A stretch of 64,000 bases of DNA from the NCBI GenBank assembly GCA_047967505.1, contig CM106538.1; one strand, given 5' to 3'. Positions 1 to 64,000 of the stretch are shown here, in pieces; position 1 is the stretch's first letter; the number at the start of each line of letters is the position of its first letter. Made by a program: the position numbers and the translations under genes. The stretch is from Dipteris shenzhenensis. Its lineage: Eukaryota. The notes beneath the pieces are model-generated. The model had not been told where the DNA came from and did no database searches. It saw only the letters and a list, made by a program, of their open reading frames with translations.

Positions 1-242
1 CTATTTGGACACAGAGATTGCATTCTAGAATGGGACAACAGTTTCCTCAGGCATATGCTTTCTTCAGAATGTCCCTCAAGCAATCTTTATATGATAGTTA
101 TGCTGCGAGGGACTTGGATGCTACTAGCCTTGAAGTGTTTTCTGACTGTTTTTGAGTTCTTCCATTAGGCTCTCTTTTGGAGTCTAATGTCATGTACATT
201 GATTTCATGTTAATTTTATAGTTACTGGTTTCACAAAAAAAA
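1..242 (+). mobile_element. Probable 3' end of a degenerate LINE ending in an A-tail
   Basis: T-rich 3'-UTR-like tract ending in A8 at 235-242; resembles the LINE tail at ~3500-3610. Confidence 0.4.
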
Positions 243-619
243 GTATGTATGTATATAGGCAAGATCAAGGTGCATATCTACACTCCACTCGGACCATGAT
301 CACTAAGTTTTCCCATCAGAGAGCATGGACCAACAGACCCTTGGGAGATAACAGAGCCGAGGTCTAGAGCAAGACACGACAGAATTGCCATCGGGTTGAT
401 GCACAGATCAGGATTAGGGACCTTCTCTCCATGTTCACTGAACTGGAGGCATGACTGACGGGTGTGACAGATCTGATATAGGGCCATAGCTAGGAGACCA
501 CAAAAGACCATACATATGGACTGTTGCCAGCATTCTATCACAGTTTTATGGCACTGCAGCCTGGTACACCGCCCTCTCCCTTGGGCTTGACCCTTTCACT
601 ACATTGAGGGCTTTTCTGA

Positions 620-1595
620 AGTCAACCATGCTTGGGCTGAGGACTCAATTCCAGAATTCGCCTTTGTTTTTTGGCAGCCAGCTAGTGCATGTGTTTCCAT
701 GAATGCCAACGCAGGATTACCAGAGTCTTACTCGGCACAAATGCCTTGTGTGGGTGGTGGAGGTTGTAGATTTGCCTTTATACTGTAGGCAAGCCTTGCC
801 CTATGTGCGTAAAGTGTTGGGGAAAGTCGTATGTTCTCCACGCTCTCCTAGAAATGCCAATTGATTTTGTGTTCTATGGGATACTGATAGACCCACACCT
901 CCTCATGTTGATTACAGTGGAGATGTAGGGTATGCCTTCTTAGCAGGTGTTTTTAAAGTTGAAATGGGGTAATTTTGCACGTGCGTGTTTTGAACGAGGC
1001 AAGTTTGGCCATATGCAATTTGAGTGTCCTCAACTCTTATTGAAGCCTCCCCCCGCGGCTACAGCCCCTAATGAACCCTCCTTGCCTAGGCCAGTTGTCA
1101 TGCAATAAACTCCATGGTTCAGGGGCTGTTACCCCACCTAAGAATAATGATAAGGGCAAGGCTAAAGTTGCTTCTGCTCCATCTAAATCGAGGGGTCAAA
1201 AAGTTGTGAGAGAAAAATTTTCTGCTTCTGATTGGCAACAGCCTAAGAAAACATTTAAGCCAAGACCCATCTAGTTAAAGCTGGACAAAGACGGCATCTA
1301 CATCCAAGGATGTCTCTTTGCGTGATGGTTTTGGTGTTGGTAACCTTTGGTCTGCTGTTGTTTGTTCCAATCCATTATTTTTGTTTCATATGGCTGCTAC
1401 TTCATCAGATAATCCAGTCTCTCCTTCGCCTGGTTCGAATAAAGAGCAAGGAAATGCTTATGATGGGTATGCTGGCTCACCAAACGTGGTGCAGCCATGC
1501 ATGTTAAAATCCTGAAATTTGAACTTGGTTTATCTCATACTATACGTATGTATATATCATTCAAATGCTTTTCCTATAATGTTCAGGGCTTCTAC
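620..1595 (+). mobile_element. L1-like LINE ORF1 remnant plus first codons of the APE endonuclease
   Basis: Degenerate zinc knuckle CFERGKFGHMQFEC at ~986-1028; KCFSYNVQG at ~1563-1589 matches the SxNVxG endonuclease start; cut by an LTR at 1596. Confidence 0.6.
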
Positions 1596-1950
1596 TGTAG
1601 AGATATATACAATGATATGGTGATGTAGGATAGACTAGGACTTCGTCTATTTTAGAGTTTTTGTGTGCTCTAGTACTTGGACTATACATACCAAGTACTT
1701 CTACTTCATTTGGTTGAACATTTCAGTTGGAGTTCACTTGTGTTCATGTCTTGTTCTCTTGTGTTCACAACTCTTCTCCATTCTTGTTCCTACATGTGGT
1801 ATCAGAGCTAGTCCTTCCAGCCCTGTCATTTGTTTCCCCGTTCTCCTGCGTGCTCCTGTTGGACTTCTGTCACGGAGAAGAAGTTAGTTTTTGCTGATTG
1901 ACTTCTCTTTTGGCTGTCCTGAGCTCCCACGAGCTTCGTGTGATCTTGAG
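1596..1950 (+). mobile_element. Ty1/copia-type 5' LTR (1596-1794), PBS (1797-1808) and short leader; rest deleted
   Basis: TGTAG...CCTACA followed by TGGTATCAGAGC (initiator Met tRNA PBS); similar to the copia LTR at 60342-60525. Confidence 0.8.
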
Positions 1951-3610
1951 CTTTAGTTTTGTTGCGAGATTTTGCACCAGGAAGCACTGTTTGTCAAGGA
2001 TGTCCACTCAATGCTTTGCTTTTTGCCATTGCTATGCACCCTCTCTTGATGCACATGGATGATTTGGTTTCTCGCCAGTATTTGCATGGCATTGATATTC
2101 CTGGAGTTGCTCCTTTTGTTAGTGAGGCCCATGCCGATGATTCCTTCTTTATTGCTCGGAATTCTGCCTCGGATGTTTGGCATCTTTTGCAAGCCCTTCA
2201 CTTATTTGGCCTTGCAGTTGGATTGAAGGTGAACTTATTTGGCACCTCATTTTATGGCCTAGATTGATATTGGTTATTGATGAGATTGTGTGTCATCTGG
2301 ATCATCACATTGGTTGGCATATTTCTCTGCCATAGGAAAGACTATGGATTTTGCGAAAGCTATTTCATAAGATAGATTATTGGAAGCTCTCCACATGGCC
2401 ATTACATATTTGTCTTTGAATAGTGGAGTCCATTATAATGGCTTATGCGCAATTTCATTTGCCATTGATTCCTTGGTCTTTTGTAGACATTGAGAAATTC
2501 ATATCCAGGGCAATGGGATGCTTTTGGTGCACGAAAACGGATCGTAAGGCGGTTTGCCTTCTAAAGTACAGCTATGTCTTTTTGCCCAAGATGCATGGGG
2601 GTTTAAATATTTTGAACTTTGCTTCATTTTGATGCATTTGGATAGTGGATTCTTGCTCTAGCTGATGTTATCTTTGGGCATCTACATGGTACCATTTCTG
2701 GTTGTCCACTTTCTACTCGCCTACTTCGAGATTGGCAGCTTCCGTTAGAACATCTGCATTGGTTAGGCCATCCCCAAGATCCTGGAAATACACTCTGTTT
2801 GCAGAGTATGCATTGGAGCTGGTTCTTCGATCCACGGTTGGCTCACCTTCAGCCTAGGAAGGCCTACTTTCTACATTGATTGGGTATCTCCATGATGGAT
2901 GATGTGGTGGATGATAGGGGTAATACTTTTTCTTTTCCACATGCTAGGAGACAATTTTCTTTGGGTATGCATCACATGCCTATCTTGTGTATTCTCACTA
3001 CTGTGCTACTTCCTTTTCTCTTATGGATTGGAGGTTTAATGGAGGCTTCCAGGCTATTCTACTTTCTTCTTTGTGGATCTCACTACCAAGAGAGCTTAAG
3101 ATCTTCTCCTAACAAAGCCATGTATTCAAGAGTGTGGCCTTACTATTTGGCATCTAGACAAGCCACTCGCTACCTGGTTGCCCGTGATTTTCTTCCCAGA
3201 TTGGGGACTTATCTTTGTCACCGATTTCCTAGCATTGCTTTTGGCAGGAAGTTTTGGTTTTTTGGGAGAGATACCACTACTCCAGACTACATTCAGTTTT
3301 TCTGTTGGTGTCGTTATTGGGCTCTATGGTCTTTCTATCATGCGGCTCTATGGACAATCTATTGTGGTTGTTTATCAGTTCTTTCGTTCCTCCCTGCTTC
3401 GCTCCTTGCAGGATGTGCATTTCATGGGAAATATTTCTGCAGCCCAGCTAGAAGTGTTCTTTCATTGTTTTTAGTTTTCTTCTACTAGCTGTTCTTTGCT
3501 GGAGCAGCTACGATATGCTTTCTTTTTGGGGTTTTTTAGCATATGAGTAGTGGTTGCTATGAATGTAAATTTCTCTTAATGAAAGGTTCTTTTTACCCCC
3601 CCCAAAAAAA
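1950..3610 (+). mobile_element. Degenerate L1-like LINE ORF2 (reverse transcriptase and C-terminus) with A-tail
   Basis: CQGCPLNALLFAIAMHPL...AHADDSFF (QGCPLS and YADD-like motifs), LPKMHGGLNIL motif, many stops, A-run at ~3604-3610. Confidence 0.8.
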
Positions 3611-3662
3611 GTGTGTGTGGTGTGAGGAGAGAGCAGATCGGTGAAGCCTTCCACCTCCCTGT

Positions 3663-5010
3663 TGTAGGACATTTATGTCAACTGGCATGGAGATGTAGGC
3701 TAGTCTAGATTTATTTCTGTTATTTAGAATTGCCCTTGTTATGTGACACTGTGGGTCCATATATATACCTAGTGGTGCTAGATGTACTCTCACTCATATT
3801 GTGTTCATTCCTTATCCAAAGTTCACATTGGTTCTCTCTCTCCCGTTTTGTGTGTATGCTCATTTTGTTGTCCAGCTCTCTCCCTCACTCCATGCTCCTA
3901 CATATGGTATCAGAGCGAGGTTGCTGAGGGTCGAGTTGAGACTTGCTGAGATTGCGAGCATGAAGAAGTTCACATGTGTTCCATTTCTTGGTGTGAGGCT
4001 CAACCTCTGTAGCACCTGGGTGAGAGAAGTGTGGAGTGAGATCTGTGTGCTTTCGTGGAGAAAGGAAGTTCAAGCGCAGGTAGATGCCAAAATCATGAGC
4101 CTCCAAGCGACGAGCAGAGTGCTTACCAAAAGAGTGGGAGGACCCAATGCACGTTTTATGCTCGTCACCTAGCAAGCGCATGGTTGAACAGAAGTGACGT
4201 GATTGGAGTCTTCATTTCTAAGCTGGATTGGTGGTTCACCAGCGGTGGAATCGGGAAGGCAATGTTGGGGAAGAGGAGGCGTTGTGTACATTGTCAAAGT
4301 GCAACTCCTACCAAAATAATCGGTCATTGGCTAGAGCCTTTCAGCTCAGCTAATGTGACAGCAAGAGATGAGCCATTCTTTTCATTATAGGTCGATGCAG
4401 CCACAGCCCTTGGTCCTTTGGCAACTACTGTTGTTGGACCAGCCATGGTGAGGGTACCTTTTCCGCCAGCGAAGCGCTACATGCTGCCACTTTTACCTTT
4501 GTGAGACGGATCGACGAGGCAAGACAACTGCTCTTTTACAGCTGTTGATGACACACAAGTGCATTGATAAAGGCATCCGTGGTGCTTGTGATGCTCGCAA
4601 TGACATGCATCATGATGATAGCATGATGGTTTGGTGCGCCTACAATGTGATGTTTTCTGATGCTTCCCATAGATGTGACCTGCAAAAATCAACGTTCCTG
4701 ATTTCTTACTTCTTGATTACTTCTTTGTAAAGCAAAATCTCAAGAGCAGAGGAGATTTGTGAGTAGTTGGGTGTATGATTCTCTATTTTTGCAGGTCTTT
4801 CAACAATCATTTCACAAGGGAGTTCCTTTCATTTTTCAGAGTGAGACAAATTGGATGGCACGAATTATGCCATGTGGGCATTCATGGTCAAGCACATTCT
4901 TATTGGCAAAAGGACTTTGGGAAATAGTGATAGGAGAAGAGACTTATACTCTTGACAAACCTGCAACTCCTACGTCATCTAACTGCTACAGCTGTCACTT
5001 TATCAAAGGA
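3663..5010 (+). mobile_element. Truncated Ty1/copia element: 5' LTR 3663-3902, PBS 3905-3916, decayed gag start
   Basis: TGTAGG...CCTACA then TGGTATCAGAGC; FLLAKGLWEIVIGEE is a copia gag N-terminal motif. Confidence 0.75.
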
Positions 5011-5013
5011 GCT

Positions 5014-5910
5014 TTTTTTTTGTGTGTGTGCATAAAAAGTACTTCTATTAAGTATGAAAGAAAACCGCAGCAGCAAGCTCAATGCCGAAGTACATCATGC
5101 CATGCATGAGAGAAATCACGGCTCAAAAAGAGCTAGCAAATAACTAGGGTTGAGGCTGAAAATACCATGTCAATCCTAAAGCAGAATCAAAGAAGAAAGG
5201 AGATCCCCTCCATACTTTGAAAAAAGTGTTCCTCTGATCAGAGGCTGCTCTCGATGACCCGTGCATGCTCATCCAGATGGCCATCCAGGTATGTATAGTA
5301 TCAGTCCAAATACTGGCCCATGTCTAAAGGGTGAACTTGGGATCCATCCACTCTCCAAATATGCCAGGCTGCAATACTATCTAGAATCTCCAATGAAGTG
5401 TCTACAAAAGCATGTGCAGATCTGAAAGGAGTGAATGAGACATTCTGGAGAGAGCATGACTCTACTACGTGTCGTTGAACAGAAAAAGCCCCATCTGAAT
5501 CATCTCTCTCAAAGAGGACCTGAGGCCCCGTAAGAGATAGCCAAGCAACTGAGCCCCAGGTTATGAAGAAGGGTGATGTATGGAAAGTGCATAAGATCCT
5601 AGCAACACCCTTCTAGATCATCCTTACTTGTTTGCACCCCCAAAGGCAATGTTGAACCGACTCAACTGCAGAATGGCAGCCCCGAACCTGGACCTCAATT
5701 GACATGTAGGGTCAGCCCGAACTTGGACCTCCATAAGTTCACTGCAATCCGTTTGTGAATAGAAAGCCAAAAGAATAGAGTGATTTTTTAATTCCTGAGG
5801 GATTTCTAGAGTCTCGTCTAAAAGTTTTTCTGCATATCTATAGAAATGTGTCAGCTGTGTAGGAGATCTAGAGGGCCTCCAACCTTGTTGTAGAATAGAG
5901 ATCATCCAAG
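5014..5910 (-). mobile_element. 5'-truncated LINE (the abundant family of this window)
   Basis: T-run at 5014-5021, family 3' motif ACTTCTATTAAGTATG, similarity to 28392-29300. Confidence 0.8.
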
Positions 5911-5914
5911 ACCA

Positions 5915-8560
5915 TTGAGTGGACCAGCAGACACGATCACCTAGTTGTGCCGGTCAAGCGGTGGACATGGTCACGAGGAGGCCATATTCAAATGGAGGTG
6001 ACATGGTCACAAGGATGACAGTTACATGGAGAGGACACGGTCACCAGGCTGACATATTCACTTGGCGATAACATGGTCACAAGGTTGACTCAAGTGTTGA
6101 CATGGTCACAAGGATGACACAAGTCATGGAGGCGACATGGTCACAAGGATAACGCAAGTCATGGAGAGGACATGGTCCCTAAGATGGCATAGTCACGTGG
6201 GGACATGGTCATCAGGAGGACATATCACCCAAGCACATGGCCATGCATCAAGGGTCTTCATGTCACGTAGTCGACCTCTACCAGACCTGACTCATAGGAG
6301 GCATAGATGCTTCATCTGGAGGTGCATTGTCAGATACAGGGTGGCTGTAGGTGGCGCACATGTAGTAGTTATAACGCATCGACTCGGCACAAGCTAGCCA
6401 TTGTAGAAGACTTGAACAGACAGAGCAGCAGGACGGCTAGGGATGAGGGGACAACCAATAGGAGAGAGGGAGGGGATTTCCCGCCGGGAAGGCGAGGGTG
6501 AACAGGGGAGATGAAGGGGATGGGGATTCATTTTGTACTGTACGGGGATTGAGAGTGAGAAGGAGAGAGGCTTGAGCTACGAACTCACTTGTTGCATTGT
6601 TATGGTGTATTGCTACCGTGGAGAGTGATCTTTGATCTCTGCTTCAGAGAGATTGGTGTATGAGGATCCCCTTTGATTCTATGTTATGTACTTTGCTCAG
6701 ATTATGTTGTTGTCTACTACTTCCTCCGTTATCTATCATCAGCGTTGTTCCTTCTTGTCTCCTTTCTGGATTTGTTCTTCCTGTTCCGATTCACAACACT
6801 CGGCACTCCGTAGCATGCATGATCCTTCGACGTAGTGTTGTGTCATAGGATCACACATCACGTAGTGTAGTGTAGTCGAAGTAGGGTTGTGTCATAGGTC
6901 CACACATCACCCACTTCACTCTTCTCACATCAGTGGCCTTAGGCCTCCGGTAACACTTCTGGAAGTGAGCGGACCTCTCCTCAGACAGTTTATGGCAATC
7001 ACGGTGGGACACTACTGATGTTGAGTAGCAAGAGTGAAGTGGTGTTTGAGGGTCCTAGAGGAGAAAGTTCTTATGCCGAGTAGTTCTGATACCCTTGAAG
7101 CTGCTAGTGAGAGAATTAGGAGGTATTTAAGGAGAGTGGAGAGAAGACTTTCGGTTGACCAAACTCGATACAAAAAGCATTACGCGAGATAGAAGTTCGC
7201 GGAGTCCTCACGGCGAGCATAAAGTGAACCCATTGGAGGAGTAGCTAGAGCAAGTAACTTCATCGTAACTCTCATTGATCTTGACCAACAAGATTCTTGG
7301 TGGTTAGATCGGGACTCCAAAGAAGAAGAAGAAGTAAAAAGCTGAGAGCGGGTGAAAGTGGCCCACCTTCATGCGACCAATCTATGCCTTCAAAGTACCC
7401 AGCGGTGGTTGAGAGCATCATCAATGATCTTCAAACCAATAGTTTCGAGGATGAGGGAAGCACACCTCAGTTTCCTTCCCGAAAGTTCAGAACAATGAAG
7501 TTCGCAAAGGAGGTGACAACCCTAGGACAGAACAGGGTAAGGAGGCACAAACATGGCCTTCCAATCTTCTCCAAGAGAGACAGCCATTGAGACATGGTAC
7601 GGCACAAGACAAAGGGAAGTGGGTGCTGGAAGAAACATTACATGAGTCAATGGCTGGACATTCACATTTGCACCTGCCACCTTGCGTGAGCTTTGACCCT
7701 CGAACAGAAGCTAGGAGAATGAGGTTACAAAAGGCAACTACCCAACCCTACTCCTTGATCCAAGACCTGATGGAATTCAGGCCCAACATTACGCTATAAC
7801 TTTATTTGTAGTCTCCAAAATCAAGGACCAGACCATTGCATTTTTGAAGTGCATGCCAGGGGGTCAACACAAGGCTGTTCAGGGTGGTCCCACAGTAAAG
7901 ACTGGACGGGGTCAGGACAACGTCACTGCTCAGCTTAGGCTGCCCTAACATGTTGAACAAAGTCCTAGGCTCACTGTGGATATTAATGGTGTGGAGCTGA
8001 AAGATGTCTTATTGGATGGGGATGCAACCGTGAACATCATGCCAAAAGGTATGCTACAACAACTGGGGTTGATGTTGGACCAGTGACGTCTATTTCCCAA
8101 GTTCGCATGGCTGATCAACGCAGAGTGAAGCCTGTGGGGGAAGTCAAGGATGTTAACATGAAGATTGGCGATGTAACATTCTTGTCCAACTTTGTTTTTT
8201 TGGACATGACCGAGGATGAACAAACCTATCCTTAATTCTTGGTCGACCATGGTTCCGGTCAACAAAGGCCATTCAAGATTGGTCCACAGATGAAGTTCGG
8301 TTGCCCTTAGGATCCACATCCCTGGAAATAGATATAGTTACGGGAAAGGCACGACACCGACCCATCGAACTAGGGGAAGAGAATTTTGAAGAGCAAGCTT
8401 GAGTGGAAGAGGAGCGTTGGGCTCTTGGGGACTGGCCCATCGCAGGTGACCAAGATGGAGGAAAGGAAGCACAAGCCGTGAAGGGTTTCGAAAGCTTGAC
8501 CTGCTTGCTAGATCATGATGTCCCAGATGAAGATGAAGTTGTTATCTTTGGTTGGATGGG
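5915..8560 (+). mobile_element. Degenerate non-chromoviral Ty3/gypsy fragment: partial LTR, PBS, gag remnant, aspartic protease
   Basis: LTR-like region with repeated ACATGGTCAC units ends ...GACA at 6987; PBS-like TGGCAATCACGGTGGGAC at 6993-7010; protease VLLDGDATVNIM...ILGRPW at ~7960-8280. Confidence 0.7.
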
Positions 8561-8925
8561 CACCTTGGGCTCCTTGTCCGGTCTGCAAATAGATTACAAT
8601 GTATACTTGTCATATACTGAAATTTTCAGCTGATGTACTCTTGGGCTCCCTTTTCATGGGAAACTATTTTGTAATATAAAGCATCAAAATTTTCACCCCC
8701 ACCAAAAAAAAAGTGTGTGTGTGTAGTTTGTAGCAGAGAAACGTTTCATTGTATTGGATATCTTTAGAAAACTTATGCTAGCATCCTTACTTTGATTGGG
8801 AAGTCATTCACAGTTCAAATATCATAAGATAGGAAAAACAATTATGTCTGTTTCAGCTTGTTTTGAAAATATATAAAAAAATACGTGCTTTTTCAAGACC
8901 TCAGGGAAGTTGTTAACATGTACAG

Positions 8926-9018
8926 GTTCTGCACAGAAGCTTGTAAAAATAGGTCAACCTGAAGATGATCTGAGGGGTAGACAGGATATTGATCTTCAAT
9001 GCACAGAGGGTATTCAAG
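8926..9018 (+). CDS. Host gene internal exon A (GSAQKLVKIGQPEDDLRGRQDIDLQCTEGIQ), product unidentified
   Basis: TACAG|...|GTGA; 93 bp, phase 1-1, open frame, in AT-rich non-TE sequence. Confidence 0.65.
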
Positions 9019-9802
9019 GTGATTGCTTGACTGCCTTGAGCTCTAAAATTTCTTCATGGATTTGTGTTCTAGCAGGACTTTTTTCATCTTGCCCTTTTTT
9101 CTGAGAATAATGACCTTCTCCATTGAATTTATAAGGTTGTTCATTTTTGGTGCTATAATGAAATTAAATGTACAATGGTGGGTGGGAGAACAAATCATAG
9201 GCAAGGTCCAATCCTGAAAATGGAAGTCCCAAATGCATTGGGTTGGCTAGCTAATGTAGGCAAGTCTATATACTGAAAACACAAAAGAAATGTTTCCTTA
9301 CTTGTGAACTTTTATGATCAACTTCATAATGGGAAGTTTTATTTTCCTTTAAGTTCCTGTTCCCAGAGGACAATGAAACAAAAAGGTTATTATCTTGTTC
9401 TTGATTCTGGAAACTCTTGGGCATGCAGTAAAATAATCTATTAACAACAGCTTGTCTTAGAGAAGTGTCTGCTCTCCTCGGTCTTGAATCAACACTTACC
9501 TTGCCATAGCAGAACCAGGAACCCCTAATTATATATGTAAATATATTTTTCTTTACTCCTAATGCAACATAACAATTGTTATTTCCTATGCTATGTGTGT
9601 AACAGATGCCTCTTTTTAGAATTTCAATAAAATGATAATATTATAGTCATCTTCTGATCATGTGAGGAAGAAATTATTTGTAGAGTAAATATGATCAAAT
9701 GGACTACCAAGAATGGTGTAGAAAGAAGGATCAACATCTGCGGATCCTACATGGATATTTGTCTCCCATCTATCTATCTCATCTTCAACGAGTTTTGTTC
9801 AG

Positions 9803-9863
9803 GTGCCAGGGTAAATTTGTCAGAAACTAAAATCGATGAAACAGCTCTCTGGAAAACAATCAG
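9803..9863 (+). CDS. Host gene exon B (GARVNLSETKIDETALWKTI)
   Basis: TTTTGTTCAG|...AG|GTAAG; phase 1-2, in frame with exons A and C. Confidence 0.75.
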
Positions 9864-10036
9864 GTAAGCTGAAGCTCTGTATAAACATGAGTGAGTATCT
9901 TCTCTGTAAATGTGCCATTCTCCCCCCCCCCCACCCCCCCACCCCCCGCCGCCCCCACGCACACACACACAAACACACACCTTGAAAAAGTATCATTGTC
10001 GAGGAACATATGTTTACAGAAGTTGCAATTTTGTAG

Positions 10037-10275
10037 TGTTGGAACTCAATGGACACCTGGTTCTGCATCTGCTGCTGCTGCCCTCTCACATCACAGACCA
10101 AAAAGCTATGCAGAATTTCCCACCCAAGGAATATCAGCAAGGAGTCCAGATAAGGCTCCCAAATTTGGATTAAAGACGGAGGAGGAGATGAAATCAATGA
10201 CTAAAACGAAATTGCAACAAAATGGAAAGCTTAGTTCATCGCACAAAAATGCCCAAAATCAAATAATGTCAGAAA
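10037..10275 (+). CDS. Host gene exon C (SVGTQWTPGS...NAQNQIMSE)
   Basis: TTTTGTAG|...|GTAAG; phase 2-1; frame equals ORF 9891..10361. Confidence 0.8.
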
Positions 10276-10370
10276 GTAAGATTTTTTTGAGGCCTTGGCA
10301 AGGAAACACTGAGAACTCTTTTCAAACGATGACCATTCTTGATTATATTGTTCTTCCTTGAGCTGTTCAG

Positions 10371-10463
10371 AATTCAGAATACTGGATCTTATCAGTGGTC
10401 AAGAGAGCAATGAACAACGGAAGACTTCACCTTCTGAACTTTATGCAGCTTATGCATTGGAAG
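10371..10463 (+). CDS. Host gene exon D (KFRILDLISGQESNEQRKTSPSELYAAYALE)
   Basis: Pyrimidine tract and TTCAG|...AAG|GTAAT; phase 1-1; 95-bp intron upstream. Confidence 0.8.
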
Positions 10464-11260
10464 GTAATGGATTTAGAGAAGAAGAGATTTCAATTAGCGG
10501 ATGCTCAAAATTAATATGTTCTATGGCTTTGTTTGACTATAGCAGATGTTAATTGCTCTCTTTTTTTTTCTCTTTTTTGTTCTGCACACAAACTACGAAA
10601 TGAAAAAACGTGACTTTTTTTGTCACATGAGATAATTTTACAGAGCATAATCCCTCGCTGATTTATGTGGGAGGTGAATGCTAGCATACAATGTGATCCC
10701 CAAAGTTTAGTGTGGTGTAAAACTGGTTCACTTAGTGTCGTTCAAAACTGCTAGAATCTTTTGGAAGTAATACATAATAGCTATTTTCTGCCTTCTACTT
10801 CAGAGCCAGATCTGCATAATATTGAGATATAGAATGAAAGTGTTATGCCAGCCATAATCAGGGCCTGGTTATGGTGAGGCGGGAGACCAAGAGGGCTTGA
10901 CAACACTTGCTTATTGGTGTGAGTACGAAGGCTTGGGTTGGCTTATACCTAGTCTTAAGCATAAATGAGGGGTGCAATAGGGGAGCCCTCTCTAAGGTTC
11001 CTAGTGGGACACACGGCACCAAACAAAGAGACACTTGGCAAGTGTTGGGTTCAGGGGAGGCTCCTAGGAAGGAGAGCTGATCTTGGAAAGAAAGAAAGAA
11101 GGTATCATAGGACAATGGTACATGTAGGTTCGTACGAGTGGTAGCTCTCATGAAGCCATGGCTGGGTGGTGAATCAAGTAGCCCTCCTTTGATGTAACAT
11201 TGGTATCAGAGCGGTGAAGAATCTGGGAGAAGCAGCCAGCAAGTCAGCGCCTCAGGAGAC

Positions 11261-13370
11261 TGTTGGAATATGAAGCCACAATGAGTCTAAAATGAGTGTT
11301 CTAGGTGGTCTAGGTGTGGTTTTATAGTCTAGTGAGTCCTAGACATGCCTCGTGTCATATTGGGAAATATCCCATAGACATTGTGACTTTCTAGAGTCTA
11401 GTGGCACACTATTTAGTGTTGTACTTGTCTATTGTCTAACACATCAGTCAACATCAAGCTTTATATCATGTGAGTATTTTGGTTATCATTGCCTAGCACT
11501 TGTTCTTTCATTTTCTTTGCATTTTGCCTTTCCATATTTCCATTCCGTTCCTAGTTAGCTTGGCATTCTCCTACCTCCACGTCTCTTCATATGGCATCAG
11601 AGCCAGCTTTCCTCAAGGAATGAGGAGGCCTTGAAGCCCATCCCAGACCTATGGAGAGGCTAGCTCCTTCCACTCTAGTTCCACTCTCCTCCTCTCCTTC
11701 CTTGAGCACTCCCTCTTCTTCCTTTGCCTCTCCACCTTGAGCTCCCTTCCAATCCCAAGCCTCACCAACATGAAGCTACCCATCTACGACATGATGCTGA
11801 GATTCTACCACGACTTGGAGCTGCCACATATCCCGTGCTTTCCCCGCCATTGCTCAGCCAACTGAGCCGCGGCCTCTTCTGCACTCCATCGACCTGCAAA
11901 CAGGCCGTACAGCCCGTCGCAAGCAGCCCGTATAGTCCGTATGGACTGTACTGACTGTTTTCGTGCAGTCCCATGCCATACCCACCTGCCCGTACACCTG
12001 CTGCTTACGCTCCCTCGTCATTTTCCCTCGGGACTGCCACCAACGGTAGCTGCTTCTGCACTCGAAATCCACGCCATCTCAGCTCTCTTTTGCTCGCCAC
12101 AAGGTCACCTTCCCTGCTCACTTGCTGCCCACGCTGCTTCTGCTGCCCACACAGCTCTAGCTCCTGCTGCCCACGCTGCACTTGCTGTCCACGCTGCCTA
12201 CGAATTCCGCCTATCTCCAGCTCATCTTTGTCCTGCAACAGGCCCTCTTCTCTGCCCGTCACTTGCTCCACATTCTGTCAACAACAAGTGAAGCTGCTCT
12301 GAGCTTGATGTGAGCTCCAAACACTTCCCGACTTCTCCGATTACCACCCCGATTGTCCTTGGTGCCTGAGCTCCACTTTTGACCAACTCTCTGAGTGCTC
12401 GTGATGCCTCCGGCCTCTACTTCGACATCGGTGACTCTCACTTAGCCATTTTGAGAGTCACTATGTGAGTGCTTCATTTAGCTACCCCATTGACTTCACC
12501 GACACATCTTTTGGGTCATTCCTGCCTAGCGCTTCATCGACTCGCAGGGATGTGCACACATGTGCATAAGCTACTTGGGGGACATCTCTTACTTCTAAGA
12601 GATCTATTTTTATTATTCCTACAGCTTGATGTATTTGGGGTCCTCTGCCCTAGGTAGTCCCCCTAAAATGATATGTATTGAGTGTTTGGTTTTCATTGAG
12701 TTAATAAAGGTTCTCAACCTTGGATAGTCCTCCTCAAATGATGTGTTATTTCCTTTATGAGTGTGTGGCTTCCTACCAAGTCCTATTATGAAGCTAGGGG
12801 GGAATGTATTGTGGGAGCCTTTCTATTGGCTTTGATGGGTCTCTCTATCAGGCCTGGCCGAGTTCCAGGATGTTGGTGCATTTCCCAAGACCGATTTGTT
12901 GGATCAAGTAGCCATGCTTCATTTGAGCCTCTGAGCTACTTGGGGTGCACAGAGCAGTAGACTCCATCATTGTCATGTTTTGTTCTTGGTGCCATTCCAG
13001 TAGTCTCTCACCTTGCCTTCATGGGGGGGTGTTGGAATATGAAGCCAAAGTGAGTCTAAAATGAGTGTTCTAGGTGGTCTAGGTGTGATTTTGTAGTCTA
13101 GTGAGTCCTAGACATGCCACGTGTCATATTGGGAGATATCCCATAGACATCGTGACTTTCTAGAGTCTAGTGGCACACGATATAGTGTTGTACTTGTCTA
13201 TTGTCTAATACATCAGTCAACATCAAGCTTTATATCATTTGAGTATTTTGGTTATCATTGCTTAGCACTTGTTCTTTCATTTTCTTTCCATTTTTCCTTT
13301 CCATTATGCTTTCCATATTTCCATTCCGTTCCTAGCTAGCTTGGCATTCTCTTACCTCCACATCTCTTTA
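11261..13370 (+). mobile_element. Non-autonomous, non-coding LTR element (TRIM/LARD-like, 2.1 kb)
   Basis: Direct LTRs 11261-11589 and 13030-13370; PBS TGGCATCAGAGC 11592-11603; G-run PPT 13023-13029; exact TSD GAGAC (11256-11260, 13371-13375); no gag or pol. Confidence 0.92.
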
Positions 13371-15922
13371 GAGACTAGTGAAGATTAGCAAGGACGAGGA
13401 TTTGAAATTTTACGAGACTTTTGGCAACGCTACTCTCAATGAGGGAACGAGTGTAGCAACTCTTGCAGAACAAGTTTTGTGGAGGTTCGTGGATGCAATA
13501 GCCGCAATGTATCTGTCACAACGTAATTGCAGGCATAGGTAACTTCAAAAAGGCTCGTGGGAAGGTAAGTTTGTCGTTTTAGTTTGCAGGAGAGTCGGCT
13601 GCTACTGCTAGATCAGGCGATGGAGGAGAAGGTGTTATCGTTGAAGCTGCAGGGATTTGGGGAGAAGCTGTGTGCTGTGCAGCTTGCCGCTCATAACTAC
13701 GGATCCACAGACTTGCACGAAGCTTATGGCTACTGCCATACATAGATTCACGAGGAGCTTCAAACACTGTAGATTTGACAGGAAGCTTTAATTGCCATAG
13801 CCAGAACTTCGAAGAACAATTTCGCAAGGGTGCGGCCTGTACCTATAAAGAGGCAAAGCATAGAGACAACAAGACAAAGGCAAAATCCAAACAACTCAAC
13901 GCCAAGGAAAAAATGTGTCCCAAATTGCTTACGAAGAAAAGCAAGTCGCGGTAGTTGATTCGTTGTCGACGCACAGAGTAATGGAAGAAATAACCACAGA
14001 TGCCACGCAATCAAAGGATCCTTAAACCTTTGAAAAAAACCACCTCATCACTGCTCTTTATACTCCTCTCCAATCCAAAAGTCTTAAAGCCTCTTCTTTT
14101 CCCCCTCTTGCTAAAGGGTATCTTCCAAGGTACCTCAAATCATTTTAGCCTTTCCAAATTTAAAGACGAGGATCGAAGATCAAGTCGAGAAGTTTGAGAA
14201 TGGGATTGAAGAATTATAACTTGTGTGGCACAATGAGAGCGGGTTTGAATACAAAAGACAAATCCAAGGCCTCGAACAAATATCAAGGAAGTGGGCATTG
14301 CATATTTCTCTCTATTATAAAGCTTTTTGCTTTAGATCTTCTAGAAAAATTTTACATTTGAAATGGCAACTCCAGAAAAGGATGAAATGGTTAGGGAGAG
14401 CGAGGAAAGGGTTGACACTAGTGGAGAGGTCCACCTCTCGACTTAGAGAAACCTCTAACATTCTTAAGAACTTGAAACCGCCAATTTTCAATGGGGAAGA
14501 AAAGGAGCATAATAAAGATGTGATTAATACATTGATAAGGAACAAAAAGTAAAGACAACCATGAATTATGTACTTCACCACGTCAGATAGCTGTGACTTC
14601 ATAGGGATCAGCTGCAATCTGGGCTCGTAGATGATGAGCTTATGAACCAGGTTCCAGAGAAGGTGTCTTTGTATTAGGCACTGAGACAAAACCCCCACAA
14701 AAACTGACTGAACATGGATCACACAGACTTAGAGAGAGCCAAAAGACTACACAGCCCGAAACAGATAAACTTAGAACTGAACTGAACTTTCCCCCAAAAC
14801 TCACAAAACAGTCAGCCTCAAAATACTATAAACCCACAGACCACACTCCTAAGCTTCCATCAAGGACAACAGCTTATAACTCCCACAAAGCTGCAACAGC
14901 GCCACCTCCTCTCCTTCTCTATCACTACCCAGCTCGCTTAGGACAACCATCATCGATGAAAGGTCACGTTCCATTGCGCCTTAGCCTGCAATTCCTTGGT
15001 CCCTCTATCTCTTTGCATACGGAGTTCATGGAGTCGCTGTTGCCCAAAGTCCTTCAGCTAGCAGAAAACGATACACAGCTATGCCTCAAGCTGTCCTAAT
15101 CCATGAATCATCACCAACCATGCACCAGCCCGATGGAAGACACTTCCAGCAATAGCCCTGCTATCTTCATTTCTCACGGAGAGCTTAGCTCACATGTATA
15201 GCGTCACCTGCACAGCCAGGTAGCTTCCTCAATCAGAAAGAAAAAGAGCCTTTCCATATGATCTCAGCTAGACCACGCATTCTCTGCATCAGCTCACGTG
15301 CAAACAACGACTGCCCTGCCTGTGTGGTAGCCATGCTCAGCCAACTACAAACAGCTCGCTATTTCTGGACATCTCCAGCGCCAAGGTCTTCTCAGCGCAC
15401 ACAAGCTCACAAATTCCCTTACGTGAAGACAATCAACAGTGTCCGCAATAGCCCTTCTCTCCCATTCGATCTAAATTCACCACGTAGCTGTAGCAACAGA
15501 GCACCCCGAGTTTATCCTTTCCAAACTTGGAGTCCCTTTGTGCCAAGCATGCAGTCGGAAATCCCCATCCCATCATGTACATAGGCCTTTTTTTGATGGG
15601 CGCTTAGTCTCTCGCTTTCATCTACGAGACTCCTAGTTACGTGCATCGCTTCCTCTGTTCTTCAAACACCCTTGCTCTGAAGTATGGTACAACCACATTG
15701 CATTTCATCATTTTCCATGAAGTCCCTGCAAAACATACTTTATTGTCTCAAAAAACTATACATTAGTCCATCATGCTTGTGAAAGAAAATCCACAAATGC
15801 CAAAAGCCCACACCTACCCTAGATGTGTACAACTATGTGCCTACCTACAGCTATATACAGTGCTCAAAAACTTGATACAGGTTTTGTCCTATCATTTTGC
15901 CCATCCCCAAGTTTGCAGACAT

Positions 15923-18900
15923 TCATGTCTTGCAGATAGGGGTATATAAGATTTGCATTTCTTCAGAGATATCCTCATCCATGAGGTCTTTCGGCTTGTC
16001 TGGTTTCATCACAGTAGGTCCACAACTGCCTATACTCATGATCCTATGAAAGTATTTCTTTAGTCTGAAGCCATTGACTCTATTCTTATGCTGCTGACCA
16101 TCCAAATCCTCAAGTTGATATGAGCCATTTTTGAATTTCTTCGTCACACGAAAAGGTCCATCCCATTTGGTCACAAATTTCTTCTTGAAGGTAGAATCCA
16201 AACTAGTGTTGTATCTCAAAACTAGATCACCCTCCTCGATTTTCTGATCCCTGAAATTCTTGTTTGCTCTCTTCTGATTCTCCTCTTGAATTAAAGCATA
16301 ATGTTCCACCGCCTTTTGTCTGTCTAGTTGTGCTTCCTGCAAATCCAATAACCGGTTCTGGAGAGTAGAATTTGAATCCTCGGTTATCTTCATTAACATC
16401 TGTAATGCAGGAATTTCTACTTCCAAGGGTAATAGAGCTTCTTTCCCGTAAACAAGATGAAATGGTGACAATTGGGTGCCTTCTTTTACTGCAACTCCGT
16501 GAGCCCATAAAGCCCAGTGCAAAGCAAGGTCTCACTCCTTCTCATGTGTTCTCATGATCTTTCCCATGATATTAGTACGCACACCATTAAATTTTTCATT
16601 CATCCCATTACATTGAGGATAATAGGGACTTGCATATCTGTGTTTAATCTTCAGCTTTCCACATAATAAATCCATTAGTTCACTCCTGAAGCCTGGACCT
16701 CTATCAGAAAGCAACTCCAGTGGCACACCAAATCTATAGCAGATATCCTCATACACAAATTTTCGCATTGACAGCCCATACTGCTCGTGCTTCAGCCCAT
16801 CTCGTCAAATAATTTATAGCTGTCAGCACATACTAATTTCCCTGGGTTGTCGTGGGTAGAGGACCGATGGCATCTATTCCCCATTTCTCAAAAATATTAT
16901 AAGCAAGCATGATATTTCTGAGTTCTGGATGTAAGATTCTCTTACTCATCTGCTGATACTGTAGGCATGACCTGCACCAATGTCTTATGTCTCTCTGGAG
17001 GGATGGCCACACATACCCTTCTGTAAGTATTTTCCTTAGCATGATTTTGAAAGCAAAATGTCCTCCACATACTCCCTCATGATTAGCTTGTAAAATATGA
17101 AAAACTTCCTCATGCCAGGGAATTCTTATGAGCGCCAGATCAGCCTCTTTCATGTAAAGAACATCATCTATCAGACAATAAGAAGTACAGCTTTTAATAA
17201 ATCTGTATTTTCTTTGTTTTGGAACTTCTTCAGGCACTTTACCAGTTAACAGGAAGCTTTCCTCACAAGCCAATGTCTCCCTTCCTTTGTATAAGGGCTC
17301 CTGCACTCCTACTGCATCAACATAAGCTGCTGTAATTTCCTGCGCAGCATCATGTGCATTTACATTCTTACCCCTTTCAATATGCTGGAGTGTCCAGGCA
17401 TCCAATTGATTTAACAGTTTCTTCACCGCGCTTATCCATCTCTTCAAATGAACATGCTTAACCTTCCACACACCTAAAATTTGCTTCATAACCAACAGAG
17501 CATCTCCCTTAATCATGAGTCTCTTAATACCCAGACTAATGCATACTTTCACACCTTCGAAGAGGGCTGCATATTCAGCTTCATTATTACTGCTGGCTTC
17601 GAGCTGAATTCCCATTTTCCGAATCTCCTTTCCTCCAGGATCATAAATGACAATTCCTCCTGTACTTTTATTTAAACTTTTTTTGTTAGATCCATCAAAG
17701 TGTAAAACAAATGCATCCTCTAGTACTTTTTCTTCATTCATGTCAGTGTTCTTCTCCACATCTTCAACTAAAATAGGTCCTTCCTTATAGGTGAGGAGAT
17801 CAGCCAAGGAAGCTCTGGTAGAGTTCTCAACCAAGAAGGTAAAAGAGTACTCCTATAACTCTACTATCCATTTAATCATGCTCCTGGAGATGTCTGTACT
17901 ATTCAACATATGAGGTAGTAGTGAACATGAGGTGAGAACCACAAAAGGCCTTGACAATAGATAAGACCAAAATCTCCTACATGCATACAAGAGGCTAGCC
18001 AGGACCAATTCAGCTGCTGAATACTTCCTCTCTACTTCACTCTTCACCCTGCTGGCATAATAGATTGGCCTCATATATTTGGAACCCCCTTCCTTTGTAT
18101 AAGGGCTCCTGCACTCCTACTGCATCAACATAAGCTGCTGTAATTTCCTGCGCAGCATCATGTGCATTTACATTCTTACCCCTTTCAATATGCTGGAGTG
18201 TCCAGGCATCCAATTGATTTAACAGTTTCTTCACCGCGCTTATCCATCTCTTCAAATGAACATGCTTAACCTTCCACACACCTAAAATTTGCTTCATAAC
18301 CAACAGAGCATCTCCCTTAATCATGAGTCTCTTAATACCCAGACTAATGCATACTTTCACACCTTCGAAGAGGGCTGCATATTCAGCTTCATTATTACTG
18401 CTGGCTTCGAGCTGAATTCCCATTTTCCGAATCTCCTTTCCTCCAGGATCATAAATGACAATTCCTCCTGTACTTTTATTTAAACTTTTTTTGTTAGATC
18501 CATCAAAGTGTAAAACAAATGCATCCTCTAGTACTTTTTCTTCATTCATGTCAGTGTTCTTCTCCACATCTTCAACTAAAATAGGTCCTTCCTTATAGGT
18601 GAGGAGATCAGCCAAGGAAGCTCTGGTAGAGTTCTCAACCAAGAAGGTAAAAGAGTACTCCTATAACTCTACTATCCATTTAATCATGCTCCTGGAGATG
18701 TCTGTACTATTCAACATATGAGGTAGTAGTGAACATGAGGTGAGAACCACAAAAGGCCTTGACAATAGATAAGACCAAAATCTCCTACATGCATACAAGA
18801 GGCTAGCCAGGACCAATTCAGCTGCTGAATACTTCCTCTCTACTTCACTCTTCACCCTGCTGGCATAATAGATTGGCCTCATATATTTGGAACCCTCTCC
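15923..18900 (-). pseudogene. pol remnant: RT-linked RNase H, second (RNase HI-like) RNase H, integrase
   Basis: PIYYASR...ELVLASL; LHFDGS...NNEAEY...IKGDALL...KNVNAH; HEGVCGGH, WGIDAIGP, LSDRG, GMNEKFN, KWDGPF. Confidence 0.9.
17279..18894. repeat. 808-bp tandem duplication (17279-18086 and 18087-18894)
   Basis: Identical ORF translations offset by 808 bp; CCC microhomology at the junction. Confidence 0.92.
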
Positions 18901-20522
18901 CTGCTGCAAAAGAGACAGCCTTTCCATATGATCTCAGCTAGACCACGCATTCTTTGCATCAGCTCACGTGCAAACGACGATCGTCCTGCTTGTGTGGTAG
19001 CCATGCTCAGCCAACTACAAACAGCTCGCTATTTATGGAGACCTCTAGCACCAAGGTCTTCTCAGTGCACACAAGCTCACAAATTCCCTTACGTGAAGAC
19101 AATCAACAGTGTCCGCAATAGCCCTTCTCTCCCATTCGATCTAAATTCACCACGTAGCTGTAGCAACGGAGCACCCCGAGATTATCCTTTCCAAACTTGG
19201 AGTCCCTTTGTGCCAAGCATGCAGTTGGAAATCCCCATCCCATCATGTACATAGGCGTTTTTTTGATGAGCACTTGGTCTCTCGCTTTCATCTACGAGAC
19301 TCCTAGTTACGTGCTTCGCTTCCTCTTTTCTTCAGAAATTCTAGATTTCTCTACACGTGATCGATCGCAATCCATACACGCTCTACATTCCTTGCTACGT
19401 AGCCACCTTTGCATGAGCAGGATGCCTTCCCAATCAGTCCAGCCACCTCAGCCTAATTTGCCACCTCATCAGTGACATTTTACCACTCCCATTTAGAAAA
19501 TGCAAATATCTCCCCAAGGCACATTAAATGCACATTTTGGACCTTTAGTCACACAATTCCCACACACATTAGCATGCACATTAAAGCTTGCATGCACCCC
19601 CGTACACACACATGAAAAGCCCCTTGACATAGGCACCAAAACATATCAAATTTCCGTAGCATGCAAGTGCACATTGACTTAGAAAAATAAAATAAAGAAA
19701 CCCTTCATGACTTGATTTACATGACCCCAAAAACATTTCACTTGACCACACATTGGACACCCTTGCTCTGGAAGTCTGGTACAACCACATTGCATTTCAT
19801 CATTTCCCATGAAGTCCCTGCAAAACATACTTTATTGTCTCAAAAAATTATACATTAGTCCATCATGCTTGTGAAAGAAAATCCACAAATGCCAAAAGCC
19901 CACAGCTACCCTAGATGTGTACAACTATGTGCCTACCTGCAACTATATACAGTGCTCAAAAACTTGATACATGTTTTGTCCTATCAACGTTCTTGCAAAA
20001 ATGGCAAGACGTCCATCGACTCAGGAATACCCCTCCTGAAAATCAAGTCATGGAGTAAGTCTTTCCCTTGGAAACAAGGCCTATAAATGAATTAGAAAGG
20101 GCATGGGAGACTGACTCCTATGGAAAAATCACTGACGACTCCTTATCAAGTTGAGAGGTCTACCTCTTGACTTAGAGAAACCTTTAACATTCTTAAGGAC
20201 TAGAAACCGCCAATTTTCAATAGGGAAGCAAAGGAGCGTAATAAAGATGCGATTAATACGTTCTTGCAAAAATGGCAATACTTCCATCGACTCAGGAATA
20301 CCCCTCTTGAAATCAAGTCGTGGAGCAAGTCTTTCCCTTGGAAACAAGGCCTATAAATGGTGGATGAGCCTCAGAGAAAATGATAGAATTCCTAGGTATT
20401 GGGGTTGAGTTTGAACAAGTCTTCTTAAAAGATTTTTTATCAAAAAATTAATTAGAAGGAGCATTGGAGGCTTGGGACAATTGCACTATGGGTAAAAATA
20501 CTCTAGTCTAGTATATGGCGAA

Positions 20523-20760
20523 TTATAGGGAGGCAATTCTCAAGCTGAAAGGAATTGATGAATTCCAAAAGATAAGGGGTTTTGTGAGAGGTCTCAAAGA
20601 TACTTATAAGGTTGAGGTGAAAAGAAAATCTCCCAAAACCTTTGAGGAAGCAATTCAGCTGAAAGGAATTGATGAATTCCAAAAGATAAGGGGTTTCATC
20701 AGAGGTCTCAAAGACACTTATAAGGTCGAGGTGAAAAGAAATTCTCCCAAAACCTTTGAT
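20523..20760 (+). repeat. About 120-bp tandem duplication in the gag relic
   Basis: LKGIDEFQKIRGF...YKVEVKRxSPKTF occurs twice in ORF 20515..20790. Confidence 0.8.
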
Positions 20761-23471
20761 CAGACGGAGGAACATGAGGTCGAAAGATAATTAACTGGAT
20801 ACCTTAGTAAGGGCCAAATTCAACGAAGTAGCTCACCTTGGTTTGCACACCAGTTTTACCGGTAAAGAAAAAGGATGGTACTATGCATTTATGCATAGAT
20901 TACCGAGTACTAAATAAAATCACCATAAAAAATTAAGTATATTATGCCTCACATTGATAAGCTCTTTGATCAATTGCAAGAAGTAAAATATTTTACTAAG
21001 ATTGATTTAAGGTCAGAATATCACCAAGTACAAATTAGGGAAGAGGATGTCCTTAAGACATCATTTCGTACTAGGTACGGGCATTATCAATTTAAAGTAA
21101 TGACATTCATATTAATAAATGCTTCATCAACTTCCATGACACTTATGAATAGTGTCTTAAGGCCATATTTGGGATCATTTATAGATGGTATCCTTATATA
21201 TAGTAAAACTAGAGAAAAGCATTTGGAATATTTGCGAAAAGTGTTCCAGCTGCTTAGAGATAATTCACTCTTTGCTAAAGAATCCAATTTGAATTCTTTG
21301 CAAAAGAAGTGAAGCACTTGGGACATATAATATCCCAAGAAGGGATTTGTATGGACCTTGAAAAAGTAAGGGCTACATTGGAATGGCCACATCCTACAAA
21401 CCTAGAAGAATTAGAGATATTCTTAGGTTTGTCTAGATTCTATAAGAGATTTATTCAAGATTCCTATAGATTCATCCAAGATTATGCTAAGATTGTTGTT
21501 TTGATGATGGATCGGCTTAAGAGGAAGGGAAGCATCTTCATATGGGATGAATCTCAAAAGAGAAATTTTAAAAAATTAAAAGTAGCTATAGCAATAGCTC
21601 CTATCTTAAAGGTAGTGGATCCCAATGAACCATTCGTGGTTGAGACAGATGTCAATGATTTTGTTGTTGGGAGAGTACTTTTATAACAAGATCGACCAGT
21701 GGCTTTTGAAAGCAAAATGCTAGATCATGCCCTATGGAATTACTCAGCATATGAGAAGGAATTGTATGCTATAGTTTATGCTTTGAAGAAGTGGAGGCAC
21801 TATTTATATGGTGCAAAATTCGACATCATTTTTGATCAAGAGAGCATTAAGTGGGTTTGCAATCAGCTAGAGCTTAAAGGTCGAAAAGCTAGATGGGTTG
21901 AATTACTCAATTTTAAAATGATCTCCTAGAGTCCTTATAGGGGAAATGTGAGTTTGATCCTCATGTCTCTGAAATATGGAAAGCAATTAGAAATAGGGAT
22001 CCAACTAATTGAGAGGCTTTCACTGAGCAATCGCTCGCATGGAAATGGCGACACACCATAGGTTGGTGATAAAGGACTCAAGTGGAAAAATATACTATTG
22101 AGGATGGCTACCTGCTCTACAAGGGTGGAGTATGTGATATCAGGCGCCAAATTCTTTTTGAATGTCATGATAGTCCGAGTGCTAGACACCCGGGAATTTA
22201 GAAGACGTATGCGCTTTTGAAAAGGCAATTCTTTTGATCTGGAATAAGTAAGGACGTCCAAGACTATGTATTGAAGTGAAAAAAATGCCAGGTCAATAAG
22301 GCTGAAGGCCTTAAAGTAGGAGGTCTCCTACACCCATTGGAGATTGTATGTGGCAAATGGGAAAGCATCTCCATGGATTTTATTGTGGGATTACCTAGGT
22401 CACAGAGGGGCCACAACTCTGTGTGGGTAATTGTTGATCGGTTGACCAAGATGGCTCATGTTATTCCTGTCAATGAAGATGCTAAAACTCTAGAATTAGC
22501 TAGGCTGTTTGTGGAGCATATTTATAGATTGTATGGGCTACTAGCTGGTATTGTTAGTGAACGGGATAGGAAATTTAATAGCCATTTTTGGAGGGCTTGG
22601 TTGAATTCCTTGTTCGAATTCCCTCACATTTGCTATTGTGCTTGCACAATGCATAACCATCTGAGACAATCAAGTTTGCATGTGCTTCGCTGACATTGCG
22701 CTTGCATAGCGTGAGACTAAGCGCCTGCATCTAGCATCTACAATTCATTTTTGCAATTGCTATCTCACTTCATTTGCTATGTGAATTCAATCGATCGACA
22801 ATGGTATCCCTTTATCACAGCTTTCAATTGTTATTCTCTATTCCTCTATTGCAATCTGCATTTTGTATCTTTTTTTGTTCTTAAACAGGTTGCAGGCAGC
22901 TTGCAATGGCGTTCAAGACAAGCTCACAATTGGAGTTTGTTCTGTAGAAGCGATTTTTCATTTTGGCTGTTGCAAATTTGCATAACAATTTAGTGCACAT
23001 CGTGTAGAGTGAACTGGATATTTGGGCTTTTGAAAACCTGCAGGGCAATCTAGTACAGATTGTGCAGATTTTGCAAACCATGCAGATTGTGCATATTTAT
23101 ATGGTGAAGTTGAATTTTTCAAGGGAATTGCTTTGTAGGTCTTAACTGATTACACTTTATTGCAAGGTAAAACAACATTTAAATGATAATCAGGTTCAGA
23201 ATTCCTGGGATATTTCTCTTGTATATCCTACATAAATAGGCTTCTTGTTGTTGTGATTTATGATAGAACAGGCTTAGTATGGGAACATGCAGATCTTAAC
23301 CTATGATGAGTTTAGGACAGGAGGAGATTCAAGAAGAAATCAAGTTTTGATTCAATCAATGATAGGAGTACATTAAGCCGGTGTCTAGAGGAGCGAGAAC
23401 AGTGGCATAGAATATCAAAAAGGGTGTGAAAGAATGACCTCTTAATGCCTTGGCTGGATCTGCCTCCCTCT

Positions 23472-26060
23472 CCTTTTTTGGCCCCCATGAAAATGACTTC
23501 TATTAAGTATGAACAATACCCACGAGAGAAAGATCAAGAGGAAATACAACTTGCAGTGCATGAAATACAGCTTCAAAATGTCCCAAAGAAGCTCCTCAAA
23601 AAGATCTAGAAAACAAGCAAGGTTGAGGCTGGAAATTCTATCTCAACCTTGCGGAGGACTTGGAGGAGAAGGTTGAGGTTGAAAATTCCATCTTAACCTT
23701 GCAGAGGCCTCGGAGAAGAAGGGGAAGCCTCTCCCTTCCCTAAGGAAAGTAACCCTCCTAGTAGAGGTAGCCCGGGAGGATTCCTCCATGCTCATCCAAG
23801 TGGCCATCAATGTATGCATAGTATTTGTCCAAATACTAGGCAAGGTATGAGAGGGGTGGACTTGGGAATGTGCATCTGGCTCTCCAAATTGCCACGCTGA
23901 AATGGTCGCTAGAATCTCCCAAGAGGAATCCATAGAAACATGTGCTGCTTTGAAGTCCAGAGAGCATGTGTCAAACTAATTGTCGCTGAATCGGGAAAGC
24001 CCAAGAAGAGTCATGCCTCTCATAAAATACCTGAGCACTCGAAAGGAAAAGCCAAGCAACTGATCCGTGAGTCATGAAGAAAGGGTGGTGGACAAAGGTG
24101 CTGAAGATCCTAGCAATCCCTTTCCAAATGATCTTTGCTTGTTTGCAATCCCATGAGCAACGCTGAACTGATTCCACAACAGAGTGGCAACGAGGACATG
24201 TAGAGTTTGCCCCAAACCTAGATCTCCATAGGTTAATTGCAATCCAACCATGAATAGAAAGCCAAAAGAATAGGGTGATTTTTCTATTCCTATGGGACCA
24301 CCATAATCTCTTTCAAAAAAAATTATGCGATTCTCCTGAGGAGGAGCTGTGGAGGGCCTCTAGCCTCTACAACTAATCTGAAACCTCCTAGCAGTACTTA
24401 CAGTGTAACAAAAGAAGGGAAGGCTCTTCTCTCAATGCCCTTCATCCATCCATTCCCACTCCCCTGGGTCCTTGAGAATACGAGCCATGCTCCACAGCCA
24501 ATGACCATGATAGGCTGAAAAGCAATCTCTGGTAGAACATCGTCTGAAGATCTAGACAGCCTACCTCCCACTTGGACATAAAAAACCAAGGCATCCTCAT
24601 GGCTCCCATCCAAGTGGAACTCAAAGTAGGCATATCTTCCGTCTCCATCCAATCCATTGGAGTGGTTGCATCAATCTGTTGAATCCTCTTTGCACTTCCT
24701 TTGAGACAAGTCACGACTTACTAATTGCATCTTACGGTCCTCTGGAAGCTTCTTGAAAGCTTTCTAGTATCCCACAGAAGAAGAGGGCCCCTCTCCCACT
24801 TGGATCATTGCATATAATGAAAAGTGCCTAGTGGTCTACCATGCTCATCAAGTATACTTTCATTCCACATTATAGGTTGACTATCAATCTTTCCAGAGAG
24901 GAAGGGGGAACTCTCTGGAGAGTACTCTTGAAGCTGTGTCCAAGACTTAAAAATTAATGGCAACCATAAATGGGAAGGTAGGAGAATTGAGACAGGCTGC
25001 AGTGAAAATCCATCTAGTATTGCCCAACTAGTCTCCACCCGACGAAGGAGTACAGGATTATATGCATCAAGTGAAAAAATCTTTTCATGGCTCTTGCCCA
25101 GGCATAAGTCCCCTCACAACAATCTTGCAAGCAAGGATCTACATTGCAACTCAGGATCGATAATATTAAGACCTCGGTCTCTTGAGCTGAGTGATACAGT
25201 CCCTAGAGTGGCACCAGCAAGAGCAAACAAATCAAGCTGTGGCTAGCAAAACCCGGTTAACAACCACCACCCTGGATGCAAGGAACTCCAAAAAAGGAGC
25301 TTCCTCTTCAAAACAGGAGCAAATTGTTGCAATGAGGAGATATCCATACCGACCTGGCATCCCAAGAACCTGATCGGAACACCCCTCTGAATCCAAGTGA
25401 ATTTAATGTCAGCCCCCCAATCCGGAGTGTCCTCATTAAAGAATTGGACTTGTTCCAATTAGTATGTGCACCAACTGCAGCACAAAATAAACCCAAGGCA
25501 TTCTTAAAAAAGGTGAGCGTTTGTGGCGTGGCATATTAAAAAACAGCCATATATCATCATTTGCTGACTCACTATCCAAGATCTCCTCTATGTCTCGGGC
25601 CAAGGGTAGAGAAGAAGTGTTTATCGACTCTACCTCCCATCCGAGTCCAAAACGACTCTCATGCATGAAAGGCATACTCTGCTCTCTAATCTGAAAAAAC
25701 TTGCTGTTGAGCTCTTGCTGCCAGCAAGGTGGCATTCCTGAATTCAAGCACTGTAGGCTCTTACCTTTGAAGAGCCACCAACTGCTGCAAAGACCAATCT
25801 CTCGCCGAAGAATCTCTTGTCTCCTGTAGTAGCAACTGAGTGATAAAATACAATAATATTAGAAAGGGATGTAGCCACATGCAAAGGAGAAGGCATACCA
25901 CCCTGCATATGAGAAAACCCATATCTGCAACATTGCCTCCGTGAGGTCCTCCTCTGCATAAAGGCATCTGAAATCTTGAGATTGGTAAAGCATCCTCTCA
26001 AACGAGGCTCAAAGATCATCAAGGCTAGTAACAAAGAAGGTGGAGTAGTATGAGGTAGGG
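23472..26060 (-). mobile_element. Degenerate LINE ORF2 with internal deletions
   Basis: T-run and ACTTCTATTAAG 3' motif; DSSWEILATISAW, IRFLGCQVG, KRKLLFWSS motifs. Confidence 0.85.
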
Positions 26061-26769
26061 ATGGTTTTGAGGAGCTAGCAAGAGCAACATAATTCGTGCA
26101 CCATAGTTTACCTCATACTTGAGCTTCAAAAGATGGCCTTTATTCCGCCCTTTCCCACTAGAGATCCGGAAGTGGTACTCTTAGGGTATCAAAGCTGAGT
26201 TGTGATCTCTCCATCTTCACAAATTCTTGTGAAAAATATTGGAGAGTATCACGTTCGGGGTAGCTAATCAATCTTATTGCAATAGAGGAGGCCTTTCGTG
26301 ATGACATCATTAGGAGAGGCTACCATTTTGGCAGCTAGGACCTTTATGTGGGTGTACTACTTAGAGGTGCTTTCCCCTAGCTTCAATATTCATTGAAAAG
26401 CAAAAGACAAATTAATAATCCGTCCACAATTAGAGGGATTCCTCAACATAGCTCCACGGGCTCCAAATATTTTAAGGCTTAAAAGTTAATAAAATAAATT
26501 AGTCCACTGCTTAATTATACATTAATTTACAATATTGGGCCATGACCTTTGTCAACCATTTGACACTTTGCTCAATCCAAATTATCTTCACCATCTCCAT
26601 TCCTCGTTATCCAACTTGTCATCTGTACTCAAGGCGCCAATTATGTTAGTAACAATCCATGGATGAATCATCACACCAACTAATCCCGACACAATTACGC
26701 TAACATAAAAAACACAATCACACTAGCCTAGTGTAATTTGCGCGTCAACCCTCTGTGTGAGCTGTTGGG

Positions 26770-27330
26770 TCATTGGCTCTGGATCGCAATCATGTCGAAG
26801 CCTCGTCTCGTGAGTGTCCATGTGATCTGGCAAGAACTCCTTTCATCATTCCATATGGGAAGACAAAGGACAGTAATCTGTTTCTGTGAATGGAAGAAGT
26901 GAACCCCTCGCCTCAGCCACAAGAAGATAGAGAAACAGGGCAAGTGGGCAGTTTTGGCCAATGAATCTATAAATCTGAAAATTGTCTGTTCTGCTACTTT
27001 GTGTGGGAACCTAGCTCTGAGCTGAGTGATAACGTGAGGAGAGTCCTAGGATCCCACTGCTCAGGGAAATCCATGCAACATAGGATTCCCTCAAAGAAAC
27101 ACCAGTCTACTGTGTCATATGCCTTCTGAAATTGTAGCAGAAGAACGACCAAGGGCTGATGGCTTTCCTTGCCCATTCGATTGTTGGCCAGGATGAGAAG
27201 ACATTATCGAAGATAGTTTTGCCCTGTGCAAAGCTGGTCTGAGTTTCATGTATGAGGTTGGGTAGGAGTGGCTGGGTCTGACGCTTACTGCCTTGACTAG
27301 GATTTTGTAGGCAGTGCCAAGGAGGGTGAT
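26770..27330 (-). mobile_element. LINE reverse transcriptase fragment
   Basis: LIHETQTSFAQGKTIFDN and FQKAYDTVDW motifs. Confidence 0.75.
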
Positions 27331-27546
27331 AGCCCTCCATTGGGAGATGAGGGTCCCATTTTGGGATCAGATGATCATCAAATCTCCTGAAAGGCTGAAG
27401 GGATGGTGTTCCCAATGGAGTCCCGGTGGATGATGACACACTCATAGGCAACAGTCTATTTGAACATCTCTGAATCTCTTTTTTGTATGTGGATCATCTT
27501 TTACGTTGATCCTTTCTTGTAGTGCTTCTACTCTAGTGTATGGCTC

Positions 27547-27623
27547 TTGCTGGTTGTTTCTGACAGTAACTCCAGTGCCTTCTCGTTGCTGGTTGTTTCT
27601 GACAGTAACTCCAGTGCCTTCTC
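27547..27623. repeat. 39-bp tandem duplication
   Basis: TTGCTGGTTGTTTCTGACAGTAACTCCAGTGCCTTCTC occurs twice. Confidence 0.85.
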
Positions 27624-28200
27624 CTTTTGCCTGCAGAAACTCTCTTCCTTTGTGTGTGTTCCCCCTGCCGTCCCCCTGCCCACAATCCCCTCTCCTTTCT
27701 TCTCCTCATTTCTGTTACAACAGATCGATGCATTCTTTGACTCCCATTGTCAATGAAGCATCTATCTCAACAATCCTTTTCGTAAAAAATGGACCCGATT
27801 CACTCTTGAAAAGTAATTTGATTCACACATTAGAAATCCTTTTATAACATTATGCGCAATATTTTTAAGGGGCCTCATTTTTATCCTCATTTTTATTCTG
27901 TCCTGTTTGCAAGTAAGCATATATCAATTCTTAGTTTGGAAAGTTACAAACTGTCTGTTTAGACATGAAGTTGTAAAGACTGTAAGAAATGTTAAAAGAT
28001 TGACAGGATTTTTTATATCCAGTATATGACAGTAGAATCTTTTCATATATACTTAGACTGAGACATCAAAATTATACATTGACTCCTTTTCACTTGTCAC
28101 TAAAAATTCTTCCATAATACTTGTCAGAGTCAATCTGATTGTTGTGATGAGCCATAGTTCTCCCATAAATGTCTTATATTTTCTCTTAACTCAATTTCAG

Positions 28201-28270
28201 GCATGGGAAAAGTCCAAAATTGTACCCCAAAGAACGCCAAATTTGGTTGTTTCTTTGGCACCAAGAATGG
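28201..28270 (+). CDS. Host gene exon E (GMGKVQNCTPKNAKFGCFFGTKNG if spliced to exon D)
   Basis: TTTTCTCTTAACTCAATTTCAG|...GG|GTAAGT in an AT-rich non-TE island; open in the phase-1 frame left by exon D (phase 0 is also open). Confidence 0.72.
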
Positions 28271-28391
28271 GTAAGTACACATACAAACTACAGCAAATGT
28301 TCTAGTAGCATTATATTTTTCCCTTCAGTTTGAATTCGTAGTTAGGTTTTTCTTTTCAGTTTGAGTTCATAGTTAGGTTTTGTTGGTCTAG

Positions 28392-30551
28392 TTTTTTTTT
28401 TTTTTTCTTTCAAGAAAGAGACTTCTATTAAGAGAAAAAACCCGCGAGAGCAAGCTCAAAGCGGGATACATCATGAAATCATGAGGATAACTAAACCCCC
28501 TCAAAATGAGGTGGAAAACAACCAAGGCTAAGGCTAAAAGTTCAACCCTATAGGAGTCTCAGAGAAGAAAGGAGAATCCTTCCATTCCCTAAAGAGAGAA
28601 GCCCTCCTAGCTGAGGCTGCACGGGAGTCTCCTTGCATACTCGTCCATATGGCCATCAAGGTATGTATGGTGTCTGTCCAGATACTAGCCAATGTGTGCG
28701 AGGGATGAACCTGAGTTCCCTCCAATGCCTCTGTGCATCTGGCTCTCCAGATATGCCAGGCTGCTATGCTCGCTAGAATCTCCCAAGAGGTATCCATAGA
28801 GGCATGTATAGCTGCAAAGGGAAGGTGTGGTATCACATCCAAAGAACAGGACTCAACCTGATGATGTCGAATCGAAATGGCCTGACAGGAGTCAAGTCTC
28901 TCATAGAATACTTGAGGCCCTGTAAGAGAAAGCCAAGCCACTGGGCCCCATGTCATAAAGAATGGGGAGTGGGCAAAGTGACTAAAAATCCTGGCTACCC
29001 CCATCCAAATCATCCTCGCCTATTTGCAATCCCATAAGCAATCTTGAATCGTCTCCAAAGCAGAGAGGCAACGAGGGCAAGTAGGGTCAACTCCGAACCT
29101 GGATCTCCAAAGGTTCACTGCAATCCCACCATGGATAGGAAGCCAAAAGAAAAGAGTAATCTTTCTATTCCTGTGGGATTTCCAGAGTCTCTTCCAGAAG
29201 CACCTCTGCAAATCCGTAGTGATATCAAATGCCTCCCAATGAGGAACTCTGGAAGGTCTCCAACCTCTACTATTGAGCTGGAATCTCCTGGCATTAGTGA
29301 CCGTGTAACGAAAGAAGGGGATGCTCTTCTCTCGATACCCTGCGTCAATCCACTCCCACTCTCCAGGGTCCCACGGCAAAGACCTAATGGGAACTCCCCC
29401 ATAGAGCCAAAGTCTCCAAGATCCAGTGGAGAGAAGCCAGGGGTCTGGGTTGAGGAACCACTCTGAATCTGATCCCTGCACCAAAAGACCGACAACCCTG
29501 CTAGGCTGAAAAGCAGACTGAAGCAAGATGTCCTCTATGGACTTGAACAATCTGCCACCATCATGCACAGCAAAAACCAAAGCATTCTCATGTGCATCTC
29601 AAAAGGCCAAAACTTGAAGAGGAACACCGCCTCTCGTAAAAGCACCTGCCCAAGTGGAGCAAGTGAGAGGCATATCATATGTGTCTACCCAATCCGCTGG
29701 AAGGGCTGCCTCAATCTGCAAGATCCTCCCTGCACTCCCTCTGAGATGTCCTGTCAACTGAGATTTGGTCTCCTCTGGAAGCCCGCGGAAAGCTTTCCAT
29801 GACCCCATTGATGAGATGGGTCCCCTATCCCACCTGGACCACTGCATGTAGAGTGAAGCACCAAGTGGTCTGCCAAGATCATCCAATATACTGTCATTCC
29901 ACATGATCGGCTGCCTATCAATCTCTTCACGAGAGGAAGGGGGAATCCTCTGAAGAGTGCTCCTGAAACTGGCCCATGCTTTCAGTATGGCAACCATAAG
30001 AGGGGACGAAGGTGATCTGAGGTGTGCTGCGGTGAAAATCCACCTAATACTGCCCATCTAGTCTCCTCTTGAAGAAGGTGTGCACGTTGTATGCTGCTAA
30101 TAAAAAATGCCTTCCACGGCTCCTGTCCTAGCATAAGTCCCCGCACCACCATCTTGTAGAGTAAAACTCTGCACTGTAAATTTGGATCAATAATATTGAG
30201 ACCCCCTTCCTGTGTAGGGAGGATGAGGGTCTCCCAAGCCACCCTGGCTAACGCATCTGCTATGCCATCAAGCCCACTATAAGAAAATATCTGATCGGTC
30301 TCCTGAGCTGAGTGATGCAATTCCTAGAATAGCACCAGCATGAACAAACAAACCAGGCCGTGGCTAAGAGGACCTGGTTGACCACCACAACTCTAGAGGA
30401 AAGATCCAGCTTGGCTGAGCTCCAAAAAAGGAGCTTCCTCTTGATGCTCTCCAACACAGGAGCAAACTGTTGCGTGGAAGAAATATCCAAGCCGACATGG
30501 CATCCCCAAATACCTGACTGGCACACCCCTCTGAACCCAAGTGAATCCTAT
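28392..30551 (-). mobile_element. 5'-truncated LINE, best preserved copy of the abundant family
   Basis: Long poly(T) at 28392-28410; probable TSD TCTAGTTTT (28387-28395, 30552-30560); ORF2 pieces with LPTQEGGLNIIDP, CPRCLSALETIQDCLWDC and DTSWEILASIAAWHIWRARC. Confidence 0.9.
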
Positions 30552-30799
30552 TCTAGTTTTCTTTTGAAAATGAGGACAAGAGATATTATAGACTATAAAA
30601 GCATAAACTATATCTTCAGTAGCAAAAGATCGAGAGTATTCCATGAGGTGAAAAAAGAAAATTAAAAAAAAAGAGCTGGGTTTTTTCTTTTTGCTCTCCA
30701 CTCTTTGAGAAAAATTGTCCTCTTGGTCAAAGCAGACCTAGAAAAACATGTCAGAGTGTACAATATGTGTCCTAATGCTGGCCAAAGTATGAGATACTT

Positions 30800-33700
30800 G
30801 GACCTTGGTACACCACTACCATCAATGGCCTTGTGCATTTAGATCTCTAAATGTGCTAGGCAGTGATGCTAAAAAATTGTACATCCAGCACGTCCATGAC
30901 CCTCCTTCAGCACATCAGGACCCTCCTCGCGTCCTCCACTTGCCATTGCGGTTAGGGTTGTCACTCCCTGGCACAAGAGGACACTTCTCATGGCACGGGG
31001 TCTTCTTCGATTGCAGCAGGAGACATTCCTGTTTTGGTTGCGACTGAGGCTCCCGCTCCTTCAATTATAGATCAAGAGACGCCTCCCAATGTCATAGCTC
31101 TTGCCAGAGATACCTCAGTTCCAGCCGAGGTTAGGACGAGTGATGGCACTTATGTAGAGACATGGACTCTTCATCCTCTACCTAATCAGCCACTTGGCTC
31201 TACTGCACTTCAGACTTGTTACATTGATAGAGGTAAGGAGGTTATCTCTTCTCCTCCTTCCTCTAGTGCAGGGACCCTTCGCACTCTTGTGTCAGGCCTG
31301 GCGCATAGGTTCTCATTTTTTGTCTTGGAAAATTTGGTAGAGATTGAGGAGGAGCTTATGCCCTCCACATTTGGGGATGTTGTTATTGGATTTCGTATCG
31401 ACAAAGCATCTCCCTCCGCTGGTGTCGGGGTTGTTCCCCTGTGGATTTCCCTTCACTTGACAGATTTGGGAGGTCTCCTTCTCAGGAGAGGTTCGTTTTC
31501 GCCATCAGGTCAGGTAAGGTATTCCATCCTACCTTCTCCTGCCAATGAGGATTGTATCTTGGAATATCAGGGCCTTGCTGGTGTGCCACATCGCCCCCAT
31601 AGTCGATAGCTGATTCGTAATCAGCTTCATCCGGGTGTTACTGGGGGCACTATCGACATTCTCTTTATTTAGGAACTCAAACTGGATGCCAGGGATTGTG
31701 CCAAGTTAGGTAAGATGCTTTCAGGCTACACCTTTTGGTCACCTATTGCTGGCACTAGGGGTGGTATGTAAAATTCAGTTTCTACATCTTTTCTCCCCGA
31801 TTGTTGGACATGGAGTCATTATCCCCTCCAACGCTCAATGGACCCTGCTTTTGATTGAGGAGCGTAAGATTGGTTTTCTAAGCCTATACACCCCCAACAA
31901 CAGAGGGGATTGTGTCCTTATGTAGAAGGAGCTTCTCTCCTGGGCCCCCATTGTGGATTCATGGATCATTGGACGTGATTTCAATATGATGGAGCTGCCT
32001 TTAGATAAGAAAGGAGGTAGAGAAGGTGGTATCCACTCATTGGAGAGAGCAGCTTTAAATGCCTTCCTGTTTCGGTTCAGTGGCAGAGATACATGGTTTG
32101 ATGATGCCTTTCACACACAGCCATACTCTCTCCTGTTTTCGTGGTCAAACAGGAGACTACAGATGCCCATCTATGTACGGATTTATAGATTTTATGTTGA
32201 TGATTGGGATCTGGATAGAGGCAGATCCTTATGCATTTTTGGTTGGAGTATCCACCTCAGATCACTATCCAGTGGTATTGATAATTTTAGAGCTTCATTT
32301 GAGAGGACGCTGATACGCCAAAAGAAAACACATACACCTACACCAATAACTGCAACCAAAGTAGTCTCTAGGAACCGTCAAGTCACATTCACGGAACTAA
32401 AACCTCTCAGAAATCCTCTTCCTCACATAATCCAAAATATAAAATACATTCTGGCAATTCACCTTCACTGGGCAGCTTCACATGAGCCCACTCATCAGCG
32501 ACCACATGATAAAGCAAAGACCAATAGCTACCATGCTTAACAGAGAACACTTTCTCCATGTGGAAATCCTCTGGAAAAACTACCTCATCAACCATACATA
32601 CATCCAATTCCAGAGATAGATACATTGCTCATCTTTCACCACACAAGAACAGTTGGGATCAAAAGCAAGTGGAGAAAAAAAAAAACTCCTATAGATGGAG
32701 CGTATACACCAGTACCCAGAGCAACGGTATCCAACCACAGGACTCGAGACAAACTCCCCACAACCTGACGATGATCAGACCCAGTAGCACAGAAAAAACA
32801 CGATTCAATATGCACAAGTCATTGATGGCTTCCAGATCTGCATAGCTGCCATAGACTCCTTCTCACAGACCAACAAACGATCAACCATGCACGTCAAAAT
32901 TGACTACATTCTTCAGCAAGCTAGCAAGTTCCTTACGCAGTCATATCACATTCTTCTTCCTTCACATCCCAGGTAGGTTGCAAGTGATTCTTGCTCCATC
33001 AACGCAACCCACATACGTACATTGATCTGAAGAAAACTTCACTTCTGCCCACAGGTCAACCAGCTTTTACTTCTGTTTATCTGAAAGAAACGACGAACAG
33101 CCTTCAGCGATCAGCATCACAAGGACTAGAGTCAGCACCATCGATCATATTCATTACGATGAACCCGCAAAAGACCTGCCATCAGCGCTATGCATCATCA
33201 TGGTGAAGAAGTTTTCAGTTCCCTTAGAAATCTTTCTTCACAATCAACGCAGCAACACGAGTCAGGAGTGTATCAGTTTGTAGCAGGGAGCAAGTAACTC
33301 CACGCATTCTCTATGATGAGCTCCCAGCACCTTAGGCAGAGCTCCAATCTTTGAGATCGTCCAGGAGAGTACGCTCCAGCAAGCTTCAAAACTATGCAGT
33401 CCCCTCTCTCACTTACGTGCAGCCCGTCCTTTTTCTCGTTCAGCCTTCAAACCTTTTTTGGCAGTCTCTCTTGGCAGCCCCACGTACCTTCATGCATGCC
33501 CACGTTGTTTGTTCTGGATGAATCCAACCATCTCATCGTTGATCCAGCCATGTCACCAGTGCATTAAACCACTCTCAAAAATTTCCCCCAAATCACACCC
33601 CAAGCATTAATTGCACCACAATTCTAGGCTTAGGCTCACACAATTCAACATTTAACACCCGATTACTCATAGACCAACCACATAATCCACTTATCCCTAA

Positions 33701-36430
33701 CACACATGAAATTTACATGACGCCTCAAATACAAGAAGGAAACTACTCCCATCATCATAGCATATGACTTTAGGAACAAGCATGAAAAACACATATCAAC
33801 TTGTAACCACACATGCACATTGGATACTTGCTCTGGGAACCCCTGGTACATCCACATTGCGTTTTCTTCATCACTTCCCATTGTTCATGCAAAAATATTT
33901 ACATTACTCACAAAATTTACATCAGTAGAGTTCCAATTTCTTAAAAAACATGGCTTCGCTGTGGTTAACCCCCCATCACAACCCCTTGTGTATGTACAAG
34001 TGTCTACCTTCCCTTATCTAGAGAGTGCATCTTCCCACTACTTTTTTTGTCTTATCAATGCTCTAGGATTCCATATGCAGTATATGCAGAGGAGGGCCTC
34101 ACAGAAGCAACGTTGTAGATCTGGGTTTCTCACGCTCAGGGTGGACAGCTATCGCCTTCACATGTGGTTGCAGCGCTCATTGGTGCTAGTGATTTCTACC
34201 ACTCGGTTGCTAGCACCAGGAGACGTGACATTATCAGATGGGAAATTGGAGTTAGGCATTTAGCGGCCCTGCAGAGGGAAGAGCAAAAGAGGCCTACAGA
34301 TGCTTGGATTCAGGAACACGCCTTGCTGTAGCAAGGGCTTATCAGTAGACACTACTAGATCAGAGAGTAGAGTGTGCCTTTCATACACGAGAATCTTTTT
34401 GGACTCAGATGTGAGGTAGAGTCAATAAGCACTCCTTCTGCCTCCCTTTTGACAGCAAATCCTGACACGCATGCCAGAGATGATGCCAGATTTCTTGAAT
34501 GGTAGGGTATTCCTATGTTGGTGAAACCAGATATGTGGACCTCACTAGACGCACCTTCCACCAACATAGAGTTCAGGACTGCACTTCTTGCCCTTCATAA
34601 AGGCAAGTGCCTGGGTTTAGATGGGATTACCCCCTCCTTTTTCAGTACTTTTTGGGATATTTTTGGGGATCACATTACCTTAGTCCTGCAGGGCATTTGG
34701 GACTCTGGTGAGATGCCGGAATCACTTATAGATGGCCTCATTCATCTTATTCCAAAGGGGGCAGCAGGAATTTAGTGTCTTAGTGGAGACCGATTACTCT
34801 TTTAGGCACTTGCTACAAAATCGTGGCAAAAGCAATCAGCCTATGCTTGCAGCTCATACACTTCAGCTCACCTCAGGTCCCCTTCGTCCCCTCTTATGGC
34901 TGCTATCTTGAAGGCTTGGGCTAGCTTTAGGAGTATTATTTCAAGAGTTTTTCCTTTTTCTCGTGAAGAGATAGACAAGCAACCTATCATGAGGAACAAC
35001 AGCATACTTGATGATCATGGAAGACCACTTGGTGCCCCACACTATATGTAGTGGTCCAAGTGGGAGAGAGGCTCTGCCTCCACAGTGGGGTCCTTCACAA
35101 GCAGAATTCAGTAGATTGATGTAGCCATTCCACTGGATTGGATGGAAATAGATGATATGCCTATTTTTGTGTTCCACTTGGATGGGCGCATTCACTAGAG
35201 CAGGCATTCCTCTATAGGTTACTGTGGTCTATGTTGCACATGAGGGTGCCCTAGTCTTTGATTCCTTGTGGATGGCTGGCTGTCCAGATCGACTGATGAT
35301 GTTTTATTAGAGACTCCATTCCAGCTGGTTAGGATTGTTGAATTGGTGGAGCATGACTCAGACACGGAGTGGTACTTACACCCTCACCCATGTCTTGTTA
35401 TCCTAGGAGCATGGAGATTATGGCTTTATGGGGGTGTTCCCCTAAAATACTTGCAGTGGGATCCTGAGAAATGGGAATGGATTGATAAAGGGCACTGAGA
35501 GAAGAACCTTCCCTTCTTTTGTTACACTGTTAGTACAGCCAGGAGATTCCAGTTGAGCTGTAGAGGTTGGAGGCCCTCCAGAGCACCCCATTGGGAGTGT
35601 TATGAGATTTCAGCTGACATACGGAAGAATTTTTGGAGGAGACTTTGGAAATCCCGTAGGAATAGAAAAATCACTCTATTTTTTTGACTTTTATCCATGG
35701 CGGGATTGCTGTGAACCTTTTAGAGGTCCACGTTCGGAGCTGACCCTACTTGTTCTCATTGCCTCTCTGCAGTGGAGTCAGTTTAGCACTGCCCTTGGGA
35801 TTGTAGACAAGCCAGGATAATTTGGAAGTAGACAGTCAGGATTTTCAGTACCTTTATTGATCGCGCCCTTCTTCATGAATTGGGGCTCAGTTGCTCAGTT
35901 CTCTCTTTTAGGGCCCCAGGTCTTCTATGAGAGACATGACTCATCTTGGGCTTTATTGATTAGTTGAGCCATGCTCTCTAGATGATGTTCATGTTCACCT
36001 TTCAGACCTGTGCATGCGTCTATGGACTCTTCCTGGGAGATATTGGTGAGTATTATAGTATGGCATATTTGGAGAGCCAGATGCACAGAGGCTTTGGATG
36101 GATCCCAGGTCCACCCTTCTTATACCTTGGCCAATATATCGACATACACTATACATACACTGATGGCCATCTGGGCGACCATGCAGGGGTCCTCACGTGC
36201 AGCCTCTGCTAGGAGAGCATTATATTTTAGGGAATGGTGGGCCTCCCCTTTCTTCTTTGAGACTACTACAAGGTTGAGATGGCATTTTCAGCCTCAACCT
36301 TGGTTGTTTTCTACCTCCTTTTGAGGGGTGTTTTCTCATGCATGGCATGATGTATTTTCGCCTTGAGCTTTTGCTCTCGTGGGTTTTGTTCATACTTGAT
36401 AGAAGTTTTTTTATGGGGAGGCAAAAGAAT
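30800..36430 (+). mobile_element. Long degenerate LINE (ORF1 tail, endonuclease, RT start, deletion at ~34858, C-terminus, 3' UTR) interrupted by a solo LTR
   Basis: WIIGRDFN, FSWSN, SDHYPV endonuclease motifs; KCLGLDGIT...LIPKG; WDPEKWEW and HIWRARC C-terminal motifs. Confidence 0.85.
32311..34057. mobile_element. Solo LTR (1.75 kb) related to the Tat-like LTRs at 14533-19986
   Basis: TGATA...TTATCA termini; 4-bp TSD ACGC/ATGC; shared motif (CTCTGG...GGTACA.CCACATTGC.TTT) with 15676-15710 and 19766-19800; LINE sequence resumes after it. Confidence 0.85.
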
Positions 36431-36489
36431 TGTACATCCTGCTGCCACACTGAGATACCCAAAAGGATCCTTGACTTTCTTTTAAAAAT

Positions 36490-36860
36490 ATGAGGCCTAG
36501 TGAATGAGAGCTAGGCCACTAAATCCCAAGTAATGAAGAAAGGGTAGGAGGAAAACCTGCACCACAGTTGTGCTGTCCCAATCCAATGATTTGGCCTATT
36601 TGGACTCCCAAAGACAGTGCTGAATAGACTCAGAAGCAGCTGATAAGCACCAAGGACAAGGGGGATCAGCTCAAAAAAATCCTCTTGCACTGATGTACTA
36701 CAATCCCTCCATGAATAGAAGGCCATAGAAAGGACATTGACTATCGCAGTCTTGAGGGACTCTAGAGGCTCCTCCAAAAAGATCTCTGAATCTCATGATC
36801 TAAAAGCACTCCCAACAATGAGCCCTAGAAGGTCTCCAACCACTTTCAGTAATCTGAAAT
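36490..36860 (-). mobile_element. Short internal LINE fragment
   Basis: FSSYPFFITWDLVA and the CxxC/CLW region match 28900-29300. Confidence 0.65.
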
Positions 36861-38900
36861 TTCTTGGCTTTACTCGCATGGTTGTTTCCTACAATCCACT
36901 CCCATATACATTTTGCAATCTTTCTCGTTATTATAGGAGCACAGCTGGCTTTACATTTGCAAAAGGCAGGTTAGGGGGCATGGTGGGAGCCATTGTCTGT
37001 TGGGAGGTCTGGTTCTCTCTGCAGGTGTTATTAAGGCCAGATGCCAGTGGTGTGAGGTGCAAGAAATGCATAAAACTTATGACTGTGGGTGTTGATGTGA
37101 TACTACTTGTGGCTTTGTTGTTAGGTTATAGTGCACTCGATGGCACAATGATGGTACGATTATGGTATGGAGTAGTCTGCGGTGCTGGTGATGGTGCAAT
37201 TGCATGATAGAATAGAGCAAAAGGAAAGGCCAAGGCATATGCTTGTGAGAACCATAACAGGGATGCAAGTACTAGAGCAAAAATGGGACTTTCCACAGTG
37301 TCCTCTTCTTGAGCAAGTGACTCCTTGATATTCATGTCCTTTTCCTTGGTTGCTTCTGGCTTTGCCCCTCCTTGCTTGAATCTCAGCTTCATAATTTTGA
37401 TTTGGCAGGATATCTTCAACCACGTTTACTCTTTTATAGAATTGCTCTATGTCCTCATCTATGTATTCGATTTTTTTCATCTCAGTCTTTCTTCTTCTGT
37501 GAGGGGTATTTTTTCTGGACTCTCTCAACCTCCTCCTGCTCTGATAAGCCTTCTCGACTGTGTAACTACAGGGGCATACTCAAATAATCTTGCAAGCATC
37601 TGTCTCAATTTAGACTATGTGACACTTTTCCCAAAACATTGTCTATATTTTTGGCATGAATGATATTGACCAAACTCACCAAAGTAAGCAAGTCCACTTC
37701 TCGGACGATATAGAGATTACTCATAAAAAATCTTCAATACAATAGGCGTGCTTGCACCTCAAGCCTCTCTTCTCTCCTTCCTCAATGATGCTCCCTTCTA
37801 CCTTCACCCTTGCCTTCATCCTTGTTGGGCTCATCCCTAGCAACGATTTGAGTCTTGTCCCATTGGTACAATCTCCTCCCTTCTGTCTCCTTGGTTATCC
37901 TCCTATTCTCCTTAGCCATTCCACTGCTTCGTCTACTGATGGCTTTGGAGACTTTCTGACTGTGCCATCCTCTGCCTCGTCAATGCTATTTGAACAACTT
38001 CATGTGCAATTCCTAGTGCCTCTGTCATGTATTGAGATGGACCGGGTCAAATCATGTTTGTTGACACAACTTGCCTTTCTCCACGTGCATTGCCGCTGCT
38101 ACCTTAACTCCATGTGCATCCCTCCTAGTTGCTCTGATTGGTATTGAGATGAATGGTTAGCTCACATTGGTTGACACAACTTGTTTGCCATCACCTTTAG
38201 CTGTCCCGGTAGCCACATGGTTGCTTGGTCAAGTAGTGAGGCCGCATAGTCACTCTAGTTACTGAACTAATTGCACATATCATCCCCCTTGTATAGAGGT
38301 TCTATGATGAATGCCTTAGGTTGTCGTTGTACCAATGACCTTTCAGGTCATCCAACTCCATCTTTAAATGCTATTTTTGGGACAGCATACGCTGCTTGTA
38401 ACATGTGGAGTTGAAAAGGGCTGCATGTAACTGTGCAAAAGTATCATCCATGACCCGCTGCACCATTAGAAAGGCTGCAATGCGATGATCCTCCAAACTC
38501 CAAAGCCTTGACTGGTGCAAGAGTATCAAGGGTGAGGTAACAGGTGGGAGCCTTGGTTGTGGCAGTGCTAAGATGGAAATGCCAACTCTAGCACAACTAC
38601 CATGCCACTCTACACTTCCCCACAATACACCTTCGTCATGTCACCTCTACCCCTCAGTTAGCCACCTTTTCCCTCTACCACTAGACTTGCCCCATCTTCC
38701 TTTGAGATTCTCCTCACTACTTTTAGTCTCATGCTACTGTCCACTCCCCCATCACTTAATGACCCCCTATAACCCAGGTCCCAGCCCTCATTCATGCCAT
38801 ACCTATACCCATCACTCCAAGCACACACGATCCCACCCAAGGCCTAGGAGCAGTTCATCATGGAGGTCCACTGCCTTCGTGCATGAGAGATGGCATATGA
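36860..38900 (-). mobile_element. Heavily decayed, probably LTR-retrotransposon gag/leader-like sequence
   Basis: Charged gag-like ORF pieces (37126-37528) only; no catalytic motif recognised. Confidence 0.35.
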
Positions 38901-39299
38901 CCCCCTCTTCCACAGCCTTGGTCTGGAGATATCAAAGCTCCATGGGGAGGTGGCAACTGTAGCGACTGCCCCAAACAGCGGGCCAGTGGTAGAGGCACAA
39001 ATACCCAGCGGGCCAGTGGTAGAGGCACAAATACCCACCATACAATCGGCTATTGCAGAGACTTCCAGATGGGTGCACGTCGCGAAACAAGAGCTGCGAA
39101 GGCCACTGTTTCAGCCATCATCTTGGACTAATAGGTAGAGAGCCAATAAGGCTTTCAACATCAGAGTACGGCGATCCCCTACATAGCCTTCACTCCAATG
39201 AGGATGCGACTACTTTCGTGGTCTCCAACCTTGGAGTCCTGGAGCATGGGATTGAGGGGGCGCAGCGGGTAGGACGAGACCCCAATGGAGAGCAGCCCC

Positions 39300-39661
39300 T
39301 TTCATCCACTTCACGGATACTCAGGTTCGCCTTGCAACACTAGGCAGACGATCAACCCTACAAGATCACACATAGATTTTCATGGATGAGGACCTCACAC
39401 CTTTGCAGGAGAAGAGTGGCACACCCTCCTATAGCAACAAACCATGACCTACAAGGAGAGGAAGTGGGCAATGGTTCGAGATGGGCAGCTTCTGATAGGG
39501 TCCTCGACGGGCATTGGCATTTCAGCCTCAAACTTGGTTATTTTCTACCTCTTTTTGAGTTCTTTCTTTCTCATGCATTGCATGATGCATTTCCGCCTTG
39601 AGTTTCCGCTTGCGGGTTTTATTCATAGTTAATGGAAGTCTATTTTTTGCAAAAAAAAAAA
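39300..39661 (+). mobile_element. LINE 3' end with poly(A)
   Basis: GGCATTTCAGCCTCAAACTTGG plus family 3' UTR; A11 at 39651-39661. Confidence 0.8.
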
Positions 39662-40059
39662 CTTGCAGCCCTAAAGCTTTACAACAGCGGAGCGAAAGAC
39701 ATGTTTTCGATTCCAGTGCATACAATCCCTAAACTCAGTTGAGATCATCTCAAGCAATATCTTCACTCACATATGACATGTCGGGCTTCTAAACAGAGTG
39801 TAGACAGCCAAAGATATGCAAGCCAATTAGTAAAAAAAGACTATATGTTGTATCTGACAACACGCTGCAAGACAAAGGACTTCCTGCGCAACCCGACCAG
39901 GTTTGTAGCAGGTATACAAAGACTCTAACGGCCAGCTGCTCGGACAAAGACACACTGAATAGACTAGCACATAGAAAGCCTGGAGGGCTTGATAAAAAGG
40001 ACCAGAACCTTCGGCATGAAGTGTTAAGGTAGGACGCCTGTTGCTGCCTCTATTTGTTG

Positions 40060-41215
40060 CTTCATGCTCTAGAAACTACGATCTCTTTGCATGAAGATCG
40101 CCATATGGTGGGTTATTATCGAAGATCATCCGGTTCTATGCGGACATAGTTGTGGCGCTGACAAAACTCCTCCGCCAGGAGCATTCCTTCGTCTAGTCCA
40201 CATCTCAGCAATTGGCATTCAACAATCTCAAAGACCATTTGGTGAAGGCGCCCATCCTACAGCAACCCCAATGGGATATCATTTTTCATGTACATGTAGA
40301 TGCAAGCGGGCTGGTCATTGGCGTAATATTGGCCCAACCGGATGTGGAGCACAAACTGGAACTGCCTGTGTACTTTGCTAGTAGACAACTCAATGGTGTA
40401 GAACGAAACTATAGTACTGCTGAGCGCGAGGGCTTGGGCATGGTTTATGCCATGACAAAGTATCGACACTATCTCTTGGGCAATAAGTTTATTATCATCA
40501 CTGATCATCAAGCTCTCAAGTGTTTACTAAAAAGACCCACACTTGGGGGATAGATTGAGAGATGGATACTTCTTTTCCAAGCATTCGACGTTGACATTGT
40601 AGTGCGAGCAGACTGATTGCATCAACCTACGATCATTTCACACGAATCTCTTCGGGTGAAGCAGCAAAACAATAGGTGTGGATGATGAATTGTTAGATGC
40701 GGGCCTCTTCGGTGTGACAATGCTAAGGGATGAATGCTTGTTTGCTGTTGATTGCTTTCCACCATGGTATGCAAACATTGTACATTTGTTGTCCAAGGGT
40801 GAGTTTCCTAAAGGGCTAACCCCAGCACAAAAGAGGAAACATATAATTCAGGCTGGCCCCTTTAAACTGATTGCTGGGTAGTTATACAAGCTAAAGAAAG
40901 ACACATCCAGAGGCAATGCATGCTCCCTCATGAAACATGAGCCATTCTTAAAGAGAATCAGTCAGGCATGGGGGTGGTCATATGGACCCTGGAGGCCACC
41001 ACTAGGAAGATAATATGCACGGGGTCGTGGTGGCCAAAGTTGTTTCAAGACAAGATATGCTCATGTGCGCCTGTGTGACTCATGTCAAAGAGCTGAACCC
41101 AAGCCTACCCGACGTGAGTACCTTCCCCTTAAACCATTCAGCCCTATGCCAACCTTCTATAGATGGGGATTTGATTTTGTTGGACCCATCTCTCCTACCA
41201 CACAACGAGGTACTT
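40060..41215 (+). pseudogene. Ty3/gypsy pol fragment (RT end, RNase H, integrase N-terminus)
   Basis: HVDASG...FASRQLNGVERNYSTAEREGLG...TDHQAL; RWGFDFVGP-like motif at ~41160. Confidence 0.85.
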
Positions 41216-41449
41216 TTAAAAATAAATAAATAAATAAGTGTCTGGCTTTTCATTTAGTTGGCTTTCATTGGGTTTCACTCTCCCTACTTTCTCAATACAC
41301 TTTTTGGGCATTTATCCCCTGAATAGTATCAGCTCCACTCAGGTGTGAATGGGTCACCCTCAAGGCTCCAAGTCACACGTCTTTTTCGATCCAAGGACAC
41401 AGGGGAAAGCATGCCTTACTACTCCTTACTTCCAAGACAAAGCAATTGA

Positions 41450-41670
41450 GTTGGGACATATCATGACTCGGTCACTCTGGGTGACTGGACACAATATGAC
41501 ATAGTCACCCAACCAACTTGGGACGTATGACATGTCATGTCACTCTGGGTGACACAGGACACAACATGATGCAGTCACTCGACCAACTTGGGATATATGA
41601 CATATCATGACTCAGTCACTCTGGTGAAACAGGACAGGGCATGACACATTAGACATCTCATGACTCAAGG
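41450..41670. repeat. Degenerate ~70-bp tandem repeat (about 3 copies) in LTR-like sequence; (CT)n run follows at 41889-41916
   Basis: GTCACTCTGGGTGA and CCAACTTGGGA blocks recur. Confidence 0.65.
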
Positions 41671-41885
41671 TGGTTTCGTACCCATGTTGCAAGAAGGAGT
41701 GTGTCAATATCTCTATAGGCACCTTTGCACCAACTCTTCTGTCTATGGATGTCCACTCTCTCTTTGACCTCACTCTCTCTCTAAATACACACTCTCTCTA
41801 GAAAACTTTCTATAGACTCTCGCTAAATGCACTCTCTCCAAAAAACTTTCCTCACTTTCTCTCTAAATGCACTCTCTCACTAGAC

Positions 41886-41919
<34 letters not shown>

Positions 41920-43027
41920 GCACGCACGAAATCCCTTCCCTCAATCTGTCTAGTTATACTCTCTCTCTAAACGTAATCTCTTTCTAGGTGTCTCTCTCGC
42001 CCTGGTGACAAGCTTCCTTCTCCCTTCTCTCACCTCGGGTGCCTTTCCTTCTCTCTCCCCCAAGCAACAACTGATAAGTCTCCACCGGTTTAAAATCCCT
42101 TCTCTCTGCACCGCTGCAAACTCCCTTCTCTCTCCTCGGTGACATTTGCCTTGTCTCTCTGTAGGGTGTAAACTCCTGTCTCTCTCCTCCGTTCCATTTG
42201 CCTTCTCTCTCCATGGGTTTGCCCTCTCCTCAGTGACAATTGGCTCCTCTCTCAAATAGGCACAAGGGGTGCTTGGTCACCTTCATGCCGGGAGGAGAGA
42301 GTGTCACATGTCATGTTGGCTTGGCGTTTCTCTGGGTGAACATGGAGGTTTGGTGTCCTGTAGCTTTGGTGGCATGAACAAGGAGGTTCGGTCTCCTCTA
42401 GCTTTGGTGAAGTGAACAAGGAGGTTCGATGTCCTCTAGCTTTGGTGGCATGAACAAGGAGGCTCAATACCCTAAAAGGACCAAGGCTTCGTCTTCTCCA
42501 TTCGGGTCCATCTGTTGCTACACATGATCCATTTGCTACACCGGGCCTAGTATAACTATGATTTCGGATGAGGACAAGGATCATCATGCAGGGGCTTTTC
42601 ACAGCGCATCTAGCAACTTCAATTCTGATCATGGAGTGTCAGACTATTCACTCTCTCCTGCTATACAGCAAGCGGCATCTCGGGAGGCATCCAATGGTCG
42701 TAGCAGCGATAAGCGTGCCTTGGATCATCCCTCCAAGCTTCGGGTGGTCTTCAAGACACTTCTCGATCCATCTCTCCATCTTTCATCCGTGCTATCTATA
42801 GGGAAGATTGAGGCGCTATCCCTCATGGAGTTTGACACCATTGATTTTCCTCCAGTGGTGGATGCTCTGTTATGCACAACATTCTTCCGTAGCTATTGTT
42901 GGAATATGAAGCCAAAGTGAGTCTAAAATGAGTGTTCTAGATGGTCTAGGTGTGGTTTTATAGTCTAGTGAGTCCTAGTCATGCCACGTGTCATATTGGG
43001 AGATATCACATAGACATTGACTTTCTA

Positions 43028-43490
43028 TGTTACGCTCTAGTCGAGGTAGCATGACCTCGGAAGAATCAGTCGACATTTCCCTTTAAAGGATCTATCTCTG
43101 TAATATATGTGTATGCGCTTTATGTAAATGATCGGGAGGGATTTAATGTCAAGGTCCTAGGTGAGGGCTGATAGCACCAGACTAGGTAGATCTAAGGCCA
43201 AGGGCCTAGTGCAATGATTGTGCCTAGGGGCAAAGGAATTAATGCATCCCAAGAGAGGGGTGGAATGTTACATTAGTAAGGCCCTATATGGATGACATGT
43301 GGCATCTAGATCTATCTAGGGAATTGGGGCTTGTTGAGGCTAGAGAGAGAAGAGAAGAAAATGATTCACGTTGAATTTGTAACGTAGATCTCTGTCTGCT
43401 TGTCAGCCTCAGCGAGATATGGCTGGGTGGAGATTCGTGGTGCTGCTCCCGTGATCTGCAGTAGAATCTAGAAGAGGAAGTTGTTTGACA
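43028..43490 (+). repeat. Left LTR (463 bp, normal orientation)
   Basis: TGTTACGCTC...GTTTGACA, followed by AT and the PBS. Confidence 0.95.
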
Positions 43491-43492
43491 AT

Positions 43493-43504
43493 TGGTATCA
43501 GAGC
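43493..43504 (+). promoter_or_regulatory. Primer-binding site (initiator Met tRNA)
   Basis: TGGTATCAGAGC two bases after the LTR-terminal CA. Confidence 0.92.
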
Positions 43505-44706
43505 CTTGTGGAGAGAACAAGGGACAAGTGACGAAGGAAGGTTCGGAGCACAAAGGTGACGTTATCACCTGTTCGTGACGTGCGAGGGACGTGTGGATCG
43601 TTGGCGGTGACGAAGGCTGTACGTGACGGGACCAGGTGGACGGGCATCTTCGGTTGATGTTCTGCTGCGACGACTGGCGTAGGCGACGCACTGATCGCAA
43701 CGAGGCTCCGCAACGAAGTGTTGACGCAATCCGTGTTGGATGGCGCTCCCGTAAGGTGGTTCGACGAATAGGGTGGCTGATGAAGGTTTCTGGAGCTTGG
43801 TCTGGAGCTTCTGAATTGTGGCGGACAGCGGGTCTGGAGCCTGGATCGAACGGCTGGTAATCAGCGATGTCCACGAATTAGGGAACGAAGGACTGGTGGC
43901 GATCCTACAGCGACAACGAAATTAGTAGAGAAATTGTTTGACAATGGGGGTCCCGTAAGGCAGCGACGACAGCGGGGAAATCAACCTTACGTGACGGGCA
44001 GACTGCAACGATGCAGCAGACGGTAGCGTGGAGCGCATGATAGGCAAGGAACGACGATTGGTCCTTCGTGTGATCGACGATAGGCCTAGAGCGGTGCTGG
44101 AACGGATAGCAGTAATTTGGGAGCAAGGAGATCATTTGGCACGTAAGATGTGACTTGGAACACAGGGGTGGCGCAGAGCAGGCTGGCTAACCTGTGGTTT
44201 GCTGATTTGGCACACATGTGCTCTGAGGTCTCCAGCTCCGAGCATCCTGCTAGTAACCAGTGACTGAGGCTACGATCCAGTGACGGGCGCAGAGGCGCAG
44301 GACTTGACCAGGGAGCTTTCTTTGATCTCCCTTAGCTTTGTGTTGTTTTTTTTCTTTTTGATTTAGTTGGGTGATGCGCTACTTCCATAGATAGGATAGC
44401 GTGAATGAGCAGCATGCATGAGGTTTCAATGTGGTAGCAGGGACAGATTATGCCTGTGTGTTTCAGTCGGAGTCAGATTGCAGGAATTTCCCTAGTATAG
44501 GGAAAAGCGCCATCTGTGATATATACCTGTATTAAATGCTTGATCAGTGTGAATGTGGGATTGCAGGGATTCCCTAGTATAGGGAATTGTGTCAGATTGT
44601 TAGTACACCGAACTGTGTCAGCTTGTAATACATTTTTCCAGTGGTGTTAAAAAAAAACAAAAAACAAAAAAACAAAAAAACAGAATAAAACAAAACAAAA
44701 CACCCA

Positions 44707-47700
44707 TTGAACGGAATGGAAGCAGAAGAAGGGGCTTCCAGGAGGGACCCTGGTGAATCAGGAGTCCGGCTGACCCAGCAGGGATCGCGCCCAGTAGCTC
44801 ATACTTTAGCTGGCAGGATTGCATTGCTCGAAGATGCCTTGCAACAGTTGTTAGCGCAGCAATTACAGGCCAATGCAGGGCAGTTCGAGCTTAGGAGAGC
44901 GATACATAGTATGTCTGTCAGACCTTCTCGAGAGGAGAAGGGAAAGGCTCCAATGGAACTGGAGTCTAGTGTCCATATGGTCGAGCCTAGGAAGGCTAAA
45001 GTGCCAAATATTGCCAATTACAGACTGGAAAAATATTCTGGTCGGATGAACGACCGTAGCTCCGATGTCATTGAGACCTGGTTACACAAATGGGACGAGG
45101 CGTTTGCCATTTGTGAAATCAGAAATGACATCAAGAAGATCCGCGAGGCCACCCACATGTTTAGTGAGGCAGCGGATCGGTGGTGGATTAAACAACAAAA
45201 AGATGGAATAGCATCCACTACCTGGGAGGGGTTTAAAAGAGAGTTCAGGAAACACTTCTTACCTCTTGACGAAGCATCCCGAGCTTGGGATCAATATAGG
45301 AACCTTCGTCAGAGAAATTTATCAGTGGCAGAATACACTGATAAGTTTCGAGAGAGTGTAATGAAGGTTGACGAACCCCTGCCTCAATCAATCCAAGTGA
45401 AAGATTTCATATTTGGATTGAATGATCGAATAAAAATGGAAGTTCGGGCTAAGTACGCGAACACGTTAGATGATGCAATAGCTATAGCCCTGAACTATGA
45501 GGATGCCAAGGGCAGCAAGCCAAGTGGGTTTGCACAGGTCGGAACCCAGTATGGGTATCCGAAGAAATCTGGGTTTAAGAAGAAGTGGACTAGTAGAGGA
45601 AGTGGTTCGCAGCCGAGTGGTCAAGCCAAGCAAGCGAGACTGGCTGAAACTCCTAAACCAAGTACCACCATTGGAGTGAAGACATTGGAGTGAAGAGGAA
45701 AGTAACCCCAATGGCAGCCCGGGCTTGGTCTAAGTCTCCCTTGAACCCAGAACAAAGGGAAAAAGCGAGGAGAGAAGGCTTATGTTTTGGTTGCCTTCAA
45801 CCTCATCAGTGGAAGGAATGTCCACGTAACAAAGATTGTCGGAGGGCTGAGATGGTGATCTCAGAGTGCGACGTGGAGATGCAGGGAAGTCCCAGAGCGG
45901 AAGAGATGCAGATTCAGCTAGCGGGATCTTCTCAGAGGTTAGTACCCTGTTTGTTATGTGTGTCTGTTGCTAAGTTAGTGACGAGTGCACCTGATAACAT
46001 CCTATCTAAGCCCGTAGCAACGGGGTATATGGCCTTTAATGATACGGAGTTAATTAAAATGAAAGGGCAAGTGGCCAATCATGATGTCATTGTGTTGTTT
46101 GACTCGGCGTCAACTCACAATGTGATTAACTCCAAGCTCGTGAAGAGGCTGAAACTAAAAACAAGTCCATCTAACTATGCGTATACAGTCAGGATGGCAG
46201 ATGGAAGTTCAACTGAAGTATGGGACCAAAGGGTTACCCATTTGGAGCTTCAGATTCAGGACTATGCTGAGAAGCTTGATTTTGAAATGACCAAGCTTGC
46301 TCATGCAGATATAGCCCTGGGTATGGCGTGGCATTCTAGAAAGAATCCAGCCATTGATTGGAAAAAACACGTATATCAATTCAAGATGAATGATGTGCTT
46401 TATGTCTTGAAAGGTGAAAAAGATATACCTCAAGGACCGTTGGTTTCCGTGATGGAAATCCGAAAAGCTCAAGTGGAGTTTTTATTCCTTTGCACCGCAT
46501 CGGTAGAGCCGGTTGATGATCCTTCGGCTAGCACTGATGTTACGCAAAGTGGTGAGATGGCCAAGCTGGCTAATCTTATAACAGAGGAGTTCTCTGAATG
46601 TTTTAGGGATGAACTACCTTATGGGTTACCTCCAGAGCGGAAAGTTCAACATAAGATTGAACTGATCCCGGGGGCAGAGCCTGTAAATAGACCTCCCTAT
46701 AGAATGAGTTTTACTGAAGAGGCGGAGGTGCATAGACAACTGGAAGAATACCTCAAGTTGGGGCAGATTCAACCAAGTTTTTCGCCTTTTGCTTCGCCAG
46801 TGATATTAAAGAAGAAAAAGGATGATACGTTTCGCCTATGTATAGATTACAGAGCATTGAATAATATCACTGTTAAGCACAGGTATCCGATGGCTCGGAT
46901 TGATGATTTGCTAGATGCATTACATGGAGCCGTGATTTTCAGTAAGATAGATCTTAAGTGTGGCTACCATCAGATCCGGATTAGAGCCGAGGATGTGCAT
47001 AAAACCGCTTTCAGAAGCAGGTTTGGTCATTATGAGTTTTTGGTAATGCCCTTCGGACTTACCTCCAGCAACATTCGTCATGCTTATGAACGATTTACTA
47101 CGTCCGTATATCGGAAAGTTCGTAGTATATTTTATTGACGATATCCTGATATTCAGTGAAAGTATTACTGAGCATCGTGAACACTTAAGAGTAGTGTTCA
47201 GTACTTTGAGAAAAGCCAGTCTTTATGTAAATAAAAAGAAAACTATACTGTGTATGGTTAGGCTTGAATATTTAGGATTCATAATTACTCCACAGGGGGT
47301 AGAAATGGATCCGAAGAAAGTGGCTGCGATACTAACTTGGCCAATCCCTCAGAGTCTGACCGCGTGTTGCAATCATTCTTGGGATTTGTCTAGTTTTATA
47401 GAAGGCATATCAAAGGATATTCCGGAATAGTATCGCCATTGACTGATCTGACCTCAGATAAAGTACCTTTTATATGGGGACAGAATCAACAAGAAAGTTT
47501 TAACACCATAAAACAAGCTGTGGTCACAGGACTGGTGTTAAAAATAGTTGATCCCCAGAAACCGTTGTTCCTAGAAACCGATGCAAGTGGCATTGCAGTA
47601 GGAGCAGTTCTCCTTCAAGAGGGAAGGCCAGTAGCCTTTGAAAGCAAGAAGCTTTCTCCCTCTCAAAGGAATTGGCCAACTCATGAATTAGAGTTGTATG

Positions 47701-49440
47701 CTGTTATCCATGCTTTGAAAACATGGAGGCATTACTTGTATGGTTCAGAGTTTTATGTGGATGTGGATCATGATACTTTGAAACATTTTTGTAAACAGCC
47801 TGACTTGAGGGGCCGCCAAGCTAGGTGGGCAGAGCTCATGCAGGAGTTTAATTTAACGATTCGGCACCGAAGAGGAAAAGACAATAAGGTTGCTGATGCG
47901 TTGTCTCGCATTATGCACGACCTGAGTTTCACGGTATTAGAGAGTGCTCTAATGACCGAGATAAGAGAAACTCAAAAAGTGGACGAGTTTGTCCAGAGCT
48001 TATGGCCTAAAGCTCATGTTTTAAAACCCGGGGAAAATGAAAAGGATGACCTGGCATCCAGAAAAGGCCAAACTTATGCAAGATATACCATAAGGGATGG
48101 TATGCTAGTTAGAAATGGCAAGGTTGTAGTACCTAGTCAGAATGATCTCAGGCAGAGAGTCATTCGACAATGCCATGATAGCCCGTGTGCGGGACATCCA
48201 GGAGTCGAGAAGACATATGATCTCGTGAAGCGAGATTTCTTTTGGCCAAAGATGAAAAAGCATATTCATGAATATGTGACACGGTGTTTCTCGTGTCAGG
48301 TAAGCAAGGCCGAGTGGGTGAAGCCACCCGGACTTTTACAACCCTTGGAAATACCACTAAGTAAGTGGGAGAGCATTTCCATGGACTTTATAGTAGGGCT
48401 GCCTACGACGCAAGGAGGGTATGATTCTATCCTTGTGGTGGTTGATCGTCTAACCAAGATGGCTCACTTCATTCCGACTAGAGAGTCTGTTAGTGCCCCG
48501 CAAGTGGCGGATTTGTTTATTAGACATATATTTCGCCTGCATGGATTGCCTAGATCCATAGTGTCAGACCGAGACGTCAGGTTTACCGGTCATTTTTGAA
48601 CGGCGGTATTTAAGACACTGAGGACTGAGTTGGGAACGAGTAGTGGGGATCATCCTGAGACGGATGGTCAGACGGAGAGAGTCAACCAGACTTTAGAGGA
48701 TATGTTGAGGGCATATGTGTCATTGAGGCAACATACGTGGGACAAGTGGTTGCCATTGCTGGAGTTTGCCTACAATGATAGAAAACATTCATCTACTGGG
48801 TTCAGTCTGTTTGAGCTGAACTATGGTTATAGACCAGCCAATCCAACTATAGTTGGAGTACCTCAGAAAGTGCCTAGTGCCGCGAACTTTGTAGTTCAGA
48901 AGCGGGAGATGCTAGCACTTGCGAGAGCTAATATCCGCCAGGCTATGGATAGAGCCAAGGTGTATGCGGATGAAAACCGGTCTATAAGAGTATTTAAGGA
49001 AGGAGAAAAAGTTTTTCTCAGAGTTCCTTCGCACTCGAAGTCGCTGACTTCAGGAGAGTGTGCTAAGTTATCACCTCGATACTGTGGGCCGTGGTTAATT
49101 CTAAAGAGAATAGGAAGTGTACCCTATAAATTAGAATTGCCACAGGGGTGTAAGGTGCACCCGGTTTTTCATGTTTCGCGCTTAAAGAAATTTTTACATA
49201 CTGGTGACTCACTAATCGAAGGTGTGGTTTTGTTTCAGGAGATAGAGGATATTGCAAGGCGCAAACCAACGGCGCAAACCAACAAGAATCCTGGACCGAG
49301 GAACAATGCAAATACGAAATCGGAAGATACCACGGTGTTGGTTGCATGGCATGGTCAGCCTCTATCCGAAGCTACCTGGGAATCCGTATATCAGTTGCGG
49401 AGAGTGTTCCCAGATTTTATCATCGAGGACGCTGATGTTA
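44707..49440 (+). pseudogene. gag-pol polyprotein, disrupted by a few frameshifts and stops
   Basis: Gag 44707-45693; protease [21 protein letters not shown] and FIDD; RNase H ETDASG, THELELYA; integrase CHDSPCAGH, SMDFIVGLP, VSDRD, GQTERVN; chromodomain VLVAWHG...EATWE. Confidence 0.93.
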
Positions 49441-49442
49441 AT

Positions 49443-49905
49443 TGTCAAACAACTTCCTCTTCTAGATTCTAATGCAGATCACGGGAGCAGCACCACGAAT
49501 CTCCACCCAGCCATATCTCGCTGAGGCTGACAAGCAGACAGAGATCTACGTTACAAATTCAACGTGAATCATTTTCTTCTCTTCTCTCTCTAGCCTCAAC
49601 AAGCCCCAATTTCCTAGATAGATCTAGATGCCACATGTCATCCATATAGGGCCTTACTAATGTAACATTCCACCCCTCTCTTGGGATGCATTAATTCCTT
49701 TGCCCCTAGGCACAATCATTGCACTAGGCCCTTGGCCTTAGATCTACCTAGTCTGGTGCTATCAGCCCTCACCTAGGACCTTGACATTAAATCCCTCCCG
49801 ATCATTTACATAAAGCGCATACACATATATTACAGAGATAGATCCTTTAAAGGGAAATGTCGACTGATTCTTCCGAGGTCATGCTACCTCGACTAGAGCG
49901 TAACA
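49443..49905 (-). repeat. Right LTR (463 bp, inverted orientation)
   Basis: TGTCAAAC...GAGCGTAACA; about 2 mismatches by eye versus the reverse complement of the left LTR. Confidence 0.95.
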
Positions 49906-50772
49906 TTTTAGAGTCTAGTGGCGCACACTATAGTGTTGTACTCGTCTATTGTCTATCACATCAGTCAACATCAAGCTCTTTGGTATCATGTGAGTACTTG
50001 TCCATTGCTTTCATTTTCTTTCCATTTCATTTCCATTATGCTTGTTATCTTTCCTTTCCATTCCTAGTGTTAGCTTGCTTCTCTCCCTACCACTATGATC
50101 CTTCATGTGGTATCAGAGTCATGTTCCTGTCTTTCCCTTTCCTTCCAAGAGGTTGAGGTAAGGGAGGCCAATGAAGCTACTCTACCTCCTCCTCCTTGGA
50201 AGGCTGCCCTCTTCTCTCCTTTCTTGAGCTCTCTTCTCCATGCCATGATCTGCCACCTCTCTTGTCCTTCCTTCAGCTACATCTTTCTGTGACCAGTCGA
50301 CGATGTGATGCTTCTATTTGGATCTAGAAGTAGAATCACAGCTTTGTGTCTTCAGCAAAGTTGTAGAGAACCTTGAGTACTACAAATTTCGTTTTTACAT
50401 CATTGCAATCCAAGTTTTCTGTGAAAAGTTATAGTCCTTGGAAGAAGTGATGAAATTAGTTTTTGCGCGCGGATTTTGTTCTGGTGCTCAATGATTTGAC
50501 AGCCCAAGCATGATGCAGTCAGCTCAACGTGGAGCTTTTCATCCTCTTCATCGTTGATCTCTCCTCCAGCCCACCATTTGCTCCTTCTGCCCGACATTCT
50601 CTTGGAGCTGCTACCTGCAAGTTGGTGCCCGTATTCTGGCCGTCATTCTCTTGGAGCTGCTGTCCTTCTACTTCTGTCTACCATGAAGAAGTTCTAGACT
50701 TTTTCCAGCTCATGAAGAACTTATTAAGATGATCTTTCCATAGTTACACTTGCATTTCTACTCTTTTTCAGC

Positions 50773-51560
50773 CATGGAGTCTTCCAAATCAACTACCATT
50801 TTGTTCGAGAAGTTTAATGGTAAGAATTTCCCTACATGGCAAACAAAGATGCGTCTTGTACTTATGAAAGATGGAGTGTGGAATGTGGTGCATGGCAAGG
50901 AGAAAAAGCCACAATCAGATGAAAAGAAAATTGCACACTAGGAGAATCTGAATGACAAAGCTCTTTCTCTCATTGGTTTGGGGTTGGGTGATGACGTTAT
51001 TCATCATTTTGATTTTGACTCCACTGCTCACGACTTCTTGGCTAAGTTTGAAGAATTGTTCGGCAACAAAATCATCAATTCAAAGGTATTCCTCAGACAG
51101 GAATTCTTCAAGCTGCAAATGAAGCATGAAGACTCTCTTCTTGCTCACTTGAATCATATGGAATCCTTTGTCGCTCAGCTTGCTAGTCTGAAGGCCCCTG
51201 TAGGGGAAGATGATCAAGTTGATGTGCTCCTCTCAAGCATTGAGAAAAATTCTAAGTAGTGGGAGATCATATCAGCATTGCGTGTGACACAAATGGGTTA
51301 TCATGATATGGTGGCTATGCTCATTGATCATGAAAGATGGTATGCAAACACTGTACTGTACTGCAAGGACTAAGGCAAAGGCAAATTCAAGCCTTTCAAA
51401 TGCAATCAGTGTGGGAAGCTTGGTCACACCAAGGATTGCTGCTTCCAGAAGCTTGCCAAGCAACAACACAAGGATCATGTCAACTTGGTTAGGGCTGCAA
51501 CAAGTGAAGACGAAGAAGAAGATGATGCTTCGACACCGACTCATGCTCTTACTGCGGACA
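50773..51560 (+). pseudogene. Copia-type gag of the TR-GAG-like element
   Basis: EKFNGKNFPTWQTKMRLVLMKDGVW; FFKLQMKHEDSLLAHL; zinc knuckle CNQCGKLGHTKDCC at ~51401; in-frame stops. Confidence 0.85.
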
Positions 51561-53939
51561 TCAGAGATCTCTCTCTCTTTTCAGAGGTCTATGTACCTGA
51601 TGATCGAGACTTTTGTTTCTGATCTATTTTTATTATTGCTACAACTTGATGTATTTTGGGGTCCTCTACCCTGGGTCGTCCCTTTAAAATGATATGTATT
51701 GACTGTTTTGTTTTCATTGAGTCTAAAGGTCCTCTACCTTGGATAGTCCTCCTAAAAAGATGTATTGGTTTTCATATTTTGGTGTGTGGCTCCCTAACAT
51801 GTCCTGTTATGAAGGCAAGGGGGGATGTACTGTGGGAGCCATATGTATTGGCTTTGATAGGTCTCGTTATCAGGCCTGGCCGAGTTTCAGGATGTTGGTG
51901 TATTCCTAGACCTATGAGCTGATCATGTAGCCATGCTATAACGTGAGCCTCTGAGCGTGTTGAGTCTCAAGCCATGAGAATGCTTGGATCAACCTCTGAA
52001 CACGCTTAGACTTTAGCCTCTAAGTTACATAGGGTGCACAGTTTGATGACCGTCATTGTCATGTTCTGTTCTTGGTTCCATTCTAGTAGTCTCTCACCTT
52101 GCCTTCATGGGGGGGTGTTGGAATATGAAGCCAAAGTGAGTCTAAAATGAGTGTTCTAGGTGTGGTTTTATAGTCTAGTGAGTCCTAGATATGCCACGTG
52201 TCATATTGGGAGATATCCCATACACATTGTGACTTTCTAGAGTCTAGTGGCACACTATATAGTGTTGTACTTGTCTATTGTCTATCACATCAGTCAACAT
52301 CAAGCTCTTTGGTATCATGTGAGTACTTGTCCATTGCTTTCATTTTCTTTCCATTTCATTTCCATTATGCTTGTTATCTTTCCTTTCCATTCCTAGTGTT
52401 AGCTTTCTTCTCTCCCTACCACTATGATCCTTCAGTTATGGCATGTCCTACAAATACCTTTGAGTTTATGGGCTCCTGCCACATTCTAGCCCCAACTCCG
52501 GTGTCCACCTATTTTTGTCTTTCCACCCTCGCCATCCAGCTTGCCTATGGTTAGTCCGAGATCTTGACATCCTTTCGCGCCGGCTATAAGTGGCATAAAA
52601 GGGGAGAAGATTTCCGTAAGGGTATGGAAGGAAAGAAAAGAGAAGAGGTATTGGCCAAGTATTTCTTTGCACGCTTGTATTTTGTGCCTGGCCATTTCTT
52701 TATCATGCAGAGTATTTGCCTTGCATTAAACATTTTTCTCACCGTGACTCCTTTTGACTTCGTCTCTCTCTTTCATTCCACCTTTCGTGCCAATGTGCGA
52801 AAGTGTCATAGGCGAACACATACATGCACATGTGGGCCACATCTTACCCCGCTCCTCTATCAGTGGTGGCAGGCTACCTCGCCTCCTATTGTGGTAGCAC
52901 GGCTCCCATCTCACCACCCAGCCCCTCCTGTTACTGGGGCTGCATCTTTGTCTCAACCCTCTTCTACATCCCCTACCTGTGCCGTTGTTGCCTCTCCAAC
53001 ATCCGTGCCTCTTCCTCTCACTGCTACATCCACCCCACCACCATCCCCCCTTCATGCTTCTCCTCGTGTGGCTTCCACTTCTTCATGCGCTTCGGGGACC
53101 CAGTTGGTGGTCTTATCTACACAGGTGGCGAGTCAATCTCTTTCTCTAGATGCTTCTTCAGATGCTTGGGCATCTTCTTCTATGACTCCATATTTTCATC
53201 TTACTGTGGTATCCTTAGTAGTCAGCATGCTCCCTGATTTGATTATTGCTACTGTTCACGAGGGAGAGGATTCTCTGGAGCCACTTGATCCGCCATTACA
53301 AGAGGGACAGGTTGCTGCAGATTCTTCCGATGTTTCACAAGTTCTGACATAAGGTGCACCACAGGCATTGGCTACTTCTCTAGGTCTTGGATTCACAATT
53401 CCACCATAGGTGGCTCATTCATTTGATCTCAAGCTTAGAGTGGGCATGGGCGCTCCTAGTAGTGATGTTGCTGTTAATCGGGCTCAAGCACTTCTGATTT
53501 CCTCAAAGATACAAGCCCCACACTTTTCGCTCCGGCTGCCCTCAATTCCCACGTCTCCTGGACTTTAGATGTCACATGTACCAGTGCCGCTACCCAGGTT
53601 GATACTCTTCTAGGCTATATCTTTGATGGTGATTCTTTGCCTGAGGCTGTGGAGTGTCCTCCCGTGCATGAGAATGATATGTTGTCCATTTATCTCACTT
53701 TATCATCGGGGCTATACAGTTGGCTTGGCTCACTTCTCCGGGCAGGTTTTGCTTCGATTCACAGCAAGCTTTTGTACACAGTTGTCTTGGTTCAATTCTC
53801 AACAAAAGCATTTTGTATATCGATGACCTGGTTCATTTTTTTGGACAAGTTTTTGCTGGATTCTCAGCAAGGTTTGTAAGTAGTTGGTTTGATTCAGTTT
53901 TTGTCAGGGGTTTTTCTATATAGTAGCCTTTTGATTCGA

Positions 53940-54810
53940 GGGAGAAGAAACAACAAACCTGCGATCTCTAACTACACTCCATGTTTGACGAGGAGGATCA
54001 GGGGCCAAACGAGGATACCATGGAGAGAAGGATCACTCTTGTCTTTCTTCTTTGGGAAATTTATGGCAAAATGCCCACAGAATTTGCAAATGTGACATTG
54101 ATCTAGACAACCAGTAATCTCGATCCTCTATTGAGAGAGGGAGCCATCTAATATATGAAGCATGATGCGATCATCACAGACGTTAGGGTTGGTCAGAAAC
54201 AATTTCCATAACATGTGGAAGTCTATCAGACCTACTGGGTTTGTTGCTGAAGAATGCAAGCTAGGGAGAGGGGTGACCTCTTTAACCACTCTGAAAGAAG
54301 CTCCAATGGTGGGGAGGGGCTCGTAGTTCAACAAATGATAGCCAACTGCAAGCGGTGATAAACTTGTGGAAGGCCCGAAACCTGATCAACAAACAGGCGA
54401 TCTGCTTGTCCTTCTCTACTGGATCAAAACCCAAGGTATAAGGAGAAAGGAACATCTTTGAGGAGAGGGATAGCCTGACATACCTTTGTTGTGATGTTTT
54501 CTGAATAAAAGACCAGTTGAAAGGAACCTCTATCCAAAGTCAAACATCTGATGAGTGCTTGGAGAGGTCAGGAGGTAAGGCAGAGAGCATCAAATCCTGA
54601 GCATGACTTTGTGACGGGTGGGATCTATGAATGCCAAGCAAAAAGGGTAGTGGAACTTTAATATCCCACATGTTTTGTATTTGCTGCAGCTTGTTTTTTG
54701 AAATAAAAACATTCTCAGGGCTTATGAGGCGGAAGAAGGATTGGCTGAATGGGTAGCCATTTGCTGATCTTGAGCTGGAAGGCCAACTTGAAACCTTTAA
54801 CAAAATAGTC
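53940..54810 (-). mobile_element. Degenerate LINE ORF2 C-terminal fragment (tentative)
   Basis: Fragmented minus-strand frames with LINE-like Trp/Phe/Pro-rich content; no catalytic motif. Confidence 0.35.
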
Positions 54811-55323
54811 CACTACTGCGTGACTTGAGGGAAACTAAGAAACAAAAGGCTGAGGGTTTTCTAGGAGAGGGAAGGCACGGAAGGAAGAAGACAGGAGAGA
54901 GGAGCAGAAGGGTTGGCAGGCTGCGCAACCAGATCCGTTTGCCCCTTTCCCAGCCCACTGCTCCCTCTGCTGCTCTCTCCCAGACTGCTCATGTTCCGCC
55001 TCATTCCTCCGCCTCCTCCCTTCCTTCCTGTCTCCACCCCTCCCAGCTTGCAGCCTGTACAGTGTCTGTACAGCCACCCCCACAGCCCAGTAGAGGGAAG
55101 GCGAAGGAGAAGGGAGGATGGCGGGGAGGAACGGCCGAGAAGAGGCAGAGAGGAGCAAAGCAGGTCACACAGAGGAATAGCAGCAACTTCAATCAATGTT
55201 TGAATATGAAAACAAAGGATTGGTTTCCATTTCCCAACTGCTGAAAATGTGAAAGACCTCTGTATGTTAAGAAACTTAAAGTGAATTTGGGCTTATGCAA
55301 TAGGGCATAATAGAGGGGCGTTT

Positions 55324-58300
55324 TGACAAAATATGAAGAGGGGAGAGGAGAAGAGTGGAGATGAGGAGAGAGGGCACAACTAGAGAGCACACCACAAATG
55401 ACTAACTGTACACTAGATTTAGTTGAAAGAATAGAATATATACAAACCCATTTAGGATTAGGGTTAGGGGATCTAACCCTTTTCTTTATAGCACTCTATA
55501 AGGTTAGTGTTATGCACATATGATCACATGATGGTGCTATGCACACGTGGTCACATGATGTTGAGCGTGAACTCTCAACACCTTCCCTCAAGATCAACAT
55601 CATGAAGTAGGCCTTCCCTCAAAATGATGATTCTGGGAATCGAAGAAGGACTGAGCATTACATTCCATCACACCCCTTTAATGGGAATGTCCTTCCTCTG
55701 CGTCAAACCAAGATCTAGTCGGTGTTTCTCGAATAGCTCTTTACCGAGTGGTTTGGTAAAGATGTATGCAACATTCTCTTTGCTATAATAATGCTGTAGT
55801 GTGATGTCACCAAGTAACACTTTTTCTCTGATGAAGTGCTCTCTGACATCAATGTGCTTTGTCCTGGATTGATATACTGGATTCTTGGCCAATGCTTGAG
55901 CCGATTGATTATCGCAATATATTGTTGTTGGCTTTGACTCATCAAAGTAATCTGTTTCTGACAATAGTCTTCTGAGCCATATTGCCTCACATGTACCTGT
56001 AGTGAGTGTCCTATATTCTGCTTTAGTCGAAGATAAAGAAACAGTTGGTTGTTTGTTTGACAACCATGATATAGCACCTTGACAAGAAAAAATGCATATC
56101 CCTGTGTCGATCTCCTGGTCTCATGATCTCCGGCATAGTCACTGTCACAATATCCATGCAACCATGGCTGACTTCCTCTGTATTCTATCCCAAACTGTCT
56201 TGTACCTCTGATGTATCTCAAGACTCTTTTGGCTGCATTCTAGTGAGACTGTTTTGGATTTGCCATAAACTGTGCTAGTGAGCTTACTGCATAACAAATA
56301 TCTGGTCATGTGATTGTCAGATATATATAAGAGATCCGATGAGCTGCCTGTAGTACCTGTCATTGACTGTAGGCTTTTCTGAATCTTTAGTAAGTTTCAA
56401 ACTTTGTTCCATGGGAGTGGCTGCAATCTTGCAATCTGTCATATGAAACTTCTTCAAGAGACTGTCAACATACTTGAGCTGACTCATGAATGTGCTATCT
56501 GAATCTCTCCAGAACTCAATTCCAAGACAATGGTGCATAAGTCCAAGATCTTTCATGTTGGTTCGGTAGGAAGCCGATTAAGCAAGTGTGGCTTGTGTCC
56601 AGTGAATGCTTCATAAGGAGTCATATCCTGTATCGGTTTGGTAGGAAGCCGATTAAGCAAGTAGTTTGTTGTAGCTATTATTTTTGTCCAATACTGATTC
56701 AAAAGATGCTTTTCACTAATCATTGCTCTAGCGCATTCTGCTAAAGTCCCATTCTTCCTTTCAGCTCTTGCATTTTGCTGAGGAGTATCTGCACATGTGA
56801 ATTGTCTTCGTATGCCGTGATTTCTGCAAAAGTTCATGAATGTTGAAGACATGTATTCACCTTCTCTATCTGATCTCATCACCTTGATCTTTCTACCAAT
56901 CTGGTTTTCTACCATGGCTTTGAATTCTTGAAATTTGGAAAACACTTTAGATTTCTTTTTCAAAAAGTAGACCCAACAATATGCTGTAGTCGTCGATGAA
57001 AGTCAAGTAGTAAAGTGAACCATTGATGTTGCGGGTTTGGGCATAACCCCATACATCTGTATGAATTAAATTAAGAATACCTCGTGCATGAGGGGTACTT
57101 CTGCCAAAGTTGGTTTGCTTTTGTTTTCCGAAGCAGCATGCTTTGCAAACCTTTCCAGGAAACTGTAGCTTCGGAATCCCAATTGCCATATTTTGATTCC
57201 TAAGATCTAACAAGTACTTGAAATTGACATGACCATATCTCTTGTGCCATTTTGCAGATAGTGGCATCTATTACGGTTGAGCTGACATGGCATGCTTATC
57301 TCGTACTGTAGCTAGCATTCTGTATAAGCGTCCTTCCTTAACACCTTTTGCTATTAGTTGACATCTTTTGGATTTATCTCTGATAGTGCATTCATCACTA
57401 TCGAAGATCACTCGATAATTGTGTTTCGTCATTTGACCTACTGACAAGAGGTTCTTGCTGAGCTTCAGACCATAGAGCACATCTTTCACCAATCCTTTCG
57501 TACTAGTGAAATTGTTCATAGGGATAATACCTGTCCCTTGAACCGGATTCGGTGTATTGTCTACTGTGTAGATGACATTTTTCTGACCTTCTAATGGCTT
57601 CATTTCTGTGAACCATTCCTGATGATTTGTCATGTGAGATGATGCACCGCTGTCGATGTACCAAGGATCCTGTTCCACTTGGTCGACTTGATAGCTGAAA
57701 TCCTCTTTGGGATTGTAATCAGTGTCTGGGTACACTGTATCAGTCTGATGCAATCTGTGGAGATTCCGTCAGAATCTCGTAGATTCTGTCGTCCTCTGAG
57801 ATGCAGGAGGCATAGGAGGTATGAAGAAGCTCGCGATGAAGCGGCTGAGGCAGCCAATGTAGATGAAGGAGTCGATGCAGAGGGTCGTGCAAAGGCTTTG
57901 GAGCTAGAGTCCGTTTGCTGTGTTGGAGTATGCTGAAGGTCGTCCAGTAGGAGAGCTCGTGAGCTCTGTGAAGGAAGGTGAGCTACTGCTACTGGATCTG
58001 GGTGTTGGATGCATGGAGCCGACGGTTGGAGGAGCTTTAGTGGAGGCTGGAGGTCTCAGCCAGTCCTATGGCACTGCGGGATGTGGTGCTGTGAGATGTG
58101 GCACTGCAAAAGCATTGTTCTTACACTATGGAGGCATTTCGTGAGCCGTCGACGTTGAATAGAGCCAGGGAGCCAGCTGTCATTGAAGGCGGCTATGGAG
58201 TTGTAGAGTCATCGAGAGCCGCTGTGTGAAGGAGAGCAGCGTTGAAGGAGAGCAGGTCGGCTTGCATGGAGCTAAGGCTTGTTGTAGACGGCTGTTGCGT

Positions 58301-59189
58301 TGTGCTTTGCTTGAAGCTGGAGCTGGGGCGTTAGCTGCTTAGAGGATCACTCAGCTGCTTATCCTTTGTTGTGTGGCCTGCGCTACTGGTTACATAGCCG
58401 TTGTCGAGCGTGATTTGTAGGTAGCATGGGTGATTAGTCGAGTCATTGTGAGAGCTTGTGAGTCCGTCCTAGTTGATGTGTTGCTTCATGTTGCATATGT
58501 TGAAGGTCATCTTCTAGTGCTGAGTTAACCGTGCTCGCTTGAGTCGAGCCTTTGCTTTAGGTCATAGGTGCGAGTTGAGTGCCTCCTATGTGTAGATTAG
58601 GATATGAAATCTCTCACAGAGAGAAAGATTGTACAGAATACACACACTAAGGTCTCTCTCATTCTCTCTCAATAACTCTCAGAAGAGCTACAGTCAAAGA
58701 ACAGATCTCTCCAAGAATGAAAGAACTCTCAAACACTAGGATATCTCTCTCTCTCAGACAATGAAATCTTTGAAGTAAGAAGAACTCTCTCTTAAATGGG
58801 TGGACGGAAATTTTCTTCGCATGAACGGAAGTCTCTCATGAAAGAGAACACTCAATCTCTCTATCACTTTCTCACACTCTCACAAGAAGGATGGTGCGAT
58901 GGTGCCTCAGCGGAAGGCAGAACCATGCTCTGATACCATGACAAAATATGAAGAGGGGAGAGGAGAAGAGTGGAGATGAGAAGAGAGGGCATAGCTAGAG
59001 AGCACACCACAAATGACTAACTGTACACTAGATTGAGTTAAAAAAATAGAATATATACAAACCCATTTAGGGTTAGGGGATCTAACCCTTTCCTTTATAG
59101 CACTCTATAAGGTTAGTGCTATGCACATATGATCACATGATGGTGCCATGCACACGTGATCACATGATGTTAAGCGTGAACTCTCAACA
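55324..59189 (-). mobile_element. Internally deleted Ty1/copia element
   Basis: Direct LTRs 55324-55580 and 58939-59189; exact TSD CGTTT; PBS at 58927-58938 (GCTCTGATACCA on plus); PPT 55581-55591. Confidence 0.93.
55668..57753 (-). pseudogene. Copia pol remnant: protease, integrase core, RT C-terminus, RNase H
   Basis: WYIDSGASSHMT; WHKRYGH...[31 protein letters not shown]...RTKHIDV; deletion junction at ~56553. Confidence 0.9.
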
Positions 59190-59312
59190 CGTTTGTCAAA
59201 TTTTTCCTTTTGTACTTGTATTAGTAAGAAAGGTCTATTTCTTGCCAAAAAAAGAGTGACAAGAAAAGAGGGAGCTTGTGATTTATTTTATTTTTCAATG
59301 AGGAGCTCATGA

Positions 59313-59585
59313 ATTTTTTTTTTCAATGAAAAGACTTCTGTTAAATATGAAAAAACCCCCAAGAGCAATGCTCATGGGGAAGAATCACATCATGCATAGC
59401 ATGAAAACCAAAAATACCATGAGTGGGCAAACAATCTGCTCATAAAAAAGAGCTAGTAAAGTACCAAGGTTGAGGATGAAAGTGCCACCTCAAACTTGTA
59501 GTGGACTCTCAAAATAGAGGAAATAGTCCTTTTGGCATATGCTGCCCGGGAAGACAACGAGCTCTTGATTTTGGCTACAGAGCTT
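59313..59585 (-). mobile_element. LINE 3' end interrupted by a copia LTR
   Basis: T-run, AGACTTCTGTTAA motif and CAAGGTTGAGGATGAAAGTGCCA as in other copies. Confidence 0.8.
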
Positions 59586-60341
59586 TGTAGGAACAAAGTG
59601 GAGACAGGTTGTGAACACAGGTGAGCAAGAGTGCACACACAAGAAAGCTTAAGAAAGCTCCAATAGAAATGTTCAAATGAAACAATACAAGTACTTGGTA
59701 TATATAGTACCCAAGTACTATCGGTCAACCATAGGGTTGACTTTATGCCTACAACACCATATCTTTGTAATCTCTTACAAATCCCCCCTCAAAGATATGG
59801 CTGAAAGTACCCTGGAAACATCTCAAGTGTACCCTGCGGTACCTAAAGTACCATGGTTGCACAAATTCTTCCAGATGGATATGCAACCTATGGGAGTACA
59901 TGAAAACAATGTCATTGTGAATCACTTCACAACCCCCCTTGACATTGTGAGAATGTCTCTGATTCCCAAGCCATGTCGATGTCGTAAGAAAAGTTCTGTT
60001 GACAGGGCTTTGGTGAAGAAATCCGCCACATTGTCCTCAGATGGACAATAGATGAGATCAATGAAGCCATCAGAAATACAATCCCGTACATAATGATAAT
60101 GATTTTCAATGTGTTTCATGCGAGCATGAAAGAGAGGATTGTTGGCTATGGCAATGCAACTCTGGCTGTCACAAAAGATAGAGTTTGCTTCGCCATCCTG
60201 TGCATGATGCAAGTCATGCAAAAGCTTCCTTAACCACGTTAACTCCGTAGTGGCTGAATTTGCAGCTTTGTACTCTGCTTCACTGGAGGAAAGAGAGACT
60301 GACTCTTGCTTCTTACTGAGCCATGAGATACAAGCTGAACC
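59586..60341 (-). mobile_element. 3' end of a Ty1/copia element (RNase H, PPT, 3' LTR 59586-59779)
   Basis: FCDSQSCIAIANNPLFHARMKHIE...ADFFTKAL; minus-strand PPT GAGGGGGGA at ~59782-59790. Confidence 0.9.
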
Positions 60342-63300
60342 TGTAAGAGATTACAAAGATATGGTGTTGTAGGCATAAAGTCAACCCTATAGTTGACCAG
60401 TAGTACTTGGGTACTATATATACCAAGTACTTATATTGTTTCATTTGAACATTTCGATTGGAGCTTTATTGTGTGTGCACTCTTGCTCACTTGTGTTCAC
60501 AACCTGTCTCCACTTTGTTCCTACATTTGGTATCAGAGCGCTTTCATCTCTAGAGCCCATTCCTATGCTTGCTTCCGGACTCCCGCAAGCTTGGTGCTCC
60601 AGAGCGCGTTCCTGGTTCTCACATTCAGCTCTCCAGCTTTCGTTTGAGGTAGCTCCAACAGTTCAGCGGCTGTTTTTTGACCTTTTGAGGTCCGATATCG
60701 ACGTTTTTTTGAAATTTCAGAGCTGTCCGCAGATAAACAAATCTGTCCCGCACCATTTCAGGCGGGGTCCGTACAGTCCGTAGGGATTTGTCTGTACAGT
60801 TGCGCGACAATGCCGCGAGTCCATACAACTTGTTGGAACCTGATTTCGAGCCCGTATGACTTGTTAGAAGGTGATTCAAGCATTTTTCGGCTGTTTGTGG
60901 GAGTTTTTGCTCAGACCTGGACCTTTTTCAGCTCCAGCCTCTCTCAGGTGTGTTCCAACAGCTCCAGGCTTTTCTCTACATGTGTGTTGTGTTCAGAAGT
61001 ACTCCCGACAGCTTCATTTAGCTCCAAACAGCTCACTTCAGCTTGCCCACACAGTCAGTGGACTGTTTTGCAGGTGTTTCGGACCAAGGTTCACTTTCAG
61101 TAAGTGTTTTGAGCTGTGTATTTCGCTTCGGGACTGTTTTTGCAGCCCATACTCTTGCACTCTCAGGTGCATTTGCAGATACTCTGCATTGTTGGACGCA
61201 TTTGCAGTTACTTTACAGTTGTGGATGCTTTTGAGTTCCGTTGGATGCATTTGAGCACTCGTAGGTGCGCTCTTTCAGATTTGGATTGTGCATTTTCAGT
61301 TTGGGATTGCACTTCAGATTGCAGCAGAGTGCAGTGATTGGTTGATGCCATTTTTGCAGTGATTGCATAGTGCAGTCAGTGGCATTTTAGAGCAACCAGT
61401 CGTACTTTGCATTTGCAGCCAGTATTAGTTTGGGATTTGCAGGCACATTTGCAGCCAGTTGCACTTTTGGGACTAACAGTTCTTTTTGCAGGTACATTTG
61501 CAGCTTGTGGGTATCCCATTTTGCATCATGTCGACTCTTTCAGGCAGTTTTGGCAATTTGTCGGAGGGTGACAAGCTGGATGGACCAAACTATGCCTTGT
61601 GGTCATTCATTCTTAAGAACATGTTGGTTGGTAAGGGCTTGTGGGATATTGTTAGTGGGGCTGAGGTGAGGCCAGCAGGCTCATCTACATCCAGGATAGC
61701 TTCTTCGGGTCAGGCAGACAGCAGACTGCTACAGTCCCTCCTGCTAGTCCCATAGCATCGACGGAGGAGCAGAAGAAGTTTGACCGCCGCAGTGCCCAAG
61801 CGATGTTTTTGATTGCCACAAATGTGAAGAGGCACATTATAACGACTATCAAGTCATGCAAGGATGCAAAGGCAGCATGGGAAAGATTGGCAAACATGTA
61901 TCAAGTTAAGAATGAGGCAAGAGTCATTGCCTTGACAAATCAGCTCAAGGATCTCGAGATGCAGGAAGGCCAGGCCATCACTGATCATATTGCCAGGATC
62001 ATTGATCTACGTGATCAGCTCGCAAGTATTGATGAGGAAATAGAAGACAAGAAGCTCGTCTCTATTACTCTCAATAGCATAGCGGCCTCATATGGCACAT
62101 TCGTCACTTCATTAACCATCGTTCTCAGGGCAGTCCCACTCTCGTTCGATGAGTTAGTTGGGCTTTTGTTGCAGGAAGATAAGAGATGCTCAAATTTTGC
62201 CAAAGCCTCTCATTAGGGTGAGCAAGCGCTTGCCATGGGCGGAAAAGGTAAATTTCAGAAAAAGCTTGAGCCAAAACACAGCCATACAACTCAGCCCAAG
62301 GAGGGGAATGCAAACAGTTCAAGCAAAAATCAGAAAAAGGGCAAATACAATTATTCCAAGAAGCCAGGGCATTACATCGCAGAGTGTCAGAAAAGGATTG
62401 CCAATGAAAAGAAGAGGCAAAGTGACAGCTGTAGCAGTAGTTTTGTTGGCCCCACTGAAACTCGTGCTTCAGATGCACATGGTGAAGCTCATCTTGCCCA
62501 AGGTGATAGAGATTTTGTGTTTGCTGCATTTAATGAGGAGATGGATGCCAGGGGGGATTTGATTGCTGAAAATCAATCAGGGGATGCTTCCCTTGTTGCA
62601 AGTGATACATGGTATATCGACAGTGGTGCTACTAAGCACATGACTCCTCGCCAGGAGTGGTTTGAGAGCATCACACCTGTTCATGGCAGACAGGTTACCT
62701 GTGCCAATGATGCTTCTCAAGACATCATCAGAGTTGGGCACATTCCCATTCAGCTTGATAATGGGAAAGTTAAGTATATCCGAGATGTTTGGTATGTTCC
62801 AGAGTTGAGGCAAAATCTGATTTCAGTTTCAAATATTGCCCATGATCAACATATGTTGGTCGAATTTCAGGATAACCAATGCAGGATCAAGGATCCAAAG
62901 AAAGGGTATGAGGTTGTAGCAACAGGCACATATGACAGAGGCTTATACAAGCTTGATGCTCAGCCTTATGATCAAAAGGTATTGGCTGTAGCAAACACTT
63001 CCCAGGCTTATTTATGGCATGCCAGGTTTGGACATGTCCATCATAGGGCATTGTCCTACTTGTACAACAATAATATGACTCAGAGAATGCCAAAATTACA
63101 GCAACCAGCAAATGAAGTGTGTGAGAGGTGTGCACTTGGCAAATTGCATCGCTTGCCATTCAATAAACAAGGCAAGAATTAGGTCAAGGCAACCAGAGTG
63201 TTGCAGATAGTGCATAGTGATGTATGTGGCCCCATGACTATTCCCACGCATAGAGGAGCAAGGTACCTTGTGACCTTTATAGATGACTTCTCTAGGTTCA

Positions 63301-63400
63301 CATGGATTTTTCTCATGAAGGAAAAATCTGAGGTGTTGTATTGGTTTCAGGGGTTCAAAGCTAAGGTTGAGAACCAAACCAATTCTAGAATTGGAACACT
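60342..63400 (+). mobile_element. 5' part of a same-family Ty1/copia element (LTR 60342-60525, PBS 60528-60539, gag-PR-INT from 61528)
   Basis: KLDGPNYALW, WYIDSGATKHMT, LWHARFGH...CERC, VHSDVCGP, FIDDFSR; truncated at ~63400. Confidence 0.92.
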
Positions 63401-64000
63401 CAACTGCCTATCAATCTCTTCGAGGGTAGAGGGCGGAACCCTTCGAAGAGTGTTCCTGAAGCTCCCCCAAGCTTTTAGGATGGCAGTCATGAGAGGAGAG
63501 GCAGGAGATCTGAGAGAGGCGGAAGTAAAAATCCAGCGAGGACTGTCCACCCAATCATCTCCCAAGGTAGGTGTGCAAGCTTGAATGCGTCCAAAAAAGA
63601 AATCCTTCCAAGGTTGTTGCCTAGGCACGAGTCCCCTCACCACCACCTTACAGAGCAATGCCCTACACTGCAAGTCCGGGTCAATGATATTAAGGCCCCC
63701 TTCACATGTAGGGAGAATAATGGTCTCCAAGGCCACCCTCATTGCAACATCTGTCGTGCCATCAAGTCCACTCCATAAAAGATTCCTGAGTGGTCTAATG
63801 AGCTGAATGATGCAATCCCTAGACCGGCACCAGCAATAACACACAAACCAGGCGGTGGCCAAAAGAACCTGGTTCTACTACCACAACTCTAGATGCAAGG
63901 TCAAGTTTGGCTGAGCTCCAGAATAGGAGCTTTTTCCTTATACTTTCTAGTACTGGGGCAAACCGCTGTGCTGGAGAGATGCCCAATCCTACCTAGCATC
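63400..64000 (-). mobile_element. LINE ORF2 fragment running off the window
   Basis: LPTCEGGLNIIDPDLQCRALL...SPLMTAILKAW, colinear with 29900-30500. Confidence 0.88.

Follow-up and report, generated by a model that had tools for sequence, protein, structure and literature searches.

How does a retrotransposon of the integrase type come to lie in a chromosome with its two LTRs in opposite orientations, between the two copies of an ordinary target-site duplication (TSD)? The question is raised by an element in a 64,000-nucleotide stretch of DNA from Dipteris shenzhenensis (contig CM106538.1; the whole stretch is termed here "the window"). A first-pass annotation of the window had offered two answers: that is, integration, in one event, of a cDNA with two U3 ends, or membership in a propagating inverted-LTR lineage. 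A literature search limited to open-access papers and exact phrases turned up no LTR element of the integrase type that combines inverted LTRs with a TSD and, for inverted LTRs together with retrotransposon and integrase, returned papers on DIRS elements only; a search of this kind is weak evidence that no such case has been published.

Orientation of the LTRs

Base-by-base comparison establishes that the terminal arms of the element, 43028-43490 and 49443-49905, are reverse complements, identical at 461 of 463 positions and differing at 43321/49612 and 43461/49472; the annotated 463-bp reverse-complement termini with about two mismatches are thus borne out. Blastn gives the same arms (43028-43490 vs. 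49905-49443; 463 nt, 99.57% identity), and an inverted-repeat search gives arms of 475 nt at 99% (43027-43501 and 49432-49906) as the sole inverted pair reported. The sequence TGTTACGCTCTAG is read inward from each outer end of the element. Blastn detects no second inverted-LTR copy in the 64-kb window. Features of the locus are collected in Table 1.

Table 1. Features of the inverted-LTR element and of the host LTR that it interrupts.
Feature	Position	Strand	Basis
Left part of interrupted host LTR (5' LTR of a small, older LTR element), ending in left TSD TTCTA (43023-43027)	42897..43027	+	blastn, alignment
Left LTR, canonical orientation, U3 start TGTTAC to U5 end GACA, 463 bp	43028..43490	+	repeat search, blastn, base comparison
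AT spacer (43491-43492) and primer-binding site (PBS), TGGTATCAGAGCC	43491..43505	+	sequence
Long 5' untranslated leader; no contig of the four runs over 43541-44281	43506..44715	+	sequence, contigs
gag (Retrotrans_gag, Ty3_capsid), first ATG at 44716, stop at 45691	44716..45693	+	Pfam, reading frame
pol: protease, RT, RNase H, integrase (H2C2 zinc finger, core, SH3_Tf2-1), weak chromodomain	45657..49439	+	Pfam, tblastn, frame
Inner junction TTAAT, in place of the stop codon and polypurine tract (PPT) of other copies	49438..49442	+	junction comparison, contigs
Right LTR, inverted, U5 end inward and U3 terminus outward; 461/463 vs. left LTR	49443..49905	-	repeat search, blastn, base comparison
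Right TSD TTTTA (49906-49910), remaining host LTR, and host PBS-like site (50108-50119)	49906..50119	+	blastn, alignment

On the 5' side of the element, the annotated PBS is present (TGGTATCAGAGC at 43493-43504, 2 nt past the terminal CA of the LTR); we presume it to be complementary to initiator tRNA-Met. On the 3' side, the sequence that adjoins the last sense codon without a gap is a complete LTR in reverse complement together with the 2-3 nt (AT, T) separating U5 from PBS: the last 2-3 bases of the TTAAT at the inner junction are the reverse complement of the AT(T) after the 5' LTR. Past the LTR at this junction, AT and the adjoining T match the 5' side in reverse complement; of the following 8 nt, 5 match and the other 3 differ by transitions. 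The AT(T) at the inner end of the flipped LTR reads as the unprocessed U5 end of a cDNA, because an integrated 3' LTR would adjoin the TSD, not AT. A search of the 64-kb window allowing up to 2 mismatches returned no match to the PPT, and the segment missing from the window copy, comprising stop codon and PPT, is 15-17 nt long. We conclude that both breakpoints of the flipped LTR are natural termini of reverse transcription and that the PPT is the sole part missing from the window copy.

These junctions also bear on the simplest explanations of the layout. A simple in-place inversion is ruled out: inversion of PPT and LTR together would leave a reverse-complemented PPT outside the arm, between arm and TSD, and none is there. 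An assembly artefact, in which a real locus with a direct 3' LTR was flipped by the assembler, is very unlikely. LTRs are repetitive, direct-LTR copies exist elsewhere, and the layout, with the flipped-LTR junctions, is known from the source assembly alone; against this, a flip would require two junction sequences that exist nowhere. Moreover, the PPT is absent from the inner junction, where AT(T) from the boundary of U5 and PBS is found instead, the outer junction meets the TSD exactly, and the window contains no N.

Target site

The annotated exact interruption of a host LTR with a 5-bp duplication is confirmed. By blastn, intact copies of the host LTR lie at 11261-11393, 13030-13162, and 52116-52239, and the flank matches to these three copies overlap by exactly 5 bp. 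The flanks read GACTTTCTA followed by the element's LTR on the left and the element's LTR followed by TTTTAGAGTCTAGTGG on the right, so that the TSD is 5 bp, TTCTA/TTTTA, and the host LTR is split exactly. The 20-mer GACTTTCTAGAGTCTAGTGG is uninterrupted at 11385, 13154, and 52231; the annotation had placed intact copies correctly at the latter two sites, and its "~11325" should be 11385. None of 100 shuffles contained any match to the 20-mer, and the target-site pattern is thus not due to chance. The host repeat is a genuine LTR of about 345 bp (TGTTGG...CTTCA), with a PBS-like site behind it. Contigs of runs X2 and X3 that jump from 43016/43019 to 49909 represent uninterrupted host LTRs, possibly paralogues, and are not counted as empty sites.

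The outer termini of the element are both U3 termini, joined to the target at CA with the 5-bp duplication. The exact 5-bp overlap of the flanks, reading TTCTA on one side and TTTTA on the other, and the intact 20-mer at three sites speak for a single integration event. Sequence identity is 99.6% for the arms of the insert and 97% over 200 bp for the host LTRs (blastn), values that fit the order of nesting. Nested insertion and recombination between two elements are ruled out, since neither restores one TSD pair.

A reading with two DNA copies is very unlikely indeed. It supposes that the U3 ends of two cDNAs were co-integrated, or that two opposite insertions occurred at the same 5 bp, and that a deletion then removed everything between the PPT of the first copy and the PBS of the second. 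The right arm does resemble a 5' LTR and the start of a PBS, with 8 of the 11 nt past the LTR matching in reverse complement, and a large palindrome is unstable and prone to deletion; but the deletion would need each of its end points, in some 7 kb each, to lie no farther than 1-17 nt from an LTR boundary, and 3 nt of the expected PBS differ.

Other copies of the family

Public sequence data permit comparison of the window copy with other copies of its family. Among 14 public sequencing runs, 9 contain part of the stretch (at best 0.27 of the sampled words; none contains half), and four runs (X1, X2, X3, and X5) were compared at 85% likeness, using Logan contigs, not reads of the source assembly. 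In all four (4/4), contigs run from 49437/49438 into the opposite strand at 49907, which places the 3' LTR in direct orientation. X5 yields a further contig, which passes from 49437 back to 43174. In X1, a loose end past 49437 contains a purine tract and then the LTR start, and another loose end, behind 49907, gives that purine tract in reverse complement. We conclude that the family is canonical, with direct LTRs and a PPT. Contigs diverge from the window at both 49437 and 49438, and whether the last shared base is 49437, 49438, or 49439 depends on the parent family variant. The start of the left LTR of the window copy is the sequence that follows the PPT in another family copy (X1 loose end).

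A metagenome scan with a 19-base anchor from just before the junction found 20 loci, 0 of 20 of which otherwise match 42800-50200 (blastn, E 1e-5); these are chance matches. A 24-base anchor comprising LTR end and PBS had 0 matches in viral contigs and 0 in genome contigs, as expected, because these collections are non-eukaryotic. Among the best 120 of 6113 protein matches, no relative exceeds 50% identity, and the closest (47-50%) carry PF00385.

The family data speak to the second answer of the annotation, a propagating inverted-LTR lineage, maintained through an unknown form of reverse transcription or moved as DNA by integrase acting on identical termini. Its attractions are an integrase gene inside inverted arms and termini beginning TGTTA, which conform to the TGTNR pattern described as common to gypsy LTRs and Ginger transposons (PMC2836005). 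However, the direct-LTR form, with the 3' LTR behind a PPT, was found in every run compared, the 64-kb window holds one inverted copy, and that copy has an in-frame stop in integrase and no intact pol, no PPT, no 3' R in sense, and no tyrosine recombinase. The proposal of a lineage is left unsupported, and we regard it as barely credible.

Coding region and its lesions

The annotation had credited the element with a full gag-PR-RT-RH-INT-chromodomain set. Pfam domains lie along 44689-49472 as Retrotrans_gag/Ty3_capsid, aspartyl protease, RVT_1, RT_RNaseH, Integrase_H2C2, rve, SH3_Tf2-1, and Chromo, and the order gag, protease, RT, RNase H, integrase is confirmed by Pfam together with colinear tblastn matches to the polyproteins of three relatives. 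The order of domains thus stands. The completeness of the set does not: Integrase_H2C2 scores 80.7 bits, but rve scores 23.3 bits, under the Pfam cut-off of 32.6, Chromo (PF00385), a weak match, scores 17.1 bits, under the cut-off of 25.1, and the pol frame is broken. In the leader upstream of gag, the U5-end 12-mer recurs for a third time, at 43934-43945, and the stretch 44649-44702 is rich in A.

At its 3' end, pol is colinear with the polyproteins of relatives to within 2-10 residues of their C-termini, the alignments reaching residue 1461 of 1463 at 49439 and residue 1444 of 1454 at 49442; in the X1 loose end, read in frame, TGA follows directly after 49439. The internal region is complete up to the last sense codon. 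Within it, pol is out of frame around 47100-47394, with 8 stops at 47136-47391 and, at 47364, 2 surplus bases relative to one contig in each of the four runs, and an in-frame TGA at 48597-48599 interrupts integrase. The window copy is dead: its pol bears frameshifts and an in-frame stop, and it lacks both a PPT and a sense-oriented 3' R. Because PPT and sense 3' R are absent and pol is broken, the product could undergo no further reverse transcription. The disabling lesions are more than expected from the 0.4% divergence of the arms: either the RNA from which the copy was made already carried defects, or the arms, through gene conversion between them, look younger than they are.

The pairing of near-identical arms with a damaged pol invites an explanation by rearrangement after integration, in which a normal direct-LTR copy was inserted and a microhomology-mediated template switch during replication, or break-and-rejoin, later replaced the PPT and 3' LTR with an inverted 5' LTR and AT(T). 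Arms copied from each other at any time would explain 99.6% identity beside a heavily damaged pol. Microhomology for two switches exists, because TGT/ACA is common to both LTR ends and CTGAT, which precedes the PPT, is also found in the reverse-complemented PBS. What makes this account unlikely is that it needs two independent switches, one exactly at the boundary of CA and TSD and the other about 1 nt from the PPT edge, without a pre-existing inverted repeat as driver.

Origin of the inverted copy

We consider it probable that the copy arose from a single aberrant cDNA that had U3 at both termini and that integrase inserted once; most likely, this copy is a rare replication accident and not a new kind of mobile element. 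The two-U3-end cDNA and single event offered as one alternative in the annotation fit the clean TSD, the U3 ends cut at CA, the exact loss of the PPT, and the unprocessed U5. A linear cDNA with two U3 ends could be generated by reverse transcription or by end-joining. In the route that we prefer, the PPT-primed plus strand would reach the 5' end of the minus strand, and would comprise U5, AT, and one further base, templated by the last A of the primer, with no copy of the PBS. This strand would then switch to the 3' end of a second plus strand, one lying upstream and halted where the PPT primer begins (its 5' edge), and would copy that strand back. Integrase, which would need only a terminal CA at each 3' end, would process the two identical U3 ends and carry out one concerted insertion.

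The template jump would be one of several routes to the same product, alongside end-joining of a broken cDNA. Aberrant template switching has been held to yield complex LTR-element insertions with TSDs and near-identical outer LTRs (PMC1950507), and integrase works in vitro on oligonucleotides of the U3 end or the U5 end alone (PMC11054761); we assume that the integrase of this element carried out U3/U3 integration in vivo. That the copy is a one-off we infer from its inability to replicate and from the fact that only one copy is visible.

Autointegration could also yield a cDNA with mutually inverted LTRs, if the cDNA ends attacked just upstream of the PPT to give an inversion circle, and if the circle was later opened at its U3 ends and integrated. 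For one element, inversion circles, with an inverted portion between their two LTRs, are plentiful in virus-like particles from plants (PMC7197481). Autointegration, however, joins a processed CA directly to the target, so that AT should be lost, whereas AT(T) is retained here; the bases preceding AT differ from the canonical pre-PPT sequence, which would call for a parent variant reading GATGTTAAT upstream of the PPT; and opening the circle again at its internal U3 ends adds a step for which there is little support. We judge this origin extremely unlikely.

Relation to known elements

With green-plant chromoviruses (Ty3/gypsy, Metaviridae) the element shares the order gag-PR-RT-RH-INT followed by an SH3-like and weakly chromo-like C-terminus, an initiator-Met type PBS, TG...CA LTRs, and a 5-bp TSD; its best protein relatives (up to 50% identity; best 120 of 6113) are PF00385-bearing proteins of plants, ferns, and charophytes. 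Unlike chromoviruses, and unlike the other, canonical copies of its own family, the window copy has an inverted 3' LTR, no PPT, and a broken pol. We conclude that the family is a Ty3/gypsy chromovirus family and that the window copy is a malformed product.

DIRS elements are described as retroelements with inverted terminal repeats, as is the window copy. They have a tyrosine recombinase in place of a DDE integrase, an internal complementary region, and no target-site duplication. The window copy differs in having a DDE-type integrase and a 5-bp TSD. The annotation had seen no tyrosine recombinase, and none is found among the 31 ORFs of at least 60 aa on both strands (0/31); for this reason the element is not a DIRS element.

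Closer parallels are abnormal products of LTR retrotransposons. The insertions of Sabot and Schulman 2007 (PMC1950507) are likewise abnormal one-round cDNAs inserted by integrase, with TSDs and near-identical outer LTRs; they contain three direct LTRs and two internal regions, whereas the window copy contains two LTRs, one of them flipped, and the word "inverted" does not occur in that paper. In retroviruses, Ty1, and plant elements, autointegration gives inversion circles, cDNA products with mutually inverted LTRs, as here (PMC7197481), but these are circular suicide products formed via processed CA ends; the window copy is chromosomal and has a host TSD and an unprocessed AT.

Ginger transposons, as characterized in PMC2836005, resemble the window copy in having an integrase-like gene between terminal inverted repeats (TIRs), TGTNR ends, and short TSDs; the window copy has TGTTA at both ends and a 5-bp TSD. 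They occur as families, without RT and RNase H, with TIRs of 40-270 bp and mostly 4-bp TSDs. Unlike Ginger, the window copy has RVT_1 and RT_RNaseH, a full retrotransposon interior, and a single copy seen. The authors suggest that Ginger TIRs might derive from two opposite LTRs around an integrase gene, and call the chain of events from LTR to TIR unclear (PMC2836005).

Possible consequences

If the locus is real, it provides natural evidence that a retroelement integrase inserts a molecule with two identical LTR termini and that an entire LTR can be inverted during reverse transcription at natural break points, the PPT edge and the minus-strand 5' end; both points are otherwise inferred mostly from test-tube work. 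It would, moreover, show that a single event can set an integrase gene between long inverted repeats with a TSD, the starting material proposed for Ginger (PMC2836005). It is highly improbable that the inverted layout marks the beginning of, or belongs to, a lineage that a gypsy-type integrase moves as DNA by way of identical U3 termini; if it did, an LTR retrotransposon could naturally become, in one step, a Ginger-like element bounded by terminal inverted repeats. The results identify no new system, but one dead copy of an ordinary family.

A weaker form of the proposal, in which the copy silences its family by way of hairpin or antisense RNA, is more likely than a DNA-moved lineage. A transcript across both arms would likely form a 463-bp hairpin, and the flipped LTR could drive antisense transcription; the copy could, in this way, feed small-RNA silencing of its family. 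Mu killer and Ac killer of maize are described, similarly, as rearranged transposon copies with inverted duplicated parts and a potential hairpin RNA; they derive from DNA transposons and family silencing has been demonstrated for them, whereas here silencing is suggested by the 463-bp arms. LTR finders restricted to direct repeats miss or mis-annotate copies of this kind.

Inverted LTRs flanked by a single target-site duplication

The repeat finder returned one inverted pair in 42000-51000, with arms 43027-43501 and 49432-49906 (475 nt, 99% complementary), and blastn with the left LTR of the element against the window returned only the LTR itself and the right arm in reverse orientation (99.57% identity over 463 nt). 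Base-by-base comparison shows that the arms differ at 2 of 463 positions (43321/49612 and 43461/49472) and that both outer ends, read inward, are TGTTACGCTCTAG; the window contains no N. The inverted LTRs reported in the first-pass annotation are borne out by all three comparisons. At a plant substitution rate of 1.3e-8 per site per year, which may not be the rate of this host, the arm divergence of 0.43% would place the insertion at less than 0.2 million years ago, and this apparent age could be too young if gene conversion acted between the arms.

Coordinates of features in the window
Feature	Position	Strand	Remark
Left LTR	43028-43490		arm of inverted pair
Right LTR	49443-49905		flipped
PBS site TGGTATCAGAGC	43493-43504	+	2 bases past terminal CA of left LTR; presumed initiator tRNA-Met PBS
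Leader stretch uncovered by contigs of all four runs	43541-44281		85% likeness; LTR and gag-pol covered
Third exact copy of U5-end plus spacer 12-mer TTGTTTGACAAT	43934-43945		5' leader; genuine copy lies 453 bp upstream
52-nt A-rich tract	44649-44702		end of 1.2-kb leader, directly upstream of gag ATG
Eight stops in main pol frame	47136-47391
In-frame TGA in pol	48597
Perfect 13-bp tandem duplication	49258-49283		near chromodomain
Host element, small LTR element	42897-52444		LTRs ~345 bp, interior ~2 kb
Sibling of host element	11261-13368		~2.1 kb; LTRs 91% identical; TGGCATCAGAGC at 11592
Uninterrupted 20-mer GACTTTCTAGAGTCTAGTGG	11385, 13154, 52231
PBS-like site	50108-50119		downstream of host LTR
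38-bp tandem repeat	42337-42462		3.3 copies, 86% matches; just upstream of host LTR
816-bp tandem segment	17279-18094 / 18087-18902		99.8%
418-bp direct repeats	15247-15664 / 18917-19334		95%; flank the 816-bp tandem
Several gypsy-like pol fragments	around 5000-36400 and 63400-64000		mutual identity 65-75%

The left flank of the insert, 42897-43027, matches 13030-13162, 11261-11393, and 52116-52239, the right flank, from 49906, matches from 13158, 11389, and 52235 (blastn), and the left and right matches overlap by 5 bp in each of the three pairs. The 20-mer that is intact at three sites (matches in shuffles, 0/100) is split at the insert into ...GACTTTCTA and TTTTAGAGTCTAGTGG, with a 5-bp TSD whose copies differ by one C/T substitution. 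These results confirm the earlier claim that a host LTR is interrupted exactly, with a 5-bp duplication. The host repeat is a true LTR (TGTTGG...CTTCA). The identity of the split host LTR to the copy at 52116-52434 (left part, 88.7%; right part, 97% over 200 bp), set against 99.6% for the insert arms, agrees with nesting of a younger element in an older one. The host element and its sibling look like a putative non-autonomous (TRIM/LARD-like) family.

A chromovirus interior with a broken pol frame

Five plus-strand stop-to-stop ORFs of the element contain, in order, Retrotrans_gag/Ty3_capsid, aspartyl protease, RVT_1, RT_RNaseH, Integrase_H2C2, rve, SH3_Tf2-1, and Chromo (Pfam), with rve (23.3 bits) and Chromo (17.1 bits) below Pfam cut-offs. 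The polyproteins of three protein relatives, P0022, P0025, and P0031, are colinear with the element (pol identity 38-44%; the closest relatives reach just 50% identity among the best 120 of 6113 matches). The alignments reach residue 1461 of 1463 of P0022 at 49439 and residue 1444 of 1454 of P0025 at 49442, and, therefore, the interior extends to the natural end of pol. The eight stops evidently mark an out-of-frame stretch flanked by two frameshifts, and with this stretch and the in-frame TGA the copy is, as read from its sequence, broken. Thus the full gag-to-chromodomain set of the first-pass annotation holds for the presence and order of the domains, but not for an intact pol frame or for above-cut-off rve and Chromo. 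The absence of a tyrosine recombinase holds across all 31 ORFs; the 26 further ORFs of at least 60 aa, on both strands, gave no family over threshold, just two sub-threshold chance matches.

Among 14 public sequencing runs, the highest share of the stretch's words in any run was 0.27, less than half; contigs of four runs (X1, X2, X3, X5) were compared at 85% likeness. Compared with one contig from each of the four runs, the window has 2 additional bases at 47364, and compared with contigs of all four it lacks a C after 49329. One X1 contig and one X2 contig lack the 13-bp duplication, and the covering X3 and X5 contigs show no 13-base omission; with the duplication and the missing C combined, the window frame is kept outside that stretch.

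In the leader, which may be private to the sub-lineage of this copy or may be captured sequence, the additional 12-mer (chance expectation in the window, 0.02 matches) is followed by GGGGG, not by a PBS, and could have been left by a template switch or duplication at an earlier time.

Other copies of the family have direct LTRs

In all four runs, contigs track the window interior as far as 49437 or 49438, where they cross to the opposite strand at 49907 and enter an LTR from its U3 start, which places the LTR of other copies in direct orientation. One X5 contig instead returns after 49437 to the left LTR, at 43174. An X1 loose end past 49437 reads CTTGAAGAGGGAAGGAA and then TGTTATGCTCTAG, a polypurine tract (PPT) adjoining the LTR start, and an X1 loose end past 49907 carries this tract in reverse complement. 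The canonical PPT-LTR junction has no match in the window with up to 2 mismatches allowed. In the canonical sequence a TGA in the pol frame directly follows 49439; the window copy lacks the stop codon and PPT only (~15-17 nt), in addition to having a flipped LTR. Because other copies have a direct LTR and a PPT, the family is, on this contig evidence, an ordinary direct-LTR family, and the window copy is aberrant. The first-pass annotation had raised a propagating inverted-LTR lineage, a 'new system'; with the direct form in 4/4 runs, the PPT missing, and the integrase broken, that proposal is unsupported, and we consider it extremely improbable. A metagenome scan gave 20 chance matches, none of which had any further similarity to the element, and the viral and prokaryote collections gave no match.

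Breakpoints coincide with replication termini

The inner junction reads ...GCTGATG TTAAT TGTCAAAC..., in which TGTC... corresponds to the U5 end in reverse complement. The AT ahead of TGTC... reads as the reverse complement of the AT after the 5' LTR, and the A preceding it is probably the reverse complement of the T in AT+T at the 5' LTR. In an integrated 3' LTR the TSD comes next, and we know of no AT following an LTR except at a 5' LTR or at an unintegrated, unprocessed cDNA end. Past the LTR, the reverse-complement match extends to 8 of 11 bases, with transitions at the other 3; the CTGAT within this match is canonical interior, common to other copies up to 49437. The outer junction is exact: ...GTAACA, then the TSD. 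This anatomy of the inner and outer junctions identifies the three breakpoints as ends that retroelement replication produces naturally: the PPT primer's 5' edge, the minus-strand DNA 5' end, and the integrase-processed U3 CA.

The junctions bear on several alternatives. Plain post-integration inversion of PPT plus LTR was rejected: a reverse-complemented PPT, expected outside the arm, is absent there. A replication template switch after integration would need two switch points exactly at LTR boundaries and is unlikely; an assembly error, which would entail two invented junctions, a lost PPT, and an added AT, is decidedly unlikely. Two cDNAs or two insertions followed by deletion would require both deletion ends to fall within 1-17 nt of LTR boundaries, which makes this origin very unlikely. 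Inversion circles formed by autointegration do have their LTRs inverted and have been documented in plant VLPs (PMC7197481), but autointegration joins processed CA to target, such that the AT should be lost, and we regard it as highly improbable here.

A linear cDNA with two U3 ends, integrated once, is the best-supported reading and a likely one; it was the first alternative of the earlier annotation, and the TSD, exact outer junction, retained AT, and missing PPT all favor it. In the preferred start, a PPT-primed plus strand would run to the minus-strand end without copying the PBS, and its end would carry U5, AT, and one base templated by the terminal A of the primer. In HIV-1, RNase H leaves a terminal A on the minus strand. 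The plus strand would then switch to the 3' terminus of an upstream plus strand that had stopped at the PPT primer, and copy it back; after fill-in the molecule would be LTR-PBS-interior-(AAT)-inverted LTR, free of filler bases. The same product would arise if a cDNA broke at the PPT gap and underwent end-joining. Both 3' ends would then be ...GTAACA plus two bases, a normal substrate for 3' processing. Integrase reactions in vitro work on U3-end or U5-end oligonucleotides alone (PMC11054761), and template switching generates abnormal, TSD-flanked LTR elements in Triticeae, rice, and maize (PMC1950507); the latter products differ in having three direct LTRs, and 'inverted' is a word that does not appear in that paper.

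Comparison with known elements

The family is chromovirus-type Ty3/gypsy. As a malformed product, the window copy has neither the direct LTRs nor the PPT that belong to the structure of this type, and it represents a rare structural variant within a kind already known. Exact-phrase matching in the open-access literature found no LTR element of the integrase type that combines inverted LTRs with a TSD. Assignment to DIRS was rejected: the element has a DDE-type integrase and a TSD, whereas DIRS elements use a tyrosine recombinase, not a DDE integrase. Ginger DNA transposons resemble the copy in layout only (integrase gene between inverted repeats, TGTNR ends), whereas the window copy still has RT and RNase H and is a single copy; the Ginger paper proposes that a pair of oppositely oriented LTRs may have given rise to the repeats, by steps that it describes as unclear (PMC2836005). 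The window copy indicates that one event can yield a Ginger-like layout. Mu killer and Ac killer are rearranged copies of transposons that silence their family through hairpin RNA; the 463-bp inverted pair is reminiscent of them, and the window copy might conceivably silence its family by hairpin RNA. The copy is informative on reverse transcription and integration and is a caution for annotation.

The segment 15247-19334 may be a further LTR element that contains an internal duplication, and across the whole window the 12-base PBS motif has 8 matches (up to 1 mismatch) vs. 0.35 expected. The window is densely packed with nested LTR elements.
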